From Planctomycetota bacterium (GTDB lineage: Bacteria; Planctomycetota; J058), in contig RFHU01000219.1 of assembly GCA_003695705.1 (NCBI GenBank), positions 15,825-79,824 of the forward strand: a DNA stretch of 64,000 nucleotides, read 5' to 3'. Positions within the stretch are counted from its first letter, which is position 1. The number at the start of each line of letters is the position of its first letter. The position numbers and the translations under genes were made by a program. Below the pieces are notes generated by a model. The model was not told the origin of the DNA. It saw only the letters and a program-made list of their open reading frames with translations, and did not search any database. Of this stretch, positions 1-64,000 are shown piece after piece.

Positions 1-173
1 GCGCCGCCGCCGCGGATGCCGAGGCGGCGCGGATCACCGCCCCGACCTTGGTCGTGATCGGCCGCGTGGTCGGACTCCGCGGCCGCGGCCTGCGCTGGTG
101 GAACGACCGCGACGCACGGGAATGCGCCGAGGAGCCAACCCGCGTCGACGTGCTCGCGGAGGCCCGCGCATGA
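1..173 (+). CDS. cobA: Uroporphyrinogen-III C-methyltransferase (SUMT, CobA/CysG C-terminal type); 3' end only, 5' end lies outside the window
   Basis: The frame ending at TGA 171-173 translates ...ITAPTLVVIGRVVGLRGRGLRWWNDRDARE. This matches the conserved C-terminus of SUMTs (PTLVVIG.VV.L). The stop overlaps the next start as ATGA. Confidence 0.55.
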   Translation, partial: AAAADAEAARITAPTLVVIGRVVGLRGRGLRWWNDRDARECAEEPTRVDVLAEARA

Positions 174-817
174 ACCGCAAGTATCCCGTCATGCTCGACC
201 TCCGGGGGCGTGCTTGCGTCGTCGTCGGCGGCGGAGCGGTCGCCCTGCGCAAGGTGGAGGGCTTGCTGGAGTGCACCGAATCGGTCCGGGTCGTCTCCCC
301 CAGCATCCACCCGGGGCTTGCCGCCCTCGTCCAAGCGGGCCGCGTCGAATACCTTGCGCGCGCCTACGCCCCCGGCGATCTCCGGGGCGTCTTTCTCGTC
401 GTGGCCGCCACGGACGACCCGGACACGAACGAGGCCGTGTGGCAGGAGGCCGAAGCGCTCGGAGTGCTCGTCAACACCGTGGACGACCCTCCGCGCTGCA
501 GTTTCTACGTCCCTGCCGTGGTCCGTCGCGGCGCGCTGACCCTCGCGATCTCCACCGACGGGAAGAACTGCGCTCTCGCGGCTGCACTCCGTAGAGAACT
601 CGAGGAGCGGTTCGGGCCCGAATACGGCCCGCTCCTCGATCTCCTTGGCGAGTTGCGCGACCGCATTCGCCGCGAGGAGCGCGACCCGTCCCGTCGCAAG
701 GCCTTGGCGGAGCGACTCGCCACGGCCGGACTGGATCGCCTCGTCGCTTGCGAGGGCCTGCCCGCCGCCCGTCGTCGCGCCGAAGAACTCGTCGCCCAAC
801 GAGGAGCCACCGCGTGA
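170..817 (+). CDS. Precorrin-2 dehydrogenase / sirohydrochlorin ferrochelatase, SirC/Met8/CysG N-terminal-domain-like (NAD-binding)
   Basis: ATG at 170 begins MNRKYPVMLDLRGRACVVVGGGAVALRKVEGLL. This is a Rossmann GxGxxA/G motif at the very N-terminus, as in the CysG N-domain/SirC. The 98..817 track ORF is trimmed to this in-frame ATG, which overlaps the upstream stop. Confidence 0.7.
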   Translation: MNRKYPVMLDLRGRACVVVGGGAVALRKVEGLLECTESVRVVSPSIHPGLAALVQAGRVEYLARAYAPGDLRGVFLVVAATDDPDTNEAVWQEAEALGVLVNTVDDPPRCSFYVPAVVRRGALTLAISTDGKNCALAAALRRELEERFGPEYGPLLDLLGELRDRIRREERDPSRRKALAERLATAGLDRLVACEGLPAARRRAEELVAQRGATA

Positions 818-2289
818 ACTCCCCCCTCCAAGCTTCTGCCGTGCCCCGTCAATGGACCCTTGACTCCACTGATGCTCCTCCCCCGGACTCCGTACGCCAC
901 GGCGAGACCGGCTTCGCCCGTGCCTGGTTGGGGCTGGCCGTCGGCAGCCTCCTCTTTGCCGGTGTCCTGGCCCTGCTCTTGGTCGTGGCCCGGACGCCGC
1001 CCTTCGTGTACTGGGTCCGCGATCCCCTGTTCTTCAAGCGCTGTCTCGTCGTCCACGTCGACCTGGCCCTGGTGGTCTGGTTCTACGCCTTTCTGGCCGC
1101 GCTGCATCAACGGATTCCCGCCCACGCGCCCAGGAGGGTCCCCGCAGCGGCAGGCTTCGCACTCTCCTTGGCCGGCATCGGTGCGCTGGTCGCTGCCGTC
1201 GGCATCGAGGGGGTGGAGCCGGTCCTGAGCAACTACGTCCCCGTTCTGGACCATCCTCTGTTCCTCTGCGGACTGGCGGCCTTCGGCGCCGGAGTGGCCC
1301 TGAGCTTCTTCGACGGACGCTTGCTCCCTTGGCGCGAAGCCGAGGGCACCGACCTCGACCTGCCCCCCGCCGCGCGACCCGGGCTGCGCGCCGCGGCGAT
1401 CGCCTTCCTCCTCGCGCTCGCGACCTTCGTCGGCGGCGCCCTGGGGACGCCGAGCGGACTTCCCGCGCTTCCGCGCTACGAGCTTGCGATGTGGGGGGGC
1501 GGCCACGTCCTGCAGTTCGCCAGCAGCGCTGCCATGGTCGGCGCCTGGCTCCACCTCGTCGAGCGCGCGAGCGGCGTCGCGCCCGTGGGAAGGCGTCTGA
1601 GCGCTGTCCTCTTCGCGCTCCTCGTCGCGCCCCTTCTCGGCGCACCCCTCCTCACCCTCGCCGGCAGCGACGCGACCGTTGCCCGCGACGGGTTCACTCA
1701 GCTCATGCGCTGGGGGATCTTCCCCGTGGTCAGCGTGTTCCTGCTCCTCTGCCTGCGCGCGCTCTGGCGCGGCGGCGGCGCGCGCACCGCGGCCGGCGTC
1801 GGCTTTCTGACCAGCGCCGGGCTGTGCGTGCTCGGCTACTCCCTCGGCGCGCTGATCCGCGAGCCGAACACCATGGTCCCCGCCCACTACCACGCGTCCA
1901 TCGGTGCGGTGACGGCTTCCTTCATGGCCGTCGCCTACTTACACCTCGAGCCCCTCGGACTCCGTCTCCCCGCCGGTCGCTTGGGCCGCTGGGCACACTG
2001 GCAACCCGCTCTGTTCGGGGTGGGCCAGACGGTCTTCGCCGTCGGCTTCGGGGCGGCTGGCCTGGCCGGCGCCGCCCGCAAGGCCTACGGGCCCGAGCAG
2101 AGCATTCGATCCCTGCAGGAGTGGATCGGCCTCACGGTCATGGGCGCGGGCGGCTTGGTCGCTGCCGCCGGCGGGATCCTCTTCCTCACCATCATGGCGG
2201 CGGCCTTCTGGCCCCGCCTCAGGGGCGCGCTGCCCGGGAGGTCTGCATGTCGGACGAAGTTGAGCGCAAACACCCTCTTCAGCGGCTAA
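814..2289 (+). CDS. Polytopic membrane protein (~490 aa) distantly related to heme-copper oxidase subunit I; function unknown
   Basis: GTG at 814 overlaps the upstream TGA (GTGA). There are at least 12 hydrophobic spans. Two segments resemble COX1 helix VI (MWGGGHVLQFASSAAM vs FFGHPEVYILILP) and helix X (PAHYHASIGAVTASFMAVAY vs AHFHYVLSMGAVFAI). No adjacent HH pair typical of helix VII is seen. Confidence 0.55.
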   Translation: MNSPLQASAVPRQWTLDSTDAPPPDSVRHGETGFARAWLGLAVGSLLFAGVLALLLVVARTPPFVYWVRDPLFFKRCLVVHVDLALVVWFYAFLAALHQRIPAHAPRRVPAAAGFALSLAGIGALVAAVGIEGVEPVLSNYVPVLDHPLFLCGLAAFGAGVALSFFDGRLLPWREAEGTDLDLPPAARPGLRAAAIAFLLALATFVGGALGTPSGLPALPRYELAMWGGGHVLQFASSAAMVGAWLHLVERASGVAPVGRRLSAVLFALLVAPLLGAPLLTLAGSDATVARDGFTQLMRWGIFPVVSVFLLLCLRALWRGGGARTAAGVGFLTSAGLCVLGYSLGALIREPNTMVPAHYHASIGAVTASFMAVAYLHLEPLGLRLPAGRLGRWAHWQPALFGVGQTVFAVGFGAAGLAGAARKAYGPEQSIRSLQEWIGLTVMGAGGLVAAAGGILFLTIMAAAFWPRLRGALPGRSACRTKLSANTLFSG

Positions 2290-2399
2290 TGGACAACACC
2301 TGGCTGCTCCTCGCGCTGGGGCTCTTGGTGCCGATCCTCTCCTACACGGCGTGGGGCTGGATCGAACTCCTCACCCTCCCCGACGCGAAGCTGCCTTGA
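2289..2399 (+). CDS. Small single-TM membrane peptide (36 aa), possibly a small oxidase subunit
   Basis: The ATG overlaps the upstream TAA (TAATG). The product is MDNTWLLLALGLLVPILSYTAWGWIELLTLPDAKLP, a single hydrophobic helix. It is tightly packed between two oxidase genes. Confidence 0.4.
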   Translation: MDNTWLLLALGLLVPILSYTAWGWIELLTLPDAKLP

Positions 2400-2412
2400 G
2401 GACGGAGGACGC

Positions 2413-2946
2413 ATGAGCATTTCCCCGCCCCCCCCGGGCTGGTTCAAGGCCCCCACCGGTGGCGAACGCACCTGGGTTGGCATCGCCCTTCTGTGGTGCC
2501 TGCTGATGTTCTTGATGATGCCCTACTGGCACTTCCGCGGCAAACAGAACAGCACCGGCGAGGCCTACCGCGTCGCTCCCGCGGACTTCGCCGCACGGGT
2601 CGAGCGCTTCGTCGAGAGCAACAAGGTCGCCGAAGACCCGCAGAGCAAGAAGCCCATCGTCGAGCCGGCACCCGGTGGAGATGCCTACCTGCAGGCTCGG
2701 ATGTGGGACTGGTACCCCGTGCTCCGCCTGAAGAAGGGCCAGGAATACCGCCTGCACATCTCGTCGCTCGACCTCCAGCACGGCTTCTCTCTCCAGCCCA
2801 TGAACATGAACTTCCAAGTCCTTCCTGGCTACGACCACGTCCTCACCATCACGCCCACACGGACGGGCGACTACCGGGTCGTGTGCAACGAATTCTGCGG
2901 GATCGGACACCACACCATGGTCGGAAAGATCGAAGTGAGGGACTGA
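2413..2946 (+). CDS. Heme-copper oxidase subunit II-like cupredoxin with a complete CuA site
   Basis: GGAGGA lies 6 nt upstream of the ATG. There is an N-terminal TM helix. The CuA ligand pattern is DLQH....CNEFCGIGHHTM (H, C-x-E-x-C-G-x2-H-x2-M), as in CoxB/NosZ-type CuA. Confidence 0.85.
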   Translation: MSISPPPPGWFKAPTGGERTWVGIALLWCLLMFLMMPYWHFRGKQNSTGEAYRVAPADFAARVERFVESNKVAEDPQSKKPIVEPAPGGDAYLQARMWDWYPVLRLKKGQEYRLHISSLDLQHGFSLQPMNMNFQVLPGYDHVLTITPTRTGDYRVVCNEFCGIGHHTMVGKIEVRD

Positions 2947-4484
2947 TGAGCAGCGTCGGCAACTTCCTCCCCAACCAGTCCCGGACTTGCGACACGACCG
3001 GGCTCCCCGTGTGCCTTACGGCCCAGTTCTTCATCAAGGCCCACGCTGTGTGCGCGGTGGTCTTCCTCCTCGTCGGCGCGATCGGCGCCATCCTCCTGGC
3101 GCTGACCCGCTGGCCCGCGGTGCAACTCCTCGGGCCGACCTGGTACTACCGCACGGTCACCCTCCACGGGATCAACATGCTCATCTTCTGGATCCTGTTC
3201 TTCGAGGTGGCCGTCCTCTACTTCTGCTGCACGAGCCTGCTCAACTCGCGCCTGTTCAGCAGAGGCGTAGCGTGGCTCGGCTTCGTCCTCATGGTCGTCG
3301 GCGCGCTGATGACCGACGTGGCCATCTTCCAGGGCCGCTCCGACGTCATGATGACCTCCTACGTCCCCCTCAAGGCCTCGCCCTGGTTCTACCTCGGCTT
3401 GATCCTGGTGGCGGTCGGCACGCTGATCGGGGTGGTGAACTACTTCCTCACCCTCTACATCGCGAAGCGCGACGGGACCTACGATGGTTCGCTGCCGCTG
3501 GTGGTCTTCGGCGCCACGGCGGCCGCCATCATCGCCGTGGTTGCCATCCTCCACGGCGCCGTCGCGCTCATTCCGACCTGGGCCTGGAGCATGGGCTGGC
3601 TCTCCGAGCCCCCGGATGCGGCCTGGTATCGGCTGATCTGGTGGGGCCTGGGCCACGTATCCCAGCAAGTGAACGTGTGCGCCATGGTCTCGGTGTGGTA
3701 CTTCCTCGCCACCCTGACCACGGGCGCCAAACCGCTCAACCAAGCCGTCTGCCGCACCGCCTTCGTCTTCTACGTGTTGTTCATCAACCTGGCGTCGGCC
3801 CATCACCTGCTGGTGGACCCCGGCGTGGGCGCCACTTGGAAGATCTGGAACACCTCCTACGCCATGTATCTGGCCGTGCTCGCCTCCATGATCCACGGCT
3901 TCACCGTCCCGGCCTCGGTGGAATCCGCCATGCGCGCCAAGGGCTATACCAAGGGGCTCTTCGGCTGGCTCTTCGCGTGCCCCTGGAAGAACCCCGGCTT
4001 CTCGGCCTTCTTCCTCTCCTTGGTCATCTTCGGCTTCATGGGCGGCATCACCGGCGTGACGCTAGGGACCCAGCAGATCAACATCATTGCCCACAACACA
4101 CTGCGGATCCCGGGTCACTTCCACGCCACCGTCGTCGGCGGTACCACGCTCGCCTTCATGGGCCTAACCTACTACGTGGTGCCCCTGATCTTCCGGCGCG
4201 AGTACTACGCGCGTCCGCTGGCCCGCATCCAGCCCTACTTGTTCGGCAGTGGGATCGCGATCATGGCCCTCGCCATGTCCTTCGCCGGCAGCTACGGCGT
4301 GCCGCGGCGGGTGTGGGACGCAGACGCCGGCGCCAACCTGTCGGCCGGCGCCAACCTGATGCTCGCCGGGGTGGGTCTTGGCGGCACGCTCGCCTTCATC
4401 GGGCTCTTGACCTTCATTCTGCTCACCGTCGCGGCGGTGTTCTTCGGCAAGAAGAACGAAGGCCGCCCCATGACCGCCTGGTAA
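2946..4484 (+). CDS. Heme-copper oxidase superfamily catalytic subunit I (512 aa) with an atypical active site; candidate NO reductase / unconventional oxidase
   Basis: The ATG overlaps the subunit II stop (TGATG). Metal ligands are present at helix II (LHGINMLIFWILFFE), helix VI (WWGLGHVSQQVNV), helix VII (SAHHLLVDPG) and helix X (GHFHATVVGG). In the helix VI motif the Tyr expected 4 residues after His is Gln. That pattern is NOR-like, not A/B-type oxidase-like. Confidence 0.85.
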   Translation: MSSVGNFLPNQSRTCDTTGLPVCLTAQFFIKAHAVCAVVFLLVGAIGAILLALTRWPAVQLLGPTWYYRTVTLHGINMLIFWILFFEVAVLYFCCTSLLNSRLFSRGVAWLGFVLMVVGALMTDVAIFQGRSDVMMTSYVPLKASPWFYLGLILVAVGTLIGVVNYFLTLYIAKRDGTYDGSLPLVVFGATAAAIIAVVAILHGAVALIPTWAWSMGWLSEPPDAAWYRLIWWGLGHVSQQVNVCAMVSVWYFLATLTTGAKPLNQAVCRTAFVFYVLFINLASAHHLLVDPGVGATWKIWNTSYAMYLAVLASMIHGFTVPASVESAMRAKGYTKGLFGWLFACPWKNPGFSAFFLSLVIFGFMGGITGVTLGTQQINIIAHNTLRIPGHFHATVVGGTTLAFMGLTYYVVPLIFRREYYARPLARIQPYLFGSGIAIMALAMSFAGSYGVPRRVWDADAGANLSAGANLMLAGVGLGGTLAFIGLLTFILLTVAAVFFGKKNEGRPMTAW

Positions 4485-4495
4485 GGAGGCCCCTC

Positions 4496-4756
4496 GTGAC
4501 CGAACCGACGCCCGAACCGAGCGCCAGCCAACCCGAAGGAGCGGGTCCGACGGAGGAAACGACCCGTCCGGCGTCCGAGGGCAAGGGCCAGCACCCCGAG
4601 GAGGTGCTCTCCGCCGCCGCGGCGCTGCAGCAGGAGGGGGCCGACAGCCACCACACCCCCGGAACGGTGGCTCTGACTTTCATCTTCCTCCTCTGCTTTG
4701 CCGTCTACTACTTCGCCAACTGGAAGGCCCTGGCGGACGTGTGGCACGTTCGATGA
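4496..4756 (+). CDS. Small membrane protein (86 aa) with a C-terminal TM helix, possible accessory oxidase subunit
   Basis: AAGGAGG lies 7 nt upstream of a GTG at 4496. The N-terminal half is hydrophilic and acidic. The C-terminal helix is TFIFLLCFAVYYFANWKALADVW. Its stop overlaps the Sco start (ATGA). Confidence 0.45.
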   Translation: MTEPTPEPSASQPEGAGPTEETTRPASEGKGQHPEEVLSAAAALQQEGADSHHTPGTVALTFIFLLCFAVYYFANWKALADVWHVR

Positions 4757-5736
4757 CCGCCGGCAAGAAGTCCCCTGCTCCCCCCAGCGCGCGGTTTGCC
4801 GCCTGGACCCTGGAGACGCTGCGGGGCTGGCGTTTCCCGAGCTTCATGATCTTCACGCTGAGCTTCGCTCAGCTCGTCCTCCTTGCCCTGCTCTTCGTTC
4901 CCCCGGCGGAGACCGGGCTGGGGGCCTTCGCCGAAAGCTTCAAGACCTGGTGCTTCGGCTACGACCCCGCGACGGGAGAGGTGGAGCCCGGCTACGTGAT
5001 CATGCTGCTCGCAAATCCGTTCCTCCTCGACTTGGTCATCCTCGGGGTGTGGTGGATCCCGCTGCGCGAGGTCCTCCGCGAGCGTCCGCGCGCGCTGCTG
5101 CGTAGCGCGGGCGCCGCGGCCCTGGTCACCGCTCTCTTCGCCGGAGCCTTGGCGAGCTTCGCCGAGGAGCGCCCCCGGGGCCCGCTCCCCTTTCCCGCCG
5201 AGGAGCTGCGCATCGCGCTCACCCCGCCCGACTTCGAGCTTACCGACCAGGAAGGCGCTCCCGTCTCCTTGCACGCCCTGCGGGGACGCGTCGTCCTGGT
5301 CACGGCGGTCTACGCGACCTGCGGTTTCACCTGCCCCATGATCATGGGCCAGAGCAAGCGCGCCCTCGCCGAGCTCACCCCCGAGGAGCGCGAGGAGATC
5401 ACGGTGGTGGGGATCACCCTCGATCCGGCCCACGACACTCCGGAAGTCCTCGCCCGCATGGCGGAGGGGCAGGGGGTTGCGGCGCCGCTCTACCGGCTGG
5501 TTACGGGACCTCCCCCCGAAGTCGAGCGCGTGCTCGACCGCTTCGGGGTCGAGCGACATCGGAACCCGGAGACGGGGATCATCGACCACGCCAACCTGTT
5601 TCTTCTCATCGATCGGCGCGGGCGCATCGCCTACCGCCTGTCCCTCGGCGACCAGCAAGAGCGCTGGCTCGCCACTGCGCTGCGCCTGCTCGTGCGCGAG
5701 CCCTCCCCCACGGCGGAGGGTCGCGCCTTGGAGTGA
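4753..5736 (+). CDS. sco: SCO1/SenC-family thioredoxin-like copper chaperone (CuA assembly) with an extended multi-TM N-terminus
   Basis: The CGFTCP (CxxxC) motif and the downstream His (DHANLFLL) are typical of Sco proteins. There are about 3 N-terminal TM helices. It is translationally coupled on both sides. Confidence 0.8.
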   Translation: MTAGKKSPAPPSARFAAWTLETLRGWRFPSFMIFTLSFAQLVLLALLFVPPAETGLGAFAESFKTWCFGYDPATGEVEPGYVIMLLANPFLLDLVILGVWWIPLREVLRERPRALLRSAGAAALVTALFAGALASFAEERPRGPLPFPAEELRIALTPPDFELTDQEGAPVSLHALRGRVVLVTAVYATCGFTCPMIMGQSKRALAELTPEEREEITVVGITLDPAHDTPEVLARMAEGQGVAAPLYRLVTGPPPEVERVLDRFGVERHRNPETGIIDHANLFLLIDRRGRIAYRLSLGDQQERWLATALRLLVREPSPTAEGRALE

Positions 5737-7829
5737 GCGTCGTGCAACGCCCCGCCGCTTCCGCCGCTCCGCGCAGCGCGCAACCTCCGCTGCGCGGAGA
5801 TGCCGTCCTGCGGCGGCTGGACCGCGCGCTCTTGCGCGTGGTCCACGCCGCGGGACGGCTGGTGCCCGAGGGGCTGAATCCCCTCGAGCAAGCCGGCGGC
5901 GTGGCCAACGTATGCCTGGTGGTGGCCATCCTCAGCGGGGCCCTCCTCCTCTTCTGGTATTCCTCCAGCGTCCACCTGGCCTACGCCTCGCTGGAGAAGG
6001 CCGGAGCGTCCTGGCTGGGGGGGCTGACTCGTTCTCTCCACCGCTATAGCTCGGACGGCTGCGTCTTCTTCGTCCTCATCCACGCAGCTCGCTTGACCTT
6101 GGCGCGCCGGATTGCCGGGCCCCGCTGGCTGGCCTGGGTCACCGGCTGGCTGCTCTTCGTCCTTCTCGTCCTCGTCGGCTGGCTCGGCTACTGGCTGGTG
6201 TGGGACCAACGCGCCCACCGCGTGGCCCTGGGGACCGCGGATCTTCTCGACGCCTTGCCCATCTTCTCCGAGCCCCTCGCCCGCTCCTTCCTCAGCGATG
6301 ACGGTGTGAACTCCCTCCTCTTCTTCGTCGTCTTCTTCCTGCACATGCTCCTCCCCGCGGGCATGGGCATAGCCCTGTGGTTGCACGTCGCCCGCCTCTC
6401 TCGGTCGCGCTTCTTCCCCGGGCGCACGCTCACGCTCTGGATCCTCGGGACCCTGTGCGCCGTCTCGTTCCTGTTTCCGGCCACCAGCGCGCCGCCGGCG
6501 CGCATGGCCGCGCTTCCACAGCGCTTCACCATGGACTGGTGGTACCTGTTTCCCCTCCTCCTCACCGACCGACTCTCCGGAGGCGCGCTCTGGGCCCTGC
6601 ATCTCATTGGCGGCCTCGCCCTCTTCAGCGCCCCCTGGTGGCTGCGCCGCGGCGGCTCGGCAGGCACCCTCCGGACCGCCACGACCGAAGCGAGTCGCTG
6701 CAACGCCTGCGAAACCTGTTTTCACGACTGTCCCTACCTGGCCATCCGCATGGTCCCGCGCAGCGACGGGAGCACTCGCTACGCCACCCAGTCGGAAGTG
6801 GACCCCTCGCGCTGCGTGGGCTGCGGCATTTGCTCGGGCTCCTGCGACTCGGCGGGGGTCGGCCTCCTCGACTGGCTCCCCCCCAAGGCCGAGCGCCGTC
6901 GGCTCGAAGGCTGGCTCGAGGCCCATACGGGGGACCCTCCCCCGGTGGTCTTCCTCTGCGCCGAAGGAGCTAGCGCAGAGTGGCGAGTGGACTCGCTCAA
7001 CGGTCGCTGCGACGCCTTGCCGGGTTGCTACGTCCTCAGCGTTCCCTGCCTTGGCTGGGTGAACGGCTACCTGGTGGACCGTGCTTTGGATCGCGGTGCG
7101 GCCGCCGTGGTCCTTGCAGGCTGCGGTCCCGAGGGCTGTGCCTACCGCGAAGGCTTCGCGCACACCGCCGAGCGCATGCGGGGGCGGCGCAAGCCCGTGA
7201 GCAAGCGCGGCGAAGCCGGCGACTCCCGCATCCACCTGCTCGCGCACGGGCCCGGCGAAGGCGCGGCGCTCCGGGCCGCCGTCGATGCCATTCGGCGCGG
7301 AGAGGCCCCCCGGGCCCGGGCGCCCGTTGGCGCGCGCGCCTGGGCGGGGGGCGCTGTCCTCGCCGCATTGCTCGGGGGGTTCGCCTGGCTGGGGAGCGAC
7401 CTCCCTTACTCGGCTCCGCCGAGTCCGGAAGCGGAGTTGGTCGTGTCCTTCAAGCTGCTCGGACGCCTGCAGGGCGGCATGCGCCGGCTCTCCACCGAGG
7501 AGCTCGAGGCCCTGCCCGTCCATATGCGTCCCAAGGACGGTCGGGTGCCCACGGACCGGCGCCACGCCGACGTGCGCCTGCGGGTCCGCGTGGACGGCCG
7601 CCTGCTGCGCGAGGAGCGCTACGCCCCCGGCGGCCTGTGGGGCGACAAGAACAGCGTAGCCCTCGAGACCATCCCGCTCGCTTCTGGGCGGCACCGGGTC
7701 GAGGTGGAGCTGAGCGACGACCCGGCCGCGAACGAATGGCCGTACCGCTACGAAGCCGAGCTGGAATTCCCGCGCGGGGAGCGGCGCGTGGTGCTTTTCG
7801 ACCGCGAGCACGGCTTCCGCTGTCCCTGA
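5733..7829 (+). CDS. Fusion protein: di-heme cytochrome b-like membrane domain + 2x[4Fe-4S] ferredoxin + MvhD/FlpD-like domain + C-terminal TM/beta-rich domain
   Basis: The N-terminus (about 300 aa) has 5-6 TM helices carrying His residues (VVHAAG, FVLIHAARL, FFLHMLLPAGM, LWLHVARL). It is followed by CNACETCFHDCP and CVGCGICSGSCD ferredoxin motifs. Next comes VVFLCAEGA...CLGWVNGYLVDRALDRGAAAVVLAGCGPEGCAYREG, which resembles the methyl-viologen-reducing hydrogenase delta subunit. The GTG overlaps the Sco stop (GTGA). Confidence 0.7.
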   Translation: MSVVQRPAASAAPRSAQPPLRGDAVLRRLDRALLRVVHAAGRLVPEGLNPLEQAGGVANVCLVVAILSGALLLFWYSSSVHLAYASLEKAGASWLGGLTRSLHRYSSDGCVFFVLIHAARLTLARRIAGPRWLAWVTGWLLFVLLVLVGWLGYWLVWDQRAHRVALGTADLLDALPIFSEPLARSFLSDDGVNSLLFFVVFFLHMLLPAGMGIALWLHVARLSRSRFFPGRTLTLWILGTLCAVSFLFPATSAPPARMAALPQRFTMDWWYLFPLLLTDRLSGGALWALHLIGGLALFSAPWWLRRGGSAGTLRTATTEASRCNACETCFHDCPYLAIRMVPRSDGSTRYATQSEVDPSRCVGCGICSGSCDSAGVGLLDWLPPKAERRRLEGWLEAHTGDPPPVVFLCAEGASAEWRVDSLNGRCDALPGCYVLSVPCLGWVNGYLVDRALDRGAAAVVLAGCGPEGCAYREGFAHTAERMRGRRKPVSKRGEAGDSRIHLLAHGPGEGAALRAAVDAIRRGEAPRARAPVGARAWAGGAVLAALLGGFAWLGSDLPYSAPPSPEAELVVSFKLLGRLQGGMRRLSTEELEALPVHMRPKDGRVPTDRRHADVRLRVRVDGRLLREERYAPGGLWGDKNSVALETIPLASGRHRVEVELSDDPAANEWPYRYEAELEFPRGERRVVLFDREHGFRCP

Positions 7830-7853
7830 GGGCCACGGAGCGAAGGAGGAGAC

Positions 7854-9005
7854 ATGGCCGCGACGAAGCAACCGGCAGGCCCCGAGGAGCGGCTCCCCGT
7901 GTCCACAGGCCCGATCCCAGCAGCTGGGCGTTCGGGCGACGGGTCTGCCGCAGACGTCCGACGGGCCCGGAGCACCGGCCTGGCCTCCGCGGACGCCCGG
8001 GGGTGCGAGCCCGAGAGGCTGGCCTCGGCGTGCGGGATCTCCCCCCGCGGCGTCGCCACGGCCGCGCTCGTCCCTCCCTTCGCTCAGGGAGCGAGGGCCG
8101 TGGAGTCACCGGCCCTCCTCGAGGCCGCGCGTCGATCATCCCTCGCCGGCGCGGCCGCCTGGCTGGTCGATCTCGTAGACCTGGTCAAGGCGCGGTTGAA
8201 CTGCCTCGTCCTCGTGACCATCGCCGTGGGCTACCAAGTCGGCCGAGACCTCGTCTTCGACCGTTCCCTCTTCGCGTGGACCCTGCTGGGAGCCTTCCTT
8301 GGCGCCTGCGGCGCCTGCGCGCTCAACCAGTGGTGGGAGGCGGAGCACGATCGCTGCATGCGGCGTACGGCCCGGCGACCCCTCGCCGCCGGGCGCCTTT
8401 CGAGGGATGCGGCCTTGGGGCTCGGCTTGGCCCTCCTGGGCGCCGGGACCGTGGTCCTGCGCACCTGCCATTCCCTCGCGGCCACCCTGAACCTAGCCAT
8501 TGCTGCGGGCTATCTGCTCCTCTATACGCCCCTCAAGCGCCGGAGCGCCTGGTTCCTGCTCCCGGGCGCCGCGGCCGGCGCCGCCCCGCCCCTCATCGGC
8601 TGGTCGGCGGCGCAGGGGAGCCTGGGTGCGGGCGCGTGGGCGCTCTTCGCGGTGGTCTTCTCCTGGCAGTTCCCGCACTTTTGCGCCATCGACTGGTTGC
8701 ATCGAGATGACTACCGCCGCGCGGGCCACCGCACGCCGGTCGTCGTCGACCCCACGGGTCGCCTCGGCTGCGCCCTGACCCTCGCTGGCGCGCTGGGCTT
8801 TTTCGCCTCGTGCCTCGCGCCGGTCGGCCTCGGCCTCGGCGGAACCTACTACGCCGCGGTGGCCGTGCCCCTAGGCCTCGCCTACCTCGCCCTGAGCCTG
8901 CGCTTCGCCTTCGCGCCGAGCGTCGCCTCCGCGCGCGGGCTCTTCTTCGGCAGCCTGTGCGTCCTGCCCCTCGTCCTCGGCGCGCTGGTGCTGGTTCCGG
9001 CTTAA
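7854..9005 (+). CDS. ctaB: Protoheme IX farnesyltransferase (heme O synthase), UbiA family
   Basis: GGAGGAG precedes the ATG. The motifs ALNQWWE..D..M.RT..RPL and a YxxxK-like UbiA signature are present across multiple TM helices. An N-terminal extension of about 90 aa may indicate a later true start. Confidence 0.85.
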   Translation: MAATKQPAGPEERLPVSTGPIPAAGRSGDGSAADVRRARSTGLASADARGCEPERLASACGISPRGVATAALVPPFAQGARAVESPALLEAARRSSLAGAAAWLVDLVDLVKARLNCLVLVTIAVGYQVGRDLVFDRSLFAWTLLGAFLGACGACALNQWWEAEHDRCMRRTARRPLAAGRLSRDAALGLGLALLGAGTVVLRTCHSLAATLNLAIAAGYLLLYTPLKRRSAWFLLPGAAAGAAPPLIGWSAAQGSLGAGAWALFAVVFSWQFPHFCAIDWLHRDDYRRAGHRTPVVVDPTGRLGCALTLAGALGFFASCLAPVGLGLGGTYYAAVAVPLGLAYLALSLRFAFAPSVASARGLFFGSLCVLPLVLGALVLVPA

Positions 9006-9027
9006 GCGGCGTGCTCGGATCGTCTTC

Positions 9028-10233
9028 GTGACCGTGCCGCCCCCCAGCACCGCGCTCGCCTCTGCGCCGACCTGGCGGCGCGAACCCTACCGCCTGCTCT
9101 TTCCCCTCGGCGTCCTCCTCGCCTGGTGGGGCGTAGGGCATTGGCTGCTCGTCGGCCTGTTCGGCATCGGCTCCTGGAGCGGCGTCTTCCACTCCATCGC
9201 GCAGATTCAGGGCTTCCTCATGGCCTTCGCCTGCGGCTTCCTCTACACAGCGGTCCCCCGCCGCACCCAGACCTGGCCGCCCGCCCCCTGGGAAATGGCG
9301 GTCGCCCTCGCCGCACCGCCCGCCACCACCGCCTGCGCCGCGCTTGGCGCCTTGGCCCTTGCCCAGGCCTGCTGGGGCGTGCTGATGCTTACCCTGCTCG
9401 CCTTCTGCCTGCGTCGTTTCCTCGCTCGCAACGCGGGCCGCAGACCTCCCGACTGCTTCCTCTGGGTTCCCCTCTCCTTCGTCCTCGCGCTGGCGGGGGC
9501 GGGGGCCATTGGAGCGCAGCGCGGACTCGGCCCCGAGTGGTTCTGGCTCCACGACCTGGGACAGAAGTGGATCCTCCAAGGGCTCTTCGTGGGGCTCATC
9601 GTCGGCCTGGGCGGAATGGTCCTTCCCCTCCTCACCCGCGGCGAGGCGCCGCCCGACGCCAGTTCCGGCGTCGGGAGCCGCCTACGGCGTACGGGGCACT
9701 TCGCCTCCTGGCTTGGGCTGGCCGGCAGCTTCGTGCTCGAAACCCGCGGCGCGCCGGCGATCGGCTACGCGGTCCGAGCGGGCTTGACCCTTGCGCTCCT
9801 CCTCGGAGTTGCACGCCTCCACCGACCGCCTTGCCTCCCCGGCTTGCATCGCCGCCTGATCTGGGCCTCCGCCTGGTGCCTCCCGCTGGGCTACGCGTTC
9901 GCTGCGCTCGACCCGGGCCGTGCCCAGGCGGGCCTGCACGTGGTCTTCATCGGAGGCTTCGCCGCCCTCGCCCTCGGGGTGGGGCTCCACGTCACCTTGG
10001 CCCACGGCGGCTACCAGGGGCTGGTCCGCAAGAGCCCCTGGCAGGTGGGCGCCCTGGGCGCGCTCCTCGCCTCGGCCACCGCGGCCCGAGCGGCCCTGGT
10101 CTTCCGTCCCGACGCGCTGAGACCGCTGCTGGTCGCGGCGGCCGCCTCCTTCCTGCTCGCCACCCTCGCCTGGTTCCACCTGCTCTTGCCGCGCACCTGG
10201 CGTCCGGCTCCCCCCGACGAGGCGAACCCGTGA
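9028..10233 (+). CDS. NnrS-like polytopic heme/copper membrane protein (NO-stress associated); family assignment tentative
   Basis: It is about 400 aa with about 12 TM helices and several conserved-looking His residues (GHWLL, FHSIAQIQGF, HVVFIGGF, LAHGGY). Size, topology and the nitrogen-oxide gene context fit NnrS. Confidence 0.45.
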   Translation: MTVPPPSTALASAPTWRREPYRLLFPLGVLLAWWGVGHWLLVGLFGIGSWSGVFHSIAQIQGFLMAFACGFLYTAVPRRTQTWPPAPWEMAVALAAPPATTACAALGALALAQACWGVLMLTLLAFCLRRFLARNAGRRPPDCFLWVPLSFVLALAGAGAIGAQRGLGPEWFWLHDLGQKWILQGLFVGLIVGLGGMVLPLLTRGEAPPDASSGVGSRLRRTGHFASWLGLAGSFVLETRGAPAIGYAVRAGLTLALLLGVARLHRPPCLPGLHRRLIWASAWCLPLGYAFAALDPGRAQAGLHVVFIGGFAALALGVGLHVTLAHGGYQGLVRKSPWQVGALGALLASATAARAALVFRPDALRPLLVAAAASFLLATLAWFHLLLPRTWRPAPPDEANP

Positions 10234-10661
10234 CCGAGATCCTCCCCCACGCGAACGCACTCCTGAACGCGCTCGTGGCGGTCTTGCTCCTCTGGGGACG
10301 CCGTGCGATCCGCCGCGGGGACCGCCGGCTCCACCCCCGCTTGATGCTCTCTGCCCTCGGCGTCGGCCTGCTCTTCCTCGCCGGCTACGGCCTGCAGGTC
10401 TCCCTCTCCGGGCACCGACGCTTTCCGGGCGACGACTGGGTGCGTGTCCTGTTCTTGGCGATCCTGGGCACGCACACCGCGCTGGCCGTGCTGACCGTTC
10501 CCCTCGTCGGCGGCGCCCTGGGCCTGGCCCTGCGAGGGCGCCTCGTCGCGCACCGCCGCCTGGCGCGCCTCGCCTGGGGGGTCTGGCTCTTCGTCGCCCT
10601 CTCGGGGATCGTCATTTACTGGCTGAACAACCACCTTCGCCCGCCGGGAGGTGCCGGGTGA
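10230..10661 (+). CDS. DUF420-family small membrane protein (oxidase-associated)
   Basis: It is 143 aa with 4 TM helices. The GTG overlaps the upstream TGA. Size and topology match the DUF420 proteins commonly encoded beside caa3-type oxidase genes. Confidence 0.45.
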   Translation: MTEILPHANALLNALVAVLLLWGRRAIRRGDRRLHPRLMLSALGVGLLFLAGYGLQVSLSGHRRFPGDDWVRVLFLAILGTHTALAVLTVPLVGGALGLALRGRLVAHRRLARLAWGVWLFVALSGIVIYWLNNHLRPPGGAG

Positions 10662-11089
10662 GCAACGGGCTCTTTCCTCAGACCGTCGAATACGCGCTGC
10701 GTCTCATGGCCCATCTCGCCGTTGCGGGGCGCAACGGTTCGCTGCCCTCCCAGGACCTGGCCGAGGCGACCGACATTCCCCTCGCCTACGTGTCCAAGGT
10801 GCTCCGCAAGCTCGTCGTGGCCGGACTCCTCGAGTCCCAGCGCGGTCACGGCGGCGGCTTCCGGCTGGCGAAGAGTCCCTCGCGGATCAGTTTCGCGGCC
10901 ATCATGGAGGCCGTGGGCTACGAACCCGAGCCGCGCGCCTGCGCCTTCGGGCAAGAGCGCTGCGACTCCGAGAATCCCTGCCTGCTCCATCCCGCCTACG
11001 CGGCCCTCAAGGAGCGCTTCGCCGATTGGGCGCGAAACACGACGCTCACCGACGTTCGGCGGGGGACCAGCGGACGGTACATTCTTTGA
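10658..11089 (+). CDS. Rrf2-family transcriptional regulator with three Cys, NsrR/IscR-like (probable NO- or Fe-S-sensing)
   Basis: There is an N-terminal wHTH (VEYALRLMAHLA...SQDLAEATDIPLAYVSKVLRKL). The Cys triad CAFGQERCDSENPC is typical of cluster-binding Rrf2 regulators. The GTG overlaps the upstream stop (GTGA). Confidence 0.8.
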   Translation: MSNGLFPQTVEYALRLMAHLAVAGRNGSLPSQDLAEATDIPLAYVSKVLRKLVVAGLLESQRGHGGGFRLAKSPSRISFAAIMEAVGYEPEPRACAFGQERCDSENPCLLHPAYAALKERFADWARNTTLTDVRRGTSGRYIL

Positions 11090-11289
11090 TTCCCGCCCCT
11101 CGCCAAGGGGGATCCTCGAGGCCCGCTTCGCTCTGAGGACCGCGGCCGCAGGCCTTGTCTCAGGGGCGGCGTAGCCTGGGTCACAGGCATGGGATTCCTC
11201 CCGTTGTTCGTCCCGATCATGGGACCCGTAGGTCCATTGACTCGCCGGGCGACCGCCGGTCGCGCTGCGGGCTGAGGAGGTCGTCGTTC

Positions 11290-12831
11290 GTGAACCATCG
11301 CAATTCCCTGATCCTGTGCAGTGCCTTGGGCCTGGGTCTCGCCGCCGCGGTCCCGGCCAGGGCGCAAGAAGGCTCCGAAGTCGACGCCCTGCGCGCGCGG
11401 CTCGCCGAGCTGGAGAAGCGCCTCGAAGCGGTCGAGGGCACCGCAAAGGACCCGAGCGCGGTCGGCGCCCCGGAAGGGAGCGCAGCACCCGAGGCCTCCA
11501 CGGAGCCGGCGGCGCCCGCCGAGAAGGAGGCGCCGGCGAAGAAGGGGAAGAAGGGCACTTTCTCCTTCGACCTCCCCGGAGGCCTCCGGCTCCGCCTTTG
11601 GGGTCAAGCCCGCTGGCGGGGAGAGTACCGCGGCGACACCTACGTCCAGCCCAAGACCAACAGCACGACGGATTTCGTCGGACAGCGCACTCGGCTTGGC
11701 CTCGACTTCGACTTGAACAAGCATCTCGGCGTGCGGGTGGCGCTCCAGGACGTTCGCCGTTGGGGTGACGTGGGCGACGGCCTCACCGGGCCCCGCCTGG
11801 CCACCGACCGCGCAGAGATTCACCTCTACGAGGGGTACGGCGAGCTGCGCCGCCCCTGGGACCTCCCCCTGACCCTCCGCGTCGGCCGCATGCGCGTTCC
11901 GCAGCTCGGCGACCAGCGGCTGATCTCGAACCTGGACTGGCATCTCGTGTCTCGTTCGTGGGACGGCGTGCAGGCCACCTTCGAGCCCGAGGGGTGGTGG
12001 ATCATGGCCTTCGCGCACAACGTGCGCGAGCCCACCGGTCTGGTGGCCGGGACCGACGAGAACGATGACCTCTGGTTCAGCGGCCTCTACGTATCCAACC
12101 GCATGGTCGAAGACCTCCAGGTGGACCTGTTCCTCTACTGGCGCTGGCTGGGCGACAACAAGCTGGGGGCCATCGTCACCGACCACAAGGGTGACCGCGG
12201 CGTGCGCACGGACTACACCTTTGGGGCGCGGGTCAAGGGGAAGGCCGGCCCCCTGGGCTACGGCGGCCTGATTGCCTACCAGTACGGCGACCAGGCCGGC
12301 GACATCGTCGCCGCGTGGGCGGGCGCCGTGACGCTCTCCTTCGTCCAGCCTCTCGGCGGCGGGATGAAGTTCAAGGTCCTCGCCGAATACGCCTACGCCA
12401 GCGGAGATCCCGACCCCACCGACAGCCGCGTACAGACCTTCGACCCCTTGCTCCCCTTCGCCCACTACTACCACGGGCACCAGGACTTGTTCGCCTGGCG
12501 CAACCTGCACGCGGTGGCCCTCAAGGCGGTGTTCTGGCCTCTGAAGTGGTTGAGCCTTCATGCCGACACGCACTTCTTCTTCCTCGATCGGCGCGACGAC
12601 CGCTGGTACGGCGTCGGCTTCACCCGCACCGACGGAGCAGGCGCCGCCCGGCACTGGGATTCGGGGTACGTGGGGGCGGAGACCGACCTCTACGTCAAGT
12701 TCAAGGTGCTCGAGCACATTTCCGTGTGGGGAGGCTACTCGCACTTCTTCGAAGGCGCTTACGTTCGCGCCACCGGCTCCAAGTCGAGCGACCAGGACTG
12801 GGCCTTCCTGATGGTTACCTTGGACTTCTGA
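11290..12831 (+). CDS. Alginate-export (AlgE-like) family outer-membrane beta-barrel protein
   Basis: GGAGG precedes a GTG. The signal peptide is LILCSALGLGLAAAVPARAQ. A coiled-coil/Ala-Pro-rich linker is followed by beta-barrel-like alternating segments. The protein ends in the C-terminal Phe (TLDF) typical of OMPs. Confidence 0.65.
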   Translation: MNHRNSLILCSALGLGLAAAVPARAQEGSEVDALRARLAELEKRLEAVEGTAKDPSAVGAPEGSAAPEASTEPAAPAEKEAPAKKGKKGTFSFDLPGGLRLRLWGQARWRGEYRGDTYVQPKTNSTTDFVGQRTRLGLDFDLNKHLGVRVALQDVRRWGDVGDGLTGPRLATDRAEIHLYEGYGELRRPWDLPLTLRVGRMRVPQLGDQRLISNLDWHLVSRSWDGVQATFEPEGWWIMAFAHNVREPTGLVAGTDENDDLWFSGLYVSNRMVEDLQVDLFLYWRWLGDNKLGAIVTDHKGDRGVRTDYTFGARVKGKAGPLGYGGLIAYQYGDQAGDIVAAWAGAVTLSFVQPLGGGMKFKVLAEYAYASGDPDPTDSRVQTFDPLLPFAHYYHGHQDLFAWRNLHAVALKAVFWPLKWLSLHADTHFFFLDRRDDRWYGVGFTRTDGAGAARHWDSGYVGAETDLYVKFKVLEHISVWGGYSHFFEGAYVRATGSKSSDQDWAFLMVTLDF

Positions 12832-12851
12832 GCGCTTCCGGGCGCTCTGGG

Positions 12852-12878
12852 ACCGCTGCAGGCGACCGGCGGAGGTCC
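12852..12878. terminator. Perfect hairpin GCGACCGGCGG-aggtcc-CCGCCGGTCGC between convergent genes (bidirectional terminator candidate)
   Basis: This is an 11-bp perfect inverted repeat with a 6-nt loop. It lies 21 nt after the OMP stop and 120 nt after the glpD stop. No U-tract is present. Confidence 0.45.
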
Positions 12879-12997
12879 CGCCGGTCGCCCGCCGGCTCCA
12901 GGCTCGGGCCTGGCCCCGATCGAGCCGCGGGCGCAGCAGCAGCCGTCGCCCCGGGGAGGGCGGCAGGCAGCGCCGCCGCAGCGGACGGGCCACGCGA

Positions 12998-14707
12998 TCA
13001 GGCGTCGGCGGGCATGCGCTTCATGCGGGAGGTCGGCGGCACCATTCGCCGGCCCTTGTAGCGCCGGGAGAGGGCGACGAGCTGCCGGTAACGACGCACC
13101 TCGAGCTGCTCGCGCTCGCGGTCCCAGCCGAGGACCTCTCCCAGGACGCGCGCCGCTTCTTCGGCCACCGCCACGCCCTGGTCGCGTGCCTTGAGGAAGA
13201 CCTGGGTGCGGCGCCGGAGGACGTCGTCGAGGCGCTCAGCTCGCTCTCGGAGCGCGCCGAACACGACCTCGTCGACCAGGTAGGGAAGATCGGGAACCAG
13301 CCTCCCCGGACGGACGCCGGCTTCCTTCCCCGCGGCCAGAACCTCGGGTGCCCGGAGTCCGTAGCTGCGCACGAGGTGCCGCGCGACGTCGTCCTCCAGC
13401 GCGTATTCGCGCGCCAACTCGCGCGCGCGGGCGTCGATGTCGGCCAGGGCCGCGGGGTCGCTCGCGCCGATGAGGGGAACCTCTCGCGTCCGGCAGGGGT
13501 CGAGCTTGGCCTTGGCGCCGAGCTTGCCCAGCACGCGGTCCACGGCCTGCTCCGCCATCAGCCGGTAGGTGGTGAGCTTGCCGCCGACGATGGCCAGCAG
13601 GCCCGGGTCGATGTTCAGCAAGGCGTGCTCGCGAGAGACGTCGGACGCTCGGTCGCTTTCCGGATCTTGCATGAGGGGCCGGAGGCCCGCCCATGTGGCG
13701 ATGATGTCGTCCGCACCGGCGCACAGCGACGGGAAGTAGTGGTTCGCCGTTTCCAGCAGGTAGGCAACGTCTTCGGCGCTGGCCTCCACTCGGTCGGGAG
13801 GTTCGTCGTCGTCGGTGTCGGTGGTCCCAACGATGGTCCGCTCGTCCCAGGGGATCGCGAACAGGACGCGGCCATCGCGCACCGACGTGAGCACCACCGC
13901 GTGACGCAGGGGGAGTTGCTTGGCGTCGAGGACGATGTGGGCTCCCTTGGTGGGGCGCAGGCAGGGCGGCCTGCCGCGCTCGGCCAAGATGCGGTCGGTC
14001 CACGGGCCTGCGGCCACCACCGTTACCCGTGCCCGCACCGGGAAGAGTTCGCTCGTCCCGTCGCCGAGCGATGCGGCGAGGGCGTCGCGTACGCGAAGCC
14101 CTCGGGTGATGCCAATCGAGTCGGTCTCGATGCCCACGGCCTCCACGTAGGTGGCGACCACGGCGCCGTGGTGTTCCGCGTCCAGGGCGGTCTCGAGGGT
14201 CAGCCGCGCGTCGTTGGTCCGGCAGTCGTAGTAGCGCGCGGACCCGCGGAGCCCTCGGGCGAGCAAGGCCGGCTCCGCCCGGTGCGTTTTCCGCGGGCTA
14301 AGCAGCTCGTGCCGCCGGTAGTTGCGGAACGCCGCCAGGGCGTCGTAGAGCCACATGCCGCAGGTGAGCTGCAGCATGCCCACGCGCGCTCCCTTGTAGA
14401 CGGGAAAGAGGAAGGGCAGAGGCTCGGCGAGGTGCGGCGCATTGCGCGTGAGCAGCCAGCGCTCCCGCGTTCCCTCGAACACGAGTCCGAACTCGAGGTG
14501 CTCGAGGTAGCGCAGGCCCCCGTGGATCAGCTTGGAGGACGCAGAGCTGGTGCCGCGTGCCAGATCGCCCTTCTCCACCAGCGCGACGCTGAGTCCCCGC
14601 AGCGCCGCGTCGCGAGCGATGCCGGCGCCGGTGATGCCGCCTCCGAGGACGAGCAGGTCGAAGGTGTGATCCTTGAGCCGGGAGAGGATCCGCGCCCGGT
14701 CGCTCAT
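12998..14707 (-). CDS. glpD: FAD-dependent glycerol-3-phosphate dehydrogenase
   Basis: The N-terminal dinucleotide motif is DLLVLGGGITGAGIARDAALRG. The protein is 569 aa with GlpD-like conserved blocks. Confidence 0.85.
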   Translation of the reverse strand: MSDRARILSRLKDHTFDLLVLGGGITGAGIARDAALRGLSVALVEKGDLARGTSSASSKLIHGGLRYLEHLEFGLVFEGTRERWLLTRNAPHLAEPLPFLFPVYKGARVGMLQLTCGMWLYDALAAFRNYRRHELLSPRKTHRAEPALLARGLRGSARYYDCRTNDARLTLETALDAEHHGAVVATYVEAVGIETDSIGITRGLRVRDALAASLGDGTSELFPVRARVTVVAAGPWTDRILAERGRPPCLRPTKGAHIVLDAKQLPLRHAVVLTSVRDGRVLFAIPWDERTIVGTTDTDDDEPPDRVEASAEDVAYLLETANHYFPSLCAGADDIIATWAGLRPLMQDPESDRASDVSREHALLNIDPGLLAIVGGKLTTYRLMAEQAVDRVLGKLGAKAKLDPCRTREVPLIGASDPAALADIDARARELAREYALEDDVARHLVRSYGLRAPEVLAAGKEAGVRPGRLVPDLPYLVDEVVFGALRERAERLDDVLRRRTQVFLKARDQGVAVAEEAARVLGEVLGWDREREQLEVRRYRQLVALSRRYKGRRMVPPTSRMKRMPADA

Positions 14708-14723
14708 GCGGAGATCCTATCCT

Positions 14724-16682
14724 TCAGCGCAGCTCGGACACAGGGCGGGTGCCGCGAGCGGAGAGGAGGAAATCGACCAGTCGGCCCAATTCCTCGTCGG
14801 AGCAAGCCACCTCGCTCAGCGCGGGCATGCGGGCCGGCCAGGAGCCGCCGGCGAGGGACGCCTCCGGCCGCGGAGCGCGGAGGAAGCGCGCCAGCGCCTC
14901 ACCGGCCTCCTCGGTCGAGCCGTAGCGCGTCAAGTAGCGCTCGCCCACCCCAACGAGCGACGGACCGTTGCCGCGCCCGTCATCGCGGTGGCAGGCGAAG
15001 CACCCTAGGCGCCCCCGCGCCAGTTCCCAGCCCCGTGCCGCGCGGGGGGGCAGAGGCGGCGGATCCGGTGGATGCCGCTCGGGTCCCAGGGGAACCGCGC
15101 GGGTCACGCGGAGCCGAGCGCCGCCGCCCAGCGCCAGTCGGTCGCGCGCGGCGCTCAAGGCGACGATGGCCAGGGCCGGGGCGAGGCCCGGTGCGTCTTC
15201 GTGCATCAGGGGGGATCGACTCCGAAAGATGCCCCCGCTGCGCCCGAAGAGGTCGCCCAGGGCGCGCACGAGGGAGGCGGCCCAGCGGTCGACCCCACCC
15301 CTCGCTCCCAGAACCTCCCATACGCCCGCGCGGTGGAAGGCCTCGGCCCAGGCAGCCAGGTAGTAGAAGTAGAGGCCCTCGCGCCAGCCCGAACCTTCGG
15401 GGAAGCCGGGTACGTCCGCGAAGGAGATGCGAGCCGCGAGCCAGCGCAGAGCGGCCCGGACGCGGGGGTCCTCGGGCAACGCCGCATCCTTTCGCGTGCG
15501 CCGGTCCACTCCCCGGACGGCGAGGAGTCCGAGGAGCCCGTCGGCGGTGGCGGTGCCGTAGGAACGACCGACGAGCAAGTCCTGCCCCAGCTCGCTGGCG
15601 CCCGCCTTGCCGGAGCGAGGTGTGAAGCAGAAGCCCCCGTCGCGGAGAGAGCGCTCGGTCGCCCGCAAGGGGTCGCCTGGCGCGGTGATGAAGGAGAAGT
15701 TCTGCAGCTCGTCGAGGAACAGGGCCGCGCGTCCCCAGGCTGGGTGCTCCGCGGGAAGCTCCGCAGCCGCCAGGCCGAGCAGAGCGAAGCGAGCGGTGGA
15801 CACGTCGGCCCGCAGGGGTGCGCCGTCTCCGTCGTAGTAGGGCCAGCCTCCGTAGCGCGGGTCGATGGGATCGTAACCGCCTTCTTCCTGCACCTGAGCC
15901 CTCGTGAGCCAGCGGCCGAGGCCGGCGAGGATCCGCGCGTTGCCGCTGGGCAGTTCGGCGAGGGCGCAGGCATAGAGCGCGCTGGCGTAGACACGGTGCG
16001 GCACGAGCTGGCTCGGGTCTTCCAGACCGCCGTCGGGACCGAGGTGCCTTTCGAGGACGAGCAAGGTCGAGTGGAGCTCCTCGCGCCCGATCTCGTCGAG
16101 GTCTTCGCGTGCGCGCGCGAGTGCGTAGGCCGCGAGCGCCGTCACCGCGACCGAAGGGCGATCCGGGTTCTGGTAGTGGGGCCAGAGCCCGTCCGGGCGC
16201 CTCGCGTCGATGAGCTGTTCGGCGGCCTTGCGGATCAGGTCCCGCGCGAAGGCCTGCTCGTAGCCCGCGCCGTCCTCGAAGCGCACCACGACGGTTTCGA
16301 CCGCGCCACCCTCGCGGCGGACCTCGAGGGTCAACACCTCGCCGTCTTGCAGAGCGGCCAAGCGCGCGAGCAGGGGGCGCGGGTCACGGATGGGGTTCCC
16401 CTCCACGCGGACGATGGCATCGCCTGGGCGAAGCCCCGCCCGCTCTCCGGAGCCCCCAGGGAGGACGGCCACCACGCGCACCCCCTCCCCTTCCCCAGGC
16501 TGGACCTGAATCCCCAGGCTGCGCCGAGGGGGCGGGGCGCGTTCGGGGAGAGGCGCCGCGGGTCGGCTGGCCGGTCCCCCGCTTCCTCGCCAGGTCGCAG
16601 GCGGGGTTCTCCACAGCCACACCGCGAGCCCCGCGGCGAGCGCGACCGCGAGCAGCGCCGCGACGGGCCCGGCGGACTTCAC
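14724..16682 (-). CDS. Membrane-anchored PDZ domain + alpha/alpha-toroid (prenyltransferase / terpene-cyclase-like) repeats + C-terminal mono-heme cytochrome c
   Basis: The 1058-aa track ORF is split. The GTG at 16682 overlaps the upstream TGA. An N-terminal hydrophobic anchor is followed by a PDZ-like block (GIQVQP...GLRPGDAIVRVEG). Q-x-x-D/G-G-W type repeats follow (RRPDGLWPHYQNPD, GPDGGLEDPSQ, GGWPYYDGDGAP, RDGGFCFTPRSG). The C-terminus carries CFACHRDDG (CxxCH). Confidence 0.65.
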   Translation of the reverse strand: MKSAGPVAALLAVALAAGLAVWLWRTPPATWRGSGGPASRPAAPLPERAPPPRRSLGIQVQPGEGEGVRVVAVLPGGSGERAGLRPGDAIVRVEGNPIRDPRPLLARLAALQDGEVLTLEVRREGGAVETVVVRFEDGAGYEQAFARDLIRKAAEQLIDARRPDGLWPHYQNPDRPSVAVTALAAYALARAREDLDEIGREELHSTLLVLERHLGPDGGLEDPSQLVPHRVYASALYACALAELPSGNARILAGLGRWLTRAQVQEEGGYDPIDPRYGGWPYYDGDGAPLRADVSTARFALLGLAAAELPAEHPAWGRAALFLDELQNFSFITAPGDPLRATERSLRDGGFCFTPRSGKAGASELGQDLLVGRSYGTATADGLLGLLAVRGVDRRTRKDAALPEDPRVRAALRWLAARISFADVPGFPEGSGWREGLYFYYLAAWAEAFHRAGVWEVLGARGGVDRWAASLVRALGDLFGRSGGIFRSRSPLMHEDAPGLAPALAIVALSAARDRLALGGGARLRVTRAVPLGPERHPPDPPPLPPRAARGWELARGRLGCFACHRDDGRGNGPSLVGVGERYLTRYGSTEEAGEALARFLRAPRPEASLAGGSWPARMPALSEVACSDEELGRLVDFLLSARGTRPVSELR

Positions 16683-17926
16683 GGTCGCTCCCAGCGCAGG
16701 CTGCGTTCGATGGCCTGCGCCTGCTCTCCGTAGGGGGAGCCGGGGGCGCGGAGCACCAGGAGCGAGATCACGCGCCGCCCACCCGGAGGAAAGAGGAAGC
16801 GCTGCACTGCCTGGACCGAGCGACCGGACACTCGGGCGCGGAATTCGAGGCGGAGGCCGCGGTCGGGCGTGCGCTCGCTGGAGAGGCGCTTGTAGCCTTG
16901 CCAGGTCTCCCAGGCCGACACTTCGACGGCTCGGGCCAGGGCGTCCGGGTCTTCGAGATCGGGGCGCTCTTCGGCGCGGAGCCGGACCTCGAGGCCGTCG
17001 GTCGCGAAGCCCAGGCGCTCGCCGGGGTCGGTGGTCGGATGCAGGCGCGCACCGGCGGGCACCAGCACCGAGACCCCCAGCAGGCTGCGAAAGCGTTGCC
17101 CAGGCTCGGGCCGGCTCTCGGGCTGCGCGAGGGGGCCCGCGCGCCAGTCCGTGAGGCTCCCCAGCTCGGGGAGGAGGCTCCGCAGTTCCTCGGCGACGGC
17201 TTCGACTTCCGCCGCGGGACCGGGCGCGGCGGCGTTCGGGTCGAAGGCGGTCGCCCAGACCTCGGCACGGGCGCGGAGGAGCGGGACGAGGCGCAAGAGG
17301 AGCTCGGCGATCCGGGGCCGCGGCGGGAGGAGCAGGCGGCGCTGGTAGGTGGCGAGGTCCATGCGCGCCATGCGCAGGACGGCCTCCCAGCCAGGAAGGA
17401 AGCGTTCGTCGAAGCGTTCGCGCATCTCGCCTCGCCGAGCGGGAGTCCGCTCGGCCACGGCCCGATGCCAGCGACCGCGCCGCTCGAGAGCCGCGGCCAG
17501 ATCGCGGAAGCGACGTGCGGCGACCAGGTACCAGCGGTGCATGCGCTGCGCGGCTGCGCGCGCTTCTTCGGGGTTCCCCAGGGCGAACTCGACTCGCTCG
17601 AGCGGCTCTTCGGTGCCGGGCGCGGTCACTTCGAGGACGTAGCGTCCGGGCAAGAGGAGTCGCGCGGTCCGCAGCAACACCTCGCCTCGTCCGTCCGCGG
17701 TGAGAGCGAAGGGGGTTTCCAGCGCGGTCCGCTCTCCGCGCCGCAGGCGCGCGCGCAGCTCGCGACCCGAGAAGTCGGGCAGGCGCGCTTCGCTGCGCAG
17801 GGTCGCCAGGCCGTGCGTTCGCTCCACCCGCGGCGGCTCCAGCGGCGCGGCCCGAGCCTCGGTTTCGGCCGTTGCGGCGAGAGCCGCCGGGATCAGACAA
17901 AGCAGGGCGCGCCGAGGTCCCCTCAC
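16679..17926 (-). CDS. Secreted hypothetical protein (about 415 aa), co-transcribed with the PDZ-toroid-cytochrome c gene
   Basis: GTG start. The signal peptide is RRALLCLIPAALAATAETEA. No recognisable domain was found. It is translationally coupled to the downstream gene. Confidence 0.45.
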   Translation of the reverse strand: MRGPRRALLCLIPAALAATAETEARAAPLEPPRVERTHGLATLRSEARLPDFSGRELRARLRRGERTALETPFALTADGRGEVLLRTARLLLPGRYVLEVTAPGTEEPLERVEFALGNPEEARAAAQRMHRWYLVAARRFRDLAAALERRGRWHRAVAERTPARRGEMRERFDERFLPGWEAVLRMARMDLATYQRRLLLPPRPRIAELLLRLVPLLRARAEVWATAFDPNAAAPGPAAEVEAVAEELRSLLPELGSLTDWRAGPLAQPESRPEPGQRFRSLLGVSVLVPAGARLHPTTDPGERLGFATDGLEVRLRAEERPDLEDPDALARAVEVSAWETWQGYKRLSSERTPDRGLRLEFRARVSGRSVQAVQRFLFPPGGRRVISLLVLRAPGSPYGEQAQAIERSLRWERP

Positions 17927-18157
17927 TTCCCTCACGCTACTCCGCGCCTCGCTCACGGTCCATACGCCCGGCACGCGGTGCACGCGGCGCGTGTCCTCGC
18001 GACGCCCGCCCACCGGCTCGTCCCCTGCGCGCAGAGGGCCCCCTCGCGGGCGCCGACGGACGGCTTGCCCGGCCGCGCGGTCGGCAGTCGGCCCTTCGCC
18101 CGGATCGTGTCGGCTCGGGGGGGCAGGCGCCGGACGGGGCGGGGCACCACCGCCGCT

Positions 18158-19123
18158 TCAGGCGTCGTCGGCAGGGCCCGGGCGCCAACCGTCCTCGGTC
18201 CACACACCCTCCTCCAGCGCGTCTTCGACCCGGTCCTGCTCTGCGAGCTCGCGGCGGAGACGACGGGTCACGACGACGTGCCGCGCGAAGGCCACGAGCG
18301 CCAACAGCGCCATGACGCTCCACACGTCGAGGCTGAAGAGCAAGGTCCGGAAGGTGCTGTGCTCGGCCTTCAGCTCTTCGACCCACTCCATCTCCGCCTC
18401 GAGCGCGTCGCGCCCGAGCACGACGCGGAAGGCCGCGTTGGTATCGGCGCTGCGGGCGAGCGCGTCGACGAGGTCGGCGAGCGCCGCCCGCTCGCCGAGC
18501 CAGCACACGAAGGCCATGCTCTGGGTGTAGGCTCGCCCCGAGGCCTGACCGTGATCTGGGAACCGCGCGGCCAGCTCTCCAAAGGGCTTCAGCTCCCCGA
18601 AGCGCGCCCAGCCCGTGAGCGCAGACGCTTCCTCGCCGGTGGGGGTGCGCCCTGCAGCCCATTCGGCGAGTCCTTCGTTGAGCCAACGCTCCAGGCGCCG
18701 TCCGCGCCGACGCTCGACCTCGCCCAAGACGAGGTGGGCGAGTTCGTGGCCAAGGGTCCGCTCGAGGCCCGCGTCGGTTCCTTCGCGCAAGCCGCTGCGG
18801 CGAATGACGACGAGGTCTCGCGCGGGGAAAGCCATGGCCAGCACGTAGGGCGCCGGTGGTGTGCCGGCGATCCCCTCCACCCGGCGGGCGAACTCCCGAT
18901 CGTTGGGCGCCAGGACGACGTGCGGTCGCGCAGGCAGCCCTCGCCCAAGGCGGCTCTCCACCGAGGCGCGTGCGCGGCCGAGAATGCGCACCACCCGCGC
19001 CGCCACTCCAGCGTCGCTGGGGAGGTGCTCCACCACGACGCCGGGAGATGCGCGAAGCACGTAGCCCTCCTCCTGTCCTGCAACTGCGGCCGGAAGGAGC
19101 AGGGCGAGCGTCAGCACCTCGAC
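18158..19123 (-). CDS. Putative zinc metalloprotease-like protein (HExxH...E) with a C-terminal TM helix
   Basis: It has a signal peptide and the motif GHELAHLV plus a downstream NEGLAEW (zincin-like). The C-terminal hydrophobic helix is WSVMALLALVAFA. The start is placed at the GTG after the actin-like gene. Confidence 0.45.
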   Translation of the reverse strand, partial: VEVLTLALLLPAAVAGQEEGYVLRASPGVVVEHLPSDAGVAARVVRILGRARASVESRLGRGLPARPHVVLAPNDREFARRVEGIAGTPPAPYVLAMAFPARDLVVIRRSGLREGTDAGLERTLGHELAHLVLGEVERRRGRRLERWLNEGLAEWAAGRTPTGEEASALTGWARFGELKPFGELAARFPDHGQASGRAYTQSMAFVCWLGERAALADLVDALARSADTNAAFRVVLGRDALEAEMEWVEELKAEHSTFRTLLFSLDVWSVMALLALVAFARHVVVTRRLRRELAEQDRVEDALEEGVWTEDGWRPGPADDA

Positions 19124-19187
19124 ACAAGAACGCCGCCGGCGTGCAGGGCGACGGCGGCGTTCGGGGACTCGGCGCAACGGGCGCAGG

Positions 19188-20252
19188 CTACTCGGGGTTG
19201 TCGGCGTCGGCGGCTGCGGCCACCAGCGCCCCGCGCGCGCAGGATGTGAGTGGGTCGTCGGCGCGACGAATCTCCTTGATGGGGATGGGGAACTGCATCC
19301 TGCTGAACTCGTCGCGGACGACGTCGATGAACCCACCGATCTTGCTGGTCCCGCCGGCGAAGACGATGTCGACCGGATCGGGGAACTGCGGCATGTCCTC
19401 GGAGGTCTCGAAGCGGTTCTTGATCTCGGTGAGGGTGTAGCGGATCAGTTCGCGGTAGTAGAGGTCGATGGCCTGCTCCTCGCGGGTCCGAGGGTTGCGC
19501 AGATCCACTCCCTTCTCCTTGAGGGCCGTCGCGCGGGAAGCCTTGATCCCGAGGACCTTGGCCACGTTGCGGTCGATCCAGTCGCCGCCGCGCGCGGTGG
19601 AAAAGGAGAGGGCCGGCAGGGTCTTGTAGGCCACGCACACGTTGAACATGCCGCCGCCGCAGGAGATGCCGATGCCCGTGAAGTCGTCCTCGTCCAGTTC
19701 GGCGAAGACGATGCAGTGGCCTTCGAGGATGTCCTTGGGGTTGTAGCCCAGCTTGCGCAAGAGGTCGTTGAAGATGCCCTTGTGGTAGACGACGTTCATT
19801 TCGAAGTCGATGGGGTCGGCGGGCACCGAGTAGTAGACGACCTCGTTGGGCACGGCCGGGGGGCCGAGGAGGCGGTCGACGAGCAGCTTCTCGATGGGCA
19901 GCGCGTCGGCCTCCTTGGGGGAGAGCATGCCGTCGGACATGGGGCGACGGGTCTCTCGGTTGTAGATGTTCGCCAGATCGAAGGCCGGGTCGCCGACGAC
20001 GATCATCTTGTTGTTGAGGATGACGTACTGCACGTCCATCTTCGTGAGCATGTTGCGCGTGAAGTCGTTCTGCTCGATGTCGATGAACGCGTTGCGCTGC
20101 ACCTTGATGATTACGTTGCCGTCGTAGTCCTGGACGGCCGCCAGCAGGTTGGCGGTCCCCACGTCCAGCCCCTTCCCCGGGCGCAAGCGAGGCTGGGAAG
20201 TCGATCGCGGGGCAGAGCCGGTCCCGAAATCGATGCTGGGCTTGTCGGTCAT
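19188..20252 (-). CDS. Divergent actin-fold (ASKHA) ATPase, MreB-like motifs
   Basis: The ATG at 20252 has GGAGGA 10 nt upstream; the track TTG is at 20270. The motifs are phosphate-1 LDVGTANLLAAV, phosphate-2 GISCGGGMFNVCV and adenosine IVFAGGTSKIGGF. Composition is I/N/K/F/Y-rich, atypical for the window. Confidence 0.6.
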   Translation of the reverse strand: MTDKPSIDFGTGSAPRSTSQPRLRPGKGLDVGTANLLAAVQDYDGNVIIKVQRNAFIDIEQNDFTRNMLTKMDVQYVILNNKMIVVGDPAFDLANIYNRETRRPMSDGMLSPKEADALPIEKLLVDRLLGPPAVPNEVVYYSVPADPIDFEMNVVYHKGIFNDLLRKLGYNPKDILEGHCIVFAELDEDDFTGIGISCGGGMFNVCVAYKTLPALSFSTARGGDWIDRNVAKVLGIKASRATALKEKGVDLRNPRTREEQAIDLYYRELIRYTLTEIKNRFETSEDMPQFPDPVDIVFAGGTSKIGGFIDVVRDEFSRMQFPIPIKEIRRADDPLTSCARGALVAAAADADNPE

Positions 20253-20543
20253 TGAGCGTTCGTCCTCCAAGAACCGGGGACCCTTCCCCTGGCGAGCACC
20301 GAGCTTACCGGAAGTTCGCCCCGTGTCTACCGGGGCTGGGTCATCGCGCGCCGCGCCCGGTCGGCGCGGTCGACTTCGCAGCGGAGACGCCTTTGCCGGG
20401 TCGTTTCGTCCGGTGCTTGCGCGTCCGATGGCACGCGACTCGTTCGCGCGCTCGGGCGGAGCTCTTGCGCTTCGCCGACCGCGACCCGGGCGCCGAGTTC
20501 GCGTGCGCCCGCCGACCGCATCGCCGGCGCTGCCCGCGGTCGC

Positions 20544-21641
20544 CTACTGCTTGCGCAGGTTGCGGAGCTTGGCCAGCTTCCCGGAGACGCTGGCGGCCTT
20601 CTGCTCCTTGACCTTGACGTCGGCCATGTTCGTTTCGAGCGTCCCCGCCTCTTCGAGCATGGTGCTGAAGAGCGCAGAGGCTTGCTCGGCGGTAAGGTCC
20701 ATGCCTTCGCCGCCCTTGCCGGCCGTCGCCTTGCGAACCGCGTCGCTGATGTTCTGCTGCAGCTTGGCGAACTGCTTGGAGAGGTCGGGCGCTTCCGCGG
20801 TTCCCGCGCCGGCGCGCCGCGCCTCCACGAGGGAGTTTGCAATCCCCGCCAGCATTTCCTGCATGCGGGCCTGGTTCTGCTCGAATTCCATGCGCATGCG
20901 CTGCATTTCGGCTTGGGTGTTCGGGTCGATCCCACCACCCCCCTTGCCTGCGTTGGCGCGCGCCTCCTCGAGTTCACGGCGGAGACGCTCGTTCTCCTCT
21001 TCGAGGGCGCGCACCTGCCCCTTGGCTCGGCTCAGCGCGGCGTTGTCCTCTTCGAGCTGCCGGATCTGCTTGCGGTAGCGCTCGACGTCGTTCTCGAGGT
21101 CTTCGAGCTGCACTGCGTAGCGCTTGCGGACCGCCTCGTATTCCTCTCGGGACACGCCGCCCTCGGCTTTGGAGAGCCGCTCGCGCAAGTCGGCGATCTG
21201 GGCCTCGTAGTTCTGGGCCGCGACGCGCTGCCCCTCGAGGCTCTTCTCCATGAGGGCTTGCTTGTCGCGCTGGAAGGCCTGCTTCTCCGCCTCGAGCTTC
21301 TGCTTCTCGGCCGCGAGCTGCGCATTTACTTCCTGGAGTTTGGCTTGCAGGTTTTGGTGCGCCTGTTGGATCTTCTTGTGCTCCGCCATCTGGCGGTCGA
21401 AGTCCGCGCGGGCCTCCTGGAGGATGCGCTGCCGCTCCTGCTCGCTCATGCCCCCGCGAGGGGTCTTCGCGAGGACGTTTTGGACGGCCTTCATGATGAG
21501 CTGGTTGATGTCGCCAGCTCGGAGGACCTTGACCTGCCGGAAGCCCTTCTTCTCGAGGTCTCGGAGGCTGACCTTGGAAGTGCTCTTCTCGATGACCTTG
21601 CGGACGTCGAGGACTTCCTGCTTGAGGTCCTGTTCCTGCAT
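20544..21641 (-). CDS. Long coiled-coil protein (366 aa, Q/E/K/R-rich heptads)
   Basis: ATG start. There is a short globular N-terminus (VKVLRAGDINQLIMKAVQNVL) followed by a continuous predicted coiled coil. It lies directly upstream of, and on the same strand as, the actin-like gene. Confidence 0.6.
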   Translation of the reverse strand: MQEQDLKQEVLDVRKVIEKSTSKVSLRDLEKKGFRQVKVLRAGDINQLIMKAVQNVLAKTPRGGMSEQERQRILQEARADFDRQMAEHKKIQQAHQNLQAKLQEVNAQLAAEKQKLEAEKQAFQRDKQALMEKSLEGQRVAAQNYEAQIADLRERLSKAEGGVSREEYEAVRKRYAVQLEDLENDVERYRKQIRQLEEDNAALSRAKGQVRALEEENERLRRELEEARANAGKGGGGIDPNTQAEMQRMRMEFEQNQARMQEMLAGIANSLVEARRAGAGTAEAPDLSKQFAKLQQNISDAVRKATAGKGGEGMDLTAEQASALFSTMLEEAGTLETNMADVKVKEQKAASVSGKLAKLRNLRKQ

Positions 21642-21743
21642 TGTCGTCCTTGGGCGTAAGCCTAAGAGACGGTACACCTTCGTGTACGGCGGGTCAACCG
21701 GGAAATGGCCTCTGCCCGGCCCCGTCGCGGACGTGGGCTCCGT

Positions 21744-23396
21744 TCAGCGTCGGCGGCTCCGCCGCGCGGAGCCCGCGTCCGCGACCTGGTGCTGCCGTGC
21801 GCCCCCGGGCTTCGCCGCGAGGCCCTTTCCGTGGGCGCGCCGGTAGCGATAGTAGATTTCCAGGGTCAGGACGTTCATGGCCGTAGCGTAGACCCGCCCG
21901 CCGCTCTTGCACCACTCGCCCACCGGGTCCCAGGACCCTCGTTCGCAGCCCCGCTCGCGCTGATGCGGTTCGATGGCCTGGCGCATGGCTGCGTTCCACG
22001 ACGCCCACTTGCGGTCGTCTCCGAAGTGGAACATGGCGTAGGTGCCGTAGTACCAATAGTAGAAGTTGACCGTCCGCTCCCCCCAGGCCGGCGGTCGCTG
22101 GGCGAGGAGGCGGACGCCCCGCCGCAGCCGGTCCTCGGCGGGGCGTTGTCCCGCGAACAAGCGGCAGAGAACCCCGACCGCGGTCAGGGTCGGCTGCTCC
22201 TCGAAGCGCCCTTCGTTCCCGCCGAGGACCGAGGAGCCCCCTCCGGGCGTCATGTAGCCGACGGCTCCGTCGCTGGAGGTCGCCCGGTCGATCCAGGCCA
22301 GCGCGCCCGCAAAGGCCTCGTCGGGGACCTCGAGGCCGGCCACGCGCGCCGCCTTGAGGGCCAGGACCATCCAGCCCGTGACCGACGTGTCGTTGCGCCC
22401 GTCGCGGACGCCGTAGCGCCAGCCGAGGCCCGGATTCCGTGCGGCGAGGACGAAGGCCACCGCCCGCTCGGCCGGGCGCCAAAGGCTGGGGAGGCGTGTG
22501 AGGCCGTAGGCCTCGGCGAGCGCCATGGTCGCAGTGGCCTGCTGGTAGGCCCCCGCGTGACCGCCCTCCACGAAGCCCACCGAGCCGTCCGCACGCTGCT
22601 GGCGGCGCAGCCAGCGCATGCCCCGGCGCACCACGCGCTTGAAGGGACCGAAGCGCGGAGTGTTGCCCTGGCCCATGAAGGCGAGCAGCGCGAGGCTTGT
22701 GAGCCCTACGTCGACGTTGGGCGCACCGAGGTTGTCGCCGGGGCCGGCGCACGTGGGACCCCGCGAGCAGTTCGCCGTCCACCCGTCCGAGTCCCAGCGC
22801 CCGTCGGGGCTCTGGTGGGCCGCCAGCCAGCGCAGGCCCTCTTCGGTCCGCCGGACCGTCTCGGGCGAGCCGCCGAAGCGACTCGCCCGGCCCATGCCGT
22901 CGCGTCGTCCGTAGCGCCCGGCGGACTCGCCCGGGCCCACACCGAAGGTGTCGACGAAAGCGTGCGCGTCGAGGCGCTTGTTCGAGGCGTGGTCCGGCTC
23001 GCCCTTGGGAGGCTCGGGGGTGGGCGGCTCGTCGAGCAGGTCCACCACGGGTTCGTCGGCCTCGGGGACAGGAACTTCGATGTGCGTCTCCTCTGCGAGC
23101 TTGGCGTCGTCTCGCGGCTGCGGACGAGGGCGGGGCGGCTTGATGGCCAAGGTGCGCACTTCCTCGCGGGCCGGAACGGCGATCGCGATGGTCATGAGTA
23201 CCAAGAGGAGTCCACCGTGTGCGACCAACGAGACTCCGTAGGAGGTGCCGAACACGGCGAGGACCCGCTGCCGCAAGCCCGCGCGAGGTTCTTCGCCCCA
23301 CGCCCCGTCCTTCTCGCCGCCGGGGTCGTCTTCGTAGTAGTCGTCCGCCCGGCCCCCGAATGGTTCGCCGGCTCGGGATCGGTTTCGTCCGCTCAT
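21744..23396 (-). CDS. Membrane-anchored alpha/alpha-toroid (prenyltransferase / squalene-cyclase-like) repeat protein, paralog A
   Basis: ATG at 23396. The acidic cytoplasmic tail is ADDYYEDDPGGE. One TM helix (LLLVLMTIAIAV) and a Pro-rich linker follow. Repeats include HQSPDGRWDSDGW, RQQRADGSVGF, NPGLGWRYGVRDGRNDTSVTGWMVLAL and NFYYWYYGTYAMF. It is a clear paralog of 23875..25443. Confidence 0.7.
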   Translation of the reverse strand: MSGRNRSRAGEPFGGRADDYYEDDPGGEKDGAWGEEPRAGLRQRVLAVFGTSYGVSLVAHGGLLLVLMTIAIAVPAREEVRTLAIKPPRPRPQPRDDAKLAEETHIEVPVPEADEPVVDLLDEPPTPEPPKGEPDHASNKRLDAHAFVDTFGVGPGESAGRYGRRDGMGRASRFGGSPETVRRTEEGLRWLAAHQSPDGRWDSDGWTANCSRGPTCAGPGDNLGAPNVDVGLTSLALLAFMGQGNTPRFGPFKRVVRRGMRWLRRQQRADGSVGFVEGGHAGAYQQATATMALAEAYGLTRLPSLWRPAERAVAFVLAARNPGLGWRYGVRDGRNDTSVTGWMVLALKAARVAGLEVPDEAFAGALAWIDRATSSDGAVGYMTPGGGSSVLGGNEGRFEEQPTLTAVGVLCRLFAGQRPAEDRLRRGVRLLAQRPPAWGERTVNFYYWYYGTYAMFHFGDDRKWASWNAAMRQAIEPHQRERGCERGSWDPVGEWCKSGGRVYATAMNVLTLEIYYRYRRAHGKGLAAKPGGARQHQVADAGSARRSRRR

Positions 23397-23412
23397 TCGG
23401 GCCTCCGGGGAG

Positions 23413-23484
23413 CGCAATTGCGATTTCGTCACGCGCTTCAGCTTCTCTACCGAGGAGGCCCTTGTTGAGTTCCTGGCAATTGCC
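23413..23484. promoter_or_regulatory. Two perfect 10-bp palindromes sharing the core GCAATTGC (CGCAATTGCG at 23413-23422, GGCAATTGCC at 23475-23484), 62 bp apart, in the 5' region of paralog A
   Basis: Read directly from the sequence. They lie 17 to 88 bp upstream of the ATG at 23396. Candidate operator pair. Confidence 0.4.
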
Positions 23485-23817
23485 GAAACGGCCAGAGCCG
23501 GGGTGGGTCCTGCGCAACCTCTTCGGCTGCAGTGCCTTCTGCGCGGAGGGCGCTGTGGCGGGGGCGCCGCGACTCCGTTCGGTCGGGGGGCCGGGCGGTC
23601 AGACCTCGCGGCGAAGCCGCCCGGCCCCGCCAGCGGTCCGTTGCGGAGGGCAGCGATCCCTGCGGTCGCGGGGTTGCAGAAGTGCCTCGCCCCTCGTTCG
23701 GGCTTCTTGGCCGCCGCGCCGGATCGGTCCCGGTACCGAGCGACGCAGCGGCCGGGCAGGGCTGGGCGGGGGCTTGGTTGCGCCCCTGGGCAGGTGCGGG
23801 CCTTCCCTACGAGAGAC

Positions 23818-23850
23818 GCCCGAGCCCCCGCCTTGGGGCGGGGCTCGGGC
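23818..23850 (-). terminator. GC-rich hairpin GCCCGAGCCCCCGCC-ttgg-GGCGGGGCTCGGGC after paralog B (intrinsic-terminator candidate, no U-tract)
   Basis: It is a 14-bp stem with one bulge and a 4-nt loop. It begins 25 nt downstream of the paralog B stop on the minus strand. Confidence 0.4.
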
Positions 23851-23874
23851 GTTCTCCCTCCGGCTCCCAGCGCC

Positions 23875-25443
23875 TCAGTGGGCCTGAGCGCGCTCGTAGC
23901 GGTAGTAGATCTCCAGGGTGAGCGCGTTGATGGCGGTGGCGTAGACCCGTCCGCCGGCAAGGCACCACTCGCCCACCGGATCCCACGAGCCGTCCTCGCA
24001 GCCTCCCATGCGCTGGTTGGGCAAGAGGGCTTCCTGCATGGACTTGTTCCAGGCCTTCCACTTCTCCCCGCCCACCTGGAACATGGCGTAGGTGCCGTAG
24101 TACCAGTAGTAGAAGTTGACCGTCCGGTAGTTGGTCCCCTTCCAGGTCGGCGGGTTCTCGCTGAGGATGCGGGCGCCCTTGCGGATCCCGTCCTCGGAGC
24201 GTCGCTCCCCCGTGAAGATCCGACAGATGACCGAGACGCCGGTCATGCACTGGCTCGGATCGTACTTGCCGTCGTTTTGCGGAAGGAAGGCCGATCCGCC
24301 CCCGGGGGTTTCGTAGCCGACCTCGCCGCTGGCGGCGGTGGCGCGCGCGAACCAGTTGCGCGCCCCCTCGAAGGCCTTGTCGGGGACCTTGATGCCCGCG
24401 GTCTTCCCGGCCTTGAGCGCGAGGACCATCCACCCGGTCACCGAGGTGTCGTTGCGTCCGGAGCGGACGCCGTACTTCCAGCCGAGGCCGGGGTTTTGCG
24501 CCTCGACGCAGAATTTGATCGCCTTTTCTGCGTAGCGCTTGAGGGTGAAGTCGCGGGAGACCGCGTAGGCTTCGCAGATGGCCATGGTGGCGATGGCGTG
24601 GTTGTAGATGGTCTCGCCGTGGTCGAAGCCGATGGACCCGTCGGCCTTCTGCTGGCGCTTGAGCCACTTCAGCCCGCGGCTCACGGTGCGCTTGAAGGTG
24701 CCGAAGCGGTGGGTGTGCCCATTGCCCAGGAAGGCCAGCAGCGCCATGCCCGAGAGGCCCACGTCGTAGCGGGCGTCACCAAGGTTCGTCCCCGGGCCCG
24801 AGCAGGTGGGTCCGCGGGAGCAATTGGCCGTCCACCCGTCCGCGTCCCAGCGTCCGTCGGGGCTCTGGTGGAACTTGAGCCAGCGGAGCGCCGCGGTCAC
24901 CGCGCTCTCCGTGCCTTCGCTGCCGCCCTCGCGCGCCAGCGACCCCTTGCCCCAGCGCTGGCCGTAGGCGCCGGCGGCCCCGCCGCCCACGCCGTAGGCA
25001 TCCACCACCGAGGTGGAATCCAGGTTCTTGTTCGAGAGGTTGCTGAGGTCGGTGCCCTTGGGGACGTCCTTGGTGACCTCCACCTCCTCCTCGAGGACGA
25101 TGATCGGCTTTTCGACCACCTCCTCGGCCTGGATCTTGGGGGTCTTGTGCATGTCCCGCTTGAGCTTCTCGTCGTATTCCTGGGGCTTGACCTCGCGCTT
25201 GGCGATGACCACCGCCTCCTTCTCGGGCTCCGGGACGGCGATGATGATGGTCATCAGGATGAGGAGCAGCCCGATGTGGACGGCCGCCGAGATGCCGTAG
25301 GCCGAACAGGCCACGGCGATCAGCCGGTTGCGGAGCTGCTCCTTGGTCTGGATGTCGAACTCGTCCTCGTCCTGGAATTCGCCATCGTCTTCGTAGTATT
25401 CGTCGTCGTAGCCCACGGGCGCCTCCCGCTGCGTCGCTGGCAA
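23875..25443 (-). CDS. Membrane-anchored alpha/alpha-toroid (prenyltransferase / squalene-cyclase-like) repeat protein, paralog B
   Basis: Probable TTG start at 25443. The acidic tail is YDDEYYEDDGEFQDEDEF. One TM helix is present. The repeat blocks are the same as in paralog A (HQSPDGRWDADGW, RQQKADGSIGF, NFYYWYYGTYAMF). The composition is K-rich and lower in GC than the rest of the window. Confidence 0.7.
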   Translation of the reverse strand: MPATQREAPVGYDDEYYEDDGEFQDEDEFDIQTKEQLRNRLIAVACSAYGISAAVHIGLLLILMTIIIAVPEPEKEAVVIAKREVKPQEYDEKLKRDMHKTPKIQAEEVVEKPIIVLEEEVEVTKDVPKGTDLSNLSNKNLDSTSVVDAYGVGGGAAGAYGQRWGKGSLAREGGSEGTESAVTAALRWLKFHQSPDGRWDADGWTANCSRGPTCSGPGTNLGDARYDVGLSGMALLAFLGNGHTHRFGTFKRTVSRGLKWLKRQQKADGSIGFDHGETIYNHAIATMAICEAYAVSRDFTLKRYAEKAIKFCVEAQNPGLGWKYGVRSGRNDTSVTGWMVLALKAGKTAGIKVPDKAFEGARNWFARATAASGEVGYETPGGGSAFLPQNDGKYDPSQCMTGVSVICRIFTGERRSEDGIRKGARILSENPPTWKGTNYRTVNFYYWYYGTYAMFQVGGEKWKAWNKSMQEALLPNQRMGGCEDGSWDPVGEWCLAGGRVYATAINALTLEIYYRYERAQAH

Positions 25444-25494
25444 TTCGTCGACCCGGCCTCCGTCGCGGCCTTCGCCAACGCGCTGCTCCGTAGG

Positions 25495-25522
25495 AGGATA
25501 GATGTTCTTGCGAAAATGTCAA
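25495..25522 (-). promoter_or_regulatory. Sigma70-like promoter TTGACA-N16-TATCCT for paralog B, in a local AT-rich patch
   Basis: On the minus strand the -35 TTGACA is at 25517-25522 and the -10 TATCCT at 25495-25500, with a 16-nt spacer. This lies about 50 nt upstream of the TTG start. Surrounding DNA is otherwise very GC-rich. Confidence 0.4.
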
Positions 25523-25660
25523 GCTCCTGCCGGTGGGCCGCGGGGGCATTCGGTGGGGTTGTGACACAAGCGGTACAGTGCCACTGGGAGGGGACTGCGG
25601 CGGGCCTCGCTTGCGCTTTTCGCAACGAGACGCACCCCGGTCGTCCGAGCGCGGGTTCGC

Positions 25661-26674
25661 TCAACGGAGGAAGATCTGCACGTGGGCGCGCCGACGCTGC
25701 TCGGCGATCCAGGCGTCGAGGCGTTGTCGCCAGATGCCTTCCTTGAGTTCGGCTTCGATGGCCTCTTGGACTTCGGCGAGGGGCAAGAGGCCGGGCGGTC
25801 GGCGGGAGAGGACCTTGACGACGTGCAGCGAGCCCCGTGGGCTCTCGAGCACCTCGCTGACCTCGCCCACGCCGAGTTGCCGCACCGCCCGAGGGAGTGG
25901 CGGGACGAGGACGTCTTCGAGGCGCGTGTCGGTGTCGTAGCGTTCGTCCTCGTCCCAGTGCACCCCCATGGAGGTCTGCTCGGCGAGCGCGCGGAAGTCT
26001 TCGCCCGCCAGCGCGCGGCGACGCAGGTCTTCGGCCACCTTGCGCGCGTCCCACGCGTGCAGGGCTTTGGCGAGCCCGGGCGGGTCGCTCCGGTAGGCCT
26101 GGGAGGGGTCTGGGTAGAGCACGATCTGGCGCAGCCGGAGCTCACCCTTGGTGCGGAAGCGCTCCGGGTGGGCGCGGTAGTAGCGGCGAACCTCGGTGGG
26201 GGTGACGAAGATGTCGCGGCTGATGCTCTTGACGAGCAGCTTGCCGACCAAGATGTTCGCCTTCTGGCGCTCGACGAAGTAGTCGAAGGGAACGCCCAGC
26301 GTCGCTAGGTCCGCGCGCAGCCCTTCCACCCCTCGCGCGTCCCGCGCCCTCCGCTCGAGCTCCCACTGCAAGCGGGCCTCGTCGTTCTTGGTGAACTCGA
26401 TCTTCTCCTGCTTCGCACGCGCGAGGAGGACCTGCTGGCGGACGAGTTGTTCGAGCTCGTCGGCGAGGATGGCCCGCCGCTGGGCTTCGGTCTGCGCGCG
26501 CCGGTAGTCCGAGCGGAGCTGACAGGAAAGCTCCAGGGCGTGCCGCGTGATGGGTTCGCCTTCCACCACGGCGGCGATGCCGTCGGGATACTCGCGCGGC
26601 GACTCCTGGGCGAAGGCGCCCGCGGCGAGCAGGCCCACGCCGGCGAGCAGCAAAGGGCGGAGCGGAACGCTCAT
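25661..26674 (-). CDS. SurA/PrsA-family periplasmic chaperone / parvulin-type peptidyl-prolyl isomerase
   Basis: The signal peptide is LLLAGVGLLAAGAFAQE. A SurA_N-like helical domain is followed by a parvulin-like block (GELRLRQIVLY...DFRALAEQTS). Confidence 0.65.
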   Translation of the reverse strand: MSVPLRPLLLAGVGLLAAGAFAQESPREYPDGIAAVVEGEPITRHALELSCQLRSDYRRAQTEAQRRAILADELEQLVRQQVLLARAKQEKIEFTKNDEARLQWELERRARDARGVEGLRADLATLGVPFDYFVERQKANILVGKLLVKSISRDIFVTPTEVRRYYRAHPERFRTKGELRLRQIVLYPDPSQAYRSDPPGLAKALHAWDARKVAEDLRRRALAGEDFRALAEQTSMGVHWDEDERYDTDTRLEDVLVPPLPRAVRQLGVGEVSEVLESPRGSLHVVKVLSRRPPGLLPLAEVQEAIEAELKEGIWRQRLDAWIAEQRRRAHVQIFLR

Positions 26675-26823
26675 GCCGAAAAGCTAACTCCTCGGAGGGC
26701 TGTGGGAAACCGAGACCCGCGGCTCGACGCACCCGATCGCCCCAGGCGTCCACGAGGATTCCACAACCAGTTGAAAGCAAAGGAGCTGGAAGCGCGTCGG
26801 CCTGCTGGACTAGGATCTCGCGC

Positions 26824-29800
26824 ATGAGCCTGAAGCCGAGCGATTTCGTCCACCTCCACGTGCACTCCGACTACAGCCTCCTCGACGGCATGGCCAAGGT
26901 GAGCCGCCTGGCCTCGCGGGCGAAGGAGTGCGGCCAGACCGCGCTGGCCCTGACCGATCACGGGACGGTCTCGGGGGCGATGGCCTTCTACAAGGAGTGC
27001 AAGAAGAACGAGATCAAGCCGATCCTGGGTTGCGAGATCTACCTCTCGCGCGGGCCGATGCGCGAGCGGCGCAAGGGCTACAACCACCTCACGGTCCTCG
27101 CCAAGAACCAGCGCGGCTGGGAGAACCTGCGTAGGATCAGTTCGCTGGCCAACCTTGAGGGCTTCTACTATCGCCCGCGCGTGGACTTCGAGACCCTCGC
27201 CGCGAACAGCGAAGGCCTGGTGGTCCTCTCGGGCTGCCTCAAGGGTCCGGTCCCGGTGCTCCTGCAGCAGGACAAGTTCGAGGAGGCGCGCGCCGAGGCC
27301 GGCCGCTTCCGCGAGGTCTTCGGCGAAGACTTCTACCTCGAGGTGCAGCCCAACTCGCTCGCCGAGCAGGCCGTCGTCAACGACGGCTGCCTGCGGATCA
27401 TGAACGACCTGAGCATTCGGGCGGTCGCGACCTGCGACCTGCACTACATCGATCCCGCCGATGCTCCGGCGCAGGAAGTCCGCATTTGCATCAAGTCGGG
27501 GAAGACCCTCTCCGACAAGAACCGGCTGAAGATGAAGGACGACTTCTTCTTCCGCAGTTCCGAGCAGATGATCGACGCCTTCCGCCACTGCCCCGACGTC
27601 ATCACGGCCAGTCGAGACATCGCGGCTTGCGTCGAGGACTACGACCTGCTCCCCGGCAACCGCAACGAATACTACCTGCCGCGCTTCCAGACCCCCGACG
27701 GCAGCGACCCCGAGGCCTACTTCGACCGCATGTGCGAGCAGGGACTGCGCGAACGCTACGGAGAGCCCACCGCGGCCCAGCGCGAACGCCTCGAATACGA
27801 GAAGGGGGTCATCCGCAAACTCGGCTTCACCACCTACTTCCTCATCGTGGCCGACTTCATCGCGTGGGCGCGGGCCAACGGCTGCCCGGTCGGTCCCGGT
27901 CGCGGCTCCGCTGCGGGCTCGATCGTCGCCTACTGCCTGCGGATCACCGACATCGATCCGCTCCGCTACGACCTCCTCTTCGAGCGCTTCCTCAACCCCT
28001 CGCGTGTTTCCATGCCCGACATCGACGTCGACTTCTGCGAAGCCAACCGCGGGAGGGTCATCGAGTACGTGCGCAAGAAGTACGGCGAGGAGAACGTTTG
28101 TCAGATCGTCACCTTCGGGACCCTCAAGCCGAAGGCCGTGGTCAAGGACGTCGGCCGCGTGCTCGAAATCCCCTACGGGACCGTAGACAAGATCAGCAAG
28201 CTCATCCCCGAGGGGCCCAAGCTCAAGTCCCTCGAGCAAGCCTTTGCGGAGAGTCCGGAACTCGCCGCCCTCCGCGACGACCCCGCCTACCGAAAGCTCT
28301 TCGACTACGCCCTCCGGCTCGAGGGGATCAACCGCCACGAAGGAAAGCATGCCGCCGGCGTAGTGATCTCGGACATCGATCTCCTCGAGCGCATTCCCCT
28401 CACTCAGGTCAAGGGCGACAAGACCACGCAGTTCACCATGACCGAGGTCGAAGAGGCCGGCCTCCTCAAGATGGACTTCCTCGGGCTCCGAACCCTGACC
28501 CTCATCGAGGAGGCCCTTCGCCTGCTGCGCAAACGAGGCGTCGAGCTCGACATGAGCTCTCTGCCCCTCGACGACGCCGAGACCTTCGCCATGCTCTCCC
28601 GCGGCGACTCGCGCGGGGTGTTCCAGCTCGAGTCGAGCGGTTTTCGCAAACTGCTCAAGAAGGCCAAGCCCGATCGCTTCGAAGACATCATCGCCCTCAT
28701 CGCCCTCTATCGTCCGGGCCCACTCGGCTCCGGAATGGACGAGCAGTACATCAACCGCAAGCACGGGCGCGAACCCGTGACCTACCTGACCGATCTGCTC
28801 GCGCCGATCCTCGACGAGACCTACGGCTGCATCCTCTACCAAGAGCAGGTGATGCGGATCGCCAACCAGATCGCGGGGTTGTCGATGAGCGACGCCGACA
28901 ACCTGCGCAAGGCGATGGGCAAGAAGAAGATCGACCTGATGAACAAGTACAAGCCCATGTTCATCGAGGGCTTCGTGGCCAAGGGCGTGGACGCGAAGAT
29001 TGCGGAAGAGGTGTGGAGCCAGATCGCTTTCTTCGCCGAATACGGATTCAACAAGTCCCACTCGGCGGCCTACGGGCTGGTCACCTACCAGACGGCCTAC
29101 CTCAAGGCGCACCACCCGGCCGAATTCATGGCCGCCACCCTGACTTCCTGGATCAGCGACACCGACAAGATCCTCGAATACGCCGCCGAGATCGAGCGCA
29201 TGGGCCTCACCCTGCGTCCGCCCAACATCAACGAGAGCGACGTGACCTTCGACGTGCGCGACGGTGAGATCGTCTACGGTCTGGGCGCGATCAAGGGTCT
29301 CGGAGAAGGCGCTGCGCGCGCGATCGTAGAGACCCGCGAGAGCTTGGAGGGCAAGGCCTTTCGCTCCCTGTTCCACTTTGCCGAGGAGGTCGACTCCAAG
29401 GTCCTCAACCGCACGGCCTGCGAGGCCCTCATCAAGGCCGGCGCCTTCGACGCGCTTGGCTTCCGCCGCAGTCAGCTCGCTGCGGCTCTCGAGACGGCCT
29501 TGCAGATGGGGGTCCAGGCACAAAAGGACAAGCTCTCCAATCAAGTAAGCCTGTTCGCCGACCTCTCCGCACAGAACGAGGACCTCGACGGCATCGAGCG
29601 CGACCTGCTCCCAGACATTCCCGAGTGGCGCGACGCCGACCTCCTCAGCTACGAGAAGGAGGCGCTGGGCTTCTACCTGACCCGGCACCCCCTCGACGCC
29701 CACCGAGAGGCCCTCGCGCGCTTCGCCTCCCACGAGATCGGCAAACTGAGCGAGGAGAAGAACAAGGGTGAGGTCACCGTAGGGGGGTTGGTGGCCGCTG

Positions 29801-30282
29801 TGCGGCACCACCTGACCAAGAAGGGTCAGCAGATGGCCTTCGTCACCCTGGAGGACTTCACCGGCGCGTGCGACGCGGTGGTCTTCCCCAGCGTCTACGC
29901 CGAGGTCCGCGAACTCCTCGTTCCCGAGTCCGTCGTGTTCGTGCAGGGGAAGGTAGATACGGAACGCGAGCCCCCATCGGTTCTGGTGGACAAGGTCCTC
30001 CCCCTCGAGCGTGCTGAGGGCAACCTGCGGGTGTCGGTCTCCGCGGAGTTGATCGTGGAGGAGACCACGGAGGCCATGATTCGCGAGCTGCGCGAGGTCC
30101 TGCTCCGAAACCGTGGCGCCGACACCTTCTACTACACCTTCACCCGCGCGCGTGACCAGGCCCGCACGCCTCTGTTCCGGGTCGGTTCGCATCTCCGCGT
30201 AGCCGGAACCGAGCGCCTGCGCGAAGAGTTGCTCGCGGTCCTCGGGCCCTCGGCGCGGGTGCGCATCGGCGCTCGCCTCTGA
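26824..30282 (+). CDS. dnaE: DNA polymerase III alpha subunit
   Basis: The N-terminal PHP domain begins VHLHVHSDYSLLDG. The protein is 1152 aa with conserved polymerase core blocks. Confidence 0.95.
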   Translation: MSLKPSDFVHLHVHSDYSLLDGMAKVSRLASRAKECGQTALALTDHGTVSGAMAFYKECKKNEIKPILGCEIYLSRGPMRERRKGYNHLTVLAKNQRGWENLRRISSLANLEGFYYRPRVDFETLAANSEGLVVLSGCLKGPVPVLLQQDKFEEARAEAGRFREVFGEDFYLEVQPNSLAEQAVVNDGCLRIMNDLSIRAVATCDLHYIDPADAPAQEVRICIKSGKTLSDKNRLKMKDDFFFRSSEQMIDAFRHCPDVITASRDIAACVEDYDLLPGNRNEYYLPRFQTPDGSDPEAYFDRMCEQGLRERYGEPTAAQRERLEYEKGVIRKLGFTTYFLIVADFIAWARANGCPVGPGRGSAAGSIVAYCLRITDIDPLRYDLLFERFLNPSRVSMPDIDVDFCEANRGRVIEYVRKKYGEENVCQIVTFGTLKPKAVVKDVGRVLEIPYGTVDKISKLIPEGPKLKSLEQAFAESPELAALRDDPAYRKLFDYALRLEGINRHEGKHAAGVVISDIDLLERIPLTQVKGDKTTQFTMTEVEEAGLLKMDFLGLRTLTLIEEALRLLRKRGVELDMSSLPLDDAETFAMLSRGDSRGVFQLESSGFRKLLKKAKPDRFEDIIALIALYRPGPLGSGMDEQYINRKHGREPVTYLTDLLAPILDETYGCILYQEQVMRIANQIAGLSMSDADNLRKAMGKKKIDLMNKYKPMFIEGFVAKGVDAKIAEEVWSQIAFFAEYGFNKSHSAAYGLVTYQTAYLKAHHPAEFMAATLTSWISDTDKILEYAAEIERMGLTLRPPNINESDVTFDVRDGEIVYGLGAIKGLGEGAARAIVETRESLEGKAFRSLFHFAEEVDSKVLNRTACEALIKAGAFDALGFRRSQLAAALETALQMGVQAQKDKLSNQVSLFADLSAQNEDLDGIERDLLPDIPEWRDADLLSYEKEALGFYLTRHPLDAHREALARFASHEIGKLSEEKNKGEVTVGGLVAAVRHHLTKKGQQMAFVTLEDFTGACDAVVFPSVYAEVRELLVPESVVFVQGKVDTEREPPSVLVDKVLPLERAEGNLRVSVSAELIVEETTEAMIRELREVLLRNRGADTFYYTFTRARDQARTPLFRVGSHLRVAGTERLREELLAVLGPSARVRIGARL

Positions 30283-30468
30283 GGGCGCTCTGTCGTTCTT
30301 GCGTGGCGGGCGGCTCGATTCCGTTCTCGGAGGCGACGGGTACGGCGCGTTGCTCCCCGAGGAGGTGGCTGCGGTGGAGGGGCGGCGGGCGCAGCGTTCC
30401 GCCGGCCCCGGAGGCAGGCGATCGAAGGTGCACGGGGGGGGCGAAGCCGACGGGAGCGCAGCGGCGGC

Positions 30469-31572
30469 TCAGGTCCAGAGGACACCGCGCTTCACCGGCG
30501 GCGTTGGCCGCTTGGGAGGCGGTGGGTCGCGCTCGAGGCGTTCGAGTACCGCCCGGACGACCAGCGGCCAGGCGATGGTGGCATCCGCCGGAACCTCCGC
30601 GGTCAAGCCGCCTTCTTCGGCGGGGACGAACTTTCCCCAGGAGACGCCCTCGCGGTAGGTGCAGCCCGACAGGCCACCCCAGTGCACGGGTTCGGGGCAG
30701 ATTCGCACTCCGTAGTGGAAGCGCCGTGCGGCGGGCGTGGCAACGAGTCCGCGCGCGTGCAGGAGTTCGACCATGGGGCCGATCTCCTGGGCCCAGTTGC
30801 GCGGGACGCCTCCGCCGATGGTGAAGACGCCCAGCTTGTGGGCGGCGCAACCGAGCGCCATGTAGTACTCGAGGTCGAGGTAGGGGTCGAAGGGGTGCGG
30901 CGGAAAGCCATCCCGCCGACGCTCCCGGTTGTAGAGGGCGAGGTCGAGCCCGAGCTCCGAGTCGGTGAAGGCCGGTGCAAACACGGGGACCTTCTTCTGG
31001 TAGGCGCTCTGCAGGATCCCCCGGCCCGGGCGATGTTCGAGGAGCCAGGCGCCGATGAGTTCGTGGATTCGGCTGGAGCAGAGGACCTCGCCCGGGTCGA
31101 CCTCGGCGAGCACCGCGCGCAAGATCGCCTCGCAGTCGTCGAGGTTGGCTTCCAACTCGAGGGTGTCGTAGACCCGGTTGTAGCCGTCGCGGTAGTTGTC
31201 CAGGTCGCTGCGGCGTGGGTCGTGCTTGAAATGCAGGTTCCCGGCGCCCTCGATCAGGCCGTGAGCTACTAGGGCCCCGGTGGAGACGATCACTTGCACC
31301 ATGCCACGGTCGATCATTTCGCTGATGACCAGACCCATTTTGGCGATGGTCATTGCCCCCGAGAGGGTCAAGACGACGGTGCAGTCCGGATCGCGGACCA
31401 TGGCCTCGAGCACGTCCGCCGCCTCGCCGGTCTTGCGACCGCCGAACGAGGTGCGCGCCATGGCCCGCACGAGCGCGTCCACCGACTCGCAAGCGGCCAC
31501 GTCGAGCGGCTGAAGGGGTTCGAGCCCGTCCTGGTGCCCGTCGTGGTATCTCCCCTGCTCGCGGACTTCCAT
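30469..31572 (-). CDS. Deoxyhypusine synthase-like (homospermidine-synthase-like) protein
   Basis: It is 367 aa with DHS-family blocks (VVLTLSGAMTIAKMGLV, VIVSTGALVAHGLIE, FTIGGGVPRNW). The start was trimmed from the 490-aa track ORF to the ATG at 31572. Confidence 0.7.
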   Translation of the reverse strand: MEVREQGRYHDGHQDGLEPLQPLDVAACESVDALVRAMARTSFGGRKTGEAADVLEAMVRDPDCTVVLTLSGAMTIAKMGLVISEMIDRGMVQVIVSTGALVAHGLIEGAGNLHFKHDPRRSDLDNYRDGYNRVYDTLELEANLDDCEAILRAVLAEVDPGEVLCSSRIHELIGAWLLEHRPGRGILQSAYQKKVPVFAPAFTDSELGLDLALYNRERRRDGFPPHPFDPYLDLEYYMALGCAAHKLGVFTIGGGVPRNWAQEIGPMVELLHARGLVATPAARRFHYGVRICPEPVHWGGLSGCTYREGVSWGKFVPAEEGGLTAEVPADATIAWPLVVRAVLERLERDPPPPKRPTPPVKRGVLWT

Positions 31573-31780
31573 GGGACCCAACCATAAGCCTCCACCCGAG
31601 AATGGCCAGCCCGCCCGAAGGAGCCTTCCCCGCCCTGGCGGACACGGAATGAGGCTCGCCGAGGCGTCCGGAGAACCGTAGACTGCGCCCCGCCGGTCGG
31701 GGTCTTCACGCTCCGACCGCTGCGTTCTCTTCCCTTCTCCTTCGCTCCCTCCATGCGCTGCCGCGCAGTTCGAACTTCTC

Positions 31781-32911
31781 GTGGACACCACCCCTCCAGC
31801 GTCTCCCACCCCTTCCTCCGCCCGCGAGCACACCGGAGCACGCAAGCGTCGCTGGAAACTCCGGCTTGCGGCCCTGCTCCTCGGTTGCGGACTGGCCTTC
31901 CTCGGTGGCGAGGTCACCGTGCGACTTGCCTTCGGCAGCATCGAGCCGCGCAGGCACTTCGAGCCCGGCGCCTACCGCGCCGACCCCGAGCTGGGCTGGG
32001 CGCTGCGGGCGAACTACCGCGGTCGCTGGAAGGAGAAGCTCTACGCGGTCCCGGTGGTGACCGACGAACACGGTTTCCGCATGCCCCCGGGGGCTTTCGA
32101 GCGCTATCGGACCGCGCCCCGCCGCGTCCTCGTGCTCGGAGACTCCATCACCTTCGGGCAAGGGGTCCGCGCGGAGGAAACCTATCCCACCCGCCTCGAG
32201 GCCTTGCTGCGCGCACAGGGCGTCGAGGCGAGCGTCCTCAACGCCGGCGTCCCCGGCTACGACACCGGGCAGGAGCGCCGTGTCCTCGAACGCTTGCTGG
32301 AGCAGGCCGCCCCCCACGCGGTCGTGCTCGGGTGGTACGCGAACGACGTCACGGTGGCGTCTCAAGACGTTCGCGAGCGGATCCGGGTGATCGACGGCCA
32401 CCTCGTCGACGACGAGGCTGCCTACCGGGTTTGGCGGCGCAAGATCGAGCACTCCTACCCGTGGGACAAGAGCGCCCTCATCCGTTGGACGAACGTCAAG
32501 CTCCGCAACTGGAGTTGGCGGCGCAAGACCTTGCGGAAGCGCGCGCGGCAGACTCGGGAGGCGCGCGTGATCGAGGAAAACCTCGCCGCCTGCCTCGAGG
32601 AGCTTGGACGCATCCGCGACGCGTGCCGTGCCCACGGCGCGCAACTCGTCGTCGCGCTCTTCGTACCCCTCGAACTCGTCACGGAGCCCGACATGCCGGC
32701 CCGCTTGTGGGAACGCGTGCGCGCCTTTTGCGAAGCAGAGCGGATCCCCGTGGTGGACCTGCGCGCGCCGTTCCAAGACGCAGCCCGCGCGAGCGGCGGG
32801 GCGGAGCGGCTCTACGTCTACGCAGACCGCTGCCACCCGAGCGCCGTGGGCCACCTGGCTGCGGCCGAGGCCCTGCTCCCCCTCGTGCGCGAAGCGCTGG
32901 CGACCCGCTGA
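31781..32911 (+). CDS. SGNH/GDSL-family hydrolase with an N-terminal membrane anchor
   Basis: GTG start. The TM helix is LAALLLGCGLAFLGG. The GDS-type block VLVLGDSITFG and a C-terminal DxxH-like motif (DRCHPSAVGH) are present. Confidence 0.6.
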   Translation: MDTTPPASPTPSSAREHTGARKRRWKLRLAALLLGCGLAFLGGEVTVRLAFGSIEPRRHFEPGAYRADPELGWALRANYRGRWKEKLYAVPVVTDEHGFRMPPGAFERYRTAPRRVLVLGDSITFGQGVRAEETYPTRLEALLRAQGVEASVLNAGVPGYDTGQERRVLERLLEQAAPHAVVLGWYANDVTVASQDVRERIRVIDGHLVDDEAAYRVWRRKIEHSYPWDKSALIRWTNVKLRNWSWRRKTLRKRARQTREARVIEENLAACLEELGRIRDACRAHGAQLVVALFVPLELVTEPDMPARLWERVRAFCEAERIPVVDLRAPFQDAARASGGAERLYVYADRCHPSAVGHLAAAEALLPLVREALATR

Positions 32912-32977
32912 GGCAAGTCGAGCCCCGCCTCGCCGCCCGCGCGAGGCGGAAGGGCGCCAGGTCTTGCGCGGAGTCGT

Positions 32978-34150
32978 TCAGCTGGGAAGGGGCGGGGGCG
33001 CTCCGCCCGGCAGCGGCGGAGGAGCAGCGGGCGGAGCGAACAAGGCAGCCAGCTCGGGGACGTCCTTGGCGGGAGTCCAGTTGGGCATGCCCGCACGCCA
33101 CACCAGGGTTTCCGGCCGCAGCCGTCCTTGGCCGAGGAGGCCCCGCAGGGCGTTGAGATCGAAGGGGCCTTGCTGCGCGCCGCCGATGGCCGCGTGGAAG
33201 GTCGTCGAGGCGGGCAAGGGCGGCGGAGCCACGGCGGTCGGAGCCGGTCCCGGCGGGGCGCCGTAGCCCGGTGCGGGTTGCGCGAACGCGGGTTGCATGG
33301 CCCCGGCCATCATTTGGGGCATCATCATGCCCATGCCCATGCCGAGGCCCGCGCCCATGACGCCGCCCGGCTGGCCGGGGTTCTTGGCGGCGTCTCCCAA
33401 GGCATTGGCGGCCATCATCTGCATGTAGCCGGCGCCGCCGGGGCCAATGCCCAGCGCGCCCATGGAAGAGCGCGCGTTGATGGCCTTCTTGACCTCTTCG
33501 GGGAGGCTGATGGACGAGACGATGAAGTCGTAGAGCTCGATGCCGTATTTCGAGAGGTCGTCGGCGCTGCGGGCCTTGAGCGCGACGCCGAGCTCGTCTC
33601 GCTTTGCCTGCAAGTCGAGGACGCTCTTGTCTGCCATGTACTCGGAGAGCAGGTCCGCGAAGCGTCCAACGAGGACGTCCTTGAACCAGCGCCCGATTTC
33701 GTCGGCGTCCTTGCGGTCTTCGCCGACCACCACGGTCTGCAGGAAGACCCCGGGGTTGGTAATGCGCACCGAATACTTGCCGAAGGCGCGCACGTTGACG
33801 TAGCCGAACTCCTTGTCGCGGAGGAGGATCGCTTCTTTGGTCCCCCACTTCAGGTCGCGGAAGGGCTTGAGGCTGACGAAGTAGACCGCCGACTGGAAGG
33901 GCGCGTCCTGATAGAGGAGGTTGAAGGCCCGCGAGAGGATGGGCACGTTTTCGGTGGTCAGCGTGTGGCTGCCCGCCCGCATCGTGTCCATGGCCTTGCC
34001 GTTGTGGTAGAAGACCGCCGCTTGGCCCTCCTGGACGATGACCCGGGCGCCGAGTTTGATCCTCCCCATGCCCTGCTCGGGGACGCGCTGGACCATGGTC
34101 CGACCGCCGCTGCGGTCTTCCCACTTGATGACTTCGAGGCGTTCGCTCAT
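32978..34150 (-). CDS. SPFH (band-7)-domain protein with a Gly/Met/Pro-rich linker and a C-terminal DUF4339/GYF-like domain
   Basis: An SPFH-like N-terminal 250 aa is followed by a low-complexity linker (GAGLGMGMGMMMPQMMAGAM). The C-terminus is FDLNALRGLLGQGRLRPETLVWRAGMPNWTPAKDVPEL. Confidence 0.65.
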   Translation of the reverse strand: MSERLEVIKWEDRSGGRTMVQRVPEQGMGRIKLGARVIVQEGQAAVFYHNGKAMDTMRAGSHTLTTENVPILSRAFNLLYQDAPFQSAVYFVSLKPFRDLKWGTKEAILLRDKEFGYVNVRAFGKYSVRITNPGVFLQTVVVGEDRKDADEIGRWFKDVLVGRFADLLSEYMADKSVLDLQAKRDELGVALKARSADDLSKYGIELYDFIVSSISLPEEVKKAINARSSMGALGIGPGGAGYMQMMAANALGDAAKNPGQPGGVMGAGLGMGMGMMMPQMMAGAMQPAFAQPAPGYGAPPGPAPTAVAPPPLPASTTFHAAIGGAQQGPFDLNALRGLLGQGRLRPETLVWRAGMPNWTPAKDVPELAALFAPPAAPPPLPGGAPPPLPS

Positions 34151-34153
34151 CGA

Positions 34154-34666
34154 TCAGGCACCCTTCTCGAGGATCTCTTCGCGCTTTGCGAAGTAATCGT
34201 CGATCTCGTTCACCAGCTTGGTGGCTTCCTTGACGATCTGCAGCGCGGTCGCCTTGTCGACGCTGCCGAGCTGGGAGATCTTCTTCTCCACCTCGCTCAC
34301 GCCGTCCGCAAGGCTCAGGTCGAACTTGTAGACCCGCTCCAGGGTTTCTTCGGTGACCTTGACGGCGTCGAAGAGGCCGGCCCAACCCCGATCGGCCGAG
34401 CGGATCTTCTGGGCGACGCCATCGAGGCGGTTGAGGAGCTTTTCGAAGGGGGTGATCCCGTCGATGTCTCCGCCGGCCACCAACTCTTCCAGGGCCTCCT
34501 TGACCTTCCCCTTCTGGGCGAAGAGCTTGTCCGCGCAGAAGTCGCGCTGGAGCTTGTCGGTGTCGCGGCGCAGCTCGCGCTCCATGTATCCCTTGAACCC
34601 TGGGATCTTGGCGACGAGACGCTCGAACAAGTTCCGCTGACCGACGGCTTTGTCGTGTAGATCCAT
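34154..34666 (-). CDS. Hypothetical helical protein (171 aa) encoded 3 nt upstream of the SPFH gene
   Basis: AAGGAGG lies 7 nt before the ATG at 34666. The product is acidic and K/E-rich and predicted helical. It forms an operon with the SPFH gene. Confidence 0.5.
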   Translation of the reverse strand: MDLHDKAVGQRNLFERLVAKIPGFKGYMERELRRDTDKLQRDFCADKLFAQKGKVKEALEELVAGGDIDGITPFEKLLNRLDGVAQKIRSADRGWAGLFDAVKVTEETLERVYKFDLSLADGVSEVEKKISQLGSVDKATALQIVKEATKLVNEIDDYFAKREEILEKGA

Positions 34667-34859
34667 TCGCGTCCCTCCTTGCGGCGCAGCGTCCTCGCTC
34701 ACTCTACGCGAAGGCTGCGGCCCGGGCCGTTCCACTTTTCGACGGCGTTCGGAACGCGAATGATACGCAGGCACGATGCCCGGGACAAGCCGGGTGCCTC
34801 TGCGACGGGTCCTTTCCCCGGTGCCGAGCACGGTCCGGAGCGGCCGCTACAATCGCCCT

Positions 34860-36173
34860 ATGACCTTGGCGGCGGGCGGAGAGGCCGAACGGACGCGTCG
34901 CTCTCCTCCCTTGTGGGAGGGCCGCCCCGATGACGTCTCGCCCTGCGTGGAGTTGGCGCGCACCTCGCTCGAGTGCGCGGGCCGCCTCTACCTCCACGGG
35001 GCGGGGCCTCTGAGGCACCTGGCGTCCTATGCCATCGAGCGGCTTCGCCAAGCCGACGGGCAGCCGCCGATCGCCGCCCGGCCACTCCTCCCCTTCGCAT
35101 GGCCCTCGGCGGATGTCTCCGAAGCCGCCGCTGCCTTCGCCCAACCTGGAGACACGATCCTCTTCCTGGCCGCGGAGAACCACGAAGGGCTTGAACAGGC
35201 CATCCGCCTTGCCCGCTCCCGGCGAGCCCGGGCGGTCTCCTTCTTGGGGCCGAGGGCCGCGGAGTTGGCTGGGGGCTGCGACGGCGCACTCGTCCTCGTT
35301 GGCGACGGGCCGGCGGCGGTCGCCGAAGCATGCCTCTCGGCGCTGCACGCCTTCGTTGCGGGCCTGCTGGCTCGCCCTGTCGATGCTCTCCCGGGCTCGG
35401 GCGAGCCAAGAGACGGCGTTCCCGGCCAGGAGTCCGCGGCCCCGGCCGGCGTCGGACCCGCCCTGCTGTCCCTCGCGCCCTCCAGCGATTCGCGCGGCCC
35501 GCAGCCTTTTGGCGACGAAGCCGAAGGGTATTCCCCCGCGCCCCCCACCAACCCCCGCGGGGTCGGCCGTCGCCGCGCTGGCGCGGCCCCTGGTGGGCAG
35601 TTTCGCCTCCGCTGCCCCTCCTGCGGAGAAGTCGTCCTCGTCGAGGAGCGACACGTCGGCCGCAAGGGGCAGTGCCCTGAGTGCGAGTGCAAGTTCCGCA
35701 TCCCCGCGCCGCCGCCCGGCGGCTCGGAACCCCTCGAGGTTGGCTTCGATGCCATCGAATCCGAGGCGCCCGTGCACCTCGCGCCGACCCGTAGGGTTCG
35801 CAACAGGACCCGGCGTGAGCGCCGCCGTTCGAGCCGCTTTCGGGTCAAAGACGCGCTCGTCCGCTTCGGACGGGAGGGATATCCGGACGAGAGCAGCTAC
35901 TTCCCCCCCTACCTGCTGGAGGACCTCTCCCTCACCGGACTCCGTTTCGTGGGAAGGTGCTCCGGCCTGGAGATCGGAGACGTGCGCTACTTCGCGGTGG
36001 ACTTCCCAGCCTTTCCCTCGCCGGTCCGGTTCAAGGGAGAAGTCCGGCGCCTGATTCCCGTCTCCGAAGGACAGGCTGCGGGCGTTCGCTTCCTCGAATA
36101 CGTCGGCGACGCCGAGGCCAAGATCCGGCGCCTCCTCGAGGAGGATCGGTTGCGGAACGTCCGCCGGCGCTGA
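34860..36173 (+). CDS. SIS-like domain + zinc-ribbon + C-terminal PilZ-like domain protein
   Basis: The N-terminus resembles the GmhA/SIS fold (DTILFLAAENHEGLEQAIRLARSRRARAVSF). The zinc ribbon is CPSCGEVVL...CPECEC. The C-terminus carries RRERRRSSRFRV (RxxxR) and DLSLTGLRF (D-x-S-x-G-G-like), consistent with PilZ. Confidence 0.5.
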   Translation: MTLAAGGEAERTRRSPPLWEGRPDDVSPCVELARTSLECAGRLYLHGAGPLRHLASYAIERLRQADGQPPIAARPLLPFAWPSADVSEAAAAFAQPGDTILFLAAENHEGLEQAIRLARSRRARAVSFLGPRAAELAGGCDGALVLVGDGPAAVAEACLSALHAFVAGLLARPVDALPGSGEPRDGVPGQESAAPAGVGPALLSLAPSSDSRGPQPFGDEAEGYSPAPPTNPRGVGRRRAGAAPGGQFRLRCPSCGEVVLVEERHVGRKGQCPECECKFRIPAPPPGGSEPLEVGFDAIESEAPVHLAPTRRVRNRTRRERRRSSRFRVKDALVRFGREGYPDESSYFPPYLLEDLSLTGLRFVGRCSGLEIGDVRYFAVDFPAFPSPVRFKGEVRRLIPVSEGQAAGVRFLEYVGDAEAKIRRLLEEDRLRNVRRR

Positions 36174-36344
36174 ATTCCTTGCGGAGTGGGCTCTGACGCT
36201 GTGGGGTTCTCCCGCTCACCCCGGGCGGTTCCAGGGGTCGGCCTGAAGAAGCGGGCGTTCTGCGCGTCTCCACGCGAAGGGTGCCTCCGACCCCAGGCCG
36301 CCCTGGTCTATACTGCACCCGCGCGCCGTCGCCAAGGAGTTGCG

Positions 36345-37277
36345 ATGACCCCCCTCGTCCGAGTCCTCCCCGCGCTCGCCCTCCTCTTTCTGTCGACCGG
36401 GATCGCTTCCGCAGAGGACGATGGCTCTTCCCTCGACTCCGCGGCGGAGCCGGCCATCGGGTTCTCGGGCTTCCTCGGGCTCGCTGGGTTCCAGAAGATG
36501 GTGGATGCGCGCATTCCGCAGGGCCTGTTCACCGTCCGTGGCGGTGCTCGCTACGACTTCTTCCTCCGCCAATTGGACGTCGACGGGACCAGCAACGCAG
36601 CCGACGTCGATGTCGAACGGCACGAGGTGAGCCTCTACGCCGGTGGCACCGTTCTGGGACTCGTCGAGGCCGCTCTGCGCATGCCCTACGTCGAGGAGAA
36701 GATCGACTACGACTACCTCCTTGGCCCGGACAGCGACACGAACAACAGCGGTTGGGGCGACGCCGACTTCTCGGGAAAGATCACGTTGTCCATCGGCCCC
36801 TTCGACGTCGCAGTCTACGCGACCGGCGCCCTCCCGACCGCCGAACCCGACCTCGAGGACGTCTTGGACTACGAGTGGGGCGCCGCCGCCACCTTCTCCA
36901 CCCTCAACGAGCACCTGAGCGTGCACGGAAACGTCGGCGGCCTCCACGAGGACGGCGGGCTCTCGGCCCTCGTCTATCGCGTGGGCGGCGCCTTCGTCGC
37001 CTGGGCGGACAACACCGCCGTCGTGCGCCTCTACGCATACGCAGACGGCGTGGAGTGGGAGGGGAGCGCGGGGACGGACTTCAAGATCGACTTCGGCGTT
37101 CAGGCCCTGGTGCTCGACATCATCACCCTCGAGGTGGGGTCCTCCGTGCGGCTCATCGACGCGGACAAACTCGACGACGACGTCGCCGACGAACTGGCCC
37201 TTCGCAGCGTCGTGAGCGATCACTTCGACGACGAGGGGAGTTGGTCCATCACCGCGGCCGCTGGATTCCTCTTCTAG
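36345..37277 (+). CDS. Putative outer-membrane beta-barrel protein (acidic, 310 aa)
   Basis: AAGGAG precedes the ATG. The signal peptide is ALALLFLSTGIASAEDD. Alternating beta-strand patterns are present. It ends with the C-terminal Phe (AAGFLF). Confidence 0.5.
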   Translation: MTPLVRVLPALALLFLSTGIASAEDDGSSLDSAAEPAIGFSGFLGLAGFQKMVDARIPQGLFTVRGGARYDFFLRQLDVDGTSNAADVDVERHEVSLYAGGTVLGLVEAALRMPYVEEKIDYDYLLGPDSDTNNSGWGDADFSGKITLSIGPFDVAVYATGALPTAEPDLEDVLDYEWGAAATFSTLNEHLSVHGNVGGLHEDGGLSALVYRVGGAFVAWADNTAVVRLYAYADGVEWEGSAGTDFKIDFGVQALVLDIITLEVGSSVRLIDADKLDDDVADELALRSVVSDHFDDEGSWSITAAAGFLF

Positions 37278-37336
37278 CAATCGGGTCGCACCATCTCGGC
37301 GGGGAGGCGGCTCGGCGGGGAGGCGGCGGCCTTCTT

Positions 37337-38146
37337 TCAGGAGCGGGGCTCTCGCTTCGCTGAGGACGGTCGTGGGGGGAACCCAGGCGGAGGCGTGAGC
37401 CCGGCGGGTCGCTTCAGGCCGTCGACGACCGTTTGCTCGCCGCTGACCTCCAGTCCCCGTCGGAAGGTGCAAGCCAGAGGGCCAATCGCGATGGAGTCGC
37501 CGTCGCGAAGCCATGTCCGGTCGCGCACGGGTTCTCCGCGGACGAGGAGGGGGCGATCCGGATGCAGGTTCACGAGCTGAAAGCCGCCATAGCCCCGGAC
37601 GATGATGGCGATCTTGGGCGGCACCCCTTCGAGTACCCAATCCGCCTCCGGAGCGGAGCCGAACTGGAAGACGTCTCGAGTCAGCGGCACGCTCGTCGAT
37701 TGCTCCTCGCTGAGGAGGTGGGCCTTTTCGGGTGCGCGCGCCTCGCGTTCGTCTGGGCTGAGGAGGCTCTGGGAGCGCACGGAGACCGCCGTGCCCGCGA
37801 CGGCGAACGCGTCCTCGGTCTCGCCCCTGCGGTCGAGGTGCGGGGAGAAGGCACCGCTCCGAGTTGCGGAAGCCTCCGGTGTGAGCCGCACCTGGAATTG
37901 GCCGAGTCCGAGCACGTCCCCGGCGCCCAGCAGGGCCGCGTCGACACGCGCTCCGTTGACGTAGGTCCCGTTCTGGCTTCCTTGATCCTCGACCCGCCAC
38001 AGACCGCTGCGCTCGTCGTGGAGCAAACGGGCGTGGAAGCGCGAGACGCTTCGGTTGTCGATCTGGATCTCGTTGTCGGGGTGTCGCCCGATGCGGACTT
38101 CGTCGCCCTCCACGTCGAAGCGGCTGATCACCCGCCCCTTGAGCAT
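37337..38146 (-). CDS. Tandem FHA-domain protein
   Basis: The N-terminal FHA block is VRIGRHPDNEIQIDNRSVSRFHARL...NGTYVNG. The second block is FQLVNLHPDRPLLVRGEPV...DGDSIAIGP. Confidence 0.7.
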   Translation of the reverse strand: MLKGRVISRFDVEGDEVRIGRHPDNEIQIDNRSVSRFHARLLHDERSGLWRVEDQGSQNGTYVNGARVDAALLGAGDVLGLGQFQVRLTPEASATRSGAFSPHLDRRGETEDAFAVAGTAVSVRSQSLLSPDEREARAPEKAHLLSEEQSTSVPLTRDVFQFGSAPEADWVLEGVPPKIAIIVRGYGGFQLVNLHPDRPLLVRGEPVRDRTWLRDGDSIAIGPLACTFRRGLEVSGEQTVVDGLKRPAGLTPPPGFPPRPSSAKREPRS

Positions 38147-38175
38147 CACCACGAAGTGCGCCACGTCCTTGGAGT

Positions 38176-38595
38176 CTACTCCCGCCCTCCCTCCTCTGCA
38201 TCCGTTCGCTCCGGTCCCCTCGCTGGTGCAGGCTCCGCGGGGCCTGGCGGAACGAACGGCATGCCTGGGGGGACGAAGGGCAAAGCCACCAGCGCGCCGA
38301 CACCTGCGCCGAGGAGGATGGACGGTGCGGTCGCGGCGGAGAGGTAGAACTCCCCCCCGTCCTCCTGTGGATAGAGCAGTGCGCTCAGGGGCCAAGCAAC
38401 CAAGGTGAACGGGAGCGCCGCCGCGTAGCCGAGCGCAAATCCTGCCATGTAGGGGATCTGCGCGATCGGATTGGGCAGGAAGAAGGCGGTCGTGGCGGAA
38501 TAGGCATGGTTGGCCAAGACCCCCACTCCGCGACACCCGGGCGTAAGCCCGGCCAGGAGCACGAGCCCCGCCCAACAGGCCCGGCGCCTCCTCAA
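38176..38595 (-). CDS. Hypothetical small lipoprotein/membrane protein
   Basis: The signal peptide with a Cys at LLAGLTPGC is a lipobox-like motif, but not classical. The protein is hydrophobic and Pro-rich. Confidence 0.3.
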   Translation of the reverse strand: MRRRRACWAGLVLLAGLTPGCRGVGVLANHAYSATTAFFLPNPIAQIPYMAGFALGYAAALPFTLVAWPLSALLYPQEDGGEFYLSAATAPSILLGAGVGALVALPFVPPGMPFVPPGPAEPAPARGPERTDAEEGGRE

Positions 38596-38601
38596 GTCCG
38601 G

Positions 38602-39315
38602 CTACTCCCCGGAGCCCTCGAGTTGGTCCAGCAACTTCTCGACTTCGGCCGCGGGCTCGTAGCCTCGGTCCAGGGCCTCCTCGAGGTCCTCCTGGGCTTC
38701 CTCCTTCTTCCCCAGCAAGACCAGGATTCGCCCCCGAAGGAAGTAGGCCTGGGCGTCGCCTTCGGGTGAGAGGTCGACGGCGACGTCCGCGTATTCAAGG
38801 GCTTCCTCGAGCTCGCCGGAGCGCTGCGCGGCCTGGGCCTTCTGCAGCGCCTGGGGGAAGGTCAGATCCAGCTTGTCCAGGCCCAGCTCCTTTCGGTAGC
38901 GAGCGATCTTCGCCCGCAACTGCGAGTTCGGGGTCTCCTTGTTGGCCTCCTCCGCCACCTCGAGCGCCTTTTCGAAGCTCCCCTCCCCTTCGAGGAAATC
39001 GAGGCGCTCCCAGACGTAGTCGGGCACCTCCTCGTCGGGCGGAGGCTGTCGGACACCGCTCGTCGGGGGCGAGGAATCACCGGCGGAGGACTCTGGACCC
39101 TGGTCCCCGCCGCCGAACTTGTAGGCGGCAAACCCGCCTCCTGCGGCGAGGATCACAAGCAGGATGAGCGGCCCAAGCAGCCCCCCCTCGCTCTGTTGCG
39201 GCGCAGTGCGCACGACCTTGAATCCGTCGAGTTCCTTGCGTTCGGGCAGGCTCCCCGGACCTTCGGACGCTCCTCCCGACTGGGAACCGTGAGCGGGACT
39301 CCTGTCGTCGACCAT
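38602..39315 (-). CDS. Membrane-anchored TPR-repeat protein
   Basis: One TM helix (LLGPLILLVILAAGGGFAA) is followed by TPR-like helices (ALEYADVAVDLSPEGDAQAYFLRGRILVLLGKKEEAQEDLEEAL). Confidence 0.5.
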   Translation of the reverse strand: MVDDRSPAHGSQSGGASEGPGSLPERKELDGFKVVRTAPQQSEGGLLGPLILLVILAAGGGFAAYKFGGGDQGPESSAGDSSPPTSGVRQPPPDEEVPDYVWERLDFLEGEGSFEKALEVAEEANKETPNSQLRAKIARYRKELGLDKLDLTFPQALQKAQAAQRSGELEEALEYADVAVDLSPEGDAQAYFLRGRILVLLGKKEEAQEDLEEALDRGYEPAAEVEKLLDQLEGSGE

Positions 39316-39354
39316 GCACTGAATCCTTCTAGAACTCCGTCCGCGTCTAGGACC

Positions 39355-40329
39355 CTATCCGCGGGCGACCCCGAACCAGCGGGCGAATTCTTCCTTTCCC
39401 CAGGGAAAGGGTCGATCCTCCATCGAAAGCTTATCCGCAGGGACGACTTCGGTCTCGTGGATGCGGACGTGGATCGTCCGATGCATGCGGTTCCCGTAGG
39501 AAAGGAAATAATAGGACAAGGACAAAGGCTGCGGAGACCCCGCCTCCAAGAGGCGGAGGGCGTCGTAGGCGTGCACCAGCGGTCGCCCCTCGGCGTCGAC
39601 GCCGACGAGCTGAACCTCCGTCGGATGGATCACCAAGGGCAAGTCGCTCGGCCGGTGCGCGACCCGAGTTCGCACGGTGTGTTCCACGACGCGGGCCCCG
39701 CCGCCCATGTGGCGGTAGTCGCTCGTGCGGAACTCCGTGAGGACGATGCGTGGTCGCCCTGCGCCGCAGCGACCTGGGAGGTGGATCGCCGCGCCTTCCC
39801 CCGAGCGCCGCCAACCCGCGTCGTCGTCTTCGAGGTCTACCCGCAGCCGGGACGGGTCGGGGAGAGCTGCTCCCGAGGGGGGGAGGTCCAGGTTTCGAAG
39901 TTGCGAGCGGTAGCTCACCGTGAGGAGCGCAGCGGAATCCGCGGCGAGGGCCAGCGCGGGCGCGGGGAGGCGTTCGACCTTCTCTGCGCGCAGCGCGTCG
40001 GCCGCGCCCGGATCTTCGAGGAAGGTCGAGCGGGTGAACGTGGGGTAGTTGACCGTTTCGTCGCCCGAGAAGTAGGCGGCACGGATCGCCTCGTGCAGGA
40101 GTCCTTCTTCGAAGGGCGTCGCGACGACTTCGACCCCAAGCACCTCGCGCAGGAGGCGCAGGGCTTGGCGGTTGACCCGAGGCAGGCAGGCCACGGTGAG
40201 GACATCGCCCAGCCGCCGAAGGGGGAGGATCCCGAAGCCGGCCGCGACCACCGGAGGGACTTGCTCGACGAGTTCGCGGTCTCGAACCGCCGCCTGCAAG
40301 ATCGAGCGGCGTCGCGCCTGCCCGCTCAC
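39355..40329 (-). CDS. T2SSE_N (GspE N-terminal / MshEN-like) domain protein with a possible PilZ-like C-terminal region
   Basis: The GTG overlaps the waaF-like stop (GTGA). The N-terminal block is ILPLRRLGDVLTVACLPRVNRQALRLLREVLGVEVVATPFEEGLLHEAIRAAY. The C-terminus has RxxxR...D-x-x-x-G-G-G-like residues. Confidence 0.45.
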   Translation of the reverse strand: MSGQARRRSILQAAVRDRELVEQVPPVVAAGFGILPLRRLGDVLTVACLPRVNRQALRLLREVLGVEVVATPFEEGLLHEAIRAAYFSGDETVNYPTFTRSTFLEDPGAADALRAEKVERLPAPALALAADSAALLTVSYRSQLRNLDLPPSGAALPDPSRLRVDLEDDDAGWRRSGEGAAIHLPGRCGAGRPRIVLTEFRTSDYRHMGGGARVVEHTVRTRVAHRPSDLPLVIHPTEVQLVGVDAEGRPLVHAYDALRLLEAGSPQPLSLSYYFLSYGNRMHRTIHVRIHETEVVPADKLSMEDRPFPWGKEEFARWFGVARG

Positions 40330-41393
40330 GGAGCAGCGCTCCCCACGGGCCGCGCGGCGGCGCGGCACAGCGAGTTCCCCGCCGCGAGCACGCGCTCGGG
40401 GGTGAGGGCGCGCATGCAGCGGAAGTCGAGCGGGCAGACCTTGAGATGGCAAGGCCAGCAGTCCGTCCGCTCGCAGAGGAGGCGCAGCCAGGGGTGGTCC
40501 ACCGCGGTGTAGCCGGGATGCGTGGGGCCGATCAACACGAGCACGGGGATGCCCGCCGCCACTCCGAAGTGGCGTGGTCCCGAGTCGGTGGTCACCAAGA
40601 GGGCGCACCGTGCGAGGACGGCCACGAGTTCGGTAAGCCCCACCACTTCGTCCGCTCCAGGAACGGGCTCGCCGGCGGCTTCGCAGACCGCCGCCGCCAG
40701 TTCCTGCTCGTCGGGGCCGCGCAGCAAGAGAGGCTGGAGGCCTTCGCGTCGGAGGCGACGGACCAGTTGCCCCGCGTAGCGGGGCAGCCAGCGCTTGGTT
40801 TCCCAGCTCCCGCCGACGTTTAGCGCCCAGACGGGGCGGTTTCCCGCGAGCCCGTGCCGGAGGAAGAAGGCTTCCGCCCAGGCCGCGGCTTCGGCGGAGA
40901 CGCGGAGGCGCGGGAGGCGCGGCACGTTTGCGACCTCGGCGCCCAGGGCCTCGAGCAGGCCCAGGTAGTAGTCGACCATGGGGACAGGCCGCAGGAGCCC
41001 TTCCCGGCGCACCCGCAGGGGTCGGGTGAGCAGGGCGGCTCGCCCGTTGAGGGCGTAGCCCACCCGCTCGGTCGCGCCGCTGGCCCAGGCGCACAGGGCC
41101 GAGGAGAGGCTGTTGGGAAGCAACAAGGCCAGATCGAAGGGCCCGCACGCACGGTGGAGTCGCCGCCCCTCGAGCCAGGGCCAGAAGGGTCCCCCGCGAC
41201 GGCGTACGGGCTCCGCCCGGTCGTAGAGACCTTCGCCGGCGAGGATCCCAAGGGGGGCGCCTTTGCCGTGCGCCAGGATCTCGGCGTTCGCGGCCAGGCG
41301 GCGCAGGGCGCCGAGCATGGGCGTCGCCAGAACGGTGTCGCCCACCCAATTTGGCAGGCGGACGTAGACTCGCTCAAGCCGGCCCCAGTCCAC
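40326..41393 (-). CDS. ADP-heptose:LPS heptosyltransferase (glycosyltransferase family 9)
   Basis: The N-terminal motif is RLPNWVGDTVLATPML. The blocks TTDSGPRHFGVAAGIPVLVLIGPT are typical of WaaF/WaaC/WaaQ. Confidence 0.8.
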   Translation of the reverse strand: MDWGRLERVYVRLPNWVGDTVLATPMLGALRRLAANAEILAHGKGAPLGILAGEGLYDRAEPVRRRGGPFWPWLEGRRLHRACGPFDLALLLPNSLSSALCAWASGATERVGYALNGRAALLTRPLRVRREGLLRPVPMVDYYLGLLEALGAEVANVPRLPRLRVSAEAAAWAEAFFLRHGLAGNRPVWALNVGGSWETKRWLPRYAGQLVRRLRREGLQPLLLRGPDEQELAAAVCEAAGEPVPGADEVVGLTELVAVLARCALLVTTDSGPRHFGVAAGIPVLVLIGPTHPGYTAVDHPWLRLLCERTDCWPCHLKVCPLDFRCMRALTPERVLAAGNSLCRAAARPVGSAAP

Positions 41394-41516
41394 CCAGCCG
41401 TTGTAAGCTCTTCGTGTCTCGGTGTCTAGGACGCTAGCGACACAGGGGGCACGGAGCTTGCGAGGGGGCGAGCCCCCGCGGGCCCGGCCCGCCCAACTGG
41501 CAGGAGGAAGCGGTAC

Positions 41517-43139
41517 ATGGTCGCCAAGCGCATCGCCTTCGATCAGGAAGCCCGCGACGCCATTCGGCGCGGGGTCTCCCAACTCGCCCGCGTCGTGAAG
41601 GTCACCCTGGGCCCGCGTGGACGTAACGTCATGCTGGAGCGAGGCTTTGGAGGACCTGTCGTCACCAAGGACGGCGTGACCGTGGCCAAGGAGATCGAGT
41701 TCGCCGACTCCTGGGAGAACATGGGAGCGCAAATGGTCAAGGAAGTCGCTTCCCGCACCGCCGACGGAGCAGGCGACGGAACCACGACCGCCACGGTCCT
41801 GGCCGAGGCGATCTTCGAGCAAGGCCTCAAGGTCCTGCAGGCCGGGGTCCAGCCCGTCCCCATGCGCCGCGGCATGGAGAAGGCGGCCCAGGCGGTCGTC
41901 TCGCGCCTCAAGGAAATGAGCCGTGAGGTCAAGGGCAGCGATGAGATCGCCCAAGTCGGGGCCATCGCCGCCAACAACGACGCCGCCGTCGGCCGGGTCC
42001 TCGCCGAGGCGATGGACAAGGTCGGGAAGGACGGGGTGATCACCGTCGACGAAGGGCAGAGCCTCGAGACCGAGGTGGAGTTCCTCGAGGGCATGGCCTT
42101 CGAGCGCGGCTACCTCTCGCCCTACTTCGTTACCGACCCCGAGTCCATGGTCTGCGAGCTCGAGCGGCCCTTGCTGCTCCTCTACGACGGGAAGGTTTCC
42201 GCTGCCAAGGACCTGATTCCCTCCCTCGAGCTGGCGGCCAACCAGCAGCGGCCGCTGCTCGTGCTCTGCGAAGACGTGGAGGGGGAGGCCCTCGCCCTGC
42301 TGGTGGTGAACAAGCTGCGCGGCTCCCTCAAGGTGTGCGCGGTCAAGTCCCCCGGCTTCGGCGACAACCGCAAGCGCATGCTCGAGGACATCGCCATCCT
42401 CACCGGCGGGCAGGTGGTCTCCAAAGACACCGGGCTTACGCTGGAAGGCATGACCCTCGACGTCCTCGGCTCGGCCGACAAGGCGATCGTCGACAAGAAC
42501 GACACCAAGCTCATCGGCGGAGACGGGGACAAGGCGCTCGTGCAGGCACGCCTCGAGCAGCTCCGCAAGCAACACGAGGCCGAGACCAGCTCCTACGACA
42601 AGGAGAAGCTGCAAGAGCGCATCGCCAAGCTCGCCGGCGGCGTGGCGCGGGTCCTCGTGGGCGCAGCGACGGAGAAGGAGCTCAAGGAGAAGAAGGACCG
42701 CATCGAAGACGCCATCGGAGCGACGCGCGCCGCCGCCGAGGAGGGCGTGGTCCCCGGAGGTGGCGTCGCGTTGCTCCGCGCGTCCCTCGCCATCGACGAA
42801 CTCGACCTCGAGGACGACGAAGCCGTGGGAGCGCAGATCATCCGGCGCGCCCTGCAGGCGCCCCTGGCACAGATCGCAGCGAACGCCGGGGAGAGCCCTG
42901 CGGTGGTCCTCCAGCGCGTTCTCGGCGACTCCTCGCCCAGCTACGGCTTCAACGCCCAGACCCTCGAGTTCGGCGACCTCTACGCGGCGGGAGTACTCGA
43001 CCCAACCAAGGTGTCGCGCACCGCGTTCGAGAACGCCCTCAGCGTGGCCTCGCTGCTCCTCACCACGGATTGCCTGGTGGGCGAGGAGGAGCAGAAGAAG
43101 AGCAAGGACCACGACGAGGACTACGACGAATTCGACTGA
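41517..43139 (+). CDS. groEL: Chaperonin GroEL (Cpn60) with an atypical acidic C-terminus
   Basis: Canonical GroEL blocks are present throughout ([38 protein letters not shown]). It ends ...[14 protein letters not shown] instead of the GGM repeats. No groES lies upstream. Confidence 0.95.
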
Positions 43140-43261
43140 GACGACGTCGGCGGATCGCGGTCGCCGCCCGCCGCGCTGAGTTTGCGGTCGAGACGCGCAA
43201 CGCGAGCGAACGCGCCCGCAGGGCGCGACGCTCGCATTCCGTGCCGGAGTCGGAGGCCGAC

Positions 43262-43286
43262 GGGGCCGCTGCTTCGCAGCGGCCCC
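43262..43286 (+). terminator. Hairpin GGGGCCGCTG-cttcg-CAGCGGCCCC downstream of groEL
   Basis: This is a perfect 10-bp stem with a 5-nt loop, 123 nt after the groEL stop. No U-tract is present. Confidence 0.4.
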
Positions 43287-43536
43287 GGACCGTGAGTGCG
43301 TTCAGGAGCGGGTCCGGGTCCCTGCCCCGGGAAAGTCGAACCCCCCGCCCAGCGCGGCGCTTCGGACTCCGAGAGGGACGGCCCGGCGAGGCAGGGCGAC
43401 GCGTACGCCGGTCCGACGAGTTCCTCTCGCGACACAGGGACCGCGCCGCGGTGGGGGCAAGCGGCTGCCGTCCGACGCCCGGACCGCCACGGCCCCGCCA
43501 GGAGCCGCTCCGCGGGCCTCCGACCGGAGGCCGGCC

Positions 43537-43815
43537 TCAGGGCAGGATCAGCTTCGGCTCCGCGGCGGGTCGGAAGAAGACCGCGTTGCGTCCCACCTGC
43601 CCGACCAGGACCGCTCCCAGCGTCTCGGCCAGTTCGTCGAGGTCGACGGACACGTAGCGACCGAGGCGGACCTTCACCAACTCCTCGCGCGAGAGGGCCT
43701 CTTCGAGTTCCTTGCGAAAGCCATCCCCTGCGCCGGCCTTCCCTAGCTTCAGGCGCGGCTCCAGCGAATGGGCGCGGGAGCGCAGGAAGGCCCGCTGCTT
43801 GTTCGTCAGCACCAT
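43537..43815 (-). CDS. yhbY: YhbY/CRS1 (CRM-domain) RNA-binding protein
   Basis: The product MVLTNKQRAFLRSRAHSLEPRLKLGKAG...GRNAVFFRP matches the YhbY family (92 aa). The start was trimmed from the 177-aa track ORF. Confidence 0.65.
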   Translation of the reverse strand: MVLTNKQRAFLRSRAHSLEPRLKLGKAGAGDGFRKELEEALSREELVKVRLGRYVSVDLDELAETLGAVLVGQVGRNAVFFRPAAEPKLILP

Positions 43816-43873
43816 GCTCCACGGATACCACACGCGGGCGCCGGGGCGGGCCGTGAGGGGTAGATTGAGGCTG

Positions 43874-45079
43874 GTGAAGGACATCGAGGACGAGACCCCC
43901 ACCGCGGAGTTCGACGCCCCACTCCCGCCACATGCAGCGCTCGAGCGAGCGAGGGGTCCGTTTCCCTGCGATCCGGAAGCCGACACGGTCCCCATTCCTC
44001 CTCCCACCGCAGGGCCCCTGACCACCGAGGCCTTTTCCGCCGTCCTCCCCGTCCCTGGGCGGGAGACCACCCTTCGCGGGGGGGCGTCCGCCGACGAGGC
44101 TACGCGCGAGTTCGGAAGCCTCCTCCCCCTGCCTGCGCGCGTCCCCCGACGCCGTCCGCCCCGGCCCCTCGAACCGGGGCAGGCCGTAGGCGATTTCGTC
44201 CTCGAACGCCCGCTGTCAGCGGACGAAGCCTGGGAGGTCTTCGCGGCCCGCCACCCGCGTTACGGCGCGTGCAGGCTCTCCGTCGCTACGCCGCGCGCCA
44301 CGGCCCACCTGCAGAGCGCTCTCCTCGACGCGCGCCTGAGGACCGCACTCGAGCACCCTGCTTTGCCGCGGGTGCTCGGTCTGGGTGCGCTGCCGCGCCC
44401 ATGGATCGCCGAACCCCTCTGCGAAGGGCGCAGCCTCGCGGACCGTCTCCGTCGGGGGCCTCCGCTCGCGCGGGAGGACCTCGCCGAGTGGGTCGCCAGG
44501 GCGGCCCTCGCCCTCGACCACGCCCACCAGCGCCGGGTGGTTCACGGGGACTTGCGACCCGAGGACCTCCTCGAGGGGAGCATCGTGGTGACCGGCTTTG
44601 GGCGCGGCGCCGTCTTCGACGGCGAAGGTCGACGCTTGCTCTTCCCGTCCGGTCCGTCGGCGGGGGACGCTCGCTACGCACCGCCCGAGCGCTGCCGGGG
44701 CGGCAGGCAGACCCCGCGCGGAGACATCTACGCGCTCGGGGCACTGCTCTACGAAGGCGTGACCGGCCGCGCTCCCTTCCGCGGGCGACCTCCGGAGGTC
44801 CTCCGCGGGGTCTTGGACCGGCAGGCCGTGCGGCCCGCCCTGCCGGCGGACGGACTGGAGGGACGCCTCCTCGCCGTTGCTCTGCGCGCGCTGTCCAAGA
44901 ACCCGAGCCAGCGGCACGCGACGGCGGCGCTCTTCGCGGAGGAGATCCGCGCCGCCGTTCGAGGGGCTCGGGACGGCGAAGAGCCGCAGAGGGCTCGAGC
45001 GCACTGGCCGGTGCTCCTCCTCCTTTGCCTGGCGACCGCCGCAACCGCCGCGGCGGGGGTGTGGCTGAGCCTGCCCTGA
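43874..45079 (+). CDS. Ser/Thr protein-kinase-like protein, predicted pseudokinase, with a C-terminal TM helix; start uncertain
   Basis: The kinase fold is recognisable (HGDLRPEDLL, APE-like YAPPE, DIYALGALLYEGVTGRAPF). The DFG position reads GFG and no clear VAIK Lys is seen. An alternative in-frame ATG at 43814 would overlap the divergent yhbY start. Confidence 0.5.
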   Translation: MKDIEDETPTAEFDAPLPPHAALERARGPFPCDPEADTVPIPPPTAGPLTTEAFSAVLPVPGRETTLRGGASADEATREFGSLLPLPARVPRRRPPRPLEPGQAVGDFVLERPLSADEAWEVFAARHPRYGACRLSVATPRATAHLQSALLDARLRTALEHPALPRVLGLGALPRPWIAEPLCEGRSLADRLRRGPPLAREDLAEWVARAALALDHAHQRRVVHGDLRPEDLLEGSIVVTGFGRGAVFDGEGRRLLFPSGPSAGDARYAPPERCRGGRQTPRGDIYALGALLYEGVTGRAPFRGRPPEVLRGVLDRQAVRPALPADGLEGRLLAVALRALSKNPSQRHATAALFAEEIRAAVRGARDGEEPQRARAHWPVLLLLCLATAATAAAGVWLSLP

Positions 45080-45207
45080 TTCGCACGGGTTCTGGGTCTT
45101 GCACCACCCCGCACGGCCCCGACGGCGGGCGCCGGGGAGGACGCACGCTCGGCGCGGCGCGGCGCGATGCCCATCGCTCGGTTCGAGCGCTCGGCGAGCG
45201 AGCGCGA

Positions 45208-46854
45208 TCAAGCGCCCGGGGGAGGGATCTGCCAAATCCCCGAGTCCGCGCTGCTGCCGCCCATTTCGCTGATTTCACGCTCGCACACCGAGCGGAGATC
45301 CTTGGAGGGGATCTTCAGTCCCTGGGTCATGACCATGAGCCCGGCGGGGTCGAGGCTGCGCAAGGTGCGCAGCAAGCTGCGCAGTTCGCGGCACGCTTCC
45401 GCGGTCGCGCCCCTGCCGCGCAGGGTCTGGGCCAGGTCGTAGCGCGCGGACACGAAGTCCGGCTCCAGGTAGAGAGCCCGGCGCAGGCTGGCCTCGGCGC
45501 GCTCGAACTCGCCCTGGCGTAGGTGCAGGCCCCCGAGGAGGGCGTGCGCTTTGTAGGAGAGCGGCTCCACCTCGGTGGCGACGGTCAATTCCTCGAGGGC
45601 CGCCGCGGCGTCGCCCCGCTCCAGATAGACCTCCGCCAGGAGCACGCGCGGCTTCGCCCAGCGCGGCGCTTGCGCGCACGCGCTGCGCAGGGCGCGCGCT
45701 GCGCCTTCGAGGTCGCCGACCTGGCGCGCCCGCTCGGCCTTGAGGACCTGCTCCCGGGGCAGGCGCACCCCTCCCCAGCGATGGGTCTCCGAACTGAGGG
45801 TCTTTTGGGAAAGCAACGCTCGGGAGAGCCTGCGGGTCGCGGGACCCGAGGTGGGGACACCGCCGCCTCGGCGAGCAGGGGCGTTTGGGGCGCTGGAGTT
45901 CGACTTCCTGGGGAGGAGCGCGCGCGACACCTTCTTGGTTTCTTCCTCGGGACTCAGGCCGTCGGCGGGGGAGGGGACCCGCGGCGCCGGCGGGGGAACC
46001 GCGCTGCGAAGCGGCCGGAGGCGCGGGTCCGCTCGGCGGCGGTAATAGAAGGTGTCTCCCCAGAACACGACTTCGAAGGCGTCGTGCAGGCCGGTGATGA
46101 CCTCCGCGTGGCCGAGGAAGAGGGCGCCACCAGGGGCCAGCACGCGGGCAAAGCGCTGCACGATTTCTTGGGCCTGCTCCGCCTCGAAGTAGATGAACAC
46201 GTTGCGGCAGAAGAGGACGTCCCACTGCCCTACCGCAGAGCGGGGCAGTGGATCGTGGACGAGGTTGTGTTCGGAGAACTCCACCATTTCCCGCACCTCC
46301 TCGCATACCCGTCCCCGTCCTCCTTCGTTTCGTACGAAGCGCCGGTACTCGGGAGGGATGCCCACTAGGTTGGCCTCCGGATAGGAGGCTTCTCGAGCCG
46401 TGGCGAGGGCCTCGCGGACGATGTCCGTAGCGAGGACGTAGCACGGTCGCCCGCTCCGCTCGAAGGTTGCCCGGCAGACCATGGCCATGGTGTAGGGTTC
46501 TTCGCCGGTGGCGCACCCGGCGCTCCAAAGCGCGAGGGGGGCGTCGCGCGGCCGCTCCCGGTCCAGTCGCGGGAGGACCTCGTCCGCCAGCGCCTGGTAG
46601 CTGTTCGGATTGCGGAAGAAGCTGGTCTTGCGAACCGTCAGCAGACTGAAGATGTCCTCGAGTTCGGTGCGTCCCAGACGATCCGACTCCAGGTAGTGCA
46701 GGTAGCTGCGCACGCTCGAAAAGCCGCGCCCTTCGAGGCGTGCGAAGAAGCGTGGGGCGAGGAAGCGCCAGCGTCCTTCGGGGATCGCGAAGCCCGTCCT
46801 GCGCTGGAGGAAGTCTCGGAACAGCCGCTCCTCGTCCTCCGTGGGCCGGTTCAC
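45208..46854 (-). CDS. cheR: Chemotaxis protein methyltransferase CheR with C-terminal TPR repeats (FrzF-like architecture)
   Basis: The GTG overlaps the cheB stop (GTGA). CheR blocks are TSFFRNP and LALWSAGCATGEEPYTMAM. The C-terminus has 3-4 TPR-like repeats. Confidence 0.8.
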   Translation of the reverse strand: MNRPTEDEERLFRDFLQRRTGFAIPEGRWRFLAPRFFARLEGRGFSSVRSYLHYLESDRLGRTELEDIFSLLTVRKTSFFRNPNSYQALADEVLPRLDRERPRDAPLALWSAGCATGEEPYTMAMVCRATFERSGRPCYVLATDIVREALATAREASYPEANLVGIPPEYRRFVRNEGGRGRVCEEVREMVEFSEHNLVHDPLPRSAVGQWDVLFCRNVFIYFEAEQAQEIVQRFARVLAPGGALFLGHAEVITGLHDAFEVVFWGDTFYYRRRADPRLRPLRSAVPPPAPRVPSPADGLSPEEETKKVSRALLPRKSNSSAPNAPARRGGGVPTSGPATRRLSRALLSQKTLSSETHRWGGVRLPREQVLKAERARQVGDLEGAARALRSACAQAPRWAKPRVLLAEVYLERGDAAAALEELTVATEVEPLSYKAHALLGGLHLRQGEFERAEASLRRALYLEPDFVSARYDLAQTLRGRGATAEACRELRSLLRTLRSLDPAGLMVMTQGLKIPSKDLRSVCEREISEMGGSSADSGIWQIPPPGA

Positions 46855-47903
46855 GCGCCGACCATTTCGCTGAGGGCCGCCGCGATGTCTCCGAGTGGCA
46901 AGACGCGTGCTGCGCCACCACGCCGAGCGGCTTCGCGCGGCATGCCGTAGATCACGGAGCTCCCTTCGTCCTGCGCGATGGTTCGCCCCCCGGCCTGGCG
47001 GAGCGCGCACAGACCGGCAGCGCCGTCGTCCCCCATGCCGGTGAGCACCACCCCAATGCCTCGCGCTCCGTAATGCTGCGCGAGGCTGGAGAGGAGGCGG
47101 TCCCCGCTCGGGCAGTGACCTCCGCGGGGCACCGGGGCGGTGTAGAGGTGGAGGCAGCGCCGTTCGGTGAGTTCCGCGTAGCGACCGGGAGGGCACAGAT
47201 AGGCCGCCCCTTCGAAGAGCTCTTGGTCGTCGCCGGCCAAGGTCACGGGCAGCGGGCAGTGCTCGTCCAGCCAGCGGACGAGACCTTCCGCAAAGGCGTC
47301 GTCGAGGTGCTGGACGACGACCACGGCAGCCCGGAAGCCTGCGGGCAAGTTGCCGAGCACTTCTTGAAGTGCGCGGGGGCCTCCCGTGGAAGCGACGATC
47401 CCCACGACGCGACGCGCACGTCGGAAATAGGCCGTGGACCTCCTCCGCCGGCTGCGGTCGGCGAGGCGGTTCAGCCCCGTGCCCGGGTGGGCGATGACCG
47501 GCACACCGGCGAGCAACACCAACCGTCGGACGAGTTCTTCCCCGGCCTCTCCTTCCAGCCGTCCGAGGTCGGGCTTGGGGATGAGGTCCAGTGCGCCCGC
47601 GGCGAGGGCCTCCATGCCGAGGCCCACCTCCGAGTCCAGGTTGTCGGCTGCGCTCATGAGGAGGATCGGGGTGGGGCGTCGCTCCATGATCCGGCGCGTC
47701 GCCTCCAAACCGTCCATGCGCGGCATGCGCAGGTCCATGAGGACCACGTCGGGCGCGAGGTCCTCGACGAGCCGCACGGCTTCCTCGCCGTCGGAGGCCT
47801 GCCCCACCACCACGAGTTCCGGACGCCCACCCAAGCAGCGGGCGAACAGCTGGCGCTGGGTCTGGCTGTCCTCCGCAACGAGGACGCGCTTGCGTGCGCT
47901 CAT
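46851..47903 (-). CDS. cheB: Chemotaxis response regulator protein-glutamate methylesterase CheB (REC + methylesterase)
   Basis: The REC domain is RVLVAEDSQ...DVVLMDLRMPRMDG. The methylesterase blocks are IVASTGGPRAL and GMGDDGAAG. The ATG overlaps the cheA stop (ATGA). Confidence 0.85.
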   Translation of the reverse strand: MSARKRVLVAEDSQTQRQLFARCLGGRPELVVVGQASDGEEAVRLVEDLAPDVVLMDLRMPRMDGLEATRRIMERRPTPILLMSAADNLDSEVGLGMEALAAGALDLIPKPDLGRLEGEAGEELVRRLVLLAGVPVIAHPGTGLNRLADRSRRRRSTAYFRRARRVVGIVASTGGPRALQEVLGNLPAGFRAAVVVVQHLDDAFAEGLVRWLDEHCPLPVTLAGDDQELFEGAAYLCPPGRYAELTERRCLHLYTAPVPRGGHCPSGDRLLSSLAQHYGARGIGVVLTGMGDDGAAGLCALRQAGGRTIAQDEGSSVIYGMPREAARRGGAARVLPLGDIAAALSEMVGA

Positions 47904-50173
47904 AGCATCCGCTCGATCACGCTGCGGAAGGACTCCTGGTTGAACTCCGCCTTGGTGATGTAGGCGTCCGCGCCGGCCCGGAGACCCGCGTGCCGGTCCT
48001 GCTCGGCGCCCCGGTTGGAGAAGATGATGACCGGGAGATCGCGCAGGCGCTCGTCGCGGCGAATTCGTCGCACCAAGGCCAGCCCGTCGAGGCGTGGCAT
48101 CTCCACGTCGGTCACGACCAGTTGCGGGCGAATCCGCTCCAGCAGGCTCCAGGCCTCGACGCCGTCGACGGCCGTCACCGGATCGAATCCGAGCGAAGCA
48201 ACGGTCCGCGCGACGAGCTGCCGCGAAACGATGCTGTCGTCCACGATCAGAATGCTTCGCGACCCTTCCAGGAGCTTCTCCTTCTCTCTGCCGGTCGGGT
48301 CCGGGCCGCGCATGCCGACGAAGAGCTGCGGGACGTGGAGTTGCAGGGCCACCTCTCCGTCGGGCATGAGCACCGCGCCTGCGATCCACGGCAAGCGCTC
48401 CAGTGGCCACCCCAAGGGCTTGACGACGACCGACCGCTCCTCGATCACCTCGTCGACCACCAGGGCCAACCGCTCCCCTGCGTGGCGCACCACGACGACC
48501 TGCAGGAAGTCTGGCGGAGGGAGCTTTGCTTGTCCAAGGACGGTCGCGAGTTCCGCGAGGGGTATGCTCGTCCGCCCGCGCACCAGGGCAGGCTTTCCGG
48601 CGAAGCGAGCAACACCTTCCCGAGGGGAACGCAGTGACTCTTCAACGGCCTCCGTCGGGATGGCGAACAGCTGTCCCCCCGAGCGCAGGAGGGTCACCCG
48701 CGACACGAGCAGCGTCAGGGGCAGACGAAGCAGCACGCAGGTGCCCTGCCCCGTTTCGCTCGTCACGCGCACCTCGCCCTTCAGTTCCTCGACGGCGGAG
48801 CGGATGGCGTTCATGCCTACCCCGCGTCCGGAGATTTGCGTGGCGACATCGCGTGTGGTCAGTCCGGCGGCGAAGACGAGCTGCAGAGCGGACTCGTCGT
48901 CGAGCGCTGCCGCTTCGGCTTCTTCGATGATCCCGCGTTGCACGGCCGTTTCTCGCATGCGTCGTGGATCGATGCCGGCTCCGTCGTCCTCGATGCGGAT
49001 GACGACCCGGTTCCCCTCCTGTCCCGCGCTGACGGTCAGCTGCCCCTCCGGTGGCTTCCCGGCGGCGACGCGCTGCTCGGGACTCTCGATTCCGTGGTCG
49101 ATCGCGTTCCGCAGCACGTGCGACAGAGGGGACTTGAGGCTGTCGAGGATCCCGCGGTCGAGTTCCGTTTCTTCCCCCCGGAGGCGGACCCTGACCCGCT
49201 TGCCGAGCCTGCGAGCCAGCTCGCGCGCCTCGCGCGGGATTCGGTCGAAGAGGTAGGAGGCGGGTCGCAGCCGAACGTCCACCGCCAAGCGCTCGAGCGC
49301 CTTGGTGGATGTGTGGATGTCCAACAAGTCGGCCCGGTAGTCTTGGACGGCCCTCCCCAAGGCGCTCAAGATCAGGCCGGGGTCCGCTCCCTCCTCCAGG
49401 CTGCGGCTGATCTCACGCAGCCGGAAGGCATGCGCGTGGAGGCGCTGGCGCGAGAGCGCCAACTCGCTGACGATGCCGTCCAGGTCGGCCAGACGCGATG
49501 CGCGAACGCGCACCGTCTCGTCCTCCGGGCGCGCTCCGCGCACGGCGCCGACGGGTGCATGCTCGGGGAGGGCAACCCCGTCTCCCCCGTCCCTTGGCTC
49601 CGTCCCCATTTCCGTCGGAGGGACCTGCGCAGCGCTCCTCGTCTCCTCCGGGCCCCCCTCGCCCGTCTTCGGGGCCTCCGGGCCTTCCGGCGCTCTTCCA
49701 GACTCCGTGGCGCCGCTGCGCGTTGCGGAGTCCGACGAGGCCTTCGCCGACGGCGCGTCCTCCTTCCCCGAGAGCGCGGCTTCGCGGAGGGCCGCGAGGG
49801 TCTGTGCAACCCGCACCCTCAGAGTTTCGTCGCCAACGTCCTCCCCATCGCTCGCCGCGCGTTCCACCAGCGCGGCGAGGCGGTCGGTGGCCTCCACGAG
49901 AAGTTCGAGTTCGAGTTCGCGACGCCCTCGCTGGACCCGGGCCAGGCTCTCGATGTCGTGGACGAGGGCGGCGAGCTCCTGGAAACCGAGCAGCCGGGCC
50001 GATCCCTTGATCGTGTGCAGCTCGCGGTCGACTTCGTCCAGGCGTTCGCTTTGCTCCGCCTCGGGAAGGCCTCCGGCCAGGTCTTGGAGAGCGCGCGAAA
50101 CGGCGACGAGCCGCTCCAGAGACTCTTCCTGGAAGATTTCGAGGAACTCTTGGAACTCCTCGTCGCGCTCCAT
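47900..50173 (-). CDS. cheA: Hybrid histidine kinase CheA with a C-terminal CheY-like receiver
   Basis: The HPt domain is at the N-terminus (LHTIKGSARLLG). The HATPase_c and CheW-like domains follow. The C-terminal receiver is ILIVDDSIV...VTDVEMPRLDG...KAEF. Confidence 0.85.
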   Translation of the reverse strand: MERDEEFQEFLEIFQEESLERLVAVSRALQDLAGGLPEAEQSERLDEVDRELHTIKGSARLLGFQELAALVHDIESLARVQRGRRELELELLVEATDRLAALVERAASDGEDVGDETLRVRVAQTLAALREAALSGKEDAPSAKASSDSATRSGATESGRAPEGPEAPKTGEGGPEETRSAAQVPPTEMGTEPRDGGDGVALPEHAPVGAVRGARPEDETVRVRASRLADLDGIVSELALSRQRLHAHAFRLREISRSLEEGADPGLILSALGRAVQDYRADLLDIHTSTKALERLAVDVRLRPASYLFDRIPREARELARRLGKRVRVRLRGEETELDRGILDSLKSPLSHVLRNAIDHGIESPEQRVAAGKPPEGQLTVSAGQEGNRVVIRIEDDGAGIDPRRMRETAVQRGIIEEAEAAALDDESALQLVFAAGLTTRDVATQISGRGVGMNAIRSAVEELKGEVRVTSETGQGTCVLLRLPLTLLVSRVTLLRSGGQLFAIPTEAVEESLRSPREGVARFAGKPALVRGRTSIPLAELATVLGQAKLPPPDFLQVVVVRHAGERLALVVDEVIEERSVVVKPLGWPLERLPWIAGAVLMPDGEVALQLHVPQLFVGMRGPDPTGREKEKLLEGSRSILIVDDSIVSRQLVARTVASLGFDPVTAVDGVEAWSLLERIRPQLVVTDVEMPRLDGLALVRRIRRDERLRDLPVIIFSNRGAEQDRHAGLRAGADAYITKAEFNQESFRSVIERML

Positions 50174-50175
50174 CC

Positions 50176-50544
50176 TCAGCCCTCGTAACCCGCCGCCAAC
50201 GCGAGCGCGCGTGGATCCAGCAAGAAGCCGAGGCCATCGGCCAGTTCGACGACCCCTCGAAGCGAGGTCCGCTCCGCCAGCGGGCGGAGCAAGGACGGAA
50301 TCGGATGCACCCGCCGCACTTCGCCGTGCACGAGCTCGCGGACGCGATCGACGAGCAGTCGGTAGACGGCGTACTTTCCGAGTACGAGCAACGACTCGCC
50401 CTCGCCGCTGGCTTTCTCTCCGAGCCACACCCGCAAATCAATGGGTCCGAGAATGGCGTCGTGCTCGACGCGGCTCTGTCCCTCCACGCTCAACAGCGTG
50501 CGCAGGTCGAACACCACCCTGTATCGCCCCACCTCGACGCGCAT
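50176..50544 (-). CDS. cheW: CheW-like coupling protein (start ambiguous; alternative GTG at 50586)
   Basis: CheW-like blocks are YRVVFDLRTLLSVEG and LRGVVELADGLGFLLD. Confidence 0.65.
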   Translation of the reverse strand: MRVEVGRYRVVFDLRTLLSVEGQSRVEHDAILGPIDLRVWLGEKASGEGESLLVLGKYAVYRLLVDRVRELVHGEVRRVHPIPSLLRPLAERTSLRGVVELADGLGFLLDPRALALAAGYEG

Positions 50545-50572
50545 CAGCGCGACCTCGCGACCGGGCGCCGCC

Positions 50573-51115
50573 TCACCCGCACTCACGCACCAACAACTCC
50601 TCGAGCCGCGCGAAGAGGCGAGGCACGTCGAGGACTCCCACGAGCGTGCCCTCGCGCTCGATGGCACGCGCGTAGATCCCCCCGTGGCGCTCGGCGGGCA
50701 CGAAGGTCTCTCCCGCTGAGACGCGCTCGAAATCGGGCAAGGAGTCGCTCAACACCGCGACGTCGCGCCTTCCTTCGCCGAGCACCAGTAGGCTCCGCGC
50801 CTCCCTGGTCGACGCTTCGCCGTCTCCCTCCTCGAGGAGCGCGGGGAGATCGATGATGCACACCACCCCGCCCCTCAGGCTGGCGATCCCCCGCACCCAA
50901 CTCGGCGCACGCGGGACCGGCGTCACCGGAGGCACCCGCTCCGTTCGGACGACGTTTTCGATGGGGACAGCGAAGGGCTTGCCTCCGCAGAGGAAGCGGA
51001 TGATCTGGAACTCCGCGCCCCGCACCGCCGCACCCGCATCCGCCGCGCGGGCCTCCTCGCCCTCGCGAAGGAGCTCGTCGAGGGGCGCGTCCGTCCGTTC
51101 GTCGTCCGCGGTCAC
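50573..51115 (-). CDS. cheW: CheW-like coupling protein (second copy)
   Basis: CheW-like blocks are FQIIRFLCGGKPFAVPIENV and IASLRGGVVCIIDLPALL. Confidence 0.7.
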   Translation of the reverse strand: MTADDERTDAPLDELLREGEEARAADAGAAVRGAEFQIIRFLCGGKPFAVPIENVVRTERVPPVTPVPRAPSWVRGIASLRGGVVCIIDLPALLEEGDGEASTREARSLLVLGEGRRDVAVLSDSLPDFERVSAGETFVPAERHGGIYARAIEREGTLVGVLDVPRLFARLEELLVRECG

Positions 51116-51121
51116 GGCGGC

Positions 51122-52606
51122 CTACGCTCCCGACCGCTGGGTCGCTGCGTCGGTCTTGAAGGTCTCGAGGACACCCTTGAGGTCTTGCGCCAAGACGGCG
51201 AGTTCGCTCGACAGCTCGGTCACCTGCTTGGCTCCGCTGGCGACCTCCTCGGAGGCCCCCGCGACCTCGCGAACGGTCGCTGCGACCTGGGTGCTGGCGC
51301 TCCGCTGCTGGTTGGTGGCGAGCTCGATCTGTCGCGCCGCGTCGGTGGAGCGTTTCGTGACGCCGGTAATGGTCACCAGGCTCTCTTGAGCACGCCGTGC
51401 CAGCTCGCGACCGTGTTCGGCGCGCTTTACGCCCTCCTCGGAAGCGAGGACGGCTGCGTTGATCTCCGTCTGGATTTCGGCGATGAGCCCCTCGATGTTT
51501 GCGGTGGACTCCACGACGTGGTTCGCCAGGTTGCGCACCTCCTCGGCGACGACGGCGAAGCCGCGGCCCGCCTCTCCTGCGCGAGCCGCTTCGATGGCGG
51601 CGTTGAGCGCGAGGAACTTCGACTGCTCGGCGATGCCCGTGATCAGGTCGGCGACCTTTCCGATGGAGCGCGACTTCTCGCCAAGCTCGAGGAGGCGCTG
51701 CGCGCCCATTTGGGTGGCGACGACGATGTCGTCCATCCCTTCGCCCACGTCGACGACCGCCTGGTTCCCGACCTCCGCGCTCTTCAGCGCCTGTTCCGCG
51801 TGGCTGACCACGTTCTTGGCGATGTCGGCGATGTGTCCCGAGGAGGCGGCGAGCTCCTCCATGGTGGCCATGGTCTCGGTGATCGCCGCGGCCTGCTGCG
51901 TCGCCGAGGCAGCCTGGTCTCGAGATGCGTTCTGGAGATGGCGCGAGGAGGAGTCGATCTTGGTGTTGGCCGTATGGAGCTGGTCGAAGAGGAGGCGCAG
52001 CTTCTCGGTCATCCCGTAGAAGGCCGATCCGAGGTTCCCCGTGCGCAGCCGCGGATCGTCGGGGATCGACAGGTCGCCCTGAGCGATGCGGTTCACGCGC
52101 ACCGACAGGTCTCGGAGCATGTGGATCATCTGCCCGAAGGCTTCGGCCAGGTCGCCGCGTAGGTCCTGGTCGTCGAAGCAGGAATTCCACAGGTCGTCCG
52201 CCGCGATGGCCCGCGCCTGGCCAGCAAGGCTCTCTTGGCTGCTCAGCAGCTCGTTGAGCCCGATGAGCAGTTCGTGCACCTCGTTCCCTTGTCCCGCCAT
52301 CTCTTGCCCGAGGGTGAGGCGGTCCATGGCGGTGCGGGCCTTGGCCAGGTCGCCGTCGCGGGCCAGATCGCTGGCCAGGCTCGCGAGGCGGTTCACCGGC
52401 TCGACCACCGAGACCCGCACGATCCAGAGCACGGGCAGTAGGTTGAGGACGACCAGTACCGTCGCCGCCACGATCCACGAGGTGGTGCCGCTCAACCAGC
52501 CGCTCGAGCCGAGGGTCGTGAGCACGGACACGCTGAGCAGCAATCCGCTGAGCACGACGATCAAGATCTGCCCCTGGAGCCCCAGGGTCCTCCACCAGTG
52601 CTTCAA
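51122..52606 (-). CDS. Methyl-accepting chemotaxis protein (two TM helices, no large periplasmic domain, HAMP + MA signalling domain)
   Basis: GGAGGAG precedes a TTG start. The MCP signalling-domain block is [32 protein letters not shown]. The start coordinate follows the track frame. Confidence 0.8.
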
Positions 52607-52608
52607 GC

Positions 52609-53355
52609 CTACTCCTCCGCCGGGTGGTGGCCGCCGGGGTCCACCTTCACCTGCAAGCTCGCGAGCATCCGCTGGATGCGGGTCTCGATGCGGTTCACGC
52701 CGATCACGTTCTCCAAGACGACCGACCGGTTGCTCCCGTGGGGGTGGAGTACGATCCTCCCAGCACCGCCCAGGGGGAGGAAGAGGGAATACTCGAACAG
52801 GTCGGTGATCTCCTTGGTCAGGCGCAGGTTCGGCGCGGGGAAGCGTTCGAGATCGCCCAGGAGTCCGCGGTGGTGAAGGATCTCGTTGTGCGAGATCTCC
52901 CAGTAGTCGAAGAAGCCTGCGCACCACACGCCACAGAGGACGAGGCCGAGCGCGGCCGCGAGGAGGAAGTAGAAGTGCGGGTGGGCTCGCAGTTGGATGG
53001 TCGCCAGCGCCTGTCGGAAGGGTGCCACGAACCCGAATCGCTCGTCGAGGAGGACGACCGAAACCGAGATGAAGGCGAAGAAGAGGACAAGCGCGACGAA
53101 TTCCCCCCGGGTGAAGTCGAATCCGAGACCCACGAGGTTGATGGCGAAGCACCACCAGAAGATGCGCCCTGGGGTGAGGCTCACCTCTTCGAGGCTCGCG
53201 CCCGCCTGCATGCTCGCCAGAGTCCAGAAACCGGCCAACAGGGCGACCAGGAAGGTCGGGTAGAGAAAGACGACCTTCGGGCGCGAACGAATGAGCACGC
53301 TTCGACATTCTGCCGCAGGGAGTCGAGAAGCCGCAGGCGAGGAATCGCTGGGCAT
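52609..53355 (-). CDS. Hypothetical polytopic membrane protein at the head of the che cluster
   Basis: It is about 249 aa with 4-5 hydrophobic helices. No family was recognised. The start was trimmed to an internal ATG. Confidence 0.35.
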
Positions 53356-53357
53356 CC

Positions 53358-54878
53358 TCAGCGCTCCGCCGGTAGGGTCCCGCGGTCCAGGGGCAGATGC
53401 ACCTTGAAGCAGGTGCCCGCTCCAACCTCGCTCTCGCACTCGATGCGTCCACCGAGTTCTTCGATGACCCGGCGGGTGATGTAGAGGCCGAGGCCCGTGC
53501 CGTGCCCCTTGGTGGTGAAGAAGGGCTTCCAAATGCGTTCGAGCCGCGCCGCAGGAATGCCCGGCCCCTCATCGGTCACCGCGATGACCACGTAGTCGCC
53601 CTCGGTGCCGGTGGACACCCGGAGCCGGCGCCGTTCGGGCTCTACTTCCATCAAGGCATGCACGGCGTTCACGATGAGGTTGATCAGTCCCTGCTGGAGC
53701 TTCGCCGGTTCGATGCGCACCTGCGGCTGGCTGGGGTCGAGGGCTAGGTCGAGTTCCACCTTGTCGGTTCCGAGATGCTTCCCCATGAGGCCAATGGTCT
53801 TCTCGATGAGGCGATTGACGCTCTCGCGCACGCGGTGCGACGTAGGCCCCTGTCGGGAATACTGGAGCATGTTGTTGGCGATGGTCTGGGCGCTGATCCC
53901 GGCGTCGAGGACCATGTCGAAGATCATGCGGATCTCGGCGCCGAGCTCCCGCAGTTGGTCCCTCGCCGGCCCCGGCGGCGCGTCGTCGGCGGCCTTCTCC
54001 GCCGTCTCGGCGAGTTCGAGGCCCATTTCCGCGCAGCCGGTGACGCTGGTGAGGGTGTTGTTGATCTCGTGCGCGATGGAAGCCAGGAGGCTCCCCAGCG
54101 TGGCGAGGCGCTCCTGGTGAACGAGCTGCCGCTCGAGCAGCCGCTCCGTGGATCGGTCCGCGACCACGGCCACGGCGCCGGCTGCCTTCCCGTCGGCCCC
54201 CCTCAAGACCGAAGCCGACACGTCGAGGACGACCCGCTGCTCCTCGGCCTCGTAGGCGATGGTGTCCGCCTGGGTCTCTCCGGAACTGAGCGTCTCCACC
54301 AACAAGGCCAGCAGCTTGGGGGCCGCGCTTCCGTCGAGTCTTCCCGCGACGTCCGATTCGCCGAGGATTTGCGCTGCCACGGGGTTTCGGAGCCGAATGC
54401 GTCCCTCGTGGTCGATGACCACGATGCCCTGGCGAACGCTGTCGATGACGTCGGCGTAGAACTTGCTCAGGCGCTGGTTCTCCCGCAGGACTTCGACGCG
54501 TTCGGCCTCGACCCGCGCCCTCGCCGCCGCGCGGGCCAGGAGGTCCTCGAGGACCTCGGCCATGTCGCGGGACAGCTCACCGCCCGTGCTCAGGGCGACG
54601 TAACCGAGCGCTCCCCGGGCGAAGGCTCGGCCGGCCGCCAAGGCGGTCGCGTCCTCCCCGTAGGCGATGAGCGGCAGTTGGGGCGAGCGGCGCCGGACTT
54701 CCTCCAGCAGGGGTGGGTCCGCGGCGAGGGGGCAGAGCACGGCGTCGACCCGGCGCGCCCGGACCCACTCCCACGCCGCCGGCGCTGGCTCGATGCGCAC
54801 CTCATGGCCCAGGTCCGCGAGGAGGCGGTCGAGCCCGCTCGCCGCCCCGTCCTCTCCCTCGATTCGGAGCAGCTTCAC
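53358..54878 (-). CDS. Sensor histidine kinase with an N-terminal receiver-like domain, PAS-like region, HisKA and HATPase_c
   Basis: GTG start. The H-box is [12 protein letters not shown]. The G-box is [22 protein letters not shown]-like block is [12 protein letters not shown]. Confidence 0.7.
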
Positions 54879-54946
54879 CGCAGCTACGCTACCCCCGAAG
54901 CACCTGCGGTGCCAGGGGTGCCTTCCGTCACGGTCCCGTGGCGGGT

Positions 54947-56410
54947 ATGGTCGTGCTTGCGGAAGGCTCCGTGAGCGCACGCATTGCCCTGGTCGAAGAC
55001 AGCGAAGTCGTTCGGCGGTTCGCCTTGCGGCTCTTGCGCAGCAAGGGCTTCGAGGTGAGCGAGCATCCGGATGGCGCGCACGCCCTCGAACACGTCCTCG
55101 CCGATCCCCCCGACCTGGTGATCTCGGACATTCAGATGCCGCGGCTGGATGGCCTCGAACTCACTCGGAAGCTGCGGGAGACCTTCGACAAGCGGCGTCT
55201 GCCCATCATTCTGGTCTCGGTGCTCAGCGAGGAGGAGGACATCGTTTCAGGCTTCGAGGCCGGTGCCAACGACTACCTCGTCAAGCCCTACCGCACGAGC
55301 GAACTCCTGGCGAAGATCTCCATCCTCCTGCGCGAGCGGGACTTCCTACGCAAGGCCGACGAGCCGGCGCCCCCTCCCCCCACCGCACGCACCGCGCGCA
55401 GCGAAGGCGACGAAGGCCTCGCTGATGACGACACCCGCCCCCAGATCAAGGCCGCGGCCAGCCCGCGCTACTTCTTCGACAAGTACGTGGTCACCCGCGA
55501 ATTCGGTCGCGGGGGCATGGGGACGGTCTACAAGGCCATCCGCCGGGAAGACGACTTGCCGGTCGCCTTGAAGATCCTCGCCCCACGGCTCTCCGAGAAC
55601 CGGACTGCCATCGCTCGGTTCCTGCGCGAGTGCCGTGTGCTCGCGGGCCTCCACTCGGAGCACGTGGTGCGCGTCCTCGATCACGGCTACGACGCCGGCC
55701 GCTACTTCCTCGTCATGGAGGCGGTCGAGGGCGACTCCCTCGACCGCATCGTTCTCCGCGACGGGCCCCTGGGCCAGGTGGAGGCGGCAGAAGTCTTCGC
55801 CCAAGTCGCTCGCGCGCTGCAGGACCTCAGCGACCAGGGCCTCGTTCACCGCGACGTCAAGCCGGCGAACATCATTCGTCGCCACGAGGACGGCAAGGTG
55901 AAACTCGTCGATTTCGGTCTCGCCAAACGGGTCAACGAGGCGAGCAGCCTCACCGACACCGGATACGCCCTGGGGACCTCCTACTACGTGGCGCCCGAGG
56001 TGATCGAGGGCGCAAAGGCCGACGAACGCAGCGACCTGTTCGCCGTCGGGGTGAGCCTCTTCGAGGTCGTGACGGGCCGCCGCCCCTTCTCGGGTGTCGT
56101 TCCCTACCAGATCTTCAAGCGCATCGTTTCGGGCCCTACTCCTGATCCCACCGAATTCCGCGCGGACCTCAGCCCCGGCCTCGTAGCCGTCATCAACCGC
56201 CTGCTCGCCCGTGACCTCTCGGAACGCTACGCCTGCGGCGCCGAGGTCGAGCAAGACCTGCGCGCCTGGCTCGAGAGCGAGGAGGCCAAGGCCCTTCGCG
56301 AGAACCAGGAGGAACCGACTCGCGCCTTCGGCCGACCCGCCGATCCCGGCGTCTCGACCGAGGAGGCGGGTGCCGAAGCCGCCGCGGGGTTCGACGAAGC
56401 GGAGCCCTGA
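54947..56410 (+). CDS. Response-regulator receiver fused to an active-looking Ser/Thr protein kinase
   Basis: The REC domain is IALVEDS...LVISDIQMPRLDG...LVKP. The kinase has the Gly-loop GRGGMGTVYKA, VALKIL, HRDVKPANI, DFGLAK and APE. It is transcribed divergently from the histidine kinase. Confidence 0.8.
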   Translation: MVVLAEGSVSARIALVEDSEVVRRFALRLLRSKGFEVSEHPDGAHALEHVLADPPDLVISDIQMPRLDGLELTRKLRETFDKRRLPIILVSVLSEEEDIVSGFEAGANDYLVKPYRTSELLAKISILLRERDFLRKADEPAPPPPTARTARSEGDEGLADDDTRPQIKAAASPRYFFDKYVVTREFGRGGMGTVYKAIRREDDLPVALKILAPRLSENRTAIARFLRECRVLAGLHSEHVVRVLDHGYDAGRYFLVMEAVEGDSLDRIVLRDGPLGQVEAAEVFAQVARALQDLSDQGLVHRDVKPANIIRRHEDGKVKLVDFGLAKRVNEASSLTDTGYALGTSYYVAPEVIEGAKADERSDLFAVGVSLFEVVTGRRPFSGVVPYQIFKRIVSGPTPDPTEFRADLSPGLVAVINRLLARDLSERYACGAEVEQDLRAWLESEEAKALRENQEEPTRAFGRPADPGVSTEEAGAEAAAGFDEAEP

Positions 56411-56662
56411 GTTCTCGGCGCGGCGCCTGCCCGGAAGGGCGGAGGTCGGGCCCGAACTCCGTGGCGAAGCCGCTGCGAGGCACGAGGGGACCCCGCAACC
56501 TTCCGGCCGGGCGGCGACGGCCGCCGTCGGTGTTCTCCACAGCAGAACTCCGGCCGCCGAGGCGGCAGGAAGTCCGTGGCGTCCCCTTCCGCGACCATCC
56601 AAGTCGGGGCGCCGGGTTTCGCGGCCCAGGCGGGGCAGCACGGTCCAGCGCGACCCGGGGGC

Positions 56663-57685
56663 CTACCGAGCCGCAGGTTCCTCTTCTTCCTCGGGCGGTG
56701 GGACGAAGTTCGGAGCGCCGTCCTCGAGGAACACTCCGATGCGACGGATTTTCTCGTAGCGCTGTTCCAGGAGTCGCTCGGTGGGCAGGCGGCACACCTC
56801 CTCGAGTTGCCGCGCGAGCGCCTCCTCGACGAGGCGGCAGGCTGCGCCGATGGAAGTCTGCGCGCCGCCCGGAGGTTCGGCCACGATCTCGTCGATGATC
56901 CGGAAGCGCAGCAGATCCTTGGCGGTGAGCTTGAGGATGGCGGCAGCCCGCGGCGCATGGTCCGCAGACTTCCAGAGGATCGAGGAGCAACCTTCGGGAG
57001 AAATGACCGAGTAGTAGGCGTTCTCCATCATCAACAAGCGGTCGCCGACGCCGATTCCCAGAGCGCCACCACTCCCGCCTTCGCCGATCACGAGGCACAC
57101 GATGGGAGTCCGCAGGCGCGACATCTCGAGAATGTTGCGGGCGATGGCCTGCGCCTGTCCCCTCTCCTCGGCCCCGACTCCGGGGTAGGCCCCCGGAGTG
57201 TCGATGAACGTGAGGATCGGAATGCGGTATTTCTCGGCCAGGCGCATCTTCGCGAGGGCCTTCCGATAGCCCTCGGGATGTGCGCTCCCGAAGTTGCAGC
57301 GGATGCGCTCCTTGGTGTTCTTCCCCTTGCGGTGGCCCACGAGCAACACCGAGCGCCCCTGGAACTTGGCCAGCCCCGTGTAGATGGCGTGGTCGTCACC
57401 GAAGGCCATGTCGCCATGCAATTCGAGGGGCTCTTCGAACAGGTTCGCGAGGTAGTCCGAGAACAGAGGCCGCCCGGGGTGTCGAGCGAGTTGGATCCGT
57501 TCCCAGGCGCTGAGGTTCGCCACGACCTCCTTCTGGAGTTCGATGCACCGCGCCTTCAACTGGTCGATTTGCCCGGAGAGGTCGATCTCGGTGGAGGCCG
57601 CGAAGCTCTCCAGTTCCTCGATCTTCCGCTGCAGTTCGACGATGGGCCCTTCGAAGCTGAGTTCTCCTGAAGTCGTCTCCGCCAA
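56663..57685 (-). CDS. accA: Acetyl-CoA carboxylase carboxyltransferase alpha subunit
   Basis: AccA blocks are LVGHRKGKNTKERIRCNFG, IDTPGAYPG and IGEGGSGGALGIGV. Confidence 0.9.
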   Translation of the reverse strand: MAETTSGELSFEGPIVELQRKIEELESFAASTEIDLSGQIDQLKARCIELQKEVVANLSAWERIQLARHPGRPLFSDYLANLFEEPLELHGDMAFGDDHAIYTGLAKFQGRSVLLVGHRKGKNTKERIRCNFGSAHPEGYRKALAKMRLAEKYRIPILTFIDTPGAYPGVGAEERGQAQAIARNILEMSRLRTPIVCLVIGEGGSGGALGIGVGDRLLMMENAYYSVISPEGCSSILWKSADHAPRAAAILKLTAKDLLRFRIIDEIVAEPPGGAQTSIGAACRLVEEALARQLEEVCRLPTERLLEQRYEKIRRIGVFLEDGAPNFVPPPEEEEEPAAR

Positions 57686-57808
57686 GGCTCTACTCCTGCC
57701 GGCGGATCCTACCTTTGCCTCAGAGGGGGCACCAGAGCCAAACCCACCCCGGGGGGAATCGAGGGAGGTCGGGCGACGGAGGGTCGGGGGGGCCCGGAGG
57801 CCTCCAGC

Positions 57809-60800
57809 TCAACGCTGCTCTGGTCCGGGGAGGGCCTCGGCTTCGGACGAGGCGACGGCCGCGGCGCGCTCCTCCGTCCAGCCTGGATCGAGGATTCCCT
57901 TGACGACCAGCTCGTCGATGGCCACCTCGGAGGCGAACGGGCTGAAGCCGATCGCCCCGGGAGCGTCCCAGCCCGCAGTCGGTTCGACGGCGTAGATCGT
58001 GCGGCTGCCGATCTTGAAGCGCACCTTGCCCTTGCTGGTCCGCTGGAGGACGAAGCGTGTTCGCCGCGGCTTGAGCTGCGGCTTCGCTTCCGCAGCCAAC
58101 ACGCCGCGCATGCGAGGACTCGGAGCGAGGCCGTCGAGGGGCAGGAAGACGTTGGCCGGTAGGTCCACGACGTAGCCTCCCTTCTTCCGTGCCGCAGCGT
58201 CGATCTTGATTTCCTTCATGGTCCCGTAACGGAAGCCGCCTCCCGCCAGGTGCCCGCGCCATCCGGGGCCGCTGCCGATGAGGAGGTTGACGTTGGCGGC
58301 GCCCCCTGCGCGGGGCGTGGCCCGCAGGTCCAGCTTGATCTCCCCTCCCGCGAAGCGCGCCACGTGGAGGACCTTGCCGCTCACGATCAACTCCCCGTCC
58401 CGCACCTCGCGGCGCGAGCGGGGCGCCACTTGCAGGTCGAGGACGAAGTCCTCCGCCTGCTCGGGCGCAGCGAAGTCGTATTCGAGGGTCACTCTCCCCT
58501 TTCGATCGAAGGAGACCTGGCCCCGGAACAAGCTCCCAGGGGTTTCGCGGAGCTGCTGCGCGCGCGCCTCGCGGTAGCGCACCTTCAGTTCCTCGAAGCG
58601 CCGCCGATAGGCATCGGCGCGGCGCACCGCCCTGGGGGGAGCCTTGAGTTCCGCAACGACCTCTGCGGGCGGTCGGCCGGGCGCCAGCGCACGATCCAGC
58701 CACAGCCGGGCCCGCTCCTCGGCGAGACGGTCGGCCTCGGCTGCGACCCGCGCGGACAGTTCCGGATCCTGCCGTCCCGTGGCAGCCTCCCAAGCCTTCA
58801 GTGCGGCGCGCGCTGCCTGCGGTGCCCCGCGCGCGAGGAGGAGGAGGGCGTTGGCGCGGCCCTTGCCGGCGGGCAACCCGAGCCGGACCAACCAGTCGGC
58901 GCGGGCTTCGGCGAGCGGGACGCGGCGGACGCCCCCACCATCGAGTTCGAAGTCGCCGACCCACTCCTTCTCGTCGACCGAGATCCAGTGGCCTCGCAGG
59001 GCCTGCCCGTCCGCCAAGGGGAACTCGGTGGGGCCGGCCCGGGGGAGGGCTCGCAGCGCAGCGGCGTACGCGCGGCGCGCCTCTTCGAACGAGGCGAGAT
59101 CGGCGAGGTCCCGCTCCAGGAGTTCCCGGGCGGGCGCCGAGGCCGGATCCCCGAGGGCGTCCTCGAGGAGCCGTCGAGCGGCGTCGGGGTGCCCCTCCCG
59201 CAGCGTCTGGAAGGCGCGGTCGCGCGCACGCGCTCGCAGCGCGCGTGCGTTCGCTCGCGCGCGCTCGACCAGGCGCTTGCGGGCGCGCTCGGCGAGCGGA
59301 CCTTCCGGGAGCACCTCCGCGAGCTGCTCCAGTTCGGCATACGCGGCTTCCTCGCCCGCGTCCACGCGCGCAAGGGCAGTCTTCAGCCGCGCGTCCGCCT
59401 GCTCGGTGACCGAGGCGCGCAGCCGGGCCAAGCGCGCTGCCAACTGCGGAACGTGTCGAGGTTTCCACCGCGCTGCGAAGGCGTTCACCTCCTCCAGGGC
59501 GGCGCGGTAGTCGCCTGCGTCCAGTTGGCGCAGCACCTCCTGCGCGAGCCTCCCGAGGGCGCTCGTCGCGGCCTCCTGCAGCGACTCTGCGAGGGCGTCC
59601 ATTTCGGCCTCGGCCTGCCGAGCAACGGGGGAGGCCGGGAAGCGGGAGACGACGCGAGCGAACCGATCCCGAGCCCCCCAGGGGTCGTCGGGGTGCCGGT
59701 CTTGGTATTCGCGTGCGCTGCGGAACAGTGCGCGGGCCTCCTTCAGCTCCGGATCCCCCTCGTCGCCTCCCGCGACGGGCTGAGGCTCGACGTCCAGGTC
59801 GGCGCCCCCCGTACCCTGAGGGGGAGCGGGCACGCGGTCCGGAGCAGTTCCTCCTCCCACGGCGGGCGCCGGCTCCCCCGCCGTGCTCGACGCGATCGCA
59901 CCCGCTCCCTCCGCCCCTTCGCCGGACCTGCCGGTCTCGGAAACGGCCCCCTCCCCGCCTCCGAAGAGCGCCAGGAGCACCCCGCCGCCCACGCCGAGGC
60001 ACGCGGCAGCAAGGCCGGCGAGGCCTGCGACGCTTGCGCGCGACCTGCGCGTGCGCTGGGCAACCCCGTTTCCGCGCGCGTTGCGGGCCTGCAAGAGGCG
60101 CTCCTCGAAAGCCCGCACGCTTGGTAGGCGGCGTTCGCGATCCTTGACGACCATGGCCTCGATGAGCCGCCGATACGGTTCCGGAACCGCAGCCAGTTTG
60201 GCGTCAAGGTCCGGGAAGGGTTCGCGCACTTGCTTGGCCATGATCGCGCGGGCCGTCTCCCCGTCGTAGGGAGGTTCGCCGGTGAGCATGTGGTAGAGGG
60301 TGGTCCCGAGCGAATAGATGTCGCTGCGCGGGTCGATGTCGGTCCGGCCGAGGGCCTGCTCCGGAGAGCAGTAGTACGGCGTCCCTTCCGTCGTCGCCGA
60401 CTTTTCGCCCGTTCCCGCCTCCTGTGCGGGCTTGGCGAGGCCGAGGTCGCAGAGCTTTGCCCGCCCGTCGGCGGTGAGCATGATGTTCTCCGGCTTGACG
60501 TCCCGGTGGACGAGGCCGGCGGCGTGTGCGTGGGCGAGGCCCATGGCGACGTCCTCGGCGATCGCGAAGGCCCGCTCGTAGTCGAAGACTTCGCCGCGAT
60601 CGAGGCGGTCGGCGACCGACTCTCCGTCGACGAATTCCATGACGAAGTAGTGGAGGCCGCCCGCCTCCCCAGCGTCGATGGCAGAGACCACGTTTTCGTG
60701 ATTCAGCTTCGCGGCGGCCTTTGCCTCGGCGAGGAACTTCGCCACGAAGGCCTCGTCCTTCGAGAGGCGCCGGGAAAGGATCTTGACGGCCACCGGGCGA

Positions 60801-61087
60801 TCCATGGAGAGTTGCCGGGCGCGGTAGACGACCCCCATGCCCCCGCGGCCCGCCTCGCCCTCGATGCGGTAGCCGGGGATGACCTCGGGGTCGAGGCGCT
60901 CCTTCACGGCGTGCGCTTGCTCGAGGGTCAGCGCCCCGCTTTCGACGAGGAGCCGCTGCAGGCTCTTCCCCTCGGCTCCGGTTCCTCGGCGCGCGAGGGC
61001 TCGTTCGACCGCCCCCTCGGAGACGAAGCCATCTCGGACCGCGAAGAGCGCGAAGAGGGCGTCCTCGGCGTCTCGACTCAGCTCCAC
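57809..61087 (-). CDS. Membrane Ser/Thr protein kinase with a large extracytoplasmic C-terminal region (about 1092 aa)
   Basis: The kinase motifs are GRGGMGVVYRA, VAVKIL, HRDVKPENIM, DLGLAK and SPE. One TM helix is LAGLAAACLGVGGGVLLAL. The C-terminus is helical/TPR-like followed by a beta-rich domain. Confidence 0.8.
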   Translation of the reverse strand: MELSRDAEDALFALFAVRDGFVSEGAVERALARRGTGAEGKSLQRLLVESGALTLEQAHAVKERLDPEVIPGYRIEGEAGRGGMGVVYRARQLSMDRPVAVKILSRRLSKDEAFVAKFLAEAKAAAKLNHENVVSAIDAGEAGGLHYFVMEFVDGESVADRLDRGEVFDYERAFAIAEDVAMGLAHAHAAGLVHRDVKPENIMLTADGRAKLCDLGLAKPAQEAGTGEKSATTEGTPYYCSPEQALGRTDIDPRSDIYSLGTTLYHMLTGEPPYDGETARAIMAKQVREPFPDLDAKLAAVPEPYRRLIEAMVVKDRERRLPSVRAFEERLLQARNARGNGVAQRTRRSRASVAGLAGLAAACLGVGGGVLLALFGGGEGAVSETGRSGEGAEGAGAIASSTAGEPAPAVGGGTAPDRVPAPPQGTGGADLDVEPQPVAGGDEGDPELKEARALFRSAREYQDRHPDDPWGARDRFARVVSRFPASPVARQAEAEMDALAESLQEAATSALGRLAQEVLRQLDAGDYRAALEEVNAFAARWKPRHVPQLAARLARLRASVTEQADARLKTALARVDAGEEAAYAELEQLAEVLPEGPLAERARKRLVERARANARALRARARDRAFQTLREGHPDAARRLLEDALGDPASAPARELLERDLADLASFEEARRAYAAALRALPRAGPTEFPLADGQALRGHWISVDEKEWVGDFELDGGGVRRVPLAEARADWLVRLGLPAGKGRANALLLLARGAPQAARAALKAWEAATGRQDPELSARVAAEADRLAEERARLWLDRALAPGRPPAEVVAELKAPPRAVRRADAYRRRFEELKVRYREARAQQLRETPGSLFRGQVSFDRKGRVTLEYDFAAPEQAEDFVLDLQVAPRSRREVRDGELIVSGKVLHVARFAGGEIKLDLRATPRAGGAANVNLLIGSGPGWRGHLAGGGFRYGTMKEIKIDAAARKKGGYVVDLPANVFLPLDGLAPSPRMRGVLAAEAKPQLKPRRTRFVLQRTSKGKVRFKIGSRTIYAVEPTAGWDAPGAIGFSPFASEVAIDELVVKGILDPGWTEERAAAVASSEAEALPGPEQR

Positions 61088-61218
61088 GGCGCCAGTCTAC
61101 TCGCTGACCGCGACTCCGGGTCGCGGGACGTGGGGGGGTTGCCGCCGCCCGTGGCCTGGCCCGATGGCGAACGGGGCGACCCCTGTCTGCGAGCGCGGGG
61201 GAACTTCGCGCCGAACGC

Positions 61219-62718
61219 TCAGGCGGCGCGCCGAGCCCGCTCGCGCAGCGCCGCGGCCGCCACCTCTCGGTCGTCGAAGGGCAACGCGGTTCCTGCGACG
61301 ATCTGCTCGCGTTCGTGGCCTTTGCCTGCGATGAGCACCAGGTCGGAGGGACGGGCAGCGGCAATGGCGGCGCCGATGGCTTCCCGGCGGTCCGGGTGGA
61401 CGCGGGCCCGCTTCGGTGCGCGAAGCCCCGCGAGGATCTCGGCGATGATCGCCTCCGGCTCTTCGCTGCGCGGGTTGTCCGAGGTGACCACGCACAGGTC
61501 GGCGGCCGCCTCCGCCGCTGCTCCCATGAGGGGGCGCTTCCCGCGGTCTCGATCGCCGCCGCAGCCGAAGACCACGATCAGGCGTCCTCCCGCCGGAACG
61601 AGTGGCCGAAGGGTCTCCGCCACCCGCCCCAAGGCGTCCGGCGTGTGCGCGTAGTCCACCAGTACGGTGGGGCCTGCGGGGGCGGGGACCCGTTCCAGGC
61701 GACCAGGCACCCCCGGGGCCCGACGCAAGCCCGCAAGCACCTCCTCGCCGTCGCAGCCGAGTGCCCAAGCCGCGGTGGCCGCGGCGAGGGCGTTCTCCAC
61801 GTTGAACCGTCCCACCAGGGGGAGGCGGAGCCTGCGCCGTCGACTCCCGAGCCGCAGGTCGAGTTCCGTCCCCGACAGGTCCTCGGCCAGCACCCGCGCG
61901 GCGACGTCTGCCTTTGCCGGGAGTCGCGCCCCGCCCGGGTCGTAGCGGAGCACATGGGCGGTCGTGCGTGCCGCGAGCACCTCGCTGGCCGGGTCGCGGG
62001 CGTTGAGCACGGCCACGCCGTCGGCAGGAAGGAGTTCGAAAAGGCGCGCCTTGGCGTCCAGGTAGCGCTCCAGGCTGCCGTGGTAGTCGAGGTGGTCGCG
62101 GGTGAGGTTCGTGAACACGCCGCAGCGAAAGCGCACGCCCGCCACCCGTCGCTGGTCCAGCGCGTGCGACGAGACCTCCATGACCAGGTCCCGCTCTCCG
62201 GCGGACCGAGCGGCGGCAAGGGCCTCGTGGAGTTCGGGGGCGTCGGGGGTGGTCATGCGGGCCGGCCGTGGGCGTCCGCCCACGCGGTTGACGACCGTCC
62301 CCAGCAGCCCGCAGCGCTGCCCGGCGGACTCGAAGAGCGCGGCGAGGAGGAAGCTCGTCGTGGTCTTGCCGTTGGTGCCGGTGACGCCGGTTACCCGAAC
62401 CGCCGCGGACGGGCGCCCCCGCAGGCGGTCGCAGAGGTGTCCCAGCGCGCTTGCGGCGTCCTGGACCACCAGGCAGGGAACGCCGAGCCCCGCGAGGGGG
62501 CGCTCCGCCACCACGGCCACGGCCCCGCGCGCGACCGCTTCCGCAGCGTAGCGCGCGCCGTCGACTCTCGTCCCCCGGACGGCCACGAACACGTCTCCGG
62601 CCCGAACGCGCCGCGAGTCGCCGCAGACGCCTTGCACGGGCAGGCGAGGAACCCGTTGCGACGAGAGGCCGGCCATGAGTTCGGGGAGGTAGGGAGTCGC
62701 TCGATCCGCGCCGCTCAC
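61219..62718 (-). CDS. murE: UDP-N-acetylmuramoyl-L-alanyl-D-glutamate--2,6-diaminopimelate ligase
   Basis: The Mur ligase P-loop is GVTGTNGKTTTSFL. The DNPR motif (TSDNPRSE) is typical of MurE. Confidence 0.9.
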   Translation of the reverse strand: MSGADRATPYLPELMAGLSSQRVPRLPVQGVCGDSRRVRAGDVFVAVRGTRVDGARYAAEAVARGAVAVVAERPLAGLGVPCLVVQDAASALGHLCDRLRGRPSAAVRVTGVTGTNGKTTTSFLLAALFESAGQRCGLLGTVVNRVGGRPRPARMTTPDAPELHEALAAARSAGERDLVMEVSSHALDQRRVAGVRFRCGVFTNLTRDHLDYHGSLERYLDAKARLFELLPADGVAVLNARDPASEVLAARTTAHVLRYDPGGARLPAKADVAARVLAEDLSGTELDLRLGSRRRRLRLPLVGRFNVENALAAATAAWALGCDGEEVLAGLRRAPGVPGRLERVPAPAGPTVLVDYAHTPDALGRVAETLRPLVPAGGRLIVVFGCGGDRDRGKRPLMGAAAEAAADLCVVTSDNPRSEEPEAIIAEILAGLRAPKRARVHPDRREAIGAAIAAARPSDLVLIAGKGHEREQIVAGTALPFDDREVAAAALRERARRAA

Positions 62719-62904
62719 GCCCTCTCTTCGGCCGACGGGGCCGCGTTCTGCAGAGGGAGATCTCGGGCGCGCTCTTCCTCTGCGGCGACCCTGCCGTCGC
62801 GAGTTCGGGTTCGGCCGTGCGGAGGGGGCCGCGGAGTTCCCCGAGGTCGCGAAGGCGCTGCGGTCCGACCGGCCGAGCGAGCCCCTCCGGCCTCGCAGGG
62901 GTCT

Positions 62905-64000
62905 TCAGCTGCGGCGGCCCTCGTCGCGGTGGCGCATCGCGTTGAGGAGCGCGCGGGAGATGTTCAGGTCGCACTCCCGCGCCTCCAGCACCTCGCCGGG
63001 TGTAAATTCGAAGTCGCCGCTGGGCTGGCCGACGAGCGCCTCCACCGCGGCGGGCCCGCGAACGCGCCCGGCTTCGGCCCGCACGATGCGCCCCTGGGCG
63101 ATCACCATCCTCCCCCGCACCTTCTGCGTCGCCACGTTGAGCACGCCGGTCTTCTGGTTGAACTCGAGCATCTGCATGAACTCGATCAGCTCGCTTTCGC
63201 GGAAGGAGCCCAGGAAGGAACTCGTGGGCCGGCGCCCCTTCACCCGCCAGGTCTGTAGCAAGTCCGACTCCTCCTCGCGGCACTTGAGGAGGAACTCCAC
63301 GTTCGTGGAGTCGGCCGCGATGCCGGTCATTTCGGTCACGAGTTGCTCGATGGCTGCTTGCACGTCGGCAAGGTTCTGGAAGCGGTCGTCGGGGTTGCGC
63401 TGCATCATGCGCACGATGAGCGACACCACGTTGAGGGGAACCCCCAAGAGCTTGTCCAAGGGCGGACCGTTGGCGATGTCCTCGAAGAGGCCGCTCTCGG
63501 TCGTCGCCAGGAAGGGCGGTCGCCCGGCGAGGCAATGGTAGAGGGTGGCGCCCAGCCCGTAGATGTCCGCTCGGTAGTCGGCCAGCTTGGCGGTCTTGAG
63601 CTGCTCTGGGGCCATGTAGCCCAAGGTGCCCAAGGTCTCGCCGTCGGAGGTGATCCCGCTGGTGACCTCGAACAAGTTCTTGGCCAGGCCGAAGTCGATG
63701 AGCTTCGCCGTCCCGTCCGGGCAGATCATGATGTTGCTCGGCTTCACGTCGCGGTGGACGATGCCCTTCTCGTGGGCGTGGGCGAGGGCTTTGCTGATCT
63801 GGTAGGTGACGCGCAAGGCGTCCTTGACCGCCAGCCGACTCCCCGAGCGCTCGACCATCTGCAGGAGCGTTTCGCCCTCGATGAGCTCCATGACGATGTA
63901 GATCAGTTCCTCGCACTGCCGCACGTCGTAGATGGCGACCACGTTGGGATGCCGCAGGCGCGCCTGGGCCTTCGCCTCTTGCGCGAAGCGAGAGATCTTC
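62905..64000 (-). CDS. Ser/Thr protein kinase with a C-terminal DUF4388-like domain; N-terminus lies beyond the window end
   Basis: The kinase is read from subdomain V onward (HRDVKPSNIM, DFGLAK, GTLGYMAPE). The C-terminal block LIEFMQMLEFNQKTGVL matches DUF4388. The ORF is open at coordinate 64000. Confidence 0.75.
   Translation of the reverse strand, partial: KISRFAQEAKAQARLRHPNVVAIYDVRQCEELIYIVMELIEGETLLQMVERSGSRLAVKDALRVTYQISKALAHAHEKGIVHRDVKPSNIMICPDGTAKLIDFGLAKNLFEVTSGITSDGETLGTLGYMAPEQLKTAKLADYRADIYGLGATLYHCLAGRPPFLATTESGLFEDIANGPPLDKLLGVPLNVVSLIVRMMQRNPDDRFQNLADVQAAIEQLVTEMTGIAADSTNVEFLLKCREEESDLLQTWRVKGRRPTSSFLGSFRESELIEFMQMLEFNQKTGVLNVATQKVRGRMVIAQGRIVRAEAGRVRGPAAVEALVGQPSGDFEFTPGEVLEARECDLNISRALLNAMRHRDEGRRS

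Follow-up and report, generated by a model that had tools for sequence, protein, structure and literature searches.

An eNOR-family nitric oxide reductase operon predicted at the 3' end of a nirS and heme d1 gene cluster in a Planctomycetota bacterium

Judging from its sequence, positions 814-11089 of the window (the whole 64,000-nucleotide stretch of Planctomycetota DNA analyzed here) very probably form an operon for a nitric oxide (NO) reductase of the eNOR family, fused to the 3' end of a cluster that carries nirS and the heme d1 genes. An earlier note on this DNA had guessed at an NO reductase, and the guess is borne out by an eNOR signature (Gln at the site of the cross-linked Tyr, a CuA-containing subunit II and kinship with the B family) and by the nirS and heme d1 genes upstream. 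The same note took the gene composition to be novel, a claim that does not hold: the eNOR operon of Ferrigenium straubiae already lists these parts, and the cluster adds one more case of a denitrification system already described; the enzyme is not of a new kind. For the heme-copper NO reductases called eNORs (Hemp & Gennis 2008; Murali et al. 2024, PMC11214002), Gln at the cross-link Tyr position is diagnostic (PMC8756737 Table A4). Characterized eNORs come from Rhodothermus marinus (Rmar_0161) and M. magnetotacticum; that of R. marinus reduces NO and not O2 (PMC11214002), and it is the only one for which these activities and heme As cofactors are known.

All genes of the cluster lie on the forward strand, the open reading frames were found where they had been placed before, and nearly all are joined by start/stop overlaps of 1-4 nt or separated by gaps of 13-24 nt, in line with the coupled operon proposed earlier. 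The window opens with the 3' end of a nirE-like uroporphyrinogen-III C-methyltransferase gene of the heme d1/siroheme branch (1-173, start outside the window) and a precorrin-2 dehydrogenase/ferrochelatase gene of the CysG N-terminal type (170-817; PF13241, 1e-34; TIGR01470, 2.7e-46). These are followed by a divergent COX1-like paralogue, here called HCO2 (814-2289; PF00115, E=2e-11), a small single-helix membrane peptide (2247-2399, alternative start 2289), the putative eNOR subunit II with its CuA site (2413-2946; PF00116 COX2, E=1.3e-5), the predicted catalytic subunit I (2946-4484; PF00115 COX1, E=6.2e-65) and a small membrane protein resembling the C-terminal helix of longer subunit I proteins (4496-4756, GTG start). 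Pfam and TIGRFAM matches confirm the other genes that had been named: a Sco1/SenC-type copper chaperone with an N-terminal membrane extension (4753-5736; PF02630, 5e-23), heme O synthase (CtaB/CyoE, 7854-9005; TIGR01473, 1.5e-66, 225 bits against a cut-off of 210), an NnrS-family membrane protein (9028-10233; PF05940, 6e-29), a DUF420 protein (10230-10661; PF04238, 4.6e-34) and an Rrf2-family regulator with three Cys (10658-11089; PF02082, 3e-31). The reported cytochrome b-ferredoxin-MvhD fusion is likewise present (5742-7829), with domain matches for a bc1-type cytochrome b (two hemes), 2x[4Fe-4S] and an MvhD/FlpD-like domain, followed by a transmembrane helix and a periplasmic beta-sandwich. 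The COX1-like gene and the two membrane-peptide genes had gone unmentioned, as had the fact that bases 1-817 are the tail of a nirS/heme d1 cluster running past the window edge.

The active-site residues that had been read from the two catalytic subunits are all as described. Subunit II carries the full CuA set (H123...C158-x-E160-x-C162-G-x2-H166-x2-M169), each ligand of which is conserved in at least 95% of 78 orthologues, as is E18, which directly precedes the transmembrane helix and compares with E15 of ba3 subunit II. Subunit I keeps the six metal-binding His residues (H72, H233, H282, H283, H384 and H386 in ba3 numbering). Its GHVSQQ lies opposite GHPIVY of Thermus thermophilus ba3 in a HMMER alignment, with which MAFFT concurs: both the cross-link Tyr (Y237) and V236 are replaced by Gln, Asn follows at +2, the family motif reads GHxxQQ[VI]N, and at least 95% of 80 orthologues keep Q241 of subunit I. 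Helix VII has no Tyr after its HH pair (AHHLLVDP), and no replacement Tyr was found in helix VI or VII of the window protein or of any of the 80 orthologues. Along the K-path (ba3 numbering), S309, Y248 and T315 are kept, while T312, Y244 and S261 are replaced by His, Val and Asn, respectively. The nearest solved structures are B-family ba3 oxidases (E~1e-41), with the A family at 1e-9 or weaker. Subunit I is 47-53% identical to the Q-type enzymes of Thermus, Thermomicrobium and Defluviimonas and 29-32% identical to Tyr-containing B-family oxidases; a neighbor-joining tree places it with the Thermus, T. roseum and Defluviimonas Q-type proteins, although a single Q-type clade has a bootstrap of only 52%. 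The Thermus Q-type protein is a His/Lys low-spin heme variant, as has been reported for some eNORs (PMC11214002).

Gln at the cross-link position, a CuA cupredoxin subunit II and closest similarity to the B family are thus found together, and the window further shares with the eNOR family its heme O synthase gene and nir linkage and keeps some K-channel-like residues; it differs in forming a tight subclade, in encoding the C-terminal helix as a separate gene and in having no CtaA nearby. We ruled out nNOR, cNOR and qNOR, in which Glu is the fourth FeB ligand, since the window has Gln at this site, keeps both His of HxH and has a CuA second subunit. The ligands of the low-spin heme are His/Met in nNOR, and cNOR and qNOR have a secondary domain with cytochrome c or a quinol-binding site. 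The enzyme of Bacillus azotoformans (bNOR, or qCuANOR) and sNOR are also CuA-containing, B-family-derived NO reductases devoid of the Tyr, but they carry Asn at its position (PMC8756737 Table A4; PMC11214002), where the window residue is Gln, so that they too were rejected. In gNOR, one CuB/FeB His is replaced by Asp and subunit II lacks CuA ligands (PMC11214002); here all three His and the CuA ligands are present, which excludes this family. The window has in common with T. thermophilus ba3 (PDB 1EHK/3S8F) all six His ligands and a CuA subunit, a IIa-type small peptide encoded upstream, and residues S309, Y248 and T315 of the one K-type proton path of ba3, but ba3 reduces O2 and has the cross-linked Y237, V236 and T312 where the window has Q, Q and H. 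The cross-linked His-Tyr cofactor of O2 reductases of family A, B or C, whose Tyr lies in helix VI or, in the C family, in helix VII, has no counterpart here: no Tyr stands at H+4 in helix VI or after the HH of helix VII.

Relatives were detected in 482 species-representative genomes, and genes were counted in the best 80 loci. Here, the core order is HCO2, small peptide, subunit II, subunit I, small peptide, Sco, cytochrome b/Fe-S/MvhD protein, and the cassette is kept in 76-80 of the 80 loci; it is widespread and looks like a self-contained unit dispersed over many phyla. Subunit I is 68-79% identical to its orthologues from 80 species of many phyla (68-73% for those from Rhodothermales MAGs); the exact protein is present at NCBI as a MAG protein, and databases call it cytochrome c oxidase. 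Sco genes occur in 78/80 loci, with CxxxCP and His283 invariant in 74 orthologues, and heme O synthase in 30/80. The CysG N-terminal-type gene (1/80) is probably part of the upstream heme d1/siroheme genes rather than of the eNOR cassette. The earlier proposal that the operon is wired to NO-stress genes fares poorly at this scale: NnrS recurs in only 1/80 related loci and DUF420 in 2/80, and both are local additions to the cassette. An Rrf2 gene is found in 33/80 loci, mostly divergent and upstream of the cassette, and comes after subunit I in the Thermus locus. Of the suggested NsrR/IscR-type regulator, membership of the Rrf2 superfamily and the three Cys stand, but the protein falls below the cut-offs for both NsrR and IscR, scoring 27 bits against 182 for the NsrR model (NF008240) and passing the superfamily model only.

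The link to nitrite reduction lies just outside the window. On a contig (L089) that is near-identical to it (6 mismatches in 14,484 nt), a PF00590 TP_methylase gene ends at window position 173, and upstream of it, on the same strand as the cassette, lie nirS, nirJ, a nirF/N-like gene and nirDL. The CysG N-terminal-type gene overlaps both nirE and HCO2 by 4 nt; the nirS and heme d1 genes thus run into the cassette, suggesting that the cluster is a nitrite-reductase plus NO-reductase unit. Elsewhere, NirK-cytochrome c fusions are found within 10 kb of 9/80 related loci, NirS within 10 kb of 7/80, and YtfE/RIC and Crp/Fnr genes within 10 kb of 5/80 each, while about 64/80 have no nitrite reductase within that distance; in A. 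maritima, eNOR shares one operon with NirK (PMC4653789). The 64-kb window contains no nosZ, nar or nap genes. The operon had also been described as having no cytochrome c: no CxxCH occurs in any open reading frame of 1-11089, but NirS, with two CxxCH, lies just upstream, so that the missing cytochrome c carries little weight and is in part a product of where the window ends.

A close described counterpart is the eNOR operon of Ferrigenium straubiae, whose proteins were detected under denitrifying conditions (bioRxiv 10.64898/2026.01.22.701106). Judged by annotation rather than by sequence, both operons encode eNOR I and II, heme o synthase and Sco1, and the likeness extends to a cytochrome b/Fe-S protein annotated as ferredoxin/F420-hydrogenase delta subunit and to a hypothetical "eNOR scaffold protein" with a COX subunit I KO, which is probably the equivalent of HCO2. 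The Ferrigenium operon has an additional cytochrome b/Fe-S/FAD/NAD(H) protein, PerM and another gene order; the window has additional NnrS, DUF420 and Rrf2 genes and is joined to nirS and heme d1 genes.

HCO2 is found by tblastn in 77/80 loci, is absent from the Rhodothermales/Bacteroidetes loci, and matches 685 cluster representatives at E<=1e-30. Its AF2 model (pLDDT 92.4, pTM 0.91) matches the COX1/bo3/ba3/cbb3 fold in Foldseek (TM ~0.7, 14-18% identity). In ba3 numbering the protein keeps H72, H233, H384, H386 and R449, but the HH of helix VII is AP and Y237 is Phe, a ligand pattern that is invariant down to 29% identity. Architecture and synteny suggest that it most likely holds two hemes but lacks metal B, and that it is a partner without catalytic activity or relays electrons. 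On the same grounds, the cytochrome b/Fe-S/MvhD protein is most likely a dedicated redox module, passing electrons from the quinol pool or a cytoplasmic reductant through two b hemes across the membrane to the periplasmic side of eNOR. It has neither a Rieske nor a cytochrome c1 partner, unlike bc1/b6f cytochrome b, and instead shares its chain with ferredoxin and MvhD-like domains and an uncharacterized periplasmic beta-sandwich. It could donate electrons or give redox support in the manner of NosR; NosR and NapH may be its functional analogues. Both accessory proteins are absent from the Thermus and T. roseum eNOR loci, which argues that neither is required for catalysis, as does the description of eNOR as a two-subunit enzyme and the assay of R. 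marinus eNOR with artificial donors.

Gene composition was observed directly, and for the enzyme mechanism we draw on what is known of the family. The enzyme would consist of subunit I (two hemes and a three-histidine metal B site), subunit II (CuA), the IIa-like peptide and the split-off C-terminal helix. Electrons would pass from CuA through the low-spin heme to the high-spin heme/metal B site, where two NO would be converted to N2O, a two-electron reduction that should not require the His-Tyr cofactor. Protons would probably come from the cytoplasm along a K-path-like chain, from E18 of subunit II to T315, H312, S309 and Y248 (ba3 numbering), and NO reduction would then be electrogenic. By family membership, Sco would load or reduce the CuA site and CtaB would make heme O, the precursor of a heme A-type cofactor; DUF420 probably assists assembly of a heme A-type enzyme. 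The Rrf2 protein probably controls the cassette, and NnrS may add NO protection.

Rather than an energy-conserving step of denitrification, the cassette might be mainly an NO-detoxification module under an NO-sensing Rrf2 repressor, which we consider unlikely: NnrS and the Rrf2 gene do sit inside the operon, YtfE/RIC genes lie near five related loci, most related loci lack a nearby nitrite reductase, the window has no nosZ, nar or nap, and the cassette resembles a dispersed self-contained unit, but in this genome its translation is coupled to that of the nirS and heme d1 genes, its conserved K-path-like residues suggest charge separation, the Rrf2 protein scores under the NsrR cut-off, and NnrS is found in only one of the 80 loci. 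An ordinary B-family O2 reductase, or a heme-copper enzyme of the Q type that does chemistry other than the reduction of NO, would fit the B-family ancestry, the CuA subunit, the heme A-type maturation genes and the database name; with no cross-link Tyr or substitute Tyr in the window protein or its 80 orthologues, a characterized eNOR that is unable to reduce O2, and the linkage to nirS, such an enzyme is very improbable.

The role given above to the cytochrome b/Fe-S/MvhD protein is less secure. That this protein, and possibly HCO2, are maturation factors rather than electron-transfer partners, supplying transmembrane reducing power for Sco, copper or the CuA cysteines, or supporting conversion of heme O to a heme A-type cofactor, is a tentative but real possibility. 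The gene is always preceded by Sco and often followed by CtaB, and in the periplasmic C-terminal domain His/Met residues of the Cu(I)-site kind are conserved (H575, H597, M598, H654), but the window copy lacks H575 and the domain has no sequence match to known copper chaperones. No CtaA was found in the 80 loci or the window, and the T. roseum locus, which has a CtaA-CtaB fusion, lacks the cytochrome b protein; the Thermus and T. roseum loci without either accessory protein agree with such a role as well. Against it, the membrane domain keeps quinol-site-like motifs (GYWLVWD, DWWY) that a plain electron conduit would not need, and so large a protein, with five cofactors, would be an exceptionally expensive aid to assembly. 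A bolder arrangement, in which this protein, the heme-only HCO2 and eNOR form a cytochrome c-independent, electron-bifurcating or reverse-flow supercomplex, strikes us as quite improbable: quinol would be oxidized at a Rieske-less, Qo-like site, one electron going to CuA and NO reduction and the second reaching a cytoplasmic acceptor of low potential by way of the b hemes and Fe-S clusters, powered by the very high NO/N2O potential. A related idea, quinol:NAD+ oxidoreduction, has been raised for the FAD/NAD-containing paralogue of Ferrigenium (bioRxiv 10.64898/2026.01.22.701106).

The two small membrane peptides recur along with the catalytic subunits. The 2247-2399 frame is called as a 50-aa gene on L089, a peptide 5' of subunit II is found in 71/80 loci, and small open reading frames occupy the matching position in the Thermus, T. 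roseum and Defluviimonas loci; we take it to be the positional analogue of ba3 subunit IIa (cbaD). The 4496-4756 frame, called as an 86-aa gene on L089, has an AAGGAGG ribosome-binding site before its GTG start, and its predicted product aligns with the extra C-terminal stretch of subunit I in Thermus, T. roseum and Defluviimonas. The C-terminal helix is fused to subunit I in 47/80 loci and encoded separately in 33/80, and by alignment the gene at 4496-4756 is a gene fission of this helix.

We report that the gene run at window positions 1-11089 (plus strand throughout) encodes a CuA-containing heme-copper enzyme with the residue signature of the eNOR family of NO reductases. The region has a GC content of ~70%, with third-position GC of 0.81-0.88 along the same-strand genes. 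It opens with the 3' end of a nirE-like TP_methylase gene (1-173) and a CysG N-terminal-type precorrin-2 dehydrogenase (CysG-N, 170-817), followed by a divergent COX1-like protein, here called HCO2 (814-2289), a 50-aa membrane peptide (2247-2399), eNOR subunit II (2413-2946), eNOR subunit I (2946-4484), an 86-aa membrane protein (4496-4756), Sco (4753-5736), a protein combining cytochrome b, two [4Fe-4S] motifs and an FlpD/MvhD-like domain (5742-7829), the heme O synthase CtaB (7854-9005), NnrS (9028-10233), DUF420 (10230-10661) and Rrf2 (10658-11089). Junctions are overlaps of 1-4 nt (43 nt at the peptide starting at 2247) or gaps of 13-24 nt. A promoter scan of the locus returned no promoters and terminator-like sites were no more numerous than expected from shuffling, both results being uninformative in 70% GC DNA. 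An identical subunit I protein exists in NCBI, from a MAG labelled Planctomycetota, on a 90.9-kb contig.

Subunit II carries the complete CuA ligand set that the earlier note had read there (H123...C158-x-E-x-C162-G-x2-H166-x2-M169), conserved at 95% or more among 78 orthologues. When subunit I was aligned by MAFFT with the ba3 oxidase of T. thermophilus, whose numbering we use, H72, H233, H282, H283, H384 and H386 were all kept, while V236 and Y237 were both replaced by Gln; HMMER likewise placed GHVSQQ opposite GHPIVY of ba3, and no Tyr follows the helix VII HH pair (AHHLLVDP). The six His ligands and the loss of the cross-link Tyr to Gln, both proposed from the sequence, are thereby confirmed. 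A conserved Gln at this position was described as the identifier of eNOR subunit I, the residue being Y in oxidases, E in cNOR/qNOR, N in sNOR and Q in eNOR (PMC8756737, Table A4). The Gln rejects assignment to sNOR/bNOR, which would need Asn, and to nNOR, cNOR or qNOR, which would need Glu; gNOR would need a His-to-Asp change and no CuA, and the window keeps its His ligands and CuA.

Families eNOR, sNOR, gNOR and nNOR derive from the B family, with second subunits homologous to CuA subunits, and the eNOR of R. marinus reduces NO but not O2 (PMC11214002). The nearest solved structures to the window subunit I are B-family ba3 oxidases (E ~1e-41), A-family structures matching at 1e-9 or weaker. 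Its closest named relatives, from annotated plasmids, belong to Defluviimonas, Thermomicrobium roseum and Thermus thermophilus (53%, 49% and 47% identity, respectively), and all three have GHxxQQ[VI]N; helix X of the Thermus homologue reads HFK, i.e., the His/Lys variant, and a His/Lys low-spin heme is known from some eNORs (PMC11214002). Matches from Haloarcula, Deinococcus, Methylobacterium and Paraburkholderia share 29-32% identity and a GHP/AxVY motif; c-type cytochromes or halocyanin adjoin three of these four, the Paraburkholderia record being unannotated. Proteins with Gln at the Y237 site (Q-type) change T312 to His and Y244 to Val and retain S309, Y248 and T315 (as T/S). Subunit II E18 shows at least 95% conservation within the window subclade; we take it to correspond to the Glu at the entrance of the ba3 K path. 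In a neighbor-joining tree where the plasmid-borne Thermus, T. roseum and Defluviimonas homologues stand in for the absent R. marinus sequence, bootstrap support was 100% for the Tyr-type B family, 100% for HCO2 (itself without resolved placement), 52% for a single Q-type clade and 73% for the window subclade. The residue signature and this comparison with stand-in homologues support the locus as an additional member of the known eNOR family.

Another assembly has essentially this sequence (contig L089; 6 of 14,484 positions differ); it reaches 7 kb past the left edge of the window and encodes, on the same strand, hemA, nirS, the radical-SAM gene nirJ, a nirF/N-like d1 protein, nirDL, nirE and cysG-N, then HCO2. 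The nirS gene lies at L089 1020-2933, ~4.1-6.0 kb upstream from window position 1 and on the same strand as the cassette; in its 637-aa product, two CxxCH motifs precede the cytochrome d1 domain. This architecture resembles that of C1-C2-NirS, reported as new in Chloroflexi and discussed alongside eNOR (PMC8756737). In L089, 4-nt overlaps occur at the nirJ/nirF, nirDL/nirE, nirE/cysG-N and cysG-N/HCO2 junctions; together with the upstream nir and d1 genes they indicate that the eNOR cassette is the downstream half of a nitrite reductase/heme d1/NO reductase cluster, and the CysG-N gene is part of the d1 branch. The proposed lack of a cytochrome c thus holds for the operon, where none of the ORFs tabulated for 1-11089 contains CxxCH, but not for the larger cluster, whose NirS has two such motifs. 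Housekeeping genes fill the rest of the 64-kb window (DnaE, GroEL, AccA, a Mur ligase and Ser/Thr kinases, among them those at 43712-45079, 54713-56410 and 57809-61087), and no nir, nos or nar genes were found in it. Among the best 80 of 482 related loci, NirK-cytochrome c fusions lie within 10 kb in nine, NirS in seven, and YtfE/RIC and Crp/Fnr in five each; an operon of eNOR with NirK had been noted in Ardenticatena maritima (PMC4653789). This genomic context supports NO metabolism and, through the nirS/heme d1 linkage, joins the eNOR residue signature in favor of the NO-reductase reading of the earlier note.

At E≤1e-20 subunit I has more than 7,900 protein matches in databases, and scanning species-representative genomes gave relatives in 482 species. 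For cassette counts we used the best 80 of these 482 loci (68-79% identical to the window protein; R. marinus is not in this set), scoring presence per locus by tblastn of each window protein. Their sources are Myxococcota, Planctomycetota, Verrucomicrobiota, Leptospiraceae, Rhodothermales/Bacteroidota, Calditrichota, Acidobacteriota and further groups; nearly all are MAGs, and Pelagicoccus sp. SDUM812005 is the single isolate. Subunit I and the second small protein match in all 80 loci, subunit II in 79, Sco in 78, HCO2 in 77 (it is absent from Rhodothermales/Bacteroidetes loci, where the match is subunit I itself), the cytochrome b/Fe-S/MvhD protein in 76 and the first small peptide in 71. 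This shows HCO2 and the cytochrome b/Fe-S/MvhD protein to be core parts of the cassette in at least eight phyla, not single-organism oddities. Rrf2 matches in 33/80 loci, mostly divergent and upstream, CtaB in 30/80 and CysG-N in 1/80, while NnrS (1/80) and DUF420 (2/80) are ruled out as conserved parts. Both genes of the suggested wiring to NO stress, NnrS and Rrf2, are present, but the NnrS link is a local addition given its single occurrence, and Rrf2 passed a superfamily model only, falling below the NCBIfam cut-offs for NsrR. No shared palindrome or 8-mer that might serve as an Rrf2 operator occurs in 12 divergent Rrf2-HCO2 intergenic regions.

At window 4482-4756 the final transmembrane helix of subunit I has a gene to itself, with GTG as start codon and AAGGAGG as ribosome-binding site. 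This helix is fused in 47 of the best 80 of 482 loci and a separate ORF in 33 (22 in a different frame, 11 in frame past a stop), as counted with a frame check in high-GC DNA, which keeps alternative frames open; it looks like recurrent gene fission or fusion. Ordinary single-anchor Sco proteins lack the long membrane extension, with its conserved W-C-F-G motif, that is present in the N-terminal part of this Sco (4753-5200); conservation is at least 80% for C71 and at least 95% for F72 and G73.

HCO2 is modeled as a 12-helix subunit I fold (pLDDT 92.4, pTM 0.91), with a TM-score of ~0.7 to COX1, bo3, ba3 and cbb3, to which it is 14-18% identical. Retained residues are the His of helix II, the His of helix VI, the HxH of helix X and the Arg/Lys pair that binds propionate; Ala-Pro stands at the helix VII His-His and Phe at the Tyr position, and this ligand pattern is invariant down to members of 29% identity. 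Of 1.84 billion representatives of 50%-identity clusters, 685 match at E≤1e-30 and only 1,598 at E≤1e-3, so the family is well delimited. HCO2 would be a two-heme protein without metal B, and hence perhaps a non-catalytic partner or relay. Five family members (P0466, P0468, P0470, P0494 and P0503) reach 650-760 aa through additional N- or C-terminal regions, and may be fusions that could hint at a partner.

The cytochrome b/Fe-S/MvhD protein (model pLDDT 91) has invariant heme-ligand H103, H117, H204 and H218, an invariant PWDQ-like GYWLVWD, and an equally invariant D268-W-W-Y in the loop that holds PEWY in bc1. From the topology of cytochrome b, its two CxxCxxCxxxC ferredoxin motifs and the MvhD-like C409, C439 and C464 should face the cytoplasm. 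A further helix leads to a periplasmic beta-sandwich (residues 556-698; window 7398-7829) with conserved H575, H597, M598, H654, D621 and D638, for which Pfam and PDB sequence searches found no recognisable relatives; the window copy has Leu at 575 and is without the Cys pair found in many homologues.

Among possible roles of the protein we tentatively rank first a dedicated route for electrons, from quinol or from a reductant in the cytoplasm, into eNOR on its periplasmic side. It is somewhat doubtful that it instead gives NosR-like redox support or helps to mature the copper and heme centers; in favor of the maturation role, the T. roseum locus has a CtaA-CtaB fusion and no cytochrome b protein, whereas the window has the cytochrome b protein and no CtaA (heme A synthase), which is also absent from the best 80 of 482 loci and the whole 64-kb window. 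Quinol-based bifurcation powered by NO reduction seems improbable. For both HCO2 and the cytochrome b protein, a catalytically essential role is argued against by the description of eNOR as a two-subunit enzyme (PMC8756737; bioRxiv 10.64898/2026.01.22.701106), by the activity of R. marinus eNOR with artificial donors (PMC11214002) and by the Thermus and T. roseum eNOR loci, which, unlike the window, have neither.

The earlier note knew of no described system with this composition, a claim that is not supported: the Ferrigenium straubiae operon in a 2026 preprint has both eNOR subunits (II and I), heme o synthase and sco1, together with an "eNOR scaffold protein of unknown function," a set called "a very common observation," plus two cytochrome b/Fe-S proteins (bioRxiv 10.64898/2026.01.22.701106). 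Its supplement gives the scaffold protein as hypothetical, with K02274, the KO of COX subunit I; JGI annotation assigns this KO to homologues of the window HCO2. As in the window, the Defluviimonas eNOR locus encodes CyoE and Sco together with a protein of cytochrome b/2x[4Fe-4S]/FlpD architecture. The remaining interest is in the HCO2 "scaffold" and the cytochrome b/Fe-S/MvhD protein as core parts, and in the clean nirS-d1-eNOR fusion.

Our analysis establishes the family signature, cofactor-ligand sets, conserved synteny and nirS linkage. From what is known of the family, electrons would pass from CuA to the low-spin heme and on to the high-spin heme/metal B site, protons would arrive from the cytoplasm via a K-like path, and the reaction would be 2NO + 2e- + 2H+ -> N2O + H2O, with Sco, CtaB and DUF420 as probable maturation factors. 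Annotation usually makes eNORs cytochrome c oxidases, so that both denitrification potential and N2O sources are counted too low. The locus adds a clear example of nirS, heme d1 genes and eNOR joined in a single unit, from an uncultured bacterium with the label Planctomycetota. The shared core proteins make eNOR electron supply, and its maturation without a nearby heme A synthase, experimentally approachable.

The NCBI label of the source MAG may merit another look, since the nearest homologues of the cassette and the abundance of Ser/Thr kinases are typical of Myxococcota. Directly 3' of Rrf2 lies an alginate-export-type outer-membrane beta-barrel (11290-12831, plus strand; PF13372, 1e-48), with a homologue near the cassette in only two of the best 80 of 482 loci. 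On the minus strand, two adjacent large proteins (21744-25443) have weak matches to squalene-hopene cyclase C-terminal domains, and 30469-31941 encodes a deoxyhypusine synthase-like protein (PF01916, 3.7e-71). Also on the minus strand, 19188-20270 gives a strong Pfam match to Volactin (PF25216, E=4.8e-85), an actin-like family described from haloarchaea and found here in a bacterial MAG.

Follow-up and report, generated by a model that had tools for sequence, protein, structure and literature searches.

The stretch of DNA analysed here, referred to as the window, comprises 64,000 nucleotides of contig RFHU01000219.1 from a Planctomycetota bacterium and contains the gene cluster listed in Table 1. 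At the centre of this analysis is an intact open reading frame encoding 491 aa on the + strand, which runs from a GTG at 814 to a TAA at 2287-2289 and is here called HCOL, for a paralogue resembling the haem-copper oxidases (HCOs). The start codon lies 7 nt 3' of a GAGGAG sequence and shares bases with the TGA stop of the upstream frame in the arrangement GTGA. In the deposited annotation the gene begins at TTG 928 and encodes 453 aa, and the conserved Trp38 is lost from this shorter version. At the 3' end the stop codon runs into an ATG as TAATG (2287-2291), and the following gene more probably starts at ATG 2247 with an overlap of 43 nt. The sequence-only reading had proposed translational coupling by GTGA at both neighbours, and this holds for the upstream junction, but not for the downstream one, which is either TAATG or the longer overlap. 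Nor can HCOL be said to lie immediately upstream of the catalytic pair, as had also been stated, since a conserved gene for a single-helix peptide of 36-50 aa stands between HCOL and subunit II and HCOL is thus not directly adjacent to the pair. This peptide can be likened to ba3 subunit IIa by its size and position, and 64 of 77 loci have its motif, (HW/PLxRL)MDNPWLLL...SYTxWGW...LP, ahead of subunit II. The siroheme-synthase homologue 5' of HCOL is found in that place at just one further locus (L002). A promoter and terminator scan of positions 1-13000 gave nothing above shuffled expectation, and the assignment of the genes to an operon follows from their overlaps.

Table 1. Genes and residues of interest in the window
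Feature	Position	Strand	Description	Basis
Siroheme synthase N-terminal-part homologue (precorrin-2 dehydrogenase/ferrochelatase)	98..817	+	Stop overlaps HCOL start	TIGR01470, 157 bits
HCOL start region	801..817	+	Shine-Dalgarno GAGGAG 801-806, GTG 814, upstream stop TGA 815-817	Sequence read
HCOL	814..2289	+	491 aa, 12 transmembrane helices; both haem sites predicted to be kept, metal-B site predicted to be absent	
His81, helix II	1054..1056	+	Predicted axial ligand of low-spin haem; 100% conserved	
Helix VI motif E223-x3-W227-G-G-G-H231-V-L-Q234	1480..1515	+	His231 is the putative sole surviving metal-B ligand	
Ala277-Pro278, helix VII	1642..1647	+	Site of the His-His metal-B ligands in HCOs	
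His358-Tyr-His360, helix X	1885..1893	+	His358 100%, His360 99% conserved	Aligned to HFH of ba3 and eNOR subunit I
Arg422-Lys423	2077..2082	+	Place of the HCO propionate-binding Arg-Arg; 99% and 98% conserved	Aligned to PRR motif of ba3/eNOR subunit I
Small single-helix peptide	2247..2399	+	50 aa from ATG 2247, or 36 aa from ATG 2289	
eNOR subunit II	2413..2946	+	Cupredoxin, complete CuA motif CNEFCGIGHHTM	Pfam COX2, TIGR02866
eNOR-type catalytic subunit I	2946..4484	+	512 aa	Pfam COX1, 220 bits
SCO1/SenC copper chaperone	4741..5736	+	Conserved in cluster	Pfam PF02630
Cytochrome b/Fe-S fusion protein	5733..7829	+		Pfam matches and motifs
Haem O synthase (CtaB/CyoE)	7854..9005	+		TIGR01473, 225 bits
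NnrS (9028-10233), DUF420 (10230-10661), Rrf2-family regulator (10658-11089)	9028..11089	+	Overlapping ends	Pfam

The catalytic pair is, to judge from its diagnostic residues, an eNOR-type NO reductase. Subunit I reads WWGLGHVSQQVN, in which Gln replaces the cross-link Tyr, an exchange that is diagnostic of eNOR (PMC8756737), and the HH pair is present. The frame at 2946-4484 and its neighbour thus combine Gln for Tyr, an intact three-His site and a CuA subunit II, which is the full set of features by which an eNOR is recognised, and the best solved relatives of this subunit I are B-family oxidases (E 1e-41). The cytochrome b/Fe-S protein encoded further downstream consists of a di-haem cytochrome b with the pairs His103/117 and His204/218, two [4Fe-4S] motifs of the form CxxCxxCxxxC, an FlpD/MvhD-like domain, one transmembrane helix and a C-terminal domain, here called u173, the homologue of which is a separate gene of 173 aa in Betaproteobacteria.

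Homology, predicted fold and ligands of HCOL

The only Pfam match of HCOL is COX1 (PF00115), which is reached with 43.9 bits (E 1.9e-11) at a curated gathering cut-off of 34.8 bits and aligns residues 36-445 with positions 4-431 of the 436 in the profile. Furthermore, HCOL matches the window's own subunit I end to end in BLASTP (E 5e-11), and the HCOL family profile matches the profile of eNOR subunit I over 431 columns (hhalign probability 99.8, E 1.2e-29). No NCBIfam model matching HCOL was found, and the Pfam search likewise gave no homology to CtaA/Cox15 (PF02628, the eight-helix CtaA fold). The CtaA-like proteins occurring near HCOL are separate genes or separate domains. The AF2 model of HCOL (pLDDT 90.6, pTM 0.90) has 12 long helices, and the first 43 structures matched by Foldseek are without exception HCO subunit I chains, with a probability of 1.0. 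One of the many matches is subunit I of the Thermus thermophilus ba3 oxidase (PDB 1EHK, 3S8F; TM-score 0.68-0.71), which is also the best solved relative by family profile (E 2.7e-5, full length); a single-sequence phmmer search of HCOL against PDB sequences gave no match, and the family profile alone reached ba3. The likenesses to COX1 that the sequence-only reading had pointed out in helices VI and X are thus true homology according to Pfam, BLASTP and hhalign, and the proposed status of HCOL as an HCO subunit I paralogue is borne out by the profiles as well as by the fold, there being both a clear profile-profile match to eNOR subunit I and a confident 12-helix HCO model. Judged by profiles and structure prediction, HCOL is a genuine subunit I homologue of the HCO superfamily, and it is closest to eNOR subunit I.

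Conservation was assessed in 127 representatives of the 50%-identity clusters of HCOL, in which some 45 positions reach a conservation of at least 90%. The helix II His, earlier considered unclear, is present and invariant, since His81 aligns with His74 of the window's subunit I and with His72 of T. thermophilus ba3. In helix X, His358 is predicted to be the proximal ligand of the high-spin haem and His360 the second ligand of the low-spin haem. The helix VI residues are likewise well conserved (His231 100%, Trp227 99%, Gln234 96%, Glu223 91%); Gln234 is the eNOR-specific Gln at His+3, the residue at His+4 is Phe235, and an Arg that never varies in eNOR subunit I is exchanged for Glu223. The adjacent HH pair of helix VII is, as originally noted, indeed missing, since Ala277 and Pro278 align with His286 and His287 of the window's subunit I and with the HH of ba3, and no His occurs at any position of helix VII in any of the 127 representatives. 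The cross-linked active-site Tyr is missing too, no Tyr being conserved in helix VI or VII of the representatives, and helix VIII (303-320) appears from the alignment to have no conserved polar residue where the K channel runs; the counterparts of ba3 Ser309, Thr312 and Thr315, as read by eye from the alignment only, vary or are hydrophobic. Of the features of an eNOR catalytic subunit I, i.e. Gln for Tyr and a three-His site, HCOL shows a Gln at no other place than His+3 and retains a single metal-B His. Met298 was considered as a new metal ligand and rejected, since eNOR subunit I has this Met too, likewise without variation. The partial loss of binuclear-centre ligands suspected earlier can thus be specified as that of two of the three metal-B His and the Tyr/Gln position, and HCOL seems to keep both haem sites and to have lost the metal-B site.

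Among known proteins, eNOR subunit I, which is derived from the B family (PMC11214002), shares with HCOL the superfamily, the 12-helix fold, both haem sites, the propionate pair, the helix VI GH-x-x-Q and the gene cluster. HCOL however differs from it by Ala/Pro for the helix VII His-His, by Phe instead of Gln at His+4, by Glu at 223 for the invariant Arg and by having neither K-channel-type polar residues nor a second cupredoxin subunit of its own beside it. The ba3 residues His72, His233, His384, His386 and Arg449/450 all have counterparts in HCOL, whereas His282/His283, the cross-linked Tyr237, CuB, the K-type proton path and O2 reduction of ba3 have none. Neighbouring copies of a catalytic subunit that have lost part of the cofactors and serve assembly or structure exist in NifEN for NifDK and CydB for CydA, but the likeness is one of analogy and not of homology, and HCOL differs in keeping its haem sites and a dedicated redox partner. 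HCOs are defined by a haem and second-metal centre, and the HCOL family appears to keep the haems and to drop that centre. Like HCOL, gNOR and NO dismutase, the catalytic site of which is also altered, are HCO members with a modified three-His site; both are however still thought to be metal-binding and catalytic, while in HCOL two of the three His have given way to non-ligating residues. The three metal-B His are conserved in all HCO families except gNOR, in which a single one is replaced by Asp (PMC11214002).

Distribution, gene neighbourhood and fusions

The HCOL family comprises about 700-1,200 clusters at 50% identity (682 at E<=1e-30), and its profile does not draw in ordinary HCOs. Relatives are encoded by 429 species genomes and occur in at least seven phyla and at least several hundred lineages; a tblastn search of the PLSDB plasmids gave no match. 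HCOL is the faster evolving protein, with 35-57% identity as compared to 64-79% for eNOR subunit I at the same loci, but the strong constraint across hundreds of lineages means that it is not a decaying fragment, in agreement with the earlier view, and the frame is intact. Cultured carriers are Fodinibius, Gracilimonas and Rhodohalobacter, and Ferrigenium too if the gene discussed below is a counterpart, whereas Rhodothermus, in which eNOR has been characterised, was not among the best 120 matches to a Balneolaceae homologue used as query. By these sequence comparisons, HCOL appears to belong to a distinct, large and unnamed family of accessory proteins tied to eNOR-type enzymes, and eNOR itself has only lately been recognised as a source of N2O that is widespread in the environment.

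Orthologous operons keep the gene, as in 77 of 80 Myxococcota-type loci HCOL is part of an eNOR cluster in which the small peptide, subunit II, subunit I, SCO1 and the cytochrome b/Fe-S protein follow it in the same order. In other lineages HCOL is found downstream after the cytochrome b genes, right after SCO1 or divergently transcribed, but the neighbourhood persists, and stand-alone copies adjoin c-type cytochromes away from any eNOR. HCOL is most tightly associated with the cytochrome b/Fe-S protein encoded further along the operon. Three loci (L099, L121 and L142) have eNOR clusters with cytochrome b/Fe-S and u173 but without HCOL within 8-9 kb, so that in some lineages eNOR can do without HCOL, and so can the cytochrome b/Fe-S protein. 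Many of the clusters also contain CtaB, and in Betaproteobacteria HCOL is followed by a CtaA-like gene with a 4-nt gap or overlap. An HMM search however found CtaA-like genes neither in the 80 Myxococcota-type loci nor in the whole window, and the link to haem A synthase is thus lineage-specific.

Cytochrome b is fused in front of HCOL in at least 16 independent clusters at 90% identity, which come from several sources. The Fe-S part is absent from these robust cases, and one such fusion is directly followed by NirS; one cluster combines cytochrome b, Fe4S and HCOL. The AF2 model of a natural cytochrome b fusion, P0226, has a pTM of 0.62, a poor cytochrome b part and no confident domain arrangement. 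HCOL is furthermore fused to haem O synthase in P0227 and to a CtaA-like protein in P0324, each a single metagenome-assembly cluster, the C-terminus of the latter being 49% identical to the CtaA-like gene of Betaproteobacteria, and in three clusters it is fused to a periplasmic TPR domain resembling that of cytochrome c biogenesis protein H. Among 269 family members no signalling or output domain is fused to HCOL, the partners being cytochrome b, Fe-S, UbiA, CtaA-like and TPR domains only.

A presumed counterpart has already been provisionally labelled in a 2026 preprint on Ferrigenium straubiae, where gene 2878407321 is called "eNOR scaffold protein" with function unknown (SI Table 6), is annotated as K02274 (cytochrome c oxidase subunit I) or hypothetical and was detected in the proteome under denitrifying conditions (bioRxiv 10.64898/2026.01.22.701106). 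Its eNOR operon also encodes haem O synthase, Sco1 and two cytochrome b fusion proteins, an arrangement that is the same as around the HCOL homologues of Betaproteobacteria, and the preprint treats the supply of haem A for eNOR under anoxia as an unsolved problem. The Ferrigenium gene appears to be the HCOL counterpart, the two being equated by operon position and annotation and not by sequence, and the window shows the combination to which the label would apply, i.e. an HCO-like gene in an eNOR operon with SCO1, haem O synthase and a cytochrome b fusion protein. The preprint gives no grounds for calling the protein a scaffold, and it neither analyses the ligands nor defines a family.

Possible functions

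The reading that we favour, and to which we give about an even chance, is that HCOL is expressed and redox-active, a paralogue of eNOR subunit I with two haems but without the non-haem metal and the proton channel, acting as an eNOR accessory together with the cytochrome b/Fe-S protein. The cytochrome b partner would exchange electrons with the bis-His low-spin haem (His81/His360), which would in turn equilibrate with the adjacent haem held by His358. In the distal pocket of this second haem His231, Trp227 and Gln234 would be kept and the second metal absent, and we propose that a small ligand might for that reason be bound or turned over, but that canonical binuclear reduction of NO or O2 would not take place. 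That haem is bound, that cytochrome b is contacted, and in which direction and for what purpose electrons flow are inferences, and the module could either feed or assist the working eNOR or act during its maturation. This reading is in agreement with the 98-100% conservation of the haem ligands and the propionate-binding Arg/Lys, with the eNOR-specific Gln234, with the recurrent cytochrome b fusions and with the detection of the presumed Ferrigenium counterpart as protein. It should however also be mentioned that a pure electron relay needs no open and strictly conserved distal pocket, that some eNOR clusters lack HCOL, that the predicted structure of P0226 gives no confident domain arrangement, and that the single haem O synthase and CtaA-like fusions rather point to cofactor maturation.

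Indeed HCOL might instead be a dead subunit I copy serving as a maturation scaffold, which receives haem O from CtaB and with a CtaA-like partner converts it to, or holds it as, haem A(s), while the cytochrome b/Fe-S protein handles the electrons set free in this step, ahead of haem delivery to eNOR subunit I, much as NifEN acts for NifDK. We consider this rather unlikely, even though both single fusions, the presence of CtaB in many clusters and the biogenesis-type TPR domain speak for it, modified haem A is present at both eNOR sites with CtaA in many eNOR operons (PMC11214002), and the problem of haem A supply under anoxia has been raised (bioRxiv 10.64898/2026.01.22.701106). P0227 and P0324 are however each known from one metagenome-assembly cluster, and as the unfused HCOL and CtaA-like genes overlap or abut, P0324 may be a frameshift artefact, while for P0227 the unfused gene arrangement was not seen. 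The lack of CtaA-like genes in the 80 Myxococcota-type loci and the window and the eNOR clusters without HCOL are furthermore in poor agreement with a general role of this kind, bis-His haem sites buried in a 12-helix bundle would be poor haem releasers, and we know of no report of an HCOL-like paralogue in Sulfolobus. The B-family oxidases of Sulfolobus nonetheless use haem As (PMC11214002).

An autonomous haem-only enzyme, in which cytochrome b would provide a quinol- or NAD(P)H-linked input and NO, O2, peroxide or nitrite would be turned over at the five-coordinate haem, is decidedly unlikely in our estimate. Such a function would account for the strict conservation of the distal pocket in spite of the loss of metal B, the cytochrome b fusions lacking the Fe-S part would form a self-contained four-haem protein, and the fusion directly 5' of NirS and the stand-alone copies by c-type cytochromes, with no eNOR near, fit as well. 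A second NO reductase would however be redundant in the 77 of 80 copies that lie beside a complete one, there is no conserved proton path from the cytoplasm, and an HCO working without metal B was not found described in the literature consulted. Of the roles of partner, sensor and scaffold considered at the outset, the last two are less likely if the scaffold is taken to be free of haem, and we regard it as very unlikely that HCOL is a haem-free structural scaffold of the eNOR complex or a gas sensor reporting NO or O2 to a regulator. The preprint's label, the Rrf2-family regulator and NnrS downstream in the window and Crp/Fnr-type regulators near some loci would speak for it, but a haem-free scaffold would not keep haem ligands and the propionate pair at 98-100% over about 50% sequence divergence, and regulators are not consistently adjacent, nor is any signalling or output domain fused among the 269 members. 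A decaying pseudogene or a chance similarity of motifs, for which nothing but the loss of two ligands would speak, can practically be dismissed given the intact frame with a good ribosome-binding site, the 429 species genomes, the roughly 45 highly conserved positions, the confident predicted structure, profile E-values of 1e-11 to 1e-29 and the detected presumed Ferrigenium counterpart.

A bolder notion, and a long shot, is that HCOL and the cytochrome b/Fe-S protein, joined in Betaproteobacteria by the CtaA-like protein, form a new membrane haem enzyme with an HCO fold lacking the second metal, which would carry out or power the conversion of haem O to haem A(s) where O2 is scarce or absent. 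If true, this would explain how denitrifiers assemble a haem-A-dependent NO reductase under anoxia. HCOL is linked to the cytochrome b/Fe-S protein and, in some lineages, also to the synthases of haem O and haem A, which is relevant to the questions of how eNOR is supplied with electrons and how its haem A is made at low oxygen, and since cultured carriers exist, these questions can be tested. HCOL proteins are publicly annotated as "cbb3-type cytochrome c oxidase subunit I", a name that can lead surveys of metagenomes to count too many oxidases and NO reductases.

The HCOL family

The similarity of HCOL, the paralogue of haem-copper oxidase (HCO) subunit I encoded beside the eNOR genes, to HCO subunit I is real, and four independent lines concur on this. 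The Pfam COX1 profile matches HCOL over the whole profile and above the gathering score, BLASTP aligns it from one end to the other with the subunit I encoded in the window (E 5e-11, 25% identity), and a profile of 45 HCOL homologues aligns with one of 12 neighbouring subunit I proteins over 431 columns (hhalign probability 99.8, E 1.2e-29). Furthermore, the AlphaFold2 model (pLDDT 90.6, pTM 0.90) has 12 long helices, and a Foldseek search of the PDB with it gives HCO subunit I (from A, B or C families, from cNOR or from qNOR) for every one of the first 43 matches, beyond which come unrelated proteins with E above 0.06. Both the profile-profile comparison and the predicted fold favour the homology proposed in the sequence-only reading, which holds overall in observation and interpretation with small corrections only. 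HCOL stays within a known superfamily and is not a new kind of system.

HCOL is nonetheless a separate family, since its profile, searched against 1.84 billion representatives, leaves out the far more numerous ordinary HCOs and recovers 1,585 clusters at E<=1e-3, 1,175 at E<=1e-10 and 682 at E<=1e-30. In a scan of one genome per species a relative was found in 429 genomes, with carriers among the Myxococcota, Acidobacteriota, Balneolaceae, Verrucomicrobiota, Planctomycetota, Spirochaetia and Methylomirabilota, and the Burkholderiales hold another large HCOL clade. Cultured carriers, which make questions about HCOL testable, include Fodinibius halophilus, Fodinibius sp. AD559, Gracilimonas mengyeensis and Rhodohalobacter sp. 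SW132, among others. There is no NCBIfam model for HCOL, and database names are "hypothetical", "cytochrome c oxidase subunit I" and "cbb3-type cytochrome c oxidase subunit I". The last is the RefSeq/PGAP name of several members (P0389, P0301, P0447 and others) and is misleading for gene-based oxidase surveys, since HCOL members lack the site of the second metal (CuB or FeB, metal B) and are closest to B-family and eNOR enzymes.

The paper describing new NOR families (PMC11214002) makes no mention of HCOL in its main text, and within the literature searched the term 'eNOR scaffold protein', whose bearer we equate with HCOL by operon position and annotation, occurs only in a preprint on Ferrigenium straubiae (bioRxiv 10.64898/2026.01.22.701106). 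There, gene 2878407321 is annotated as hypothetical or as cytochrome c oxidase subunit I (K02274), the arrangement around it is termed "very common", and its protein is in the proteome of a denitrifying Fe(II)-oxidising culture. HCOL is a large unnamed family, noticed once, in this preprint, without analysis there.

Residues kept and lost

Residue roles were assigned from how HCOL aligns with T. thermophilus ba3 and eNOR subunit I, and conservation refers to 127 aligned HCOL representatives, one per 50%-identity cluster. The low-spin haem is predicted to be ligated by His81 in helix II (100%) and His360 in helix X (99%), whose ba3 counterparts we take to be His72 and His386, and the high-spin haem by His358 in helix X as proximal ligand (100%; presumably ba3 His384), and Arg422 and Lys423 (99% and 98%; presumably Arg449/Arg450) would bind haem propionates. 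In helix VI, Trp227 (99%) is the counterpart of an invariant tryptophan, and His231 (100%; presumably ba3 His233) that of one metal-B ligand. Gln234 (His+3, 96%) is found in eNOR too but not in ba3, His+4 is Phe235, Met298 (99%) is likewise invariant in eNOR subunit I, and Glu223 (91%) stands where eNOR subunit I has an invariant arginine.

The positions aligned to the two helix VII histidines are Ala277 and Pro278, which bears out the earlier remark that this pair is missing; none of the 127 representatives has a histidine in helix VII, which is hydrophobic with two semi-conserved prolines across the family. There is furthermore no conserved polar residue in helix VIII among these representatives, so nothing K channel-like is retained. 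Judged from these positions, HCOL would be built to hold two haems close to the outer face of the membrane and could not hold a canonical CuB or FeB. The GH-x-x-Q motif is common to HCOL and eNOR subunit I, and the HCOL profile matches eNOR subunit I far more strongly than any solved oxidase, which suggests that HCOL may have originated by duplication of an eNOR-type subunit I. HCOL is a conserved, probably haem-binding paralogue of eNOR subunit I devoid of metal B.

Operon and gene neighbourhoods

In the window, where G+C is about 70%, 12 + strand genes within 98-12831 abut or overlap with the one exception of a 256-nt gap 5' of SCO1 and are read as one operon; a consensus scan gave no promoter or terminator signals above shuffled expectation. 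The start GTG 814 and the TGA stop of the gene before it share a GTGA, as had been described from the sequence, and GAGGAG is read 7 nt 5' of the start. The sole database protein of 100% identity, D6731_11140, a hypothetical protein from a Planctomycetota metagenome-assembled genome, is annotated with 453 aa from TTG 928. Since this start would cut off Trp38, which is more than 90% conserved among homologues, and since both the homologue alignment and the GAGGAG site favour the longer ORF, GTG 814 is the better call.

Genes of the window and of compared loci (u173, a domain or protein of about 170 aa)
Locus	Feature	Position	Strand	Remark
Window	Siroheme synthase N-terminal part homologue (precorrin-2 dehydrogenase / ferrochelatase)	98-817	+
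Window	HCOL	814-2289	+	491 aa from GTG 814
Window	Single-helix peptide	2247/2289-2399	+	36-50 aa
Window	CuA subunit II	2413-2946	+
Window	HCO subunit I	2946-4484	+
Window	SCO1	4741-5736	+
Window	Cytochrome b, two [4Fe-4S] motifs, FlpD/MvhD-like domain, u173	5733-7829	+	698-aa fusion
Window	Haem O synthase	7854-9005	+
Window	NnrS, DUF420, Rrf2-family regulator, alginate-export-type outer-membrane protein	9028-12831	+	In this order, ends mostly overlapping
L085	Cytochrome b-2x[4Fe-4S]-FlpD + u173	7881-10008
L142	Cytochrome b-2x[4Fe-4S]-FlpD + u173	7031-9053
L121	Cytochrome b-2x[4Fe-4S]-FlpD + u173	2986-5165
L085	Cytochrome b-[2Fe-2S] ferredoxin-FAD/NAD(P)H reductase	5942-7888
L088	Cytochrome b-[2Fe-2S] ferredoxin-FAD/NAD(P)H reductase	5941-7887
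L084	Cytochrome b-[2Fe-2S] ferredoxin-FAD/NAD(P)H reductase	7550-9484
L142	Hemerythrin-like gene	9050-9439		129 aa
L081	NirS	2396-3889
L092	NirS	12559-14304
L084	NirS-type	19268-22105		945 aa

The window's catalytic subunit I has B-family oxidases as its nearest solved structures (E 1e-41) and contains WWGLGHVSQQVN, with Gln at the position of the cross-link Tyr (His+4), the feature by which the eNOR family is recognised in the literature (PMC8756737). NO reduction has been shown for Rhodothermus marinus eNOR, which has modified haem A in both sites (PMC11214002). GHxSQQ[VI] is found in every subunit I adjoining an HCOL homologue, two loci having GHQTQQI, and the downstream NnrS and Rrf2-family genes are consistent with an NO-related regulon.

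The siroheme synthase N-terminal homologue is translationally coupled to HCOL and lies 5' of it at one other locus only (L002); conceivably, it is connected with haem d1 or with an alternative synthesis of haem. By size and position the single-helix peptide is comparable to ba3 subunit IIa; its conserved motif MDNPWLLL...SYTxWGW...LP precedes subunit II in 64 of 77 loci, and its longer form overlaps the HCOL 3' end by 43 nt. Six other loci share the alginate-export-type protein, and five share DUF420.

One gene order on a single strand (HCOL, small peptide, subunit II, eNOR subunit I, SCO1, cytochrome b/Fe-S) recurs in 77 of the 80 HCOL loci, with identities to the window's proteins of 64-79% for subunit I and 35-57% for HCOL. 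The order in Betaproteobacteria is small peptide, subunit II, subunit I, CtaB, SCO1, cytochrome b-[2Fe-2S]-FAD-NAD(P)H reductase, a 173-aa protein, cytochrome b-[4Fe-4S]-FlpD, HCOL and a divergent CtaA-like protein, the last junctions being few-nucleotide overlaps or abutments, and since the C-terminal domain of the 698-aa fusion in the window is a homologue of the 173-aa protein, both arrangements have the same set of components. On one low-G+C contig, subunit II, subunit I and a small peptide precede an HCOL-CtaB fusion, and SCO1 comes last. HCOL stands alone in 3 of the 80 loci, which have, one each, an upstream protein ending CNACH, a downstream c-type cytochrome and a nearby P-type ATPase.

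Scanning metagenome contigs with the pattern WWxxGHxSQQ[IV]N returned 120 loci, all encoding an eNOR-type subunit I. HCOL occurs in 22 of these, and in 17 of the 44 with a total flank of at least 6 kb, lying upstream on the same strand, downstream of the cytochrome b genes, directly 3' of SCO1 or divergently, and the persistence of its neighbourhood despite such rearrangement argues for a functional tie to eNOR. HCOL is absent from L142, L121 and L099 (8-9 kb flank each), which carry the cytochrome b-[4Fe-4S]-FlpD and 173-aa genes, so these two are the more general eNOR accessories, apparently an uncharacterised set, and HCOL is a frequent addition. The hemerythrin-like gene of L142 lies directly 3' of its u173 gene. 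NirS (cytochrome cd1 nitrite reductase) adjoins or lies near HCOL clusters in Betaproteobacteria (L081, L092, L084); in L084 one product contains a radical SAM domain beside NirS-type cytochrome c and d1 domains, and its neighbour is the gene of a NirD/L-like regulator.

Fusions and possible functions

In the window's 698-aa protein a transmembrane helix precedes the u173 part, the cytochrome b domain, since both H-x13-H pairs are present, should hold two haems spanning the membrane, and the two CxxCxxCxxxC motifs must be on the cytoplasmic side. Cytochrome b is also fused, without the Fe-S part, to the N-terminus of HCOL in at least 16 clusters at 90% identity (755-768 aa; JGI, ENA, NCBI and Logan). 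This fusion is robust, and its recurrence points more strongly than any other observation to a partnership that is both physical and redox; on its account HCOL may be a two-haem redox protein that would serve eNOR through electron exchange with the cytochrome b/Fe-S protein, a proposal whose chances we regard as evenly balanced. Three readings of its purpose compete. The first is an auxiliary electron path or a ligand-handling haem; here the conserved distal His/Trp/Gln pocket suggests that a small molecule still reaches the second haem.

Canonical reduction of NO or O2 by HCOL would be impossible, since two metal ligands and the proton path are lost. An independent, haem-only catalysis is improbable, although the self-contained cytochrome b::HCOL fusions, the NirS gene directly 3' of one of them and the stand-alone HCOL copies speak for it. 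A part in cofactor maturation, which seems unlikely but deserves somewhat more credit, would fit the connections that HCOL has with CtaB and with CtaA-like proteins, as well as the puzzle that the haem A needed by eNOR requires O2 to make, whereas eNOR is formed under nominally anoxic conditions (bioRxiv 10.64898/2026.01.22.701106). A sensor or inert scaffold is less likely than any of these; all haem-binding residues are strictly kept, which makes a scaffold free of haem unlikely and rules out a decaying gene, as the sequence-only reading had maintained. HCOL matters in that it bears on the supply of electrons or haem A to eNOR.

Other fusions comprise P0288, which unites cytochrome b, Fe-S motifs and HCOL in one protein, and one cluster each of HCOL joined to haem O synthase (P0227) and to a CtaA-like protein (P0324). 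These single cases from metagenome assemblies are leads only, and a frameshift could have made P0288 and P0324, since related contigs have the corresponding genes unfused, with overlapping or abutting ends. In three clusters an extra helix and a periplasmic TPR domain are found at the HCOL C-terminus. The cytochrome b-[2Fe-2S]-FAD/NAD(P)H protein of betaproteobacterial eNOR clusters would be a membrane protein allowing electron transfer between NAD(P)H in the cytoplasm and haems at the outer face, and a quinol:NAD+ oxidoreductase has been proposed in the Ferrigenium preprint (bioRxiv 10.64898/2026.01.22.701106).

Follow-up and report, generated by a model that had tools for sequence, protein, structure and literature searches.

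A cytochrome b–ferredoxin–MvhD fusion protein encoded in the gene cluster of a probable eNOR-type nitric oxide reductase

RESULTS

A four-module fusion gene within a heme-copper operon

The window, i.e. the whole 64-kb stretch of DNA that was analysed, contains a heme-copper operon in which the genes for subunit II, subunit I and the copper chaperone SCO1/SenC are followed by a gene for a large fusion protein, the subject of this study (Table 1). The SCO1 stop codon overlaps the GTG start of the fusion gene by 4 bp; a second GTG at 5742, preceded at 8 nt by GGAG, is an alternative start giving a product of 695 aa, and it is from this codon that the publicly annotated gene (P0001, 695 aa) is read. 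The pattern of GC content over the codon positions (0.73/0.55/0.87), together with the existence of hundreds of full-length homologues, establishes that this is a genuine gene and not a chance high-GC ORF; the artefact is the antisense ORF (5631-7871) that overlaps it.

Table 1. Features of the heme-copper operon, of the fusion gene within it and of neighbouring genes
Feature	Position	Strand	Remarks
Divergent heme-copper-superfamily paralogue	748..2289	+	Pfam COX1 43.7 bits
Small one-TM ORF	2250..2399	+	Before subunit II; resembles subunit IIa
Heme-copper subunit II	2413..2946	+	CuA site H123, C158, C162, H166, M169
Heme-copper subunit I	2946..4484	+	B-family-derived; Pfam COX1 220 bits
Small TM ORF after subunit I	4481..4756	+	Start uncertain; equivalent to a 13th helix
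SCO1/SenC copper chaperone	4741..5736	+	N-terminal membrane region; Pfam SCO1-SenC 81.9 bits
Fusion gene	5733..7829	+	698 aa: cytochrome b, 2x[4Fe-4S], MvhD/FlpD-like domain, TM helix and beta-sandwich
Membrane domain, residues ~20-305	5790..6647	+	Cytochrome b fold, helices A-F, six TM helices; N-terminus predicted cytoplasmic
Four heme-ligand His codons	6039..6386	+	H103 6039-6041, H117 6081-6083, H204 6342-6344, H218 6384-6386
GYWLVWDQ	6186..6209	+	Counterpart of the b6 cd-loop motif
DWWYL	6534..6548	+	Start of ef helix
NuoI/TYKY-like ferredoxin module	6687..6851	+	Two CxxCxxCxxxCP motifs, i.e. two [4Fe-4S] clusters
MvhD/FlpD-like domain	6945..7286	+	Candidate [2Fe-2S] ligands C409, C439, C464, C469 all present
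Seventh TM helix, residues 535-555	7335..7397	+	Chain back to periplasm (predicted)
Predicted periplasmic beta-sandwich, residues 557-698	7401..7826	+	Model pLDDT 93, all-beta
Heme O synthase (CtaB/CyoE)	7854..9005	+	TIGR01473, 225 bits (cutoff 210)
NnrS (NO-response membrane protein)	9028..10233	+	Pfam NnrS 101.9 bits
Rrf2-family regulator (NsrR-like)	10658..11089	+	Pfam Rrf2 108.7 bits

An earlier note on this DNA had proposed that the protein unites a cytochrome b membrane domain, two [4Fe-4S] ferredoxin motifs, an MvhD/FlpD-like domain and a terminal TM/beta domain. All four assignments proved right when judged by Pfam, where Cytochrome_B, Fer4_7 and FlpD each scored above the cutoff, by matches to PDB sequences and by an AlphaFold2 model (pLDDT 92.7, pTM 0.90).

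The cytochrome b domain

Residues 43-222 match Pfam Cytochrome_B with 78.3 bits (cutoff 27.2), the PDB-sequence search retrieved cytochrome b6 at E 2.7e-19, and with Foldseek the membrane domain matches bc1 cytochrome b across approximately 290-330 columns. With cytochrome b6 and cytochrome b (b6f and bc1 complexes; PF00033) it shares the fold of helices A-F and both histidine pairs, each spaced HX13H (H103/H117 and H204/H218), and with cytochrome b6 it also has in common a sequence context (RSLHRYSSD versus RSVHRWSAS) and the cd-loop pattern GYxLxWDQ. The four histidines are invariant in 77/77 family members and likewise in alignment A1, and the Rieske-less fold carries two b hemes. In contrast to the b6f and bc1 systems, a Rieske protein, cytochrome c1/f and subunit IV are all missing from the cluster, while the fusion protein itself lacks helices G and H and bears a ferredoxin module at its n-side (Qi) face.

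When aligned to cytochrome b6, the motif GYWLVWDQ, in which G152, Y153, W154, W157 and D158 are invariant, falls at GYSLPWDQ of the Qo (p-side quinol) site. At the probable position of the PEWY of cytochrome b, the fusion protein has DWWYL (D268 conserved in 77/77, Y271 in 71/77 and L272 in 75/77 sequences), and the model contains a helix at 269-280 that fits the ef helix. The family form of this motif, D-[W/A]-[W/F/Y]-Y-L, differs from the PEWY of cytochrome b/b6, and the model suggests that DWWYL is a variant motif occupying the PEWY position and not PEWY itself. The two conserved motifs probably form a quinol/quinone site on the periplasmic side of the membrane.

The ferredoxin and MvhD/FlpD-like modules

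The [4Fe-4S] motifs are CNACETCFHDCP (residues 323-334) and CVGCGICSGSCD (residues 361-372). Residues 322-372 match Fer4_7 with 27.9 bits (cutoff 27), PDB-sequence matches are to 2x[4Fe-4S] proteins of the NuoI/FwdF type (E 1e-6 to 1e-10; approximately 1e-6 for NuoI/TYKY), and all eight cysteines are invariant both in the family comparison and in alignment A1. These cluster-binding residues are invariant across phyla.

The adjoining module (residues 405-518) matches Pfam FlpD with 45.4 bits (cutoff 22.3) and the MvhD chain 9sfi_K at E 1.2e-4; structures of MvhD from Mvh-Hdr complexes match the protein, the copy in the window has the four cysteines in place, and residues 315-520 match positions 571-764 of HdrA2 as a single block (E 6.8e-18). 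Unlike HdrA2 and MvhD, however, the module is tethered to a cytochrome in the membrane, and its candidate cysteines, nearly invariant within alignment A1, are replaced (A/T/D/A) in about 26 of 77 family sequences, the loss affecting a whole clade. Since about one family member in three lacks the candidate [2Fe-2S] ligands, Hdr-style electron hand-over is not the conserved function of this module. No genes for an HdrA-type flavoprotein, HdrBC or a hydrogenase are present in the 64-kb window, nor does a hydrogenase or HdrA-type flavoprotein gene occur in the conserved neighbourhood of related loci.

Membrane topology and the C-terminal domain

The density of K+R is 0.15-0.40 in the N-terminus and in the B-C and D-E loops, and 0.05-0.09 in the A-B, C-D and E-F loops. 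Because homology to cytochrome b, the positive-inside rule and the model all point the same way, we assign the N-terminus, the Fe-S module and the MvhD module to the cytoplasm and regard the beta-sandwich as periplasmic; this predicted topology puts the Fe-S and MvhD modules across the membrane from CuA. The fusion protein is a membrane protein linking two b hemes with predicted cytoplasmic iron-sulfur clusters. The beta-sandwich (557-698) has no Pfam match at E<=1 and only a weak best match in the PDB (E 0.012, CARDB/CBM-like); its cysteines and histidines vary across the family, in which it contains no conserved metal-ligand set, and in Defluviimonas and in locus L083 it is encoded by a gene of its own (split gene). 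Outside the cluster ligands, the family showed no conserved motif for binding Cu or Fe.

Family distribution and gene neighbourhood

The family comprises thousands of homologues; relatives are encoded by 427 species genomes, and 383 clusters (50 % identity) score E<=1e-30 against the fusion protein. Isolates with this type of cluster include members of the Rhodobacterales and Pararhizobium. No characterised example was found in the literature, as the earlier note had supposed, nor any paper describing the protein, which is widely conserved and never studied.

Among loci seeded on the fusion gene and having enough upstream sequence, CoxII-CoxI-SCO1 adjoin in all but one, the lone exception being a truncated paralogue (L068). 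When the test was reversed and loci were seeded on subunit I, a homologue of the fusion gene was present in 39/42, the other three being without the relevant flank. The fusion gene is therefore closely and specifically linked to the heme-copper operon in both directions, and the refuting case named in the earlier note, fusions common outside oxidase operons, was not seen. The gene always comes after SCO1, among cyoE, SCO and CtaA genes, and is genomically inseparable from those for subunit II, subunit I and SCO1.

The small ORF preceding subunit II has homologues that are a small gene in L085 and called genes in L002 and L004. In Defluviimonas the 13th helix, encoded here after subunit I, forms part of subunit I itself, and the gene calls of L001-L004 include genes of 52-58 aa at the corresponding place. 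CtaB/CyoE is adjacent in 23/84 loci, whereas in alphaproteobacteria its gene follows that for subunit I and precedes SCO; CtaA adjoins the cluster in 14 loci, a Rhodothermales MAG among these. The divergent paralogue upstream, a conserved member of the neighbourhood (72/84 loci), keeps the heme histidines, with only His103/253/380/382 conserved, and has no CuB site, since the helix-VII HH pair is absent. In the set of 168 related loci (L001-L168), 28 have Rrf2 genes at their flanks, a hemerythrin gene is downstream in 23 loci, and a NirS gene lies 3 kb from the cluster in L088. A gene for a NuoF-like NAD(P)H flavoprotein separates two paralogues of the fusion gene in a single locus of the 168 (L065), no cytoplasmic donor or acceptor gene being recurrent across the set. 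Apart from SCO1, neither a P1B-ATPase nor any other recurrent metal-handling gene was found in the neighbourhood.

As stated in the earlier note, the operon has a CuA site and no cytochrome c gene: CxxCH occurs in none of its predicted genes. Operons of the ba3 type, such as Thermus cba, are often without a cytochrome c gene, and its absence here is therefore weak evidence; a cytochrome c gene is found near the cluster in L004 and L088. A six-frame scan of the 64 kb gave no Rieske motif; the cytochrome b domain is not partnered here with a Rieske protein and a c-type cytochrome as in a bc1/b6f complex, and such a partnership was not seen in the related loci inspected.

The partner heme-copper enzyme

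The CuA motif of subunit II is CNEFCGIGHHTM, its ligands being invariant in 69 loci. The structures closest to subunit I are those of ba3 oxidases, and S314, T320 and Y252, which align to K-channel residues S309, T315 and Y248 of ba3, are invariant or nearly so. Alignment to ba3 shows, however, that GHVSQQVN replaces GHPxVY, with Gln241 at the position of the cross-link Tyr237; this replacement was found in 69/69 loci examined, Q240/Q241 being invariant. Published criteria for eNOR are replacement of the cross-link Tyr by Gln, a CuA subunit II and B-family-like K-channel residues, whereas sNOR is recognized by an active-site Asn and by the lack of an equivalent of S309. Because the Tyr-to-Gln replacement is the published eNOR diagnostic, the partner, as judged by residue diagnostics, is probably an NO reductase of the eNOR type and not the ordinary oxidase that had been assumed. 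The gene context agrees with this assignment, with CtaA, hemerythrin and, in L088, NirS near the cluster in related loci and with Rrf2 and NnrS close by. Gln at the Tyr position and retention of the S309-equivalent Ser do not fit sNOR.

DISCUSSION

We have defined the composition and genomic setting of a membrane protein in which a cytochrome b domain is joined to ferredoxin and MvhD modules, and these data are best explained if it acts as a redox relay in the membrane, dedicated to an NO reductase cluster of the eNOR type (Tyr->Gln, CuA). The direction in which electrons flow through it is not deducible from sequence. In NarI/NarH, HdrE/HdrD and DsrM/DsrK a membrane subunit with two b hemes passes electrons to Fe-S clusters in the cytoplasm, and the fusion protein may be likened to these systems, by analogy only, in its putative p-side quinol site, two stacked hemes and predicted cytoplasmic Fe-S clusters. 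It differs from these systems in that its heme domain is of the bc1/b6 type, that all modules reside in a single polypeptide and that a catalytic cytoplasmic subunit is absent. A second parallel is with CcoG/FixG, also encoded beside a heme-copper enzyme, in which a TM helix and then a beta domain in the periplasm likewise come after two cytoplasmic [4Fe-4S] clusters. CcoG, a cbb3 assembly factor and cupric reductase whose periplasmic C-terminal domain is Ig-like, carries no hemes, whereas the fusion protein does, and the physiological electron donor of CcoG is not known. Homology to CcoG/FixG/NapH was considered and rejected: the fusion protein has no match to Fer4_5 or FixG_C, and hhalign against Escherichia coli YccM aligned 72 columns covering only the generic ferredoxin motif. 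The norSY-senC-orf1 cluster of ammonia oxidizers encoding sNOR has the same order of subunit II, subunit I, SenC/SCO1 and a fourth gene, the likeness of orf1 to the fusion gene being one of position; in Nitrosomonas europaea this fourth gene (NE0681) is 2.2-fold up with the cluster under O2 limitation. The Bacillus counterparts have a small 4-6-TM protein in the place of orf1, no names of ammonia-oxidizing bacteria are among the 360 homologues listed, and the partner enzyme described here differs from sNOR in keeping the S309 equivalent and in having Gln, not Asn, at the active site.

Our current working hypothesis, which we favour tentatively by analogy with CcoG, is that the protein is a maturation or maintenance factor for the reductase, fed by electrons from the quinone pool, and not a catalytic input subunit. 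Electrons from quinol would pass via heme bL and heme bH to the two [4Fe-4S] clusters, and perhaps on to the [2Fe-2S] cluster, and would serve to reduce a cofactor or metal needed in building the reductase, candidates being Cu for SCO1, CuA or an active-site metal, or else the heme O/A machinery. Such a scheme would be CcoG-like, with the electron-input domain built into the protein. An accessory role is favoured by the position of the gene in the operon's block of assembly genes and by the evolutionary looseness of the terminal modules, as seen in the loss of MvhD cysteines, the split beta-domain gene and the variable Cys/His of that domain. Moreover, in eNOR purified from Rhodothermus marinus heme As occupies both heme sites and TMPD/ascorbate supports activity, so that no heme b protein is needed for turnover. 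Against this hypothesis, the parallel with CcoG/YccM is one of layout, SCO1 is the sole recurrent metal-handling neighbour and the family has no conserved metal motif beyond its cluster ligands. In addition, the Qo-type motifs are conserved no less strongly than in respiratory cytochrome b, which also fits high-flux catalysis, and strict 1:1 synteny would suit a loosely bound subunit equally well.

The earlier note had proposed that the fusion protein takes the place of a cytochrome c donor, and in a refined form, which we consider rather unlikely, quinol would be oxidized at the Qo-like site and the b domain would pass electrons on the p-side to CuA, the beta-sandwich serving for docking and the whole replacing bc1 and cytochrome c. 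Of this proposal the obligate linkage to a CuA enzyme stands, and invariant Qo-type motifs, a periplasmic domain retained whether fused or split and the lack of cytochrome c and Rieske genes in the 64 kb agree with it; the low kcat of the isolated two-subunit eNOR (0.68 s-1) could reflect the absence of its natural donor. The Fe-S and MvhD modules, however, lie across the membrane from CuA in the predicted topology and so cannot be a periplasmic stand-in for cytochrome c. The proposal leaves no role for the eight invariant Fe-S cysteines, the periplasmic domain has neither redox cofactor nor conserved ligands, a whole clade is without the MvhD cysteines, purified eNOR holds only A-type hemes and no heme b, the gene sits among assembly genes and other genomes do have a cytochrome c gene close by. 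Rieske-less bifurcation of quinol, which we regard as improbable, would likewise send a first electron from the Qo-like site to CuA and the second through bL and bH to the cytoplasmic Fe-S clusters, yielding a low-potential reductant, NO reduction then driving reverse electron flow. It is the sole scheme in which every conserved element has a part (the Qo motifs, both hemes, Fe-S clusters standing on the n-side where Qi would be, and the obligate CuA partner), and the NuoF-like gene of L065 would fit; yet it is entirely inferential, no cytoplasmic acceptor recurs, a whole clade has lost the MvhD cluster, purified eNOR functions without the fusion protein and docking of CuA at the site of the Rieske head has no structural support.

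Electrons might also run the other way, from a cytoplasmic reductant via the Fe-S clusters, bH and bL to a target in the periplasm, for instance Cu(II) on SCO1 or CuA, although we think this unlikely. Such a protein too would have a maturation role, with the opposite direction of electron flow. A two-heme transmembrane wire with a cytoplasmic Fe-S/MvhD connector, translational coupling to SCO1 and the NuoF-like flavoprotein gene are consistent with it, and eukaryotic di-heme cupric/ferric reductases (Dcytb, Fre, Steap) provide precedent, but this neighbour occurs in one locus of 168 with no recurrent cytoplasmic donor, the conserved cd-loop and ef-loop motifs suggest a quinol site and not a metal site, and the MvhD cluster is dispensable. 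The least plausible proposal, also raised in the earlier note and in our view very improbable, is a sensor that would control the reductase, with Fe-S clusters or hemes responding to NO, to O2 or to how reduced the quinone pool is. NO does bind Fe-S clusters and hemes, and the neighbourhood is NO-responsive (Rrf2, NnrS, hemerythrin), but domain searches revealed nothing in the protein resembling a signalling or sensor output domain, a dedicated Rrf2 regulator is already there, and a wire of two hemes and two clusters exceeds what sensing needs. Because its gene almost always lies beside those of this reductase, the fusion protein is probably an accessory so far missing from the picture of an N2O-producing enzyme that is common in the environment.

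Results

The gene encoding the cytochrome b-ferredoxin fusion protein was read as a plus-strand ORF of 698 codons, and an alternative start is offered by a second GTG at 5742, with GGAG 8 nt upstream, from which the identical public entry (P0001) begins, giving a product of 695 aa. The G+C content of the window is about 70% and both strands hold long ORFs; coding composition at this gene was seen in the plus frame alone (GC by codon position 0.73/0.55/0.87), and an antisense ORF of 746 aa spanning the whole gene was set aside as a typical high-GC artefact. That ORF is a caution for any ORF-based reading of the window. The translation contains both motifs quoted in the earlier note, and the cytochrome b, Fer4 and FlpD/MvhD assignments made there all exceed the curated Pfam thresholds. 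Against solved structures, the N-terminal part matched cytochrome b6 (E 2.7e-19) and also bc1 cytochrome b, while the middle part matched 2x[4Fe-4S] modules of the NuoI/TYKY and FwdF types and MvhD (E 1.2e-4). NCBIfam holds no model for the whole protein, although residues 315-520 match, as one unit, the C-terminal ferredoxin plus MvhD block of HdrA2.

Features of the window, of the fusion protein and of related loci
Feature	Position	Strand	Remarks
CysG N-terminal-type precorrin-2 dehydrogenase/ferrochelatase gene	98-817	+	TIGR01470, 157 bits
Divergent heme-copper paralogue	748-2289	+	Low Pfam COX1 score (43.7 bits); nothing in NCBIfam
Small TM ORF			Between paralogue and subunit II
Subunit II with CuA	2413-2946		
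Subunit I	2946-4484		Followed by a small TM ORF
SCO1	4741-5736		4-bp overlap with start of fusion gene
Fusion gene	5733-7829	+	
Antisense ORF	5631-7871	-	
Heme O synthase			Directly after fusion gene
NnrS	9028-10233	+	After heme O synthase
Rrf2-family (NsrR-like) regulator	10658-11089	+	424-bp gap after NnrS
Volactin actin-like family	19188-20270	-	PF25216, 286 bits (strong match)
Bacterial deoxyhypusine synthase homologue	30469-31941	-	PF01916, 240 bits; ~150-aa N-terminal extension
Fusion protein, Cytochrome_B	residues 43-222		Pfam, 78 bits
Fusion protein, Fer4_7	residues 322-372		Pfam
Fusion protein, FlpD	residues 405-518		Pfam, 45 bits
L065 (Nitrospirae MAG), NuoF-like flavoprotein	12006-13403		
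L065, fusion protein paralogue	13416-14906		496 aa, without beta-domain
L065, fused CcoN-O-P-like cbb3 gene	15518-18439		973 aa
L068, truncated fusion protein paralogue	9902-11365		487 aa
L085, hemerythrin	11062-11466		

An AlphaFold2 model built with 70 family members was very confident (pLDDT 92.7, pTM 0.90). Because Foldseek aligns some 290-330 columns with the full-length cytochrome b found in bc1 complexes, residues ~20-305, which form the membrane part, are taken to comprise helices A-F, beyond the four-helix b6 core. Loop charges obey the positive-inside rule for canonical cytochrome b topology, and on this basis we infer a cytoplasmic N-terminus followed by six TM helices, a cytoplasmic Fe-S and MvhD-like region (residues ~299-534), a seventh helix (535-555) and a periplasmic beta-sandwich (557-698). 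Modelled alone, the beta-sandwich was again confident (pLDDT 93); it matched no Pfam family, and nothing in the PDB resembled it significantly, CARDB/CBM-like sandwiches coming closest (E 0.012).

Conservation was assessed over 77 near-full-length relatives from genome assemblies. H103, H117, H204 and H218, each pair spaced HX13H, are invariant among them, as are all eight ferredoxin cysteines, the GYWLVWDQ motif, which is the counterpart of GYSLPWDQ in the Qo-site cd loop of b6, and D268. The last lies in a motif, D-[W/A]-[W/F/Y]-Y-L, which opens the ef helix at the inferred equivalent of the place where cytochrome b has PEWY. By contrast, about 26 of the 77, an Opitutaceae-type clade, carry A/T/D/A in place of the MvhD-type cysteines of the window copy (409, 439, 464 and 469), and the beta-domain, in which no family-wide conserved ligand set was found, is a gene of its own in a Defluviimonas plasmid and a Mariprofundaceae MAG. 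A copper site in this domain was considered and rejected, since neither the window copy nor most of the GTDB set has the His and two Cys of many members. Since the MvhD cysteines can be replaced and the beta-domain is variable or split, the universal core of the family is the predicted pair of b hemes and pair of [4Fe-4S] clusters, to which the MvhD cluster and beta-domain are accessories.

Linkage of the fusion gene to its neighbours was examined in both directions. In 84 loci found with the fusion protein, CoxII-CoxI-SCO1 lay immediately upstream wherever the contig extended far enough; conversely, among 42 metagenome loci seeded with subunit I and having at least 3.5 kb downstream, the fusion gene was downstream in 32 and divergently upstream in seven, the other three having no upstream sequence. 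The finding that the earlier note named as a refutation, a fusion common outside oxidase operons, was not made. The sole exception found (L068) is a truncated paralogue with cytochrome b and ferredoxin modules only, located outside any heme-copper cluster, with PheRS genes on one side and a convergent cytochrome P450 gene on the other. An apparent SCO1-cytochrome b-Fer4 fusion from a metagenome (P0389), considered as a Rosetta stone, is probably a frameshift artefact because its linker has no TM helix and resembles an out-of-frame SCO1 3' end, as from read-through across the overlapping SCO1 stop and fusion gene start.

A divergent heme-copper paralogue accompanies the fusion gene in 72 of the 84 loci. 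The window copy keeps His103, His253, His380 and His382 (the heme ligands and first CuB histidine), and judging from its sequence it should carry two hemes and no CuB, because the helix-VII HH pair is absent; its annotated start is probably too far upstream, given the 70-nt overlap with the CysG-N-like gene. Other neighbours are a heme O synthase (23 of the 84 loci) and, in the wider set of 168 related loci, flanking Rrf2 genes (28), CtaA (14) and a hemerythrin gene directly downstream of the fusion gene or of the split beta-domain gene (23, including L085, in alpha- and gammaproteobacterial and Rhodothermales loci). The last is reminiscent of the NorA/DnrN/YtfE-type di-iron proteins found beside NO reductase genes. 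CtaA and NirS stand beside the cluster on a gammaproteobacterial contig and NosZ near it in Vulgatibacter, while NnrS was seen in the window only. In L065 a NuoF-like NAD(P)H flavoprotein gene lies between a full-length fusion gene and a shorter paralogue, with a fused cbb3 gene next in order; as this was the one such locus among the 168, the flavoprotein was rejected as a general cytoplasmic partner. In scans for promoters and terminators, no signal rose above chance. Elsewhere, the window holds many Ser/Thr kinase, PilZ, CheR and CheW genes, together with the Volactin-like and deoxyhypusine synthase-like genes listed in the table; the Volactin-like gene apart, the genome looks to be of Myxococcota type.

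Matches in the word-indexed protein searches numbered from hundreds to thousands per search; among the matches listed, nearly all were full-length and shared the architecture of the window protein, the alphaproteobacterial set being three-module. An exhaustive HMMER search of 1.84 billion cluster representatives gave 383 clusters at E<=1e-30. A relative is encoded in 427 species-level genomes, carriers belonging to the Myxococcota, Planctomycetota, Verrucomicrobiota, Calditrichota, KSB1, Nitrospirae, Gamma-, Alpha- and Zetaproteobacteria and Rhodothermales, with Rhodobacterales and a Pararhizobium isolate among those cultured (Defluviimonas, Tabrizicola, Marivita and Pararhizobium sp. IMCC3301 being culturable carriers), and the protein co-occurs with the partner reductases across at least eight phyla. 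Its public names are only 'hydrogenase iron-sulfur subunit' or 'cytochrome b N-terminal domain-containing protein'.

Discussion

The earlier note had treated the partner enzyme as an oxidase, a view that gives way to that of a probable eNOR-type NO reductase. Subunit I is nearest to ba3-type (B-family) oxidases and keeps the CuB histidines and both heme histidines, yet in an ungapped alignment the cross-linked Tyr237 of Thermus ba3 corresponds to Gln241; the K-channel residues S309, T315 and Y248 correspond to S314, T320 and Y252. Across 69 loci all the residues named here, like the CuA ligands in subunit II, show no or almost no variation. By published criteria eNOR has Gln and one proton channel and sNOR has Asn; a 2024 PNAS study reports that the S309 equivalent is absent from sNOR, and ascribes to eNOR a B-like K channel, the use of heme As and often CtaA within its operon. 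Because the Gln, the retained S309 equivalent and the B-like K channel match these criteria, the partner, judged by residue diagnostics and context, fits eNOR, with which its NnrS, Rrf2, hemerythrin, CtaA, NirS and NosZ neighbours agree. The sNOR cluster norSY-senC-orf1, at first assumed from the SCO1 linkage, is rejected for the partner enzyme in view of the Tyr to Gln change and the retained S309 equivalent.

What is shown, then, is a predicted two-heme, two-cluster wire genetically inseparable from this reductase and its copper chaperone. With the predicted quinol site on the p-side, electron flow would connect the cytoplasmic clusters with the quinone pool, much as in NarI/NarH and HdrE/D. 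Our tentative preference, possible rather than probable, is for a maturation or maintenance reductase supplied by the quinone pool, on the grounds of sidedness, purified eNOR data, assembly-block position and CcoG-like layout. The gene follows SCO1 and stands beside cyoE and CtaA; in purified Rhodothermus marinus eNOR, heme As occupies both sites and TMPD/ascorbate sustains turnover, which indicates that a heme b protein is not in the catalytic core. The layout recalls CcoG, a cupric reductase of cbb3 assembly for which no electron donor is known; there, a pair of [4Fe-4S] clusters on the cytoplasmic side is joined to a C-terminal TM helix and an Ig-like domain in the periplasm. The two proteins are not homologous: a weak NCBIfam match to NapH had raised such homology, and hhalign against Escherichia coli YccM aligned the ferredoxin motif only. 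Replacement of heme A synthase is weakened as a role, CtaA being present alongside in gammaproteobacterial and Rhodothermales loci.

The earlier proposal of a quinol-to-oxidase input replacing a cytochrome c donor is opposed in its simple form, because the invariant Fe-S clusters and CuA are predicted to lie on opposite membrane faces; direct donation from quinol to CuA survives as a rather unlikely rival, and an inside-to-outside reductase is somewhat less likely still. Both electrons of a quinol would be used if the protein and the CuA NO reductase formed a Rieske-less, Q-cycle-like machine: a first, high-potential electron would pass from the conserved Qo-type pocket to CuA and hemes bL and bH would carry a second across the membrane to the cytoplasmic Fe-S chain, so that reduction of NO (or O2) would yield low-potential cytoplasmic reductant. 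We consider this improbable; it would, if true, be a new form of quinol-based electron bifurcation. The redox sensor also raised in the earlier note is very improbable.

A literature search for MvhD, cytochrome b and heme-copper enzymes found no paper on this architecture, in keeping with the earlier remark that no characterised example was known, and the eNOR and sNOR literature examined does not discuss the protein. It belongs to a known kind, the membrane quinol/Fe-S relay modules of respiratory enzymes, and its parts are known; what is undescribed is its obligate partnership with the reductase and the combination of a b6/bc1-type cytochrome without Rieske protein, a NuoI-like ferredoxin, an MvhD-like domain and a new beta-sandwich. 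Enzymes of the eNOR type reportedly rank with the most abundant NO reductases of metagenomes and form the greenhouse gas N2O under microoxic conditions, and the eNOR literature examined does not describe their physiological electron supply or cofactor assembly. The fusion protein would be a missing component of such an abundant N2O-forming enzyme, one that is concrete and open to experiment. Were its role in maturation, it would be the first reductase of oxidase assembly to have a quinol-oxidising heme domain built in; were it an electron-input module, it would be a bc-type cytochrome functioning without a Rieske protein. A GHxSQQ subunit I together with the fusion gene could also be used as an easy genomic marker to separate these reductases from true ba3 oxidases, with which current annotation pipelines confuse them.
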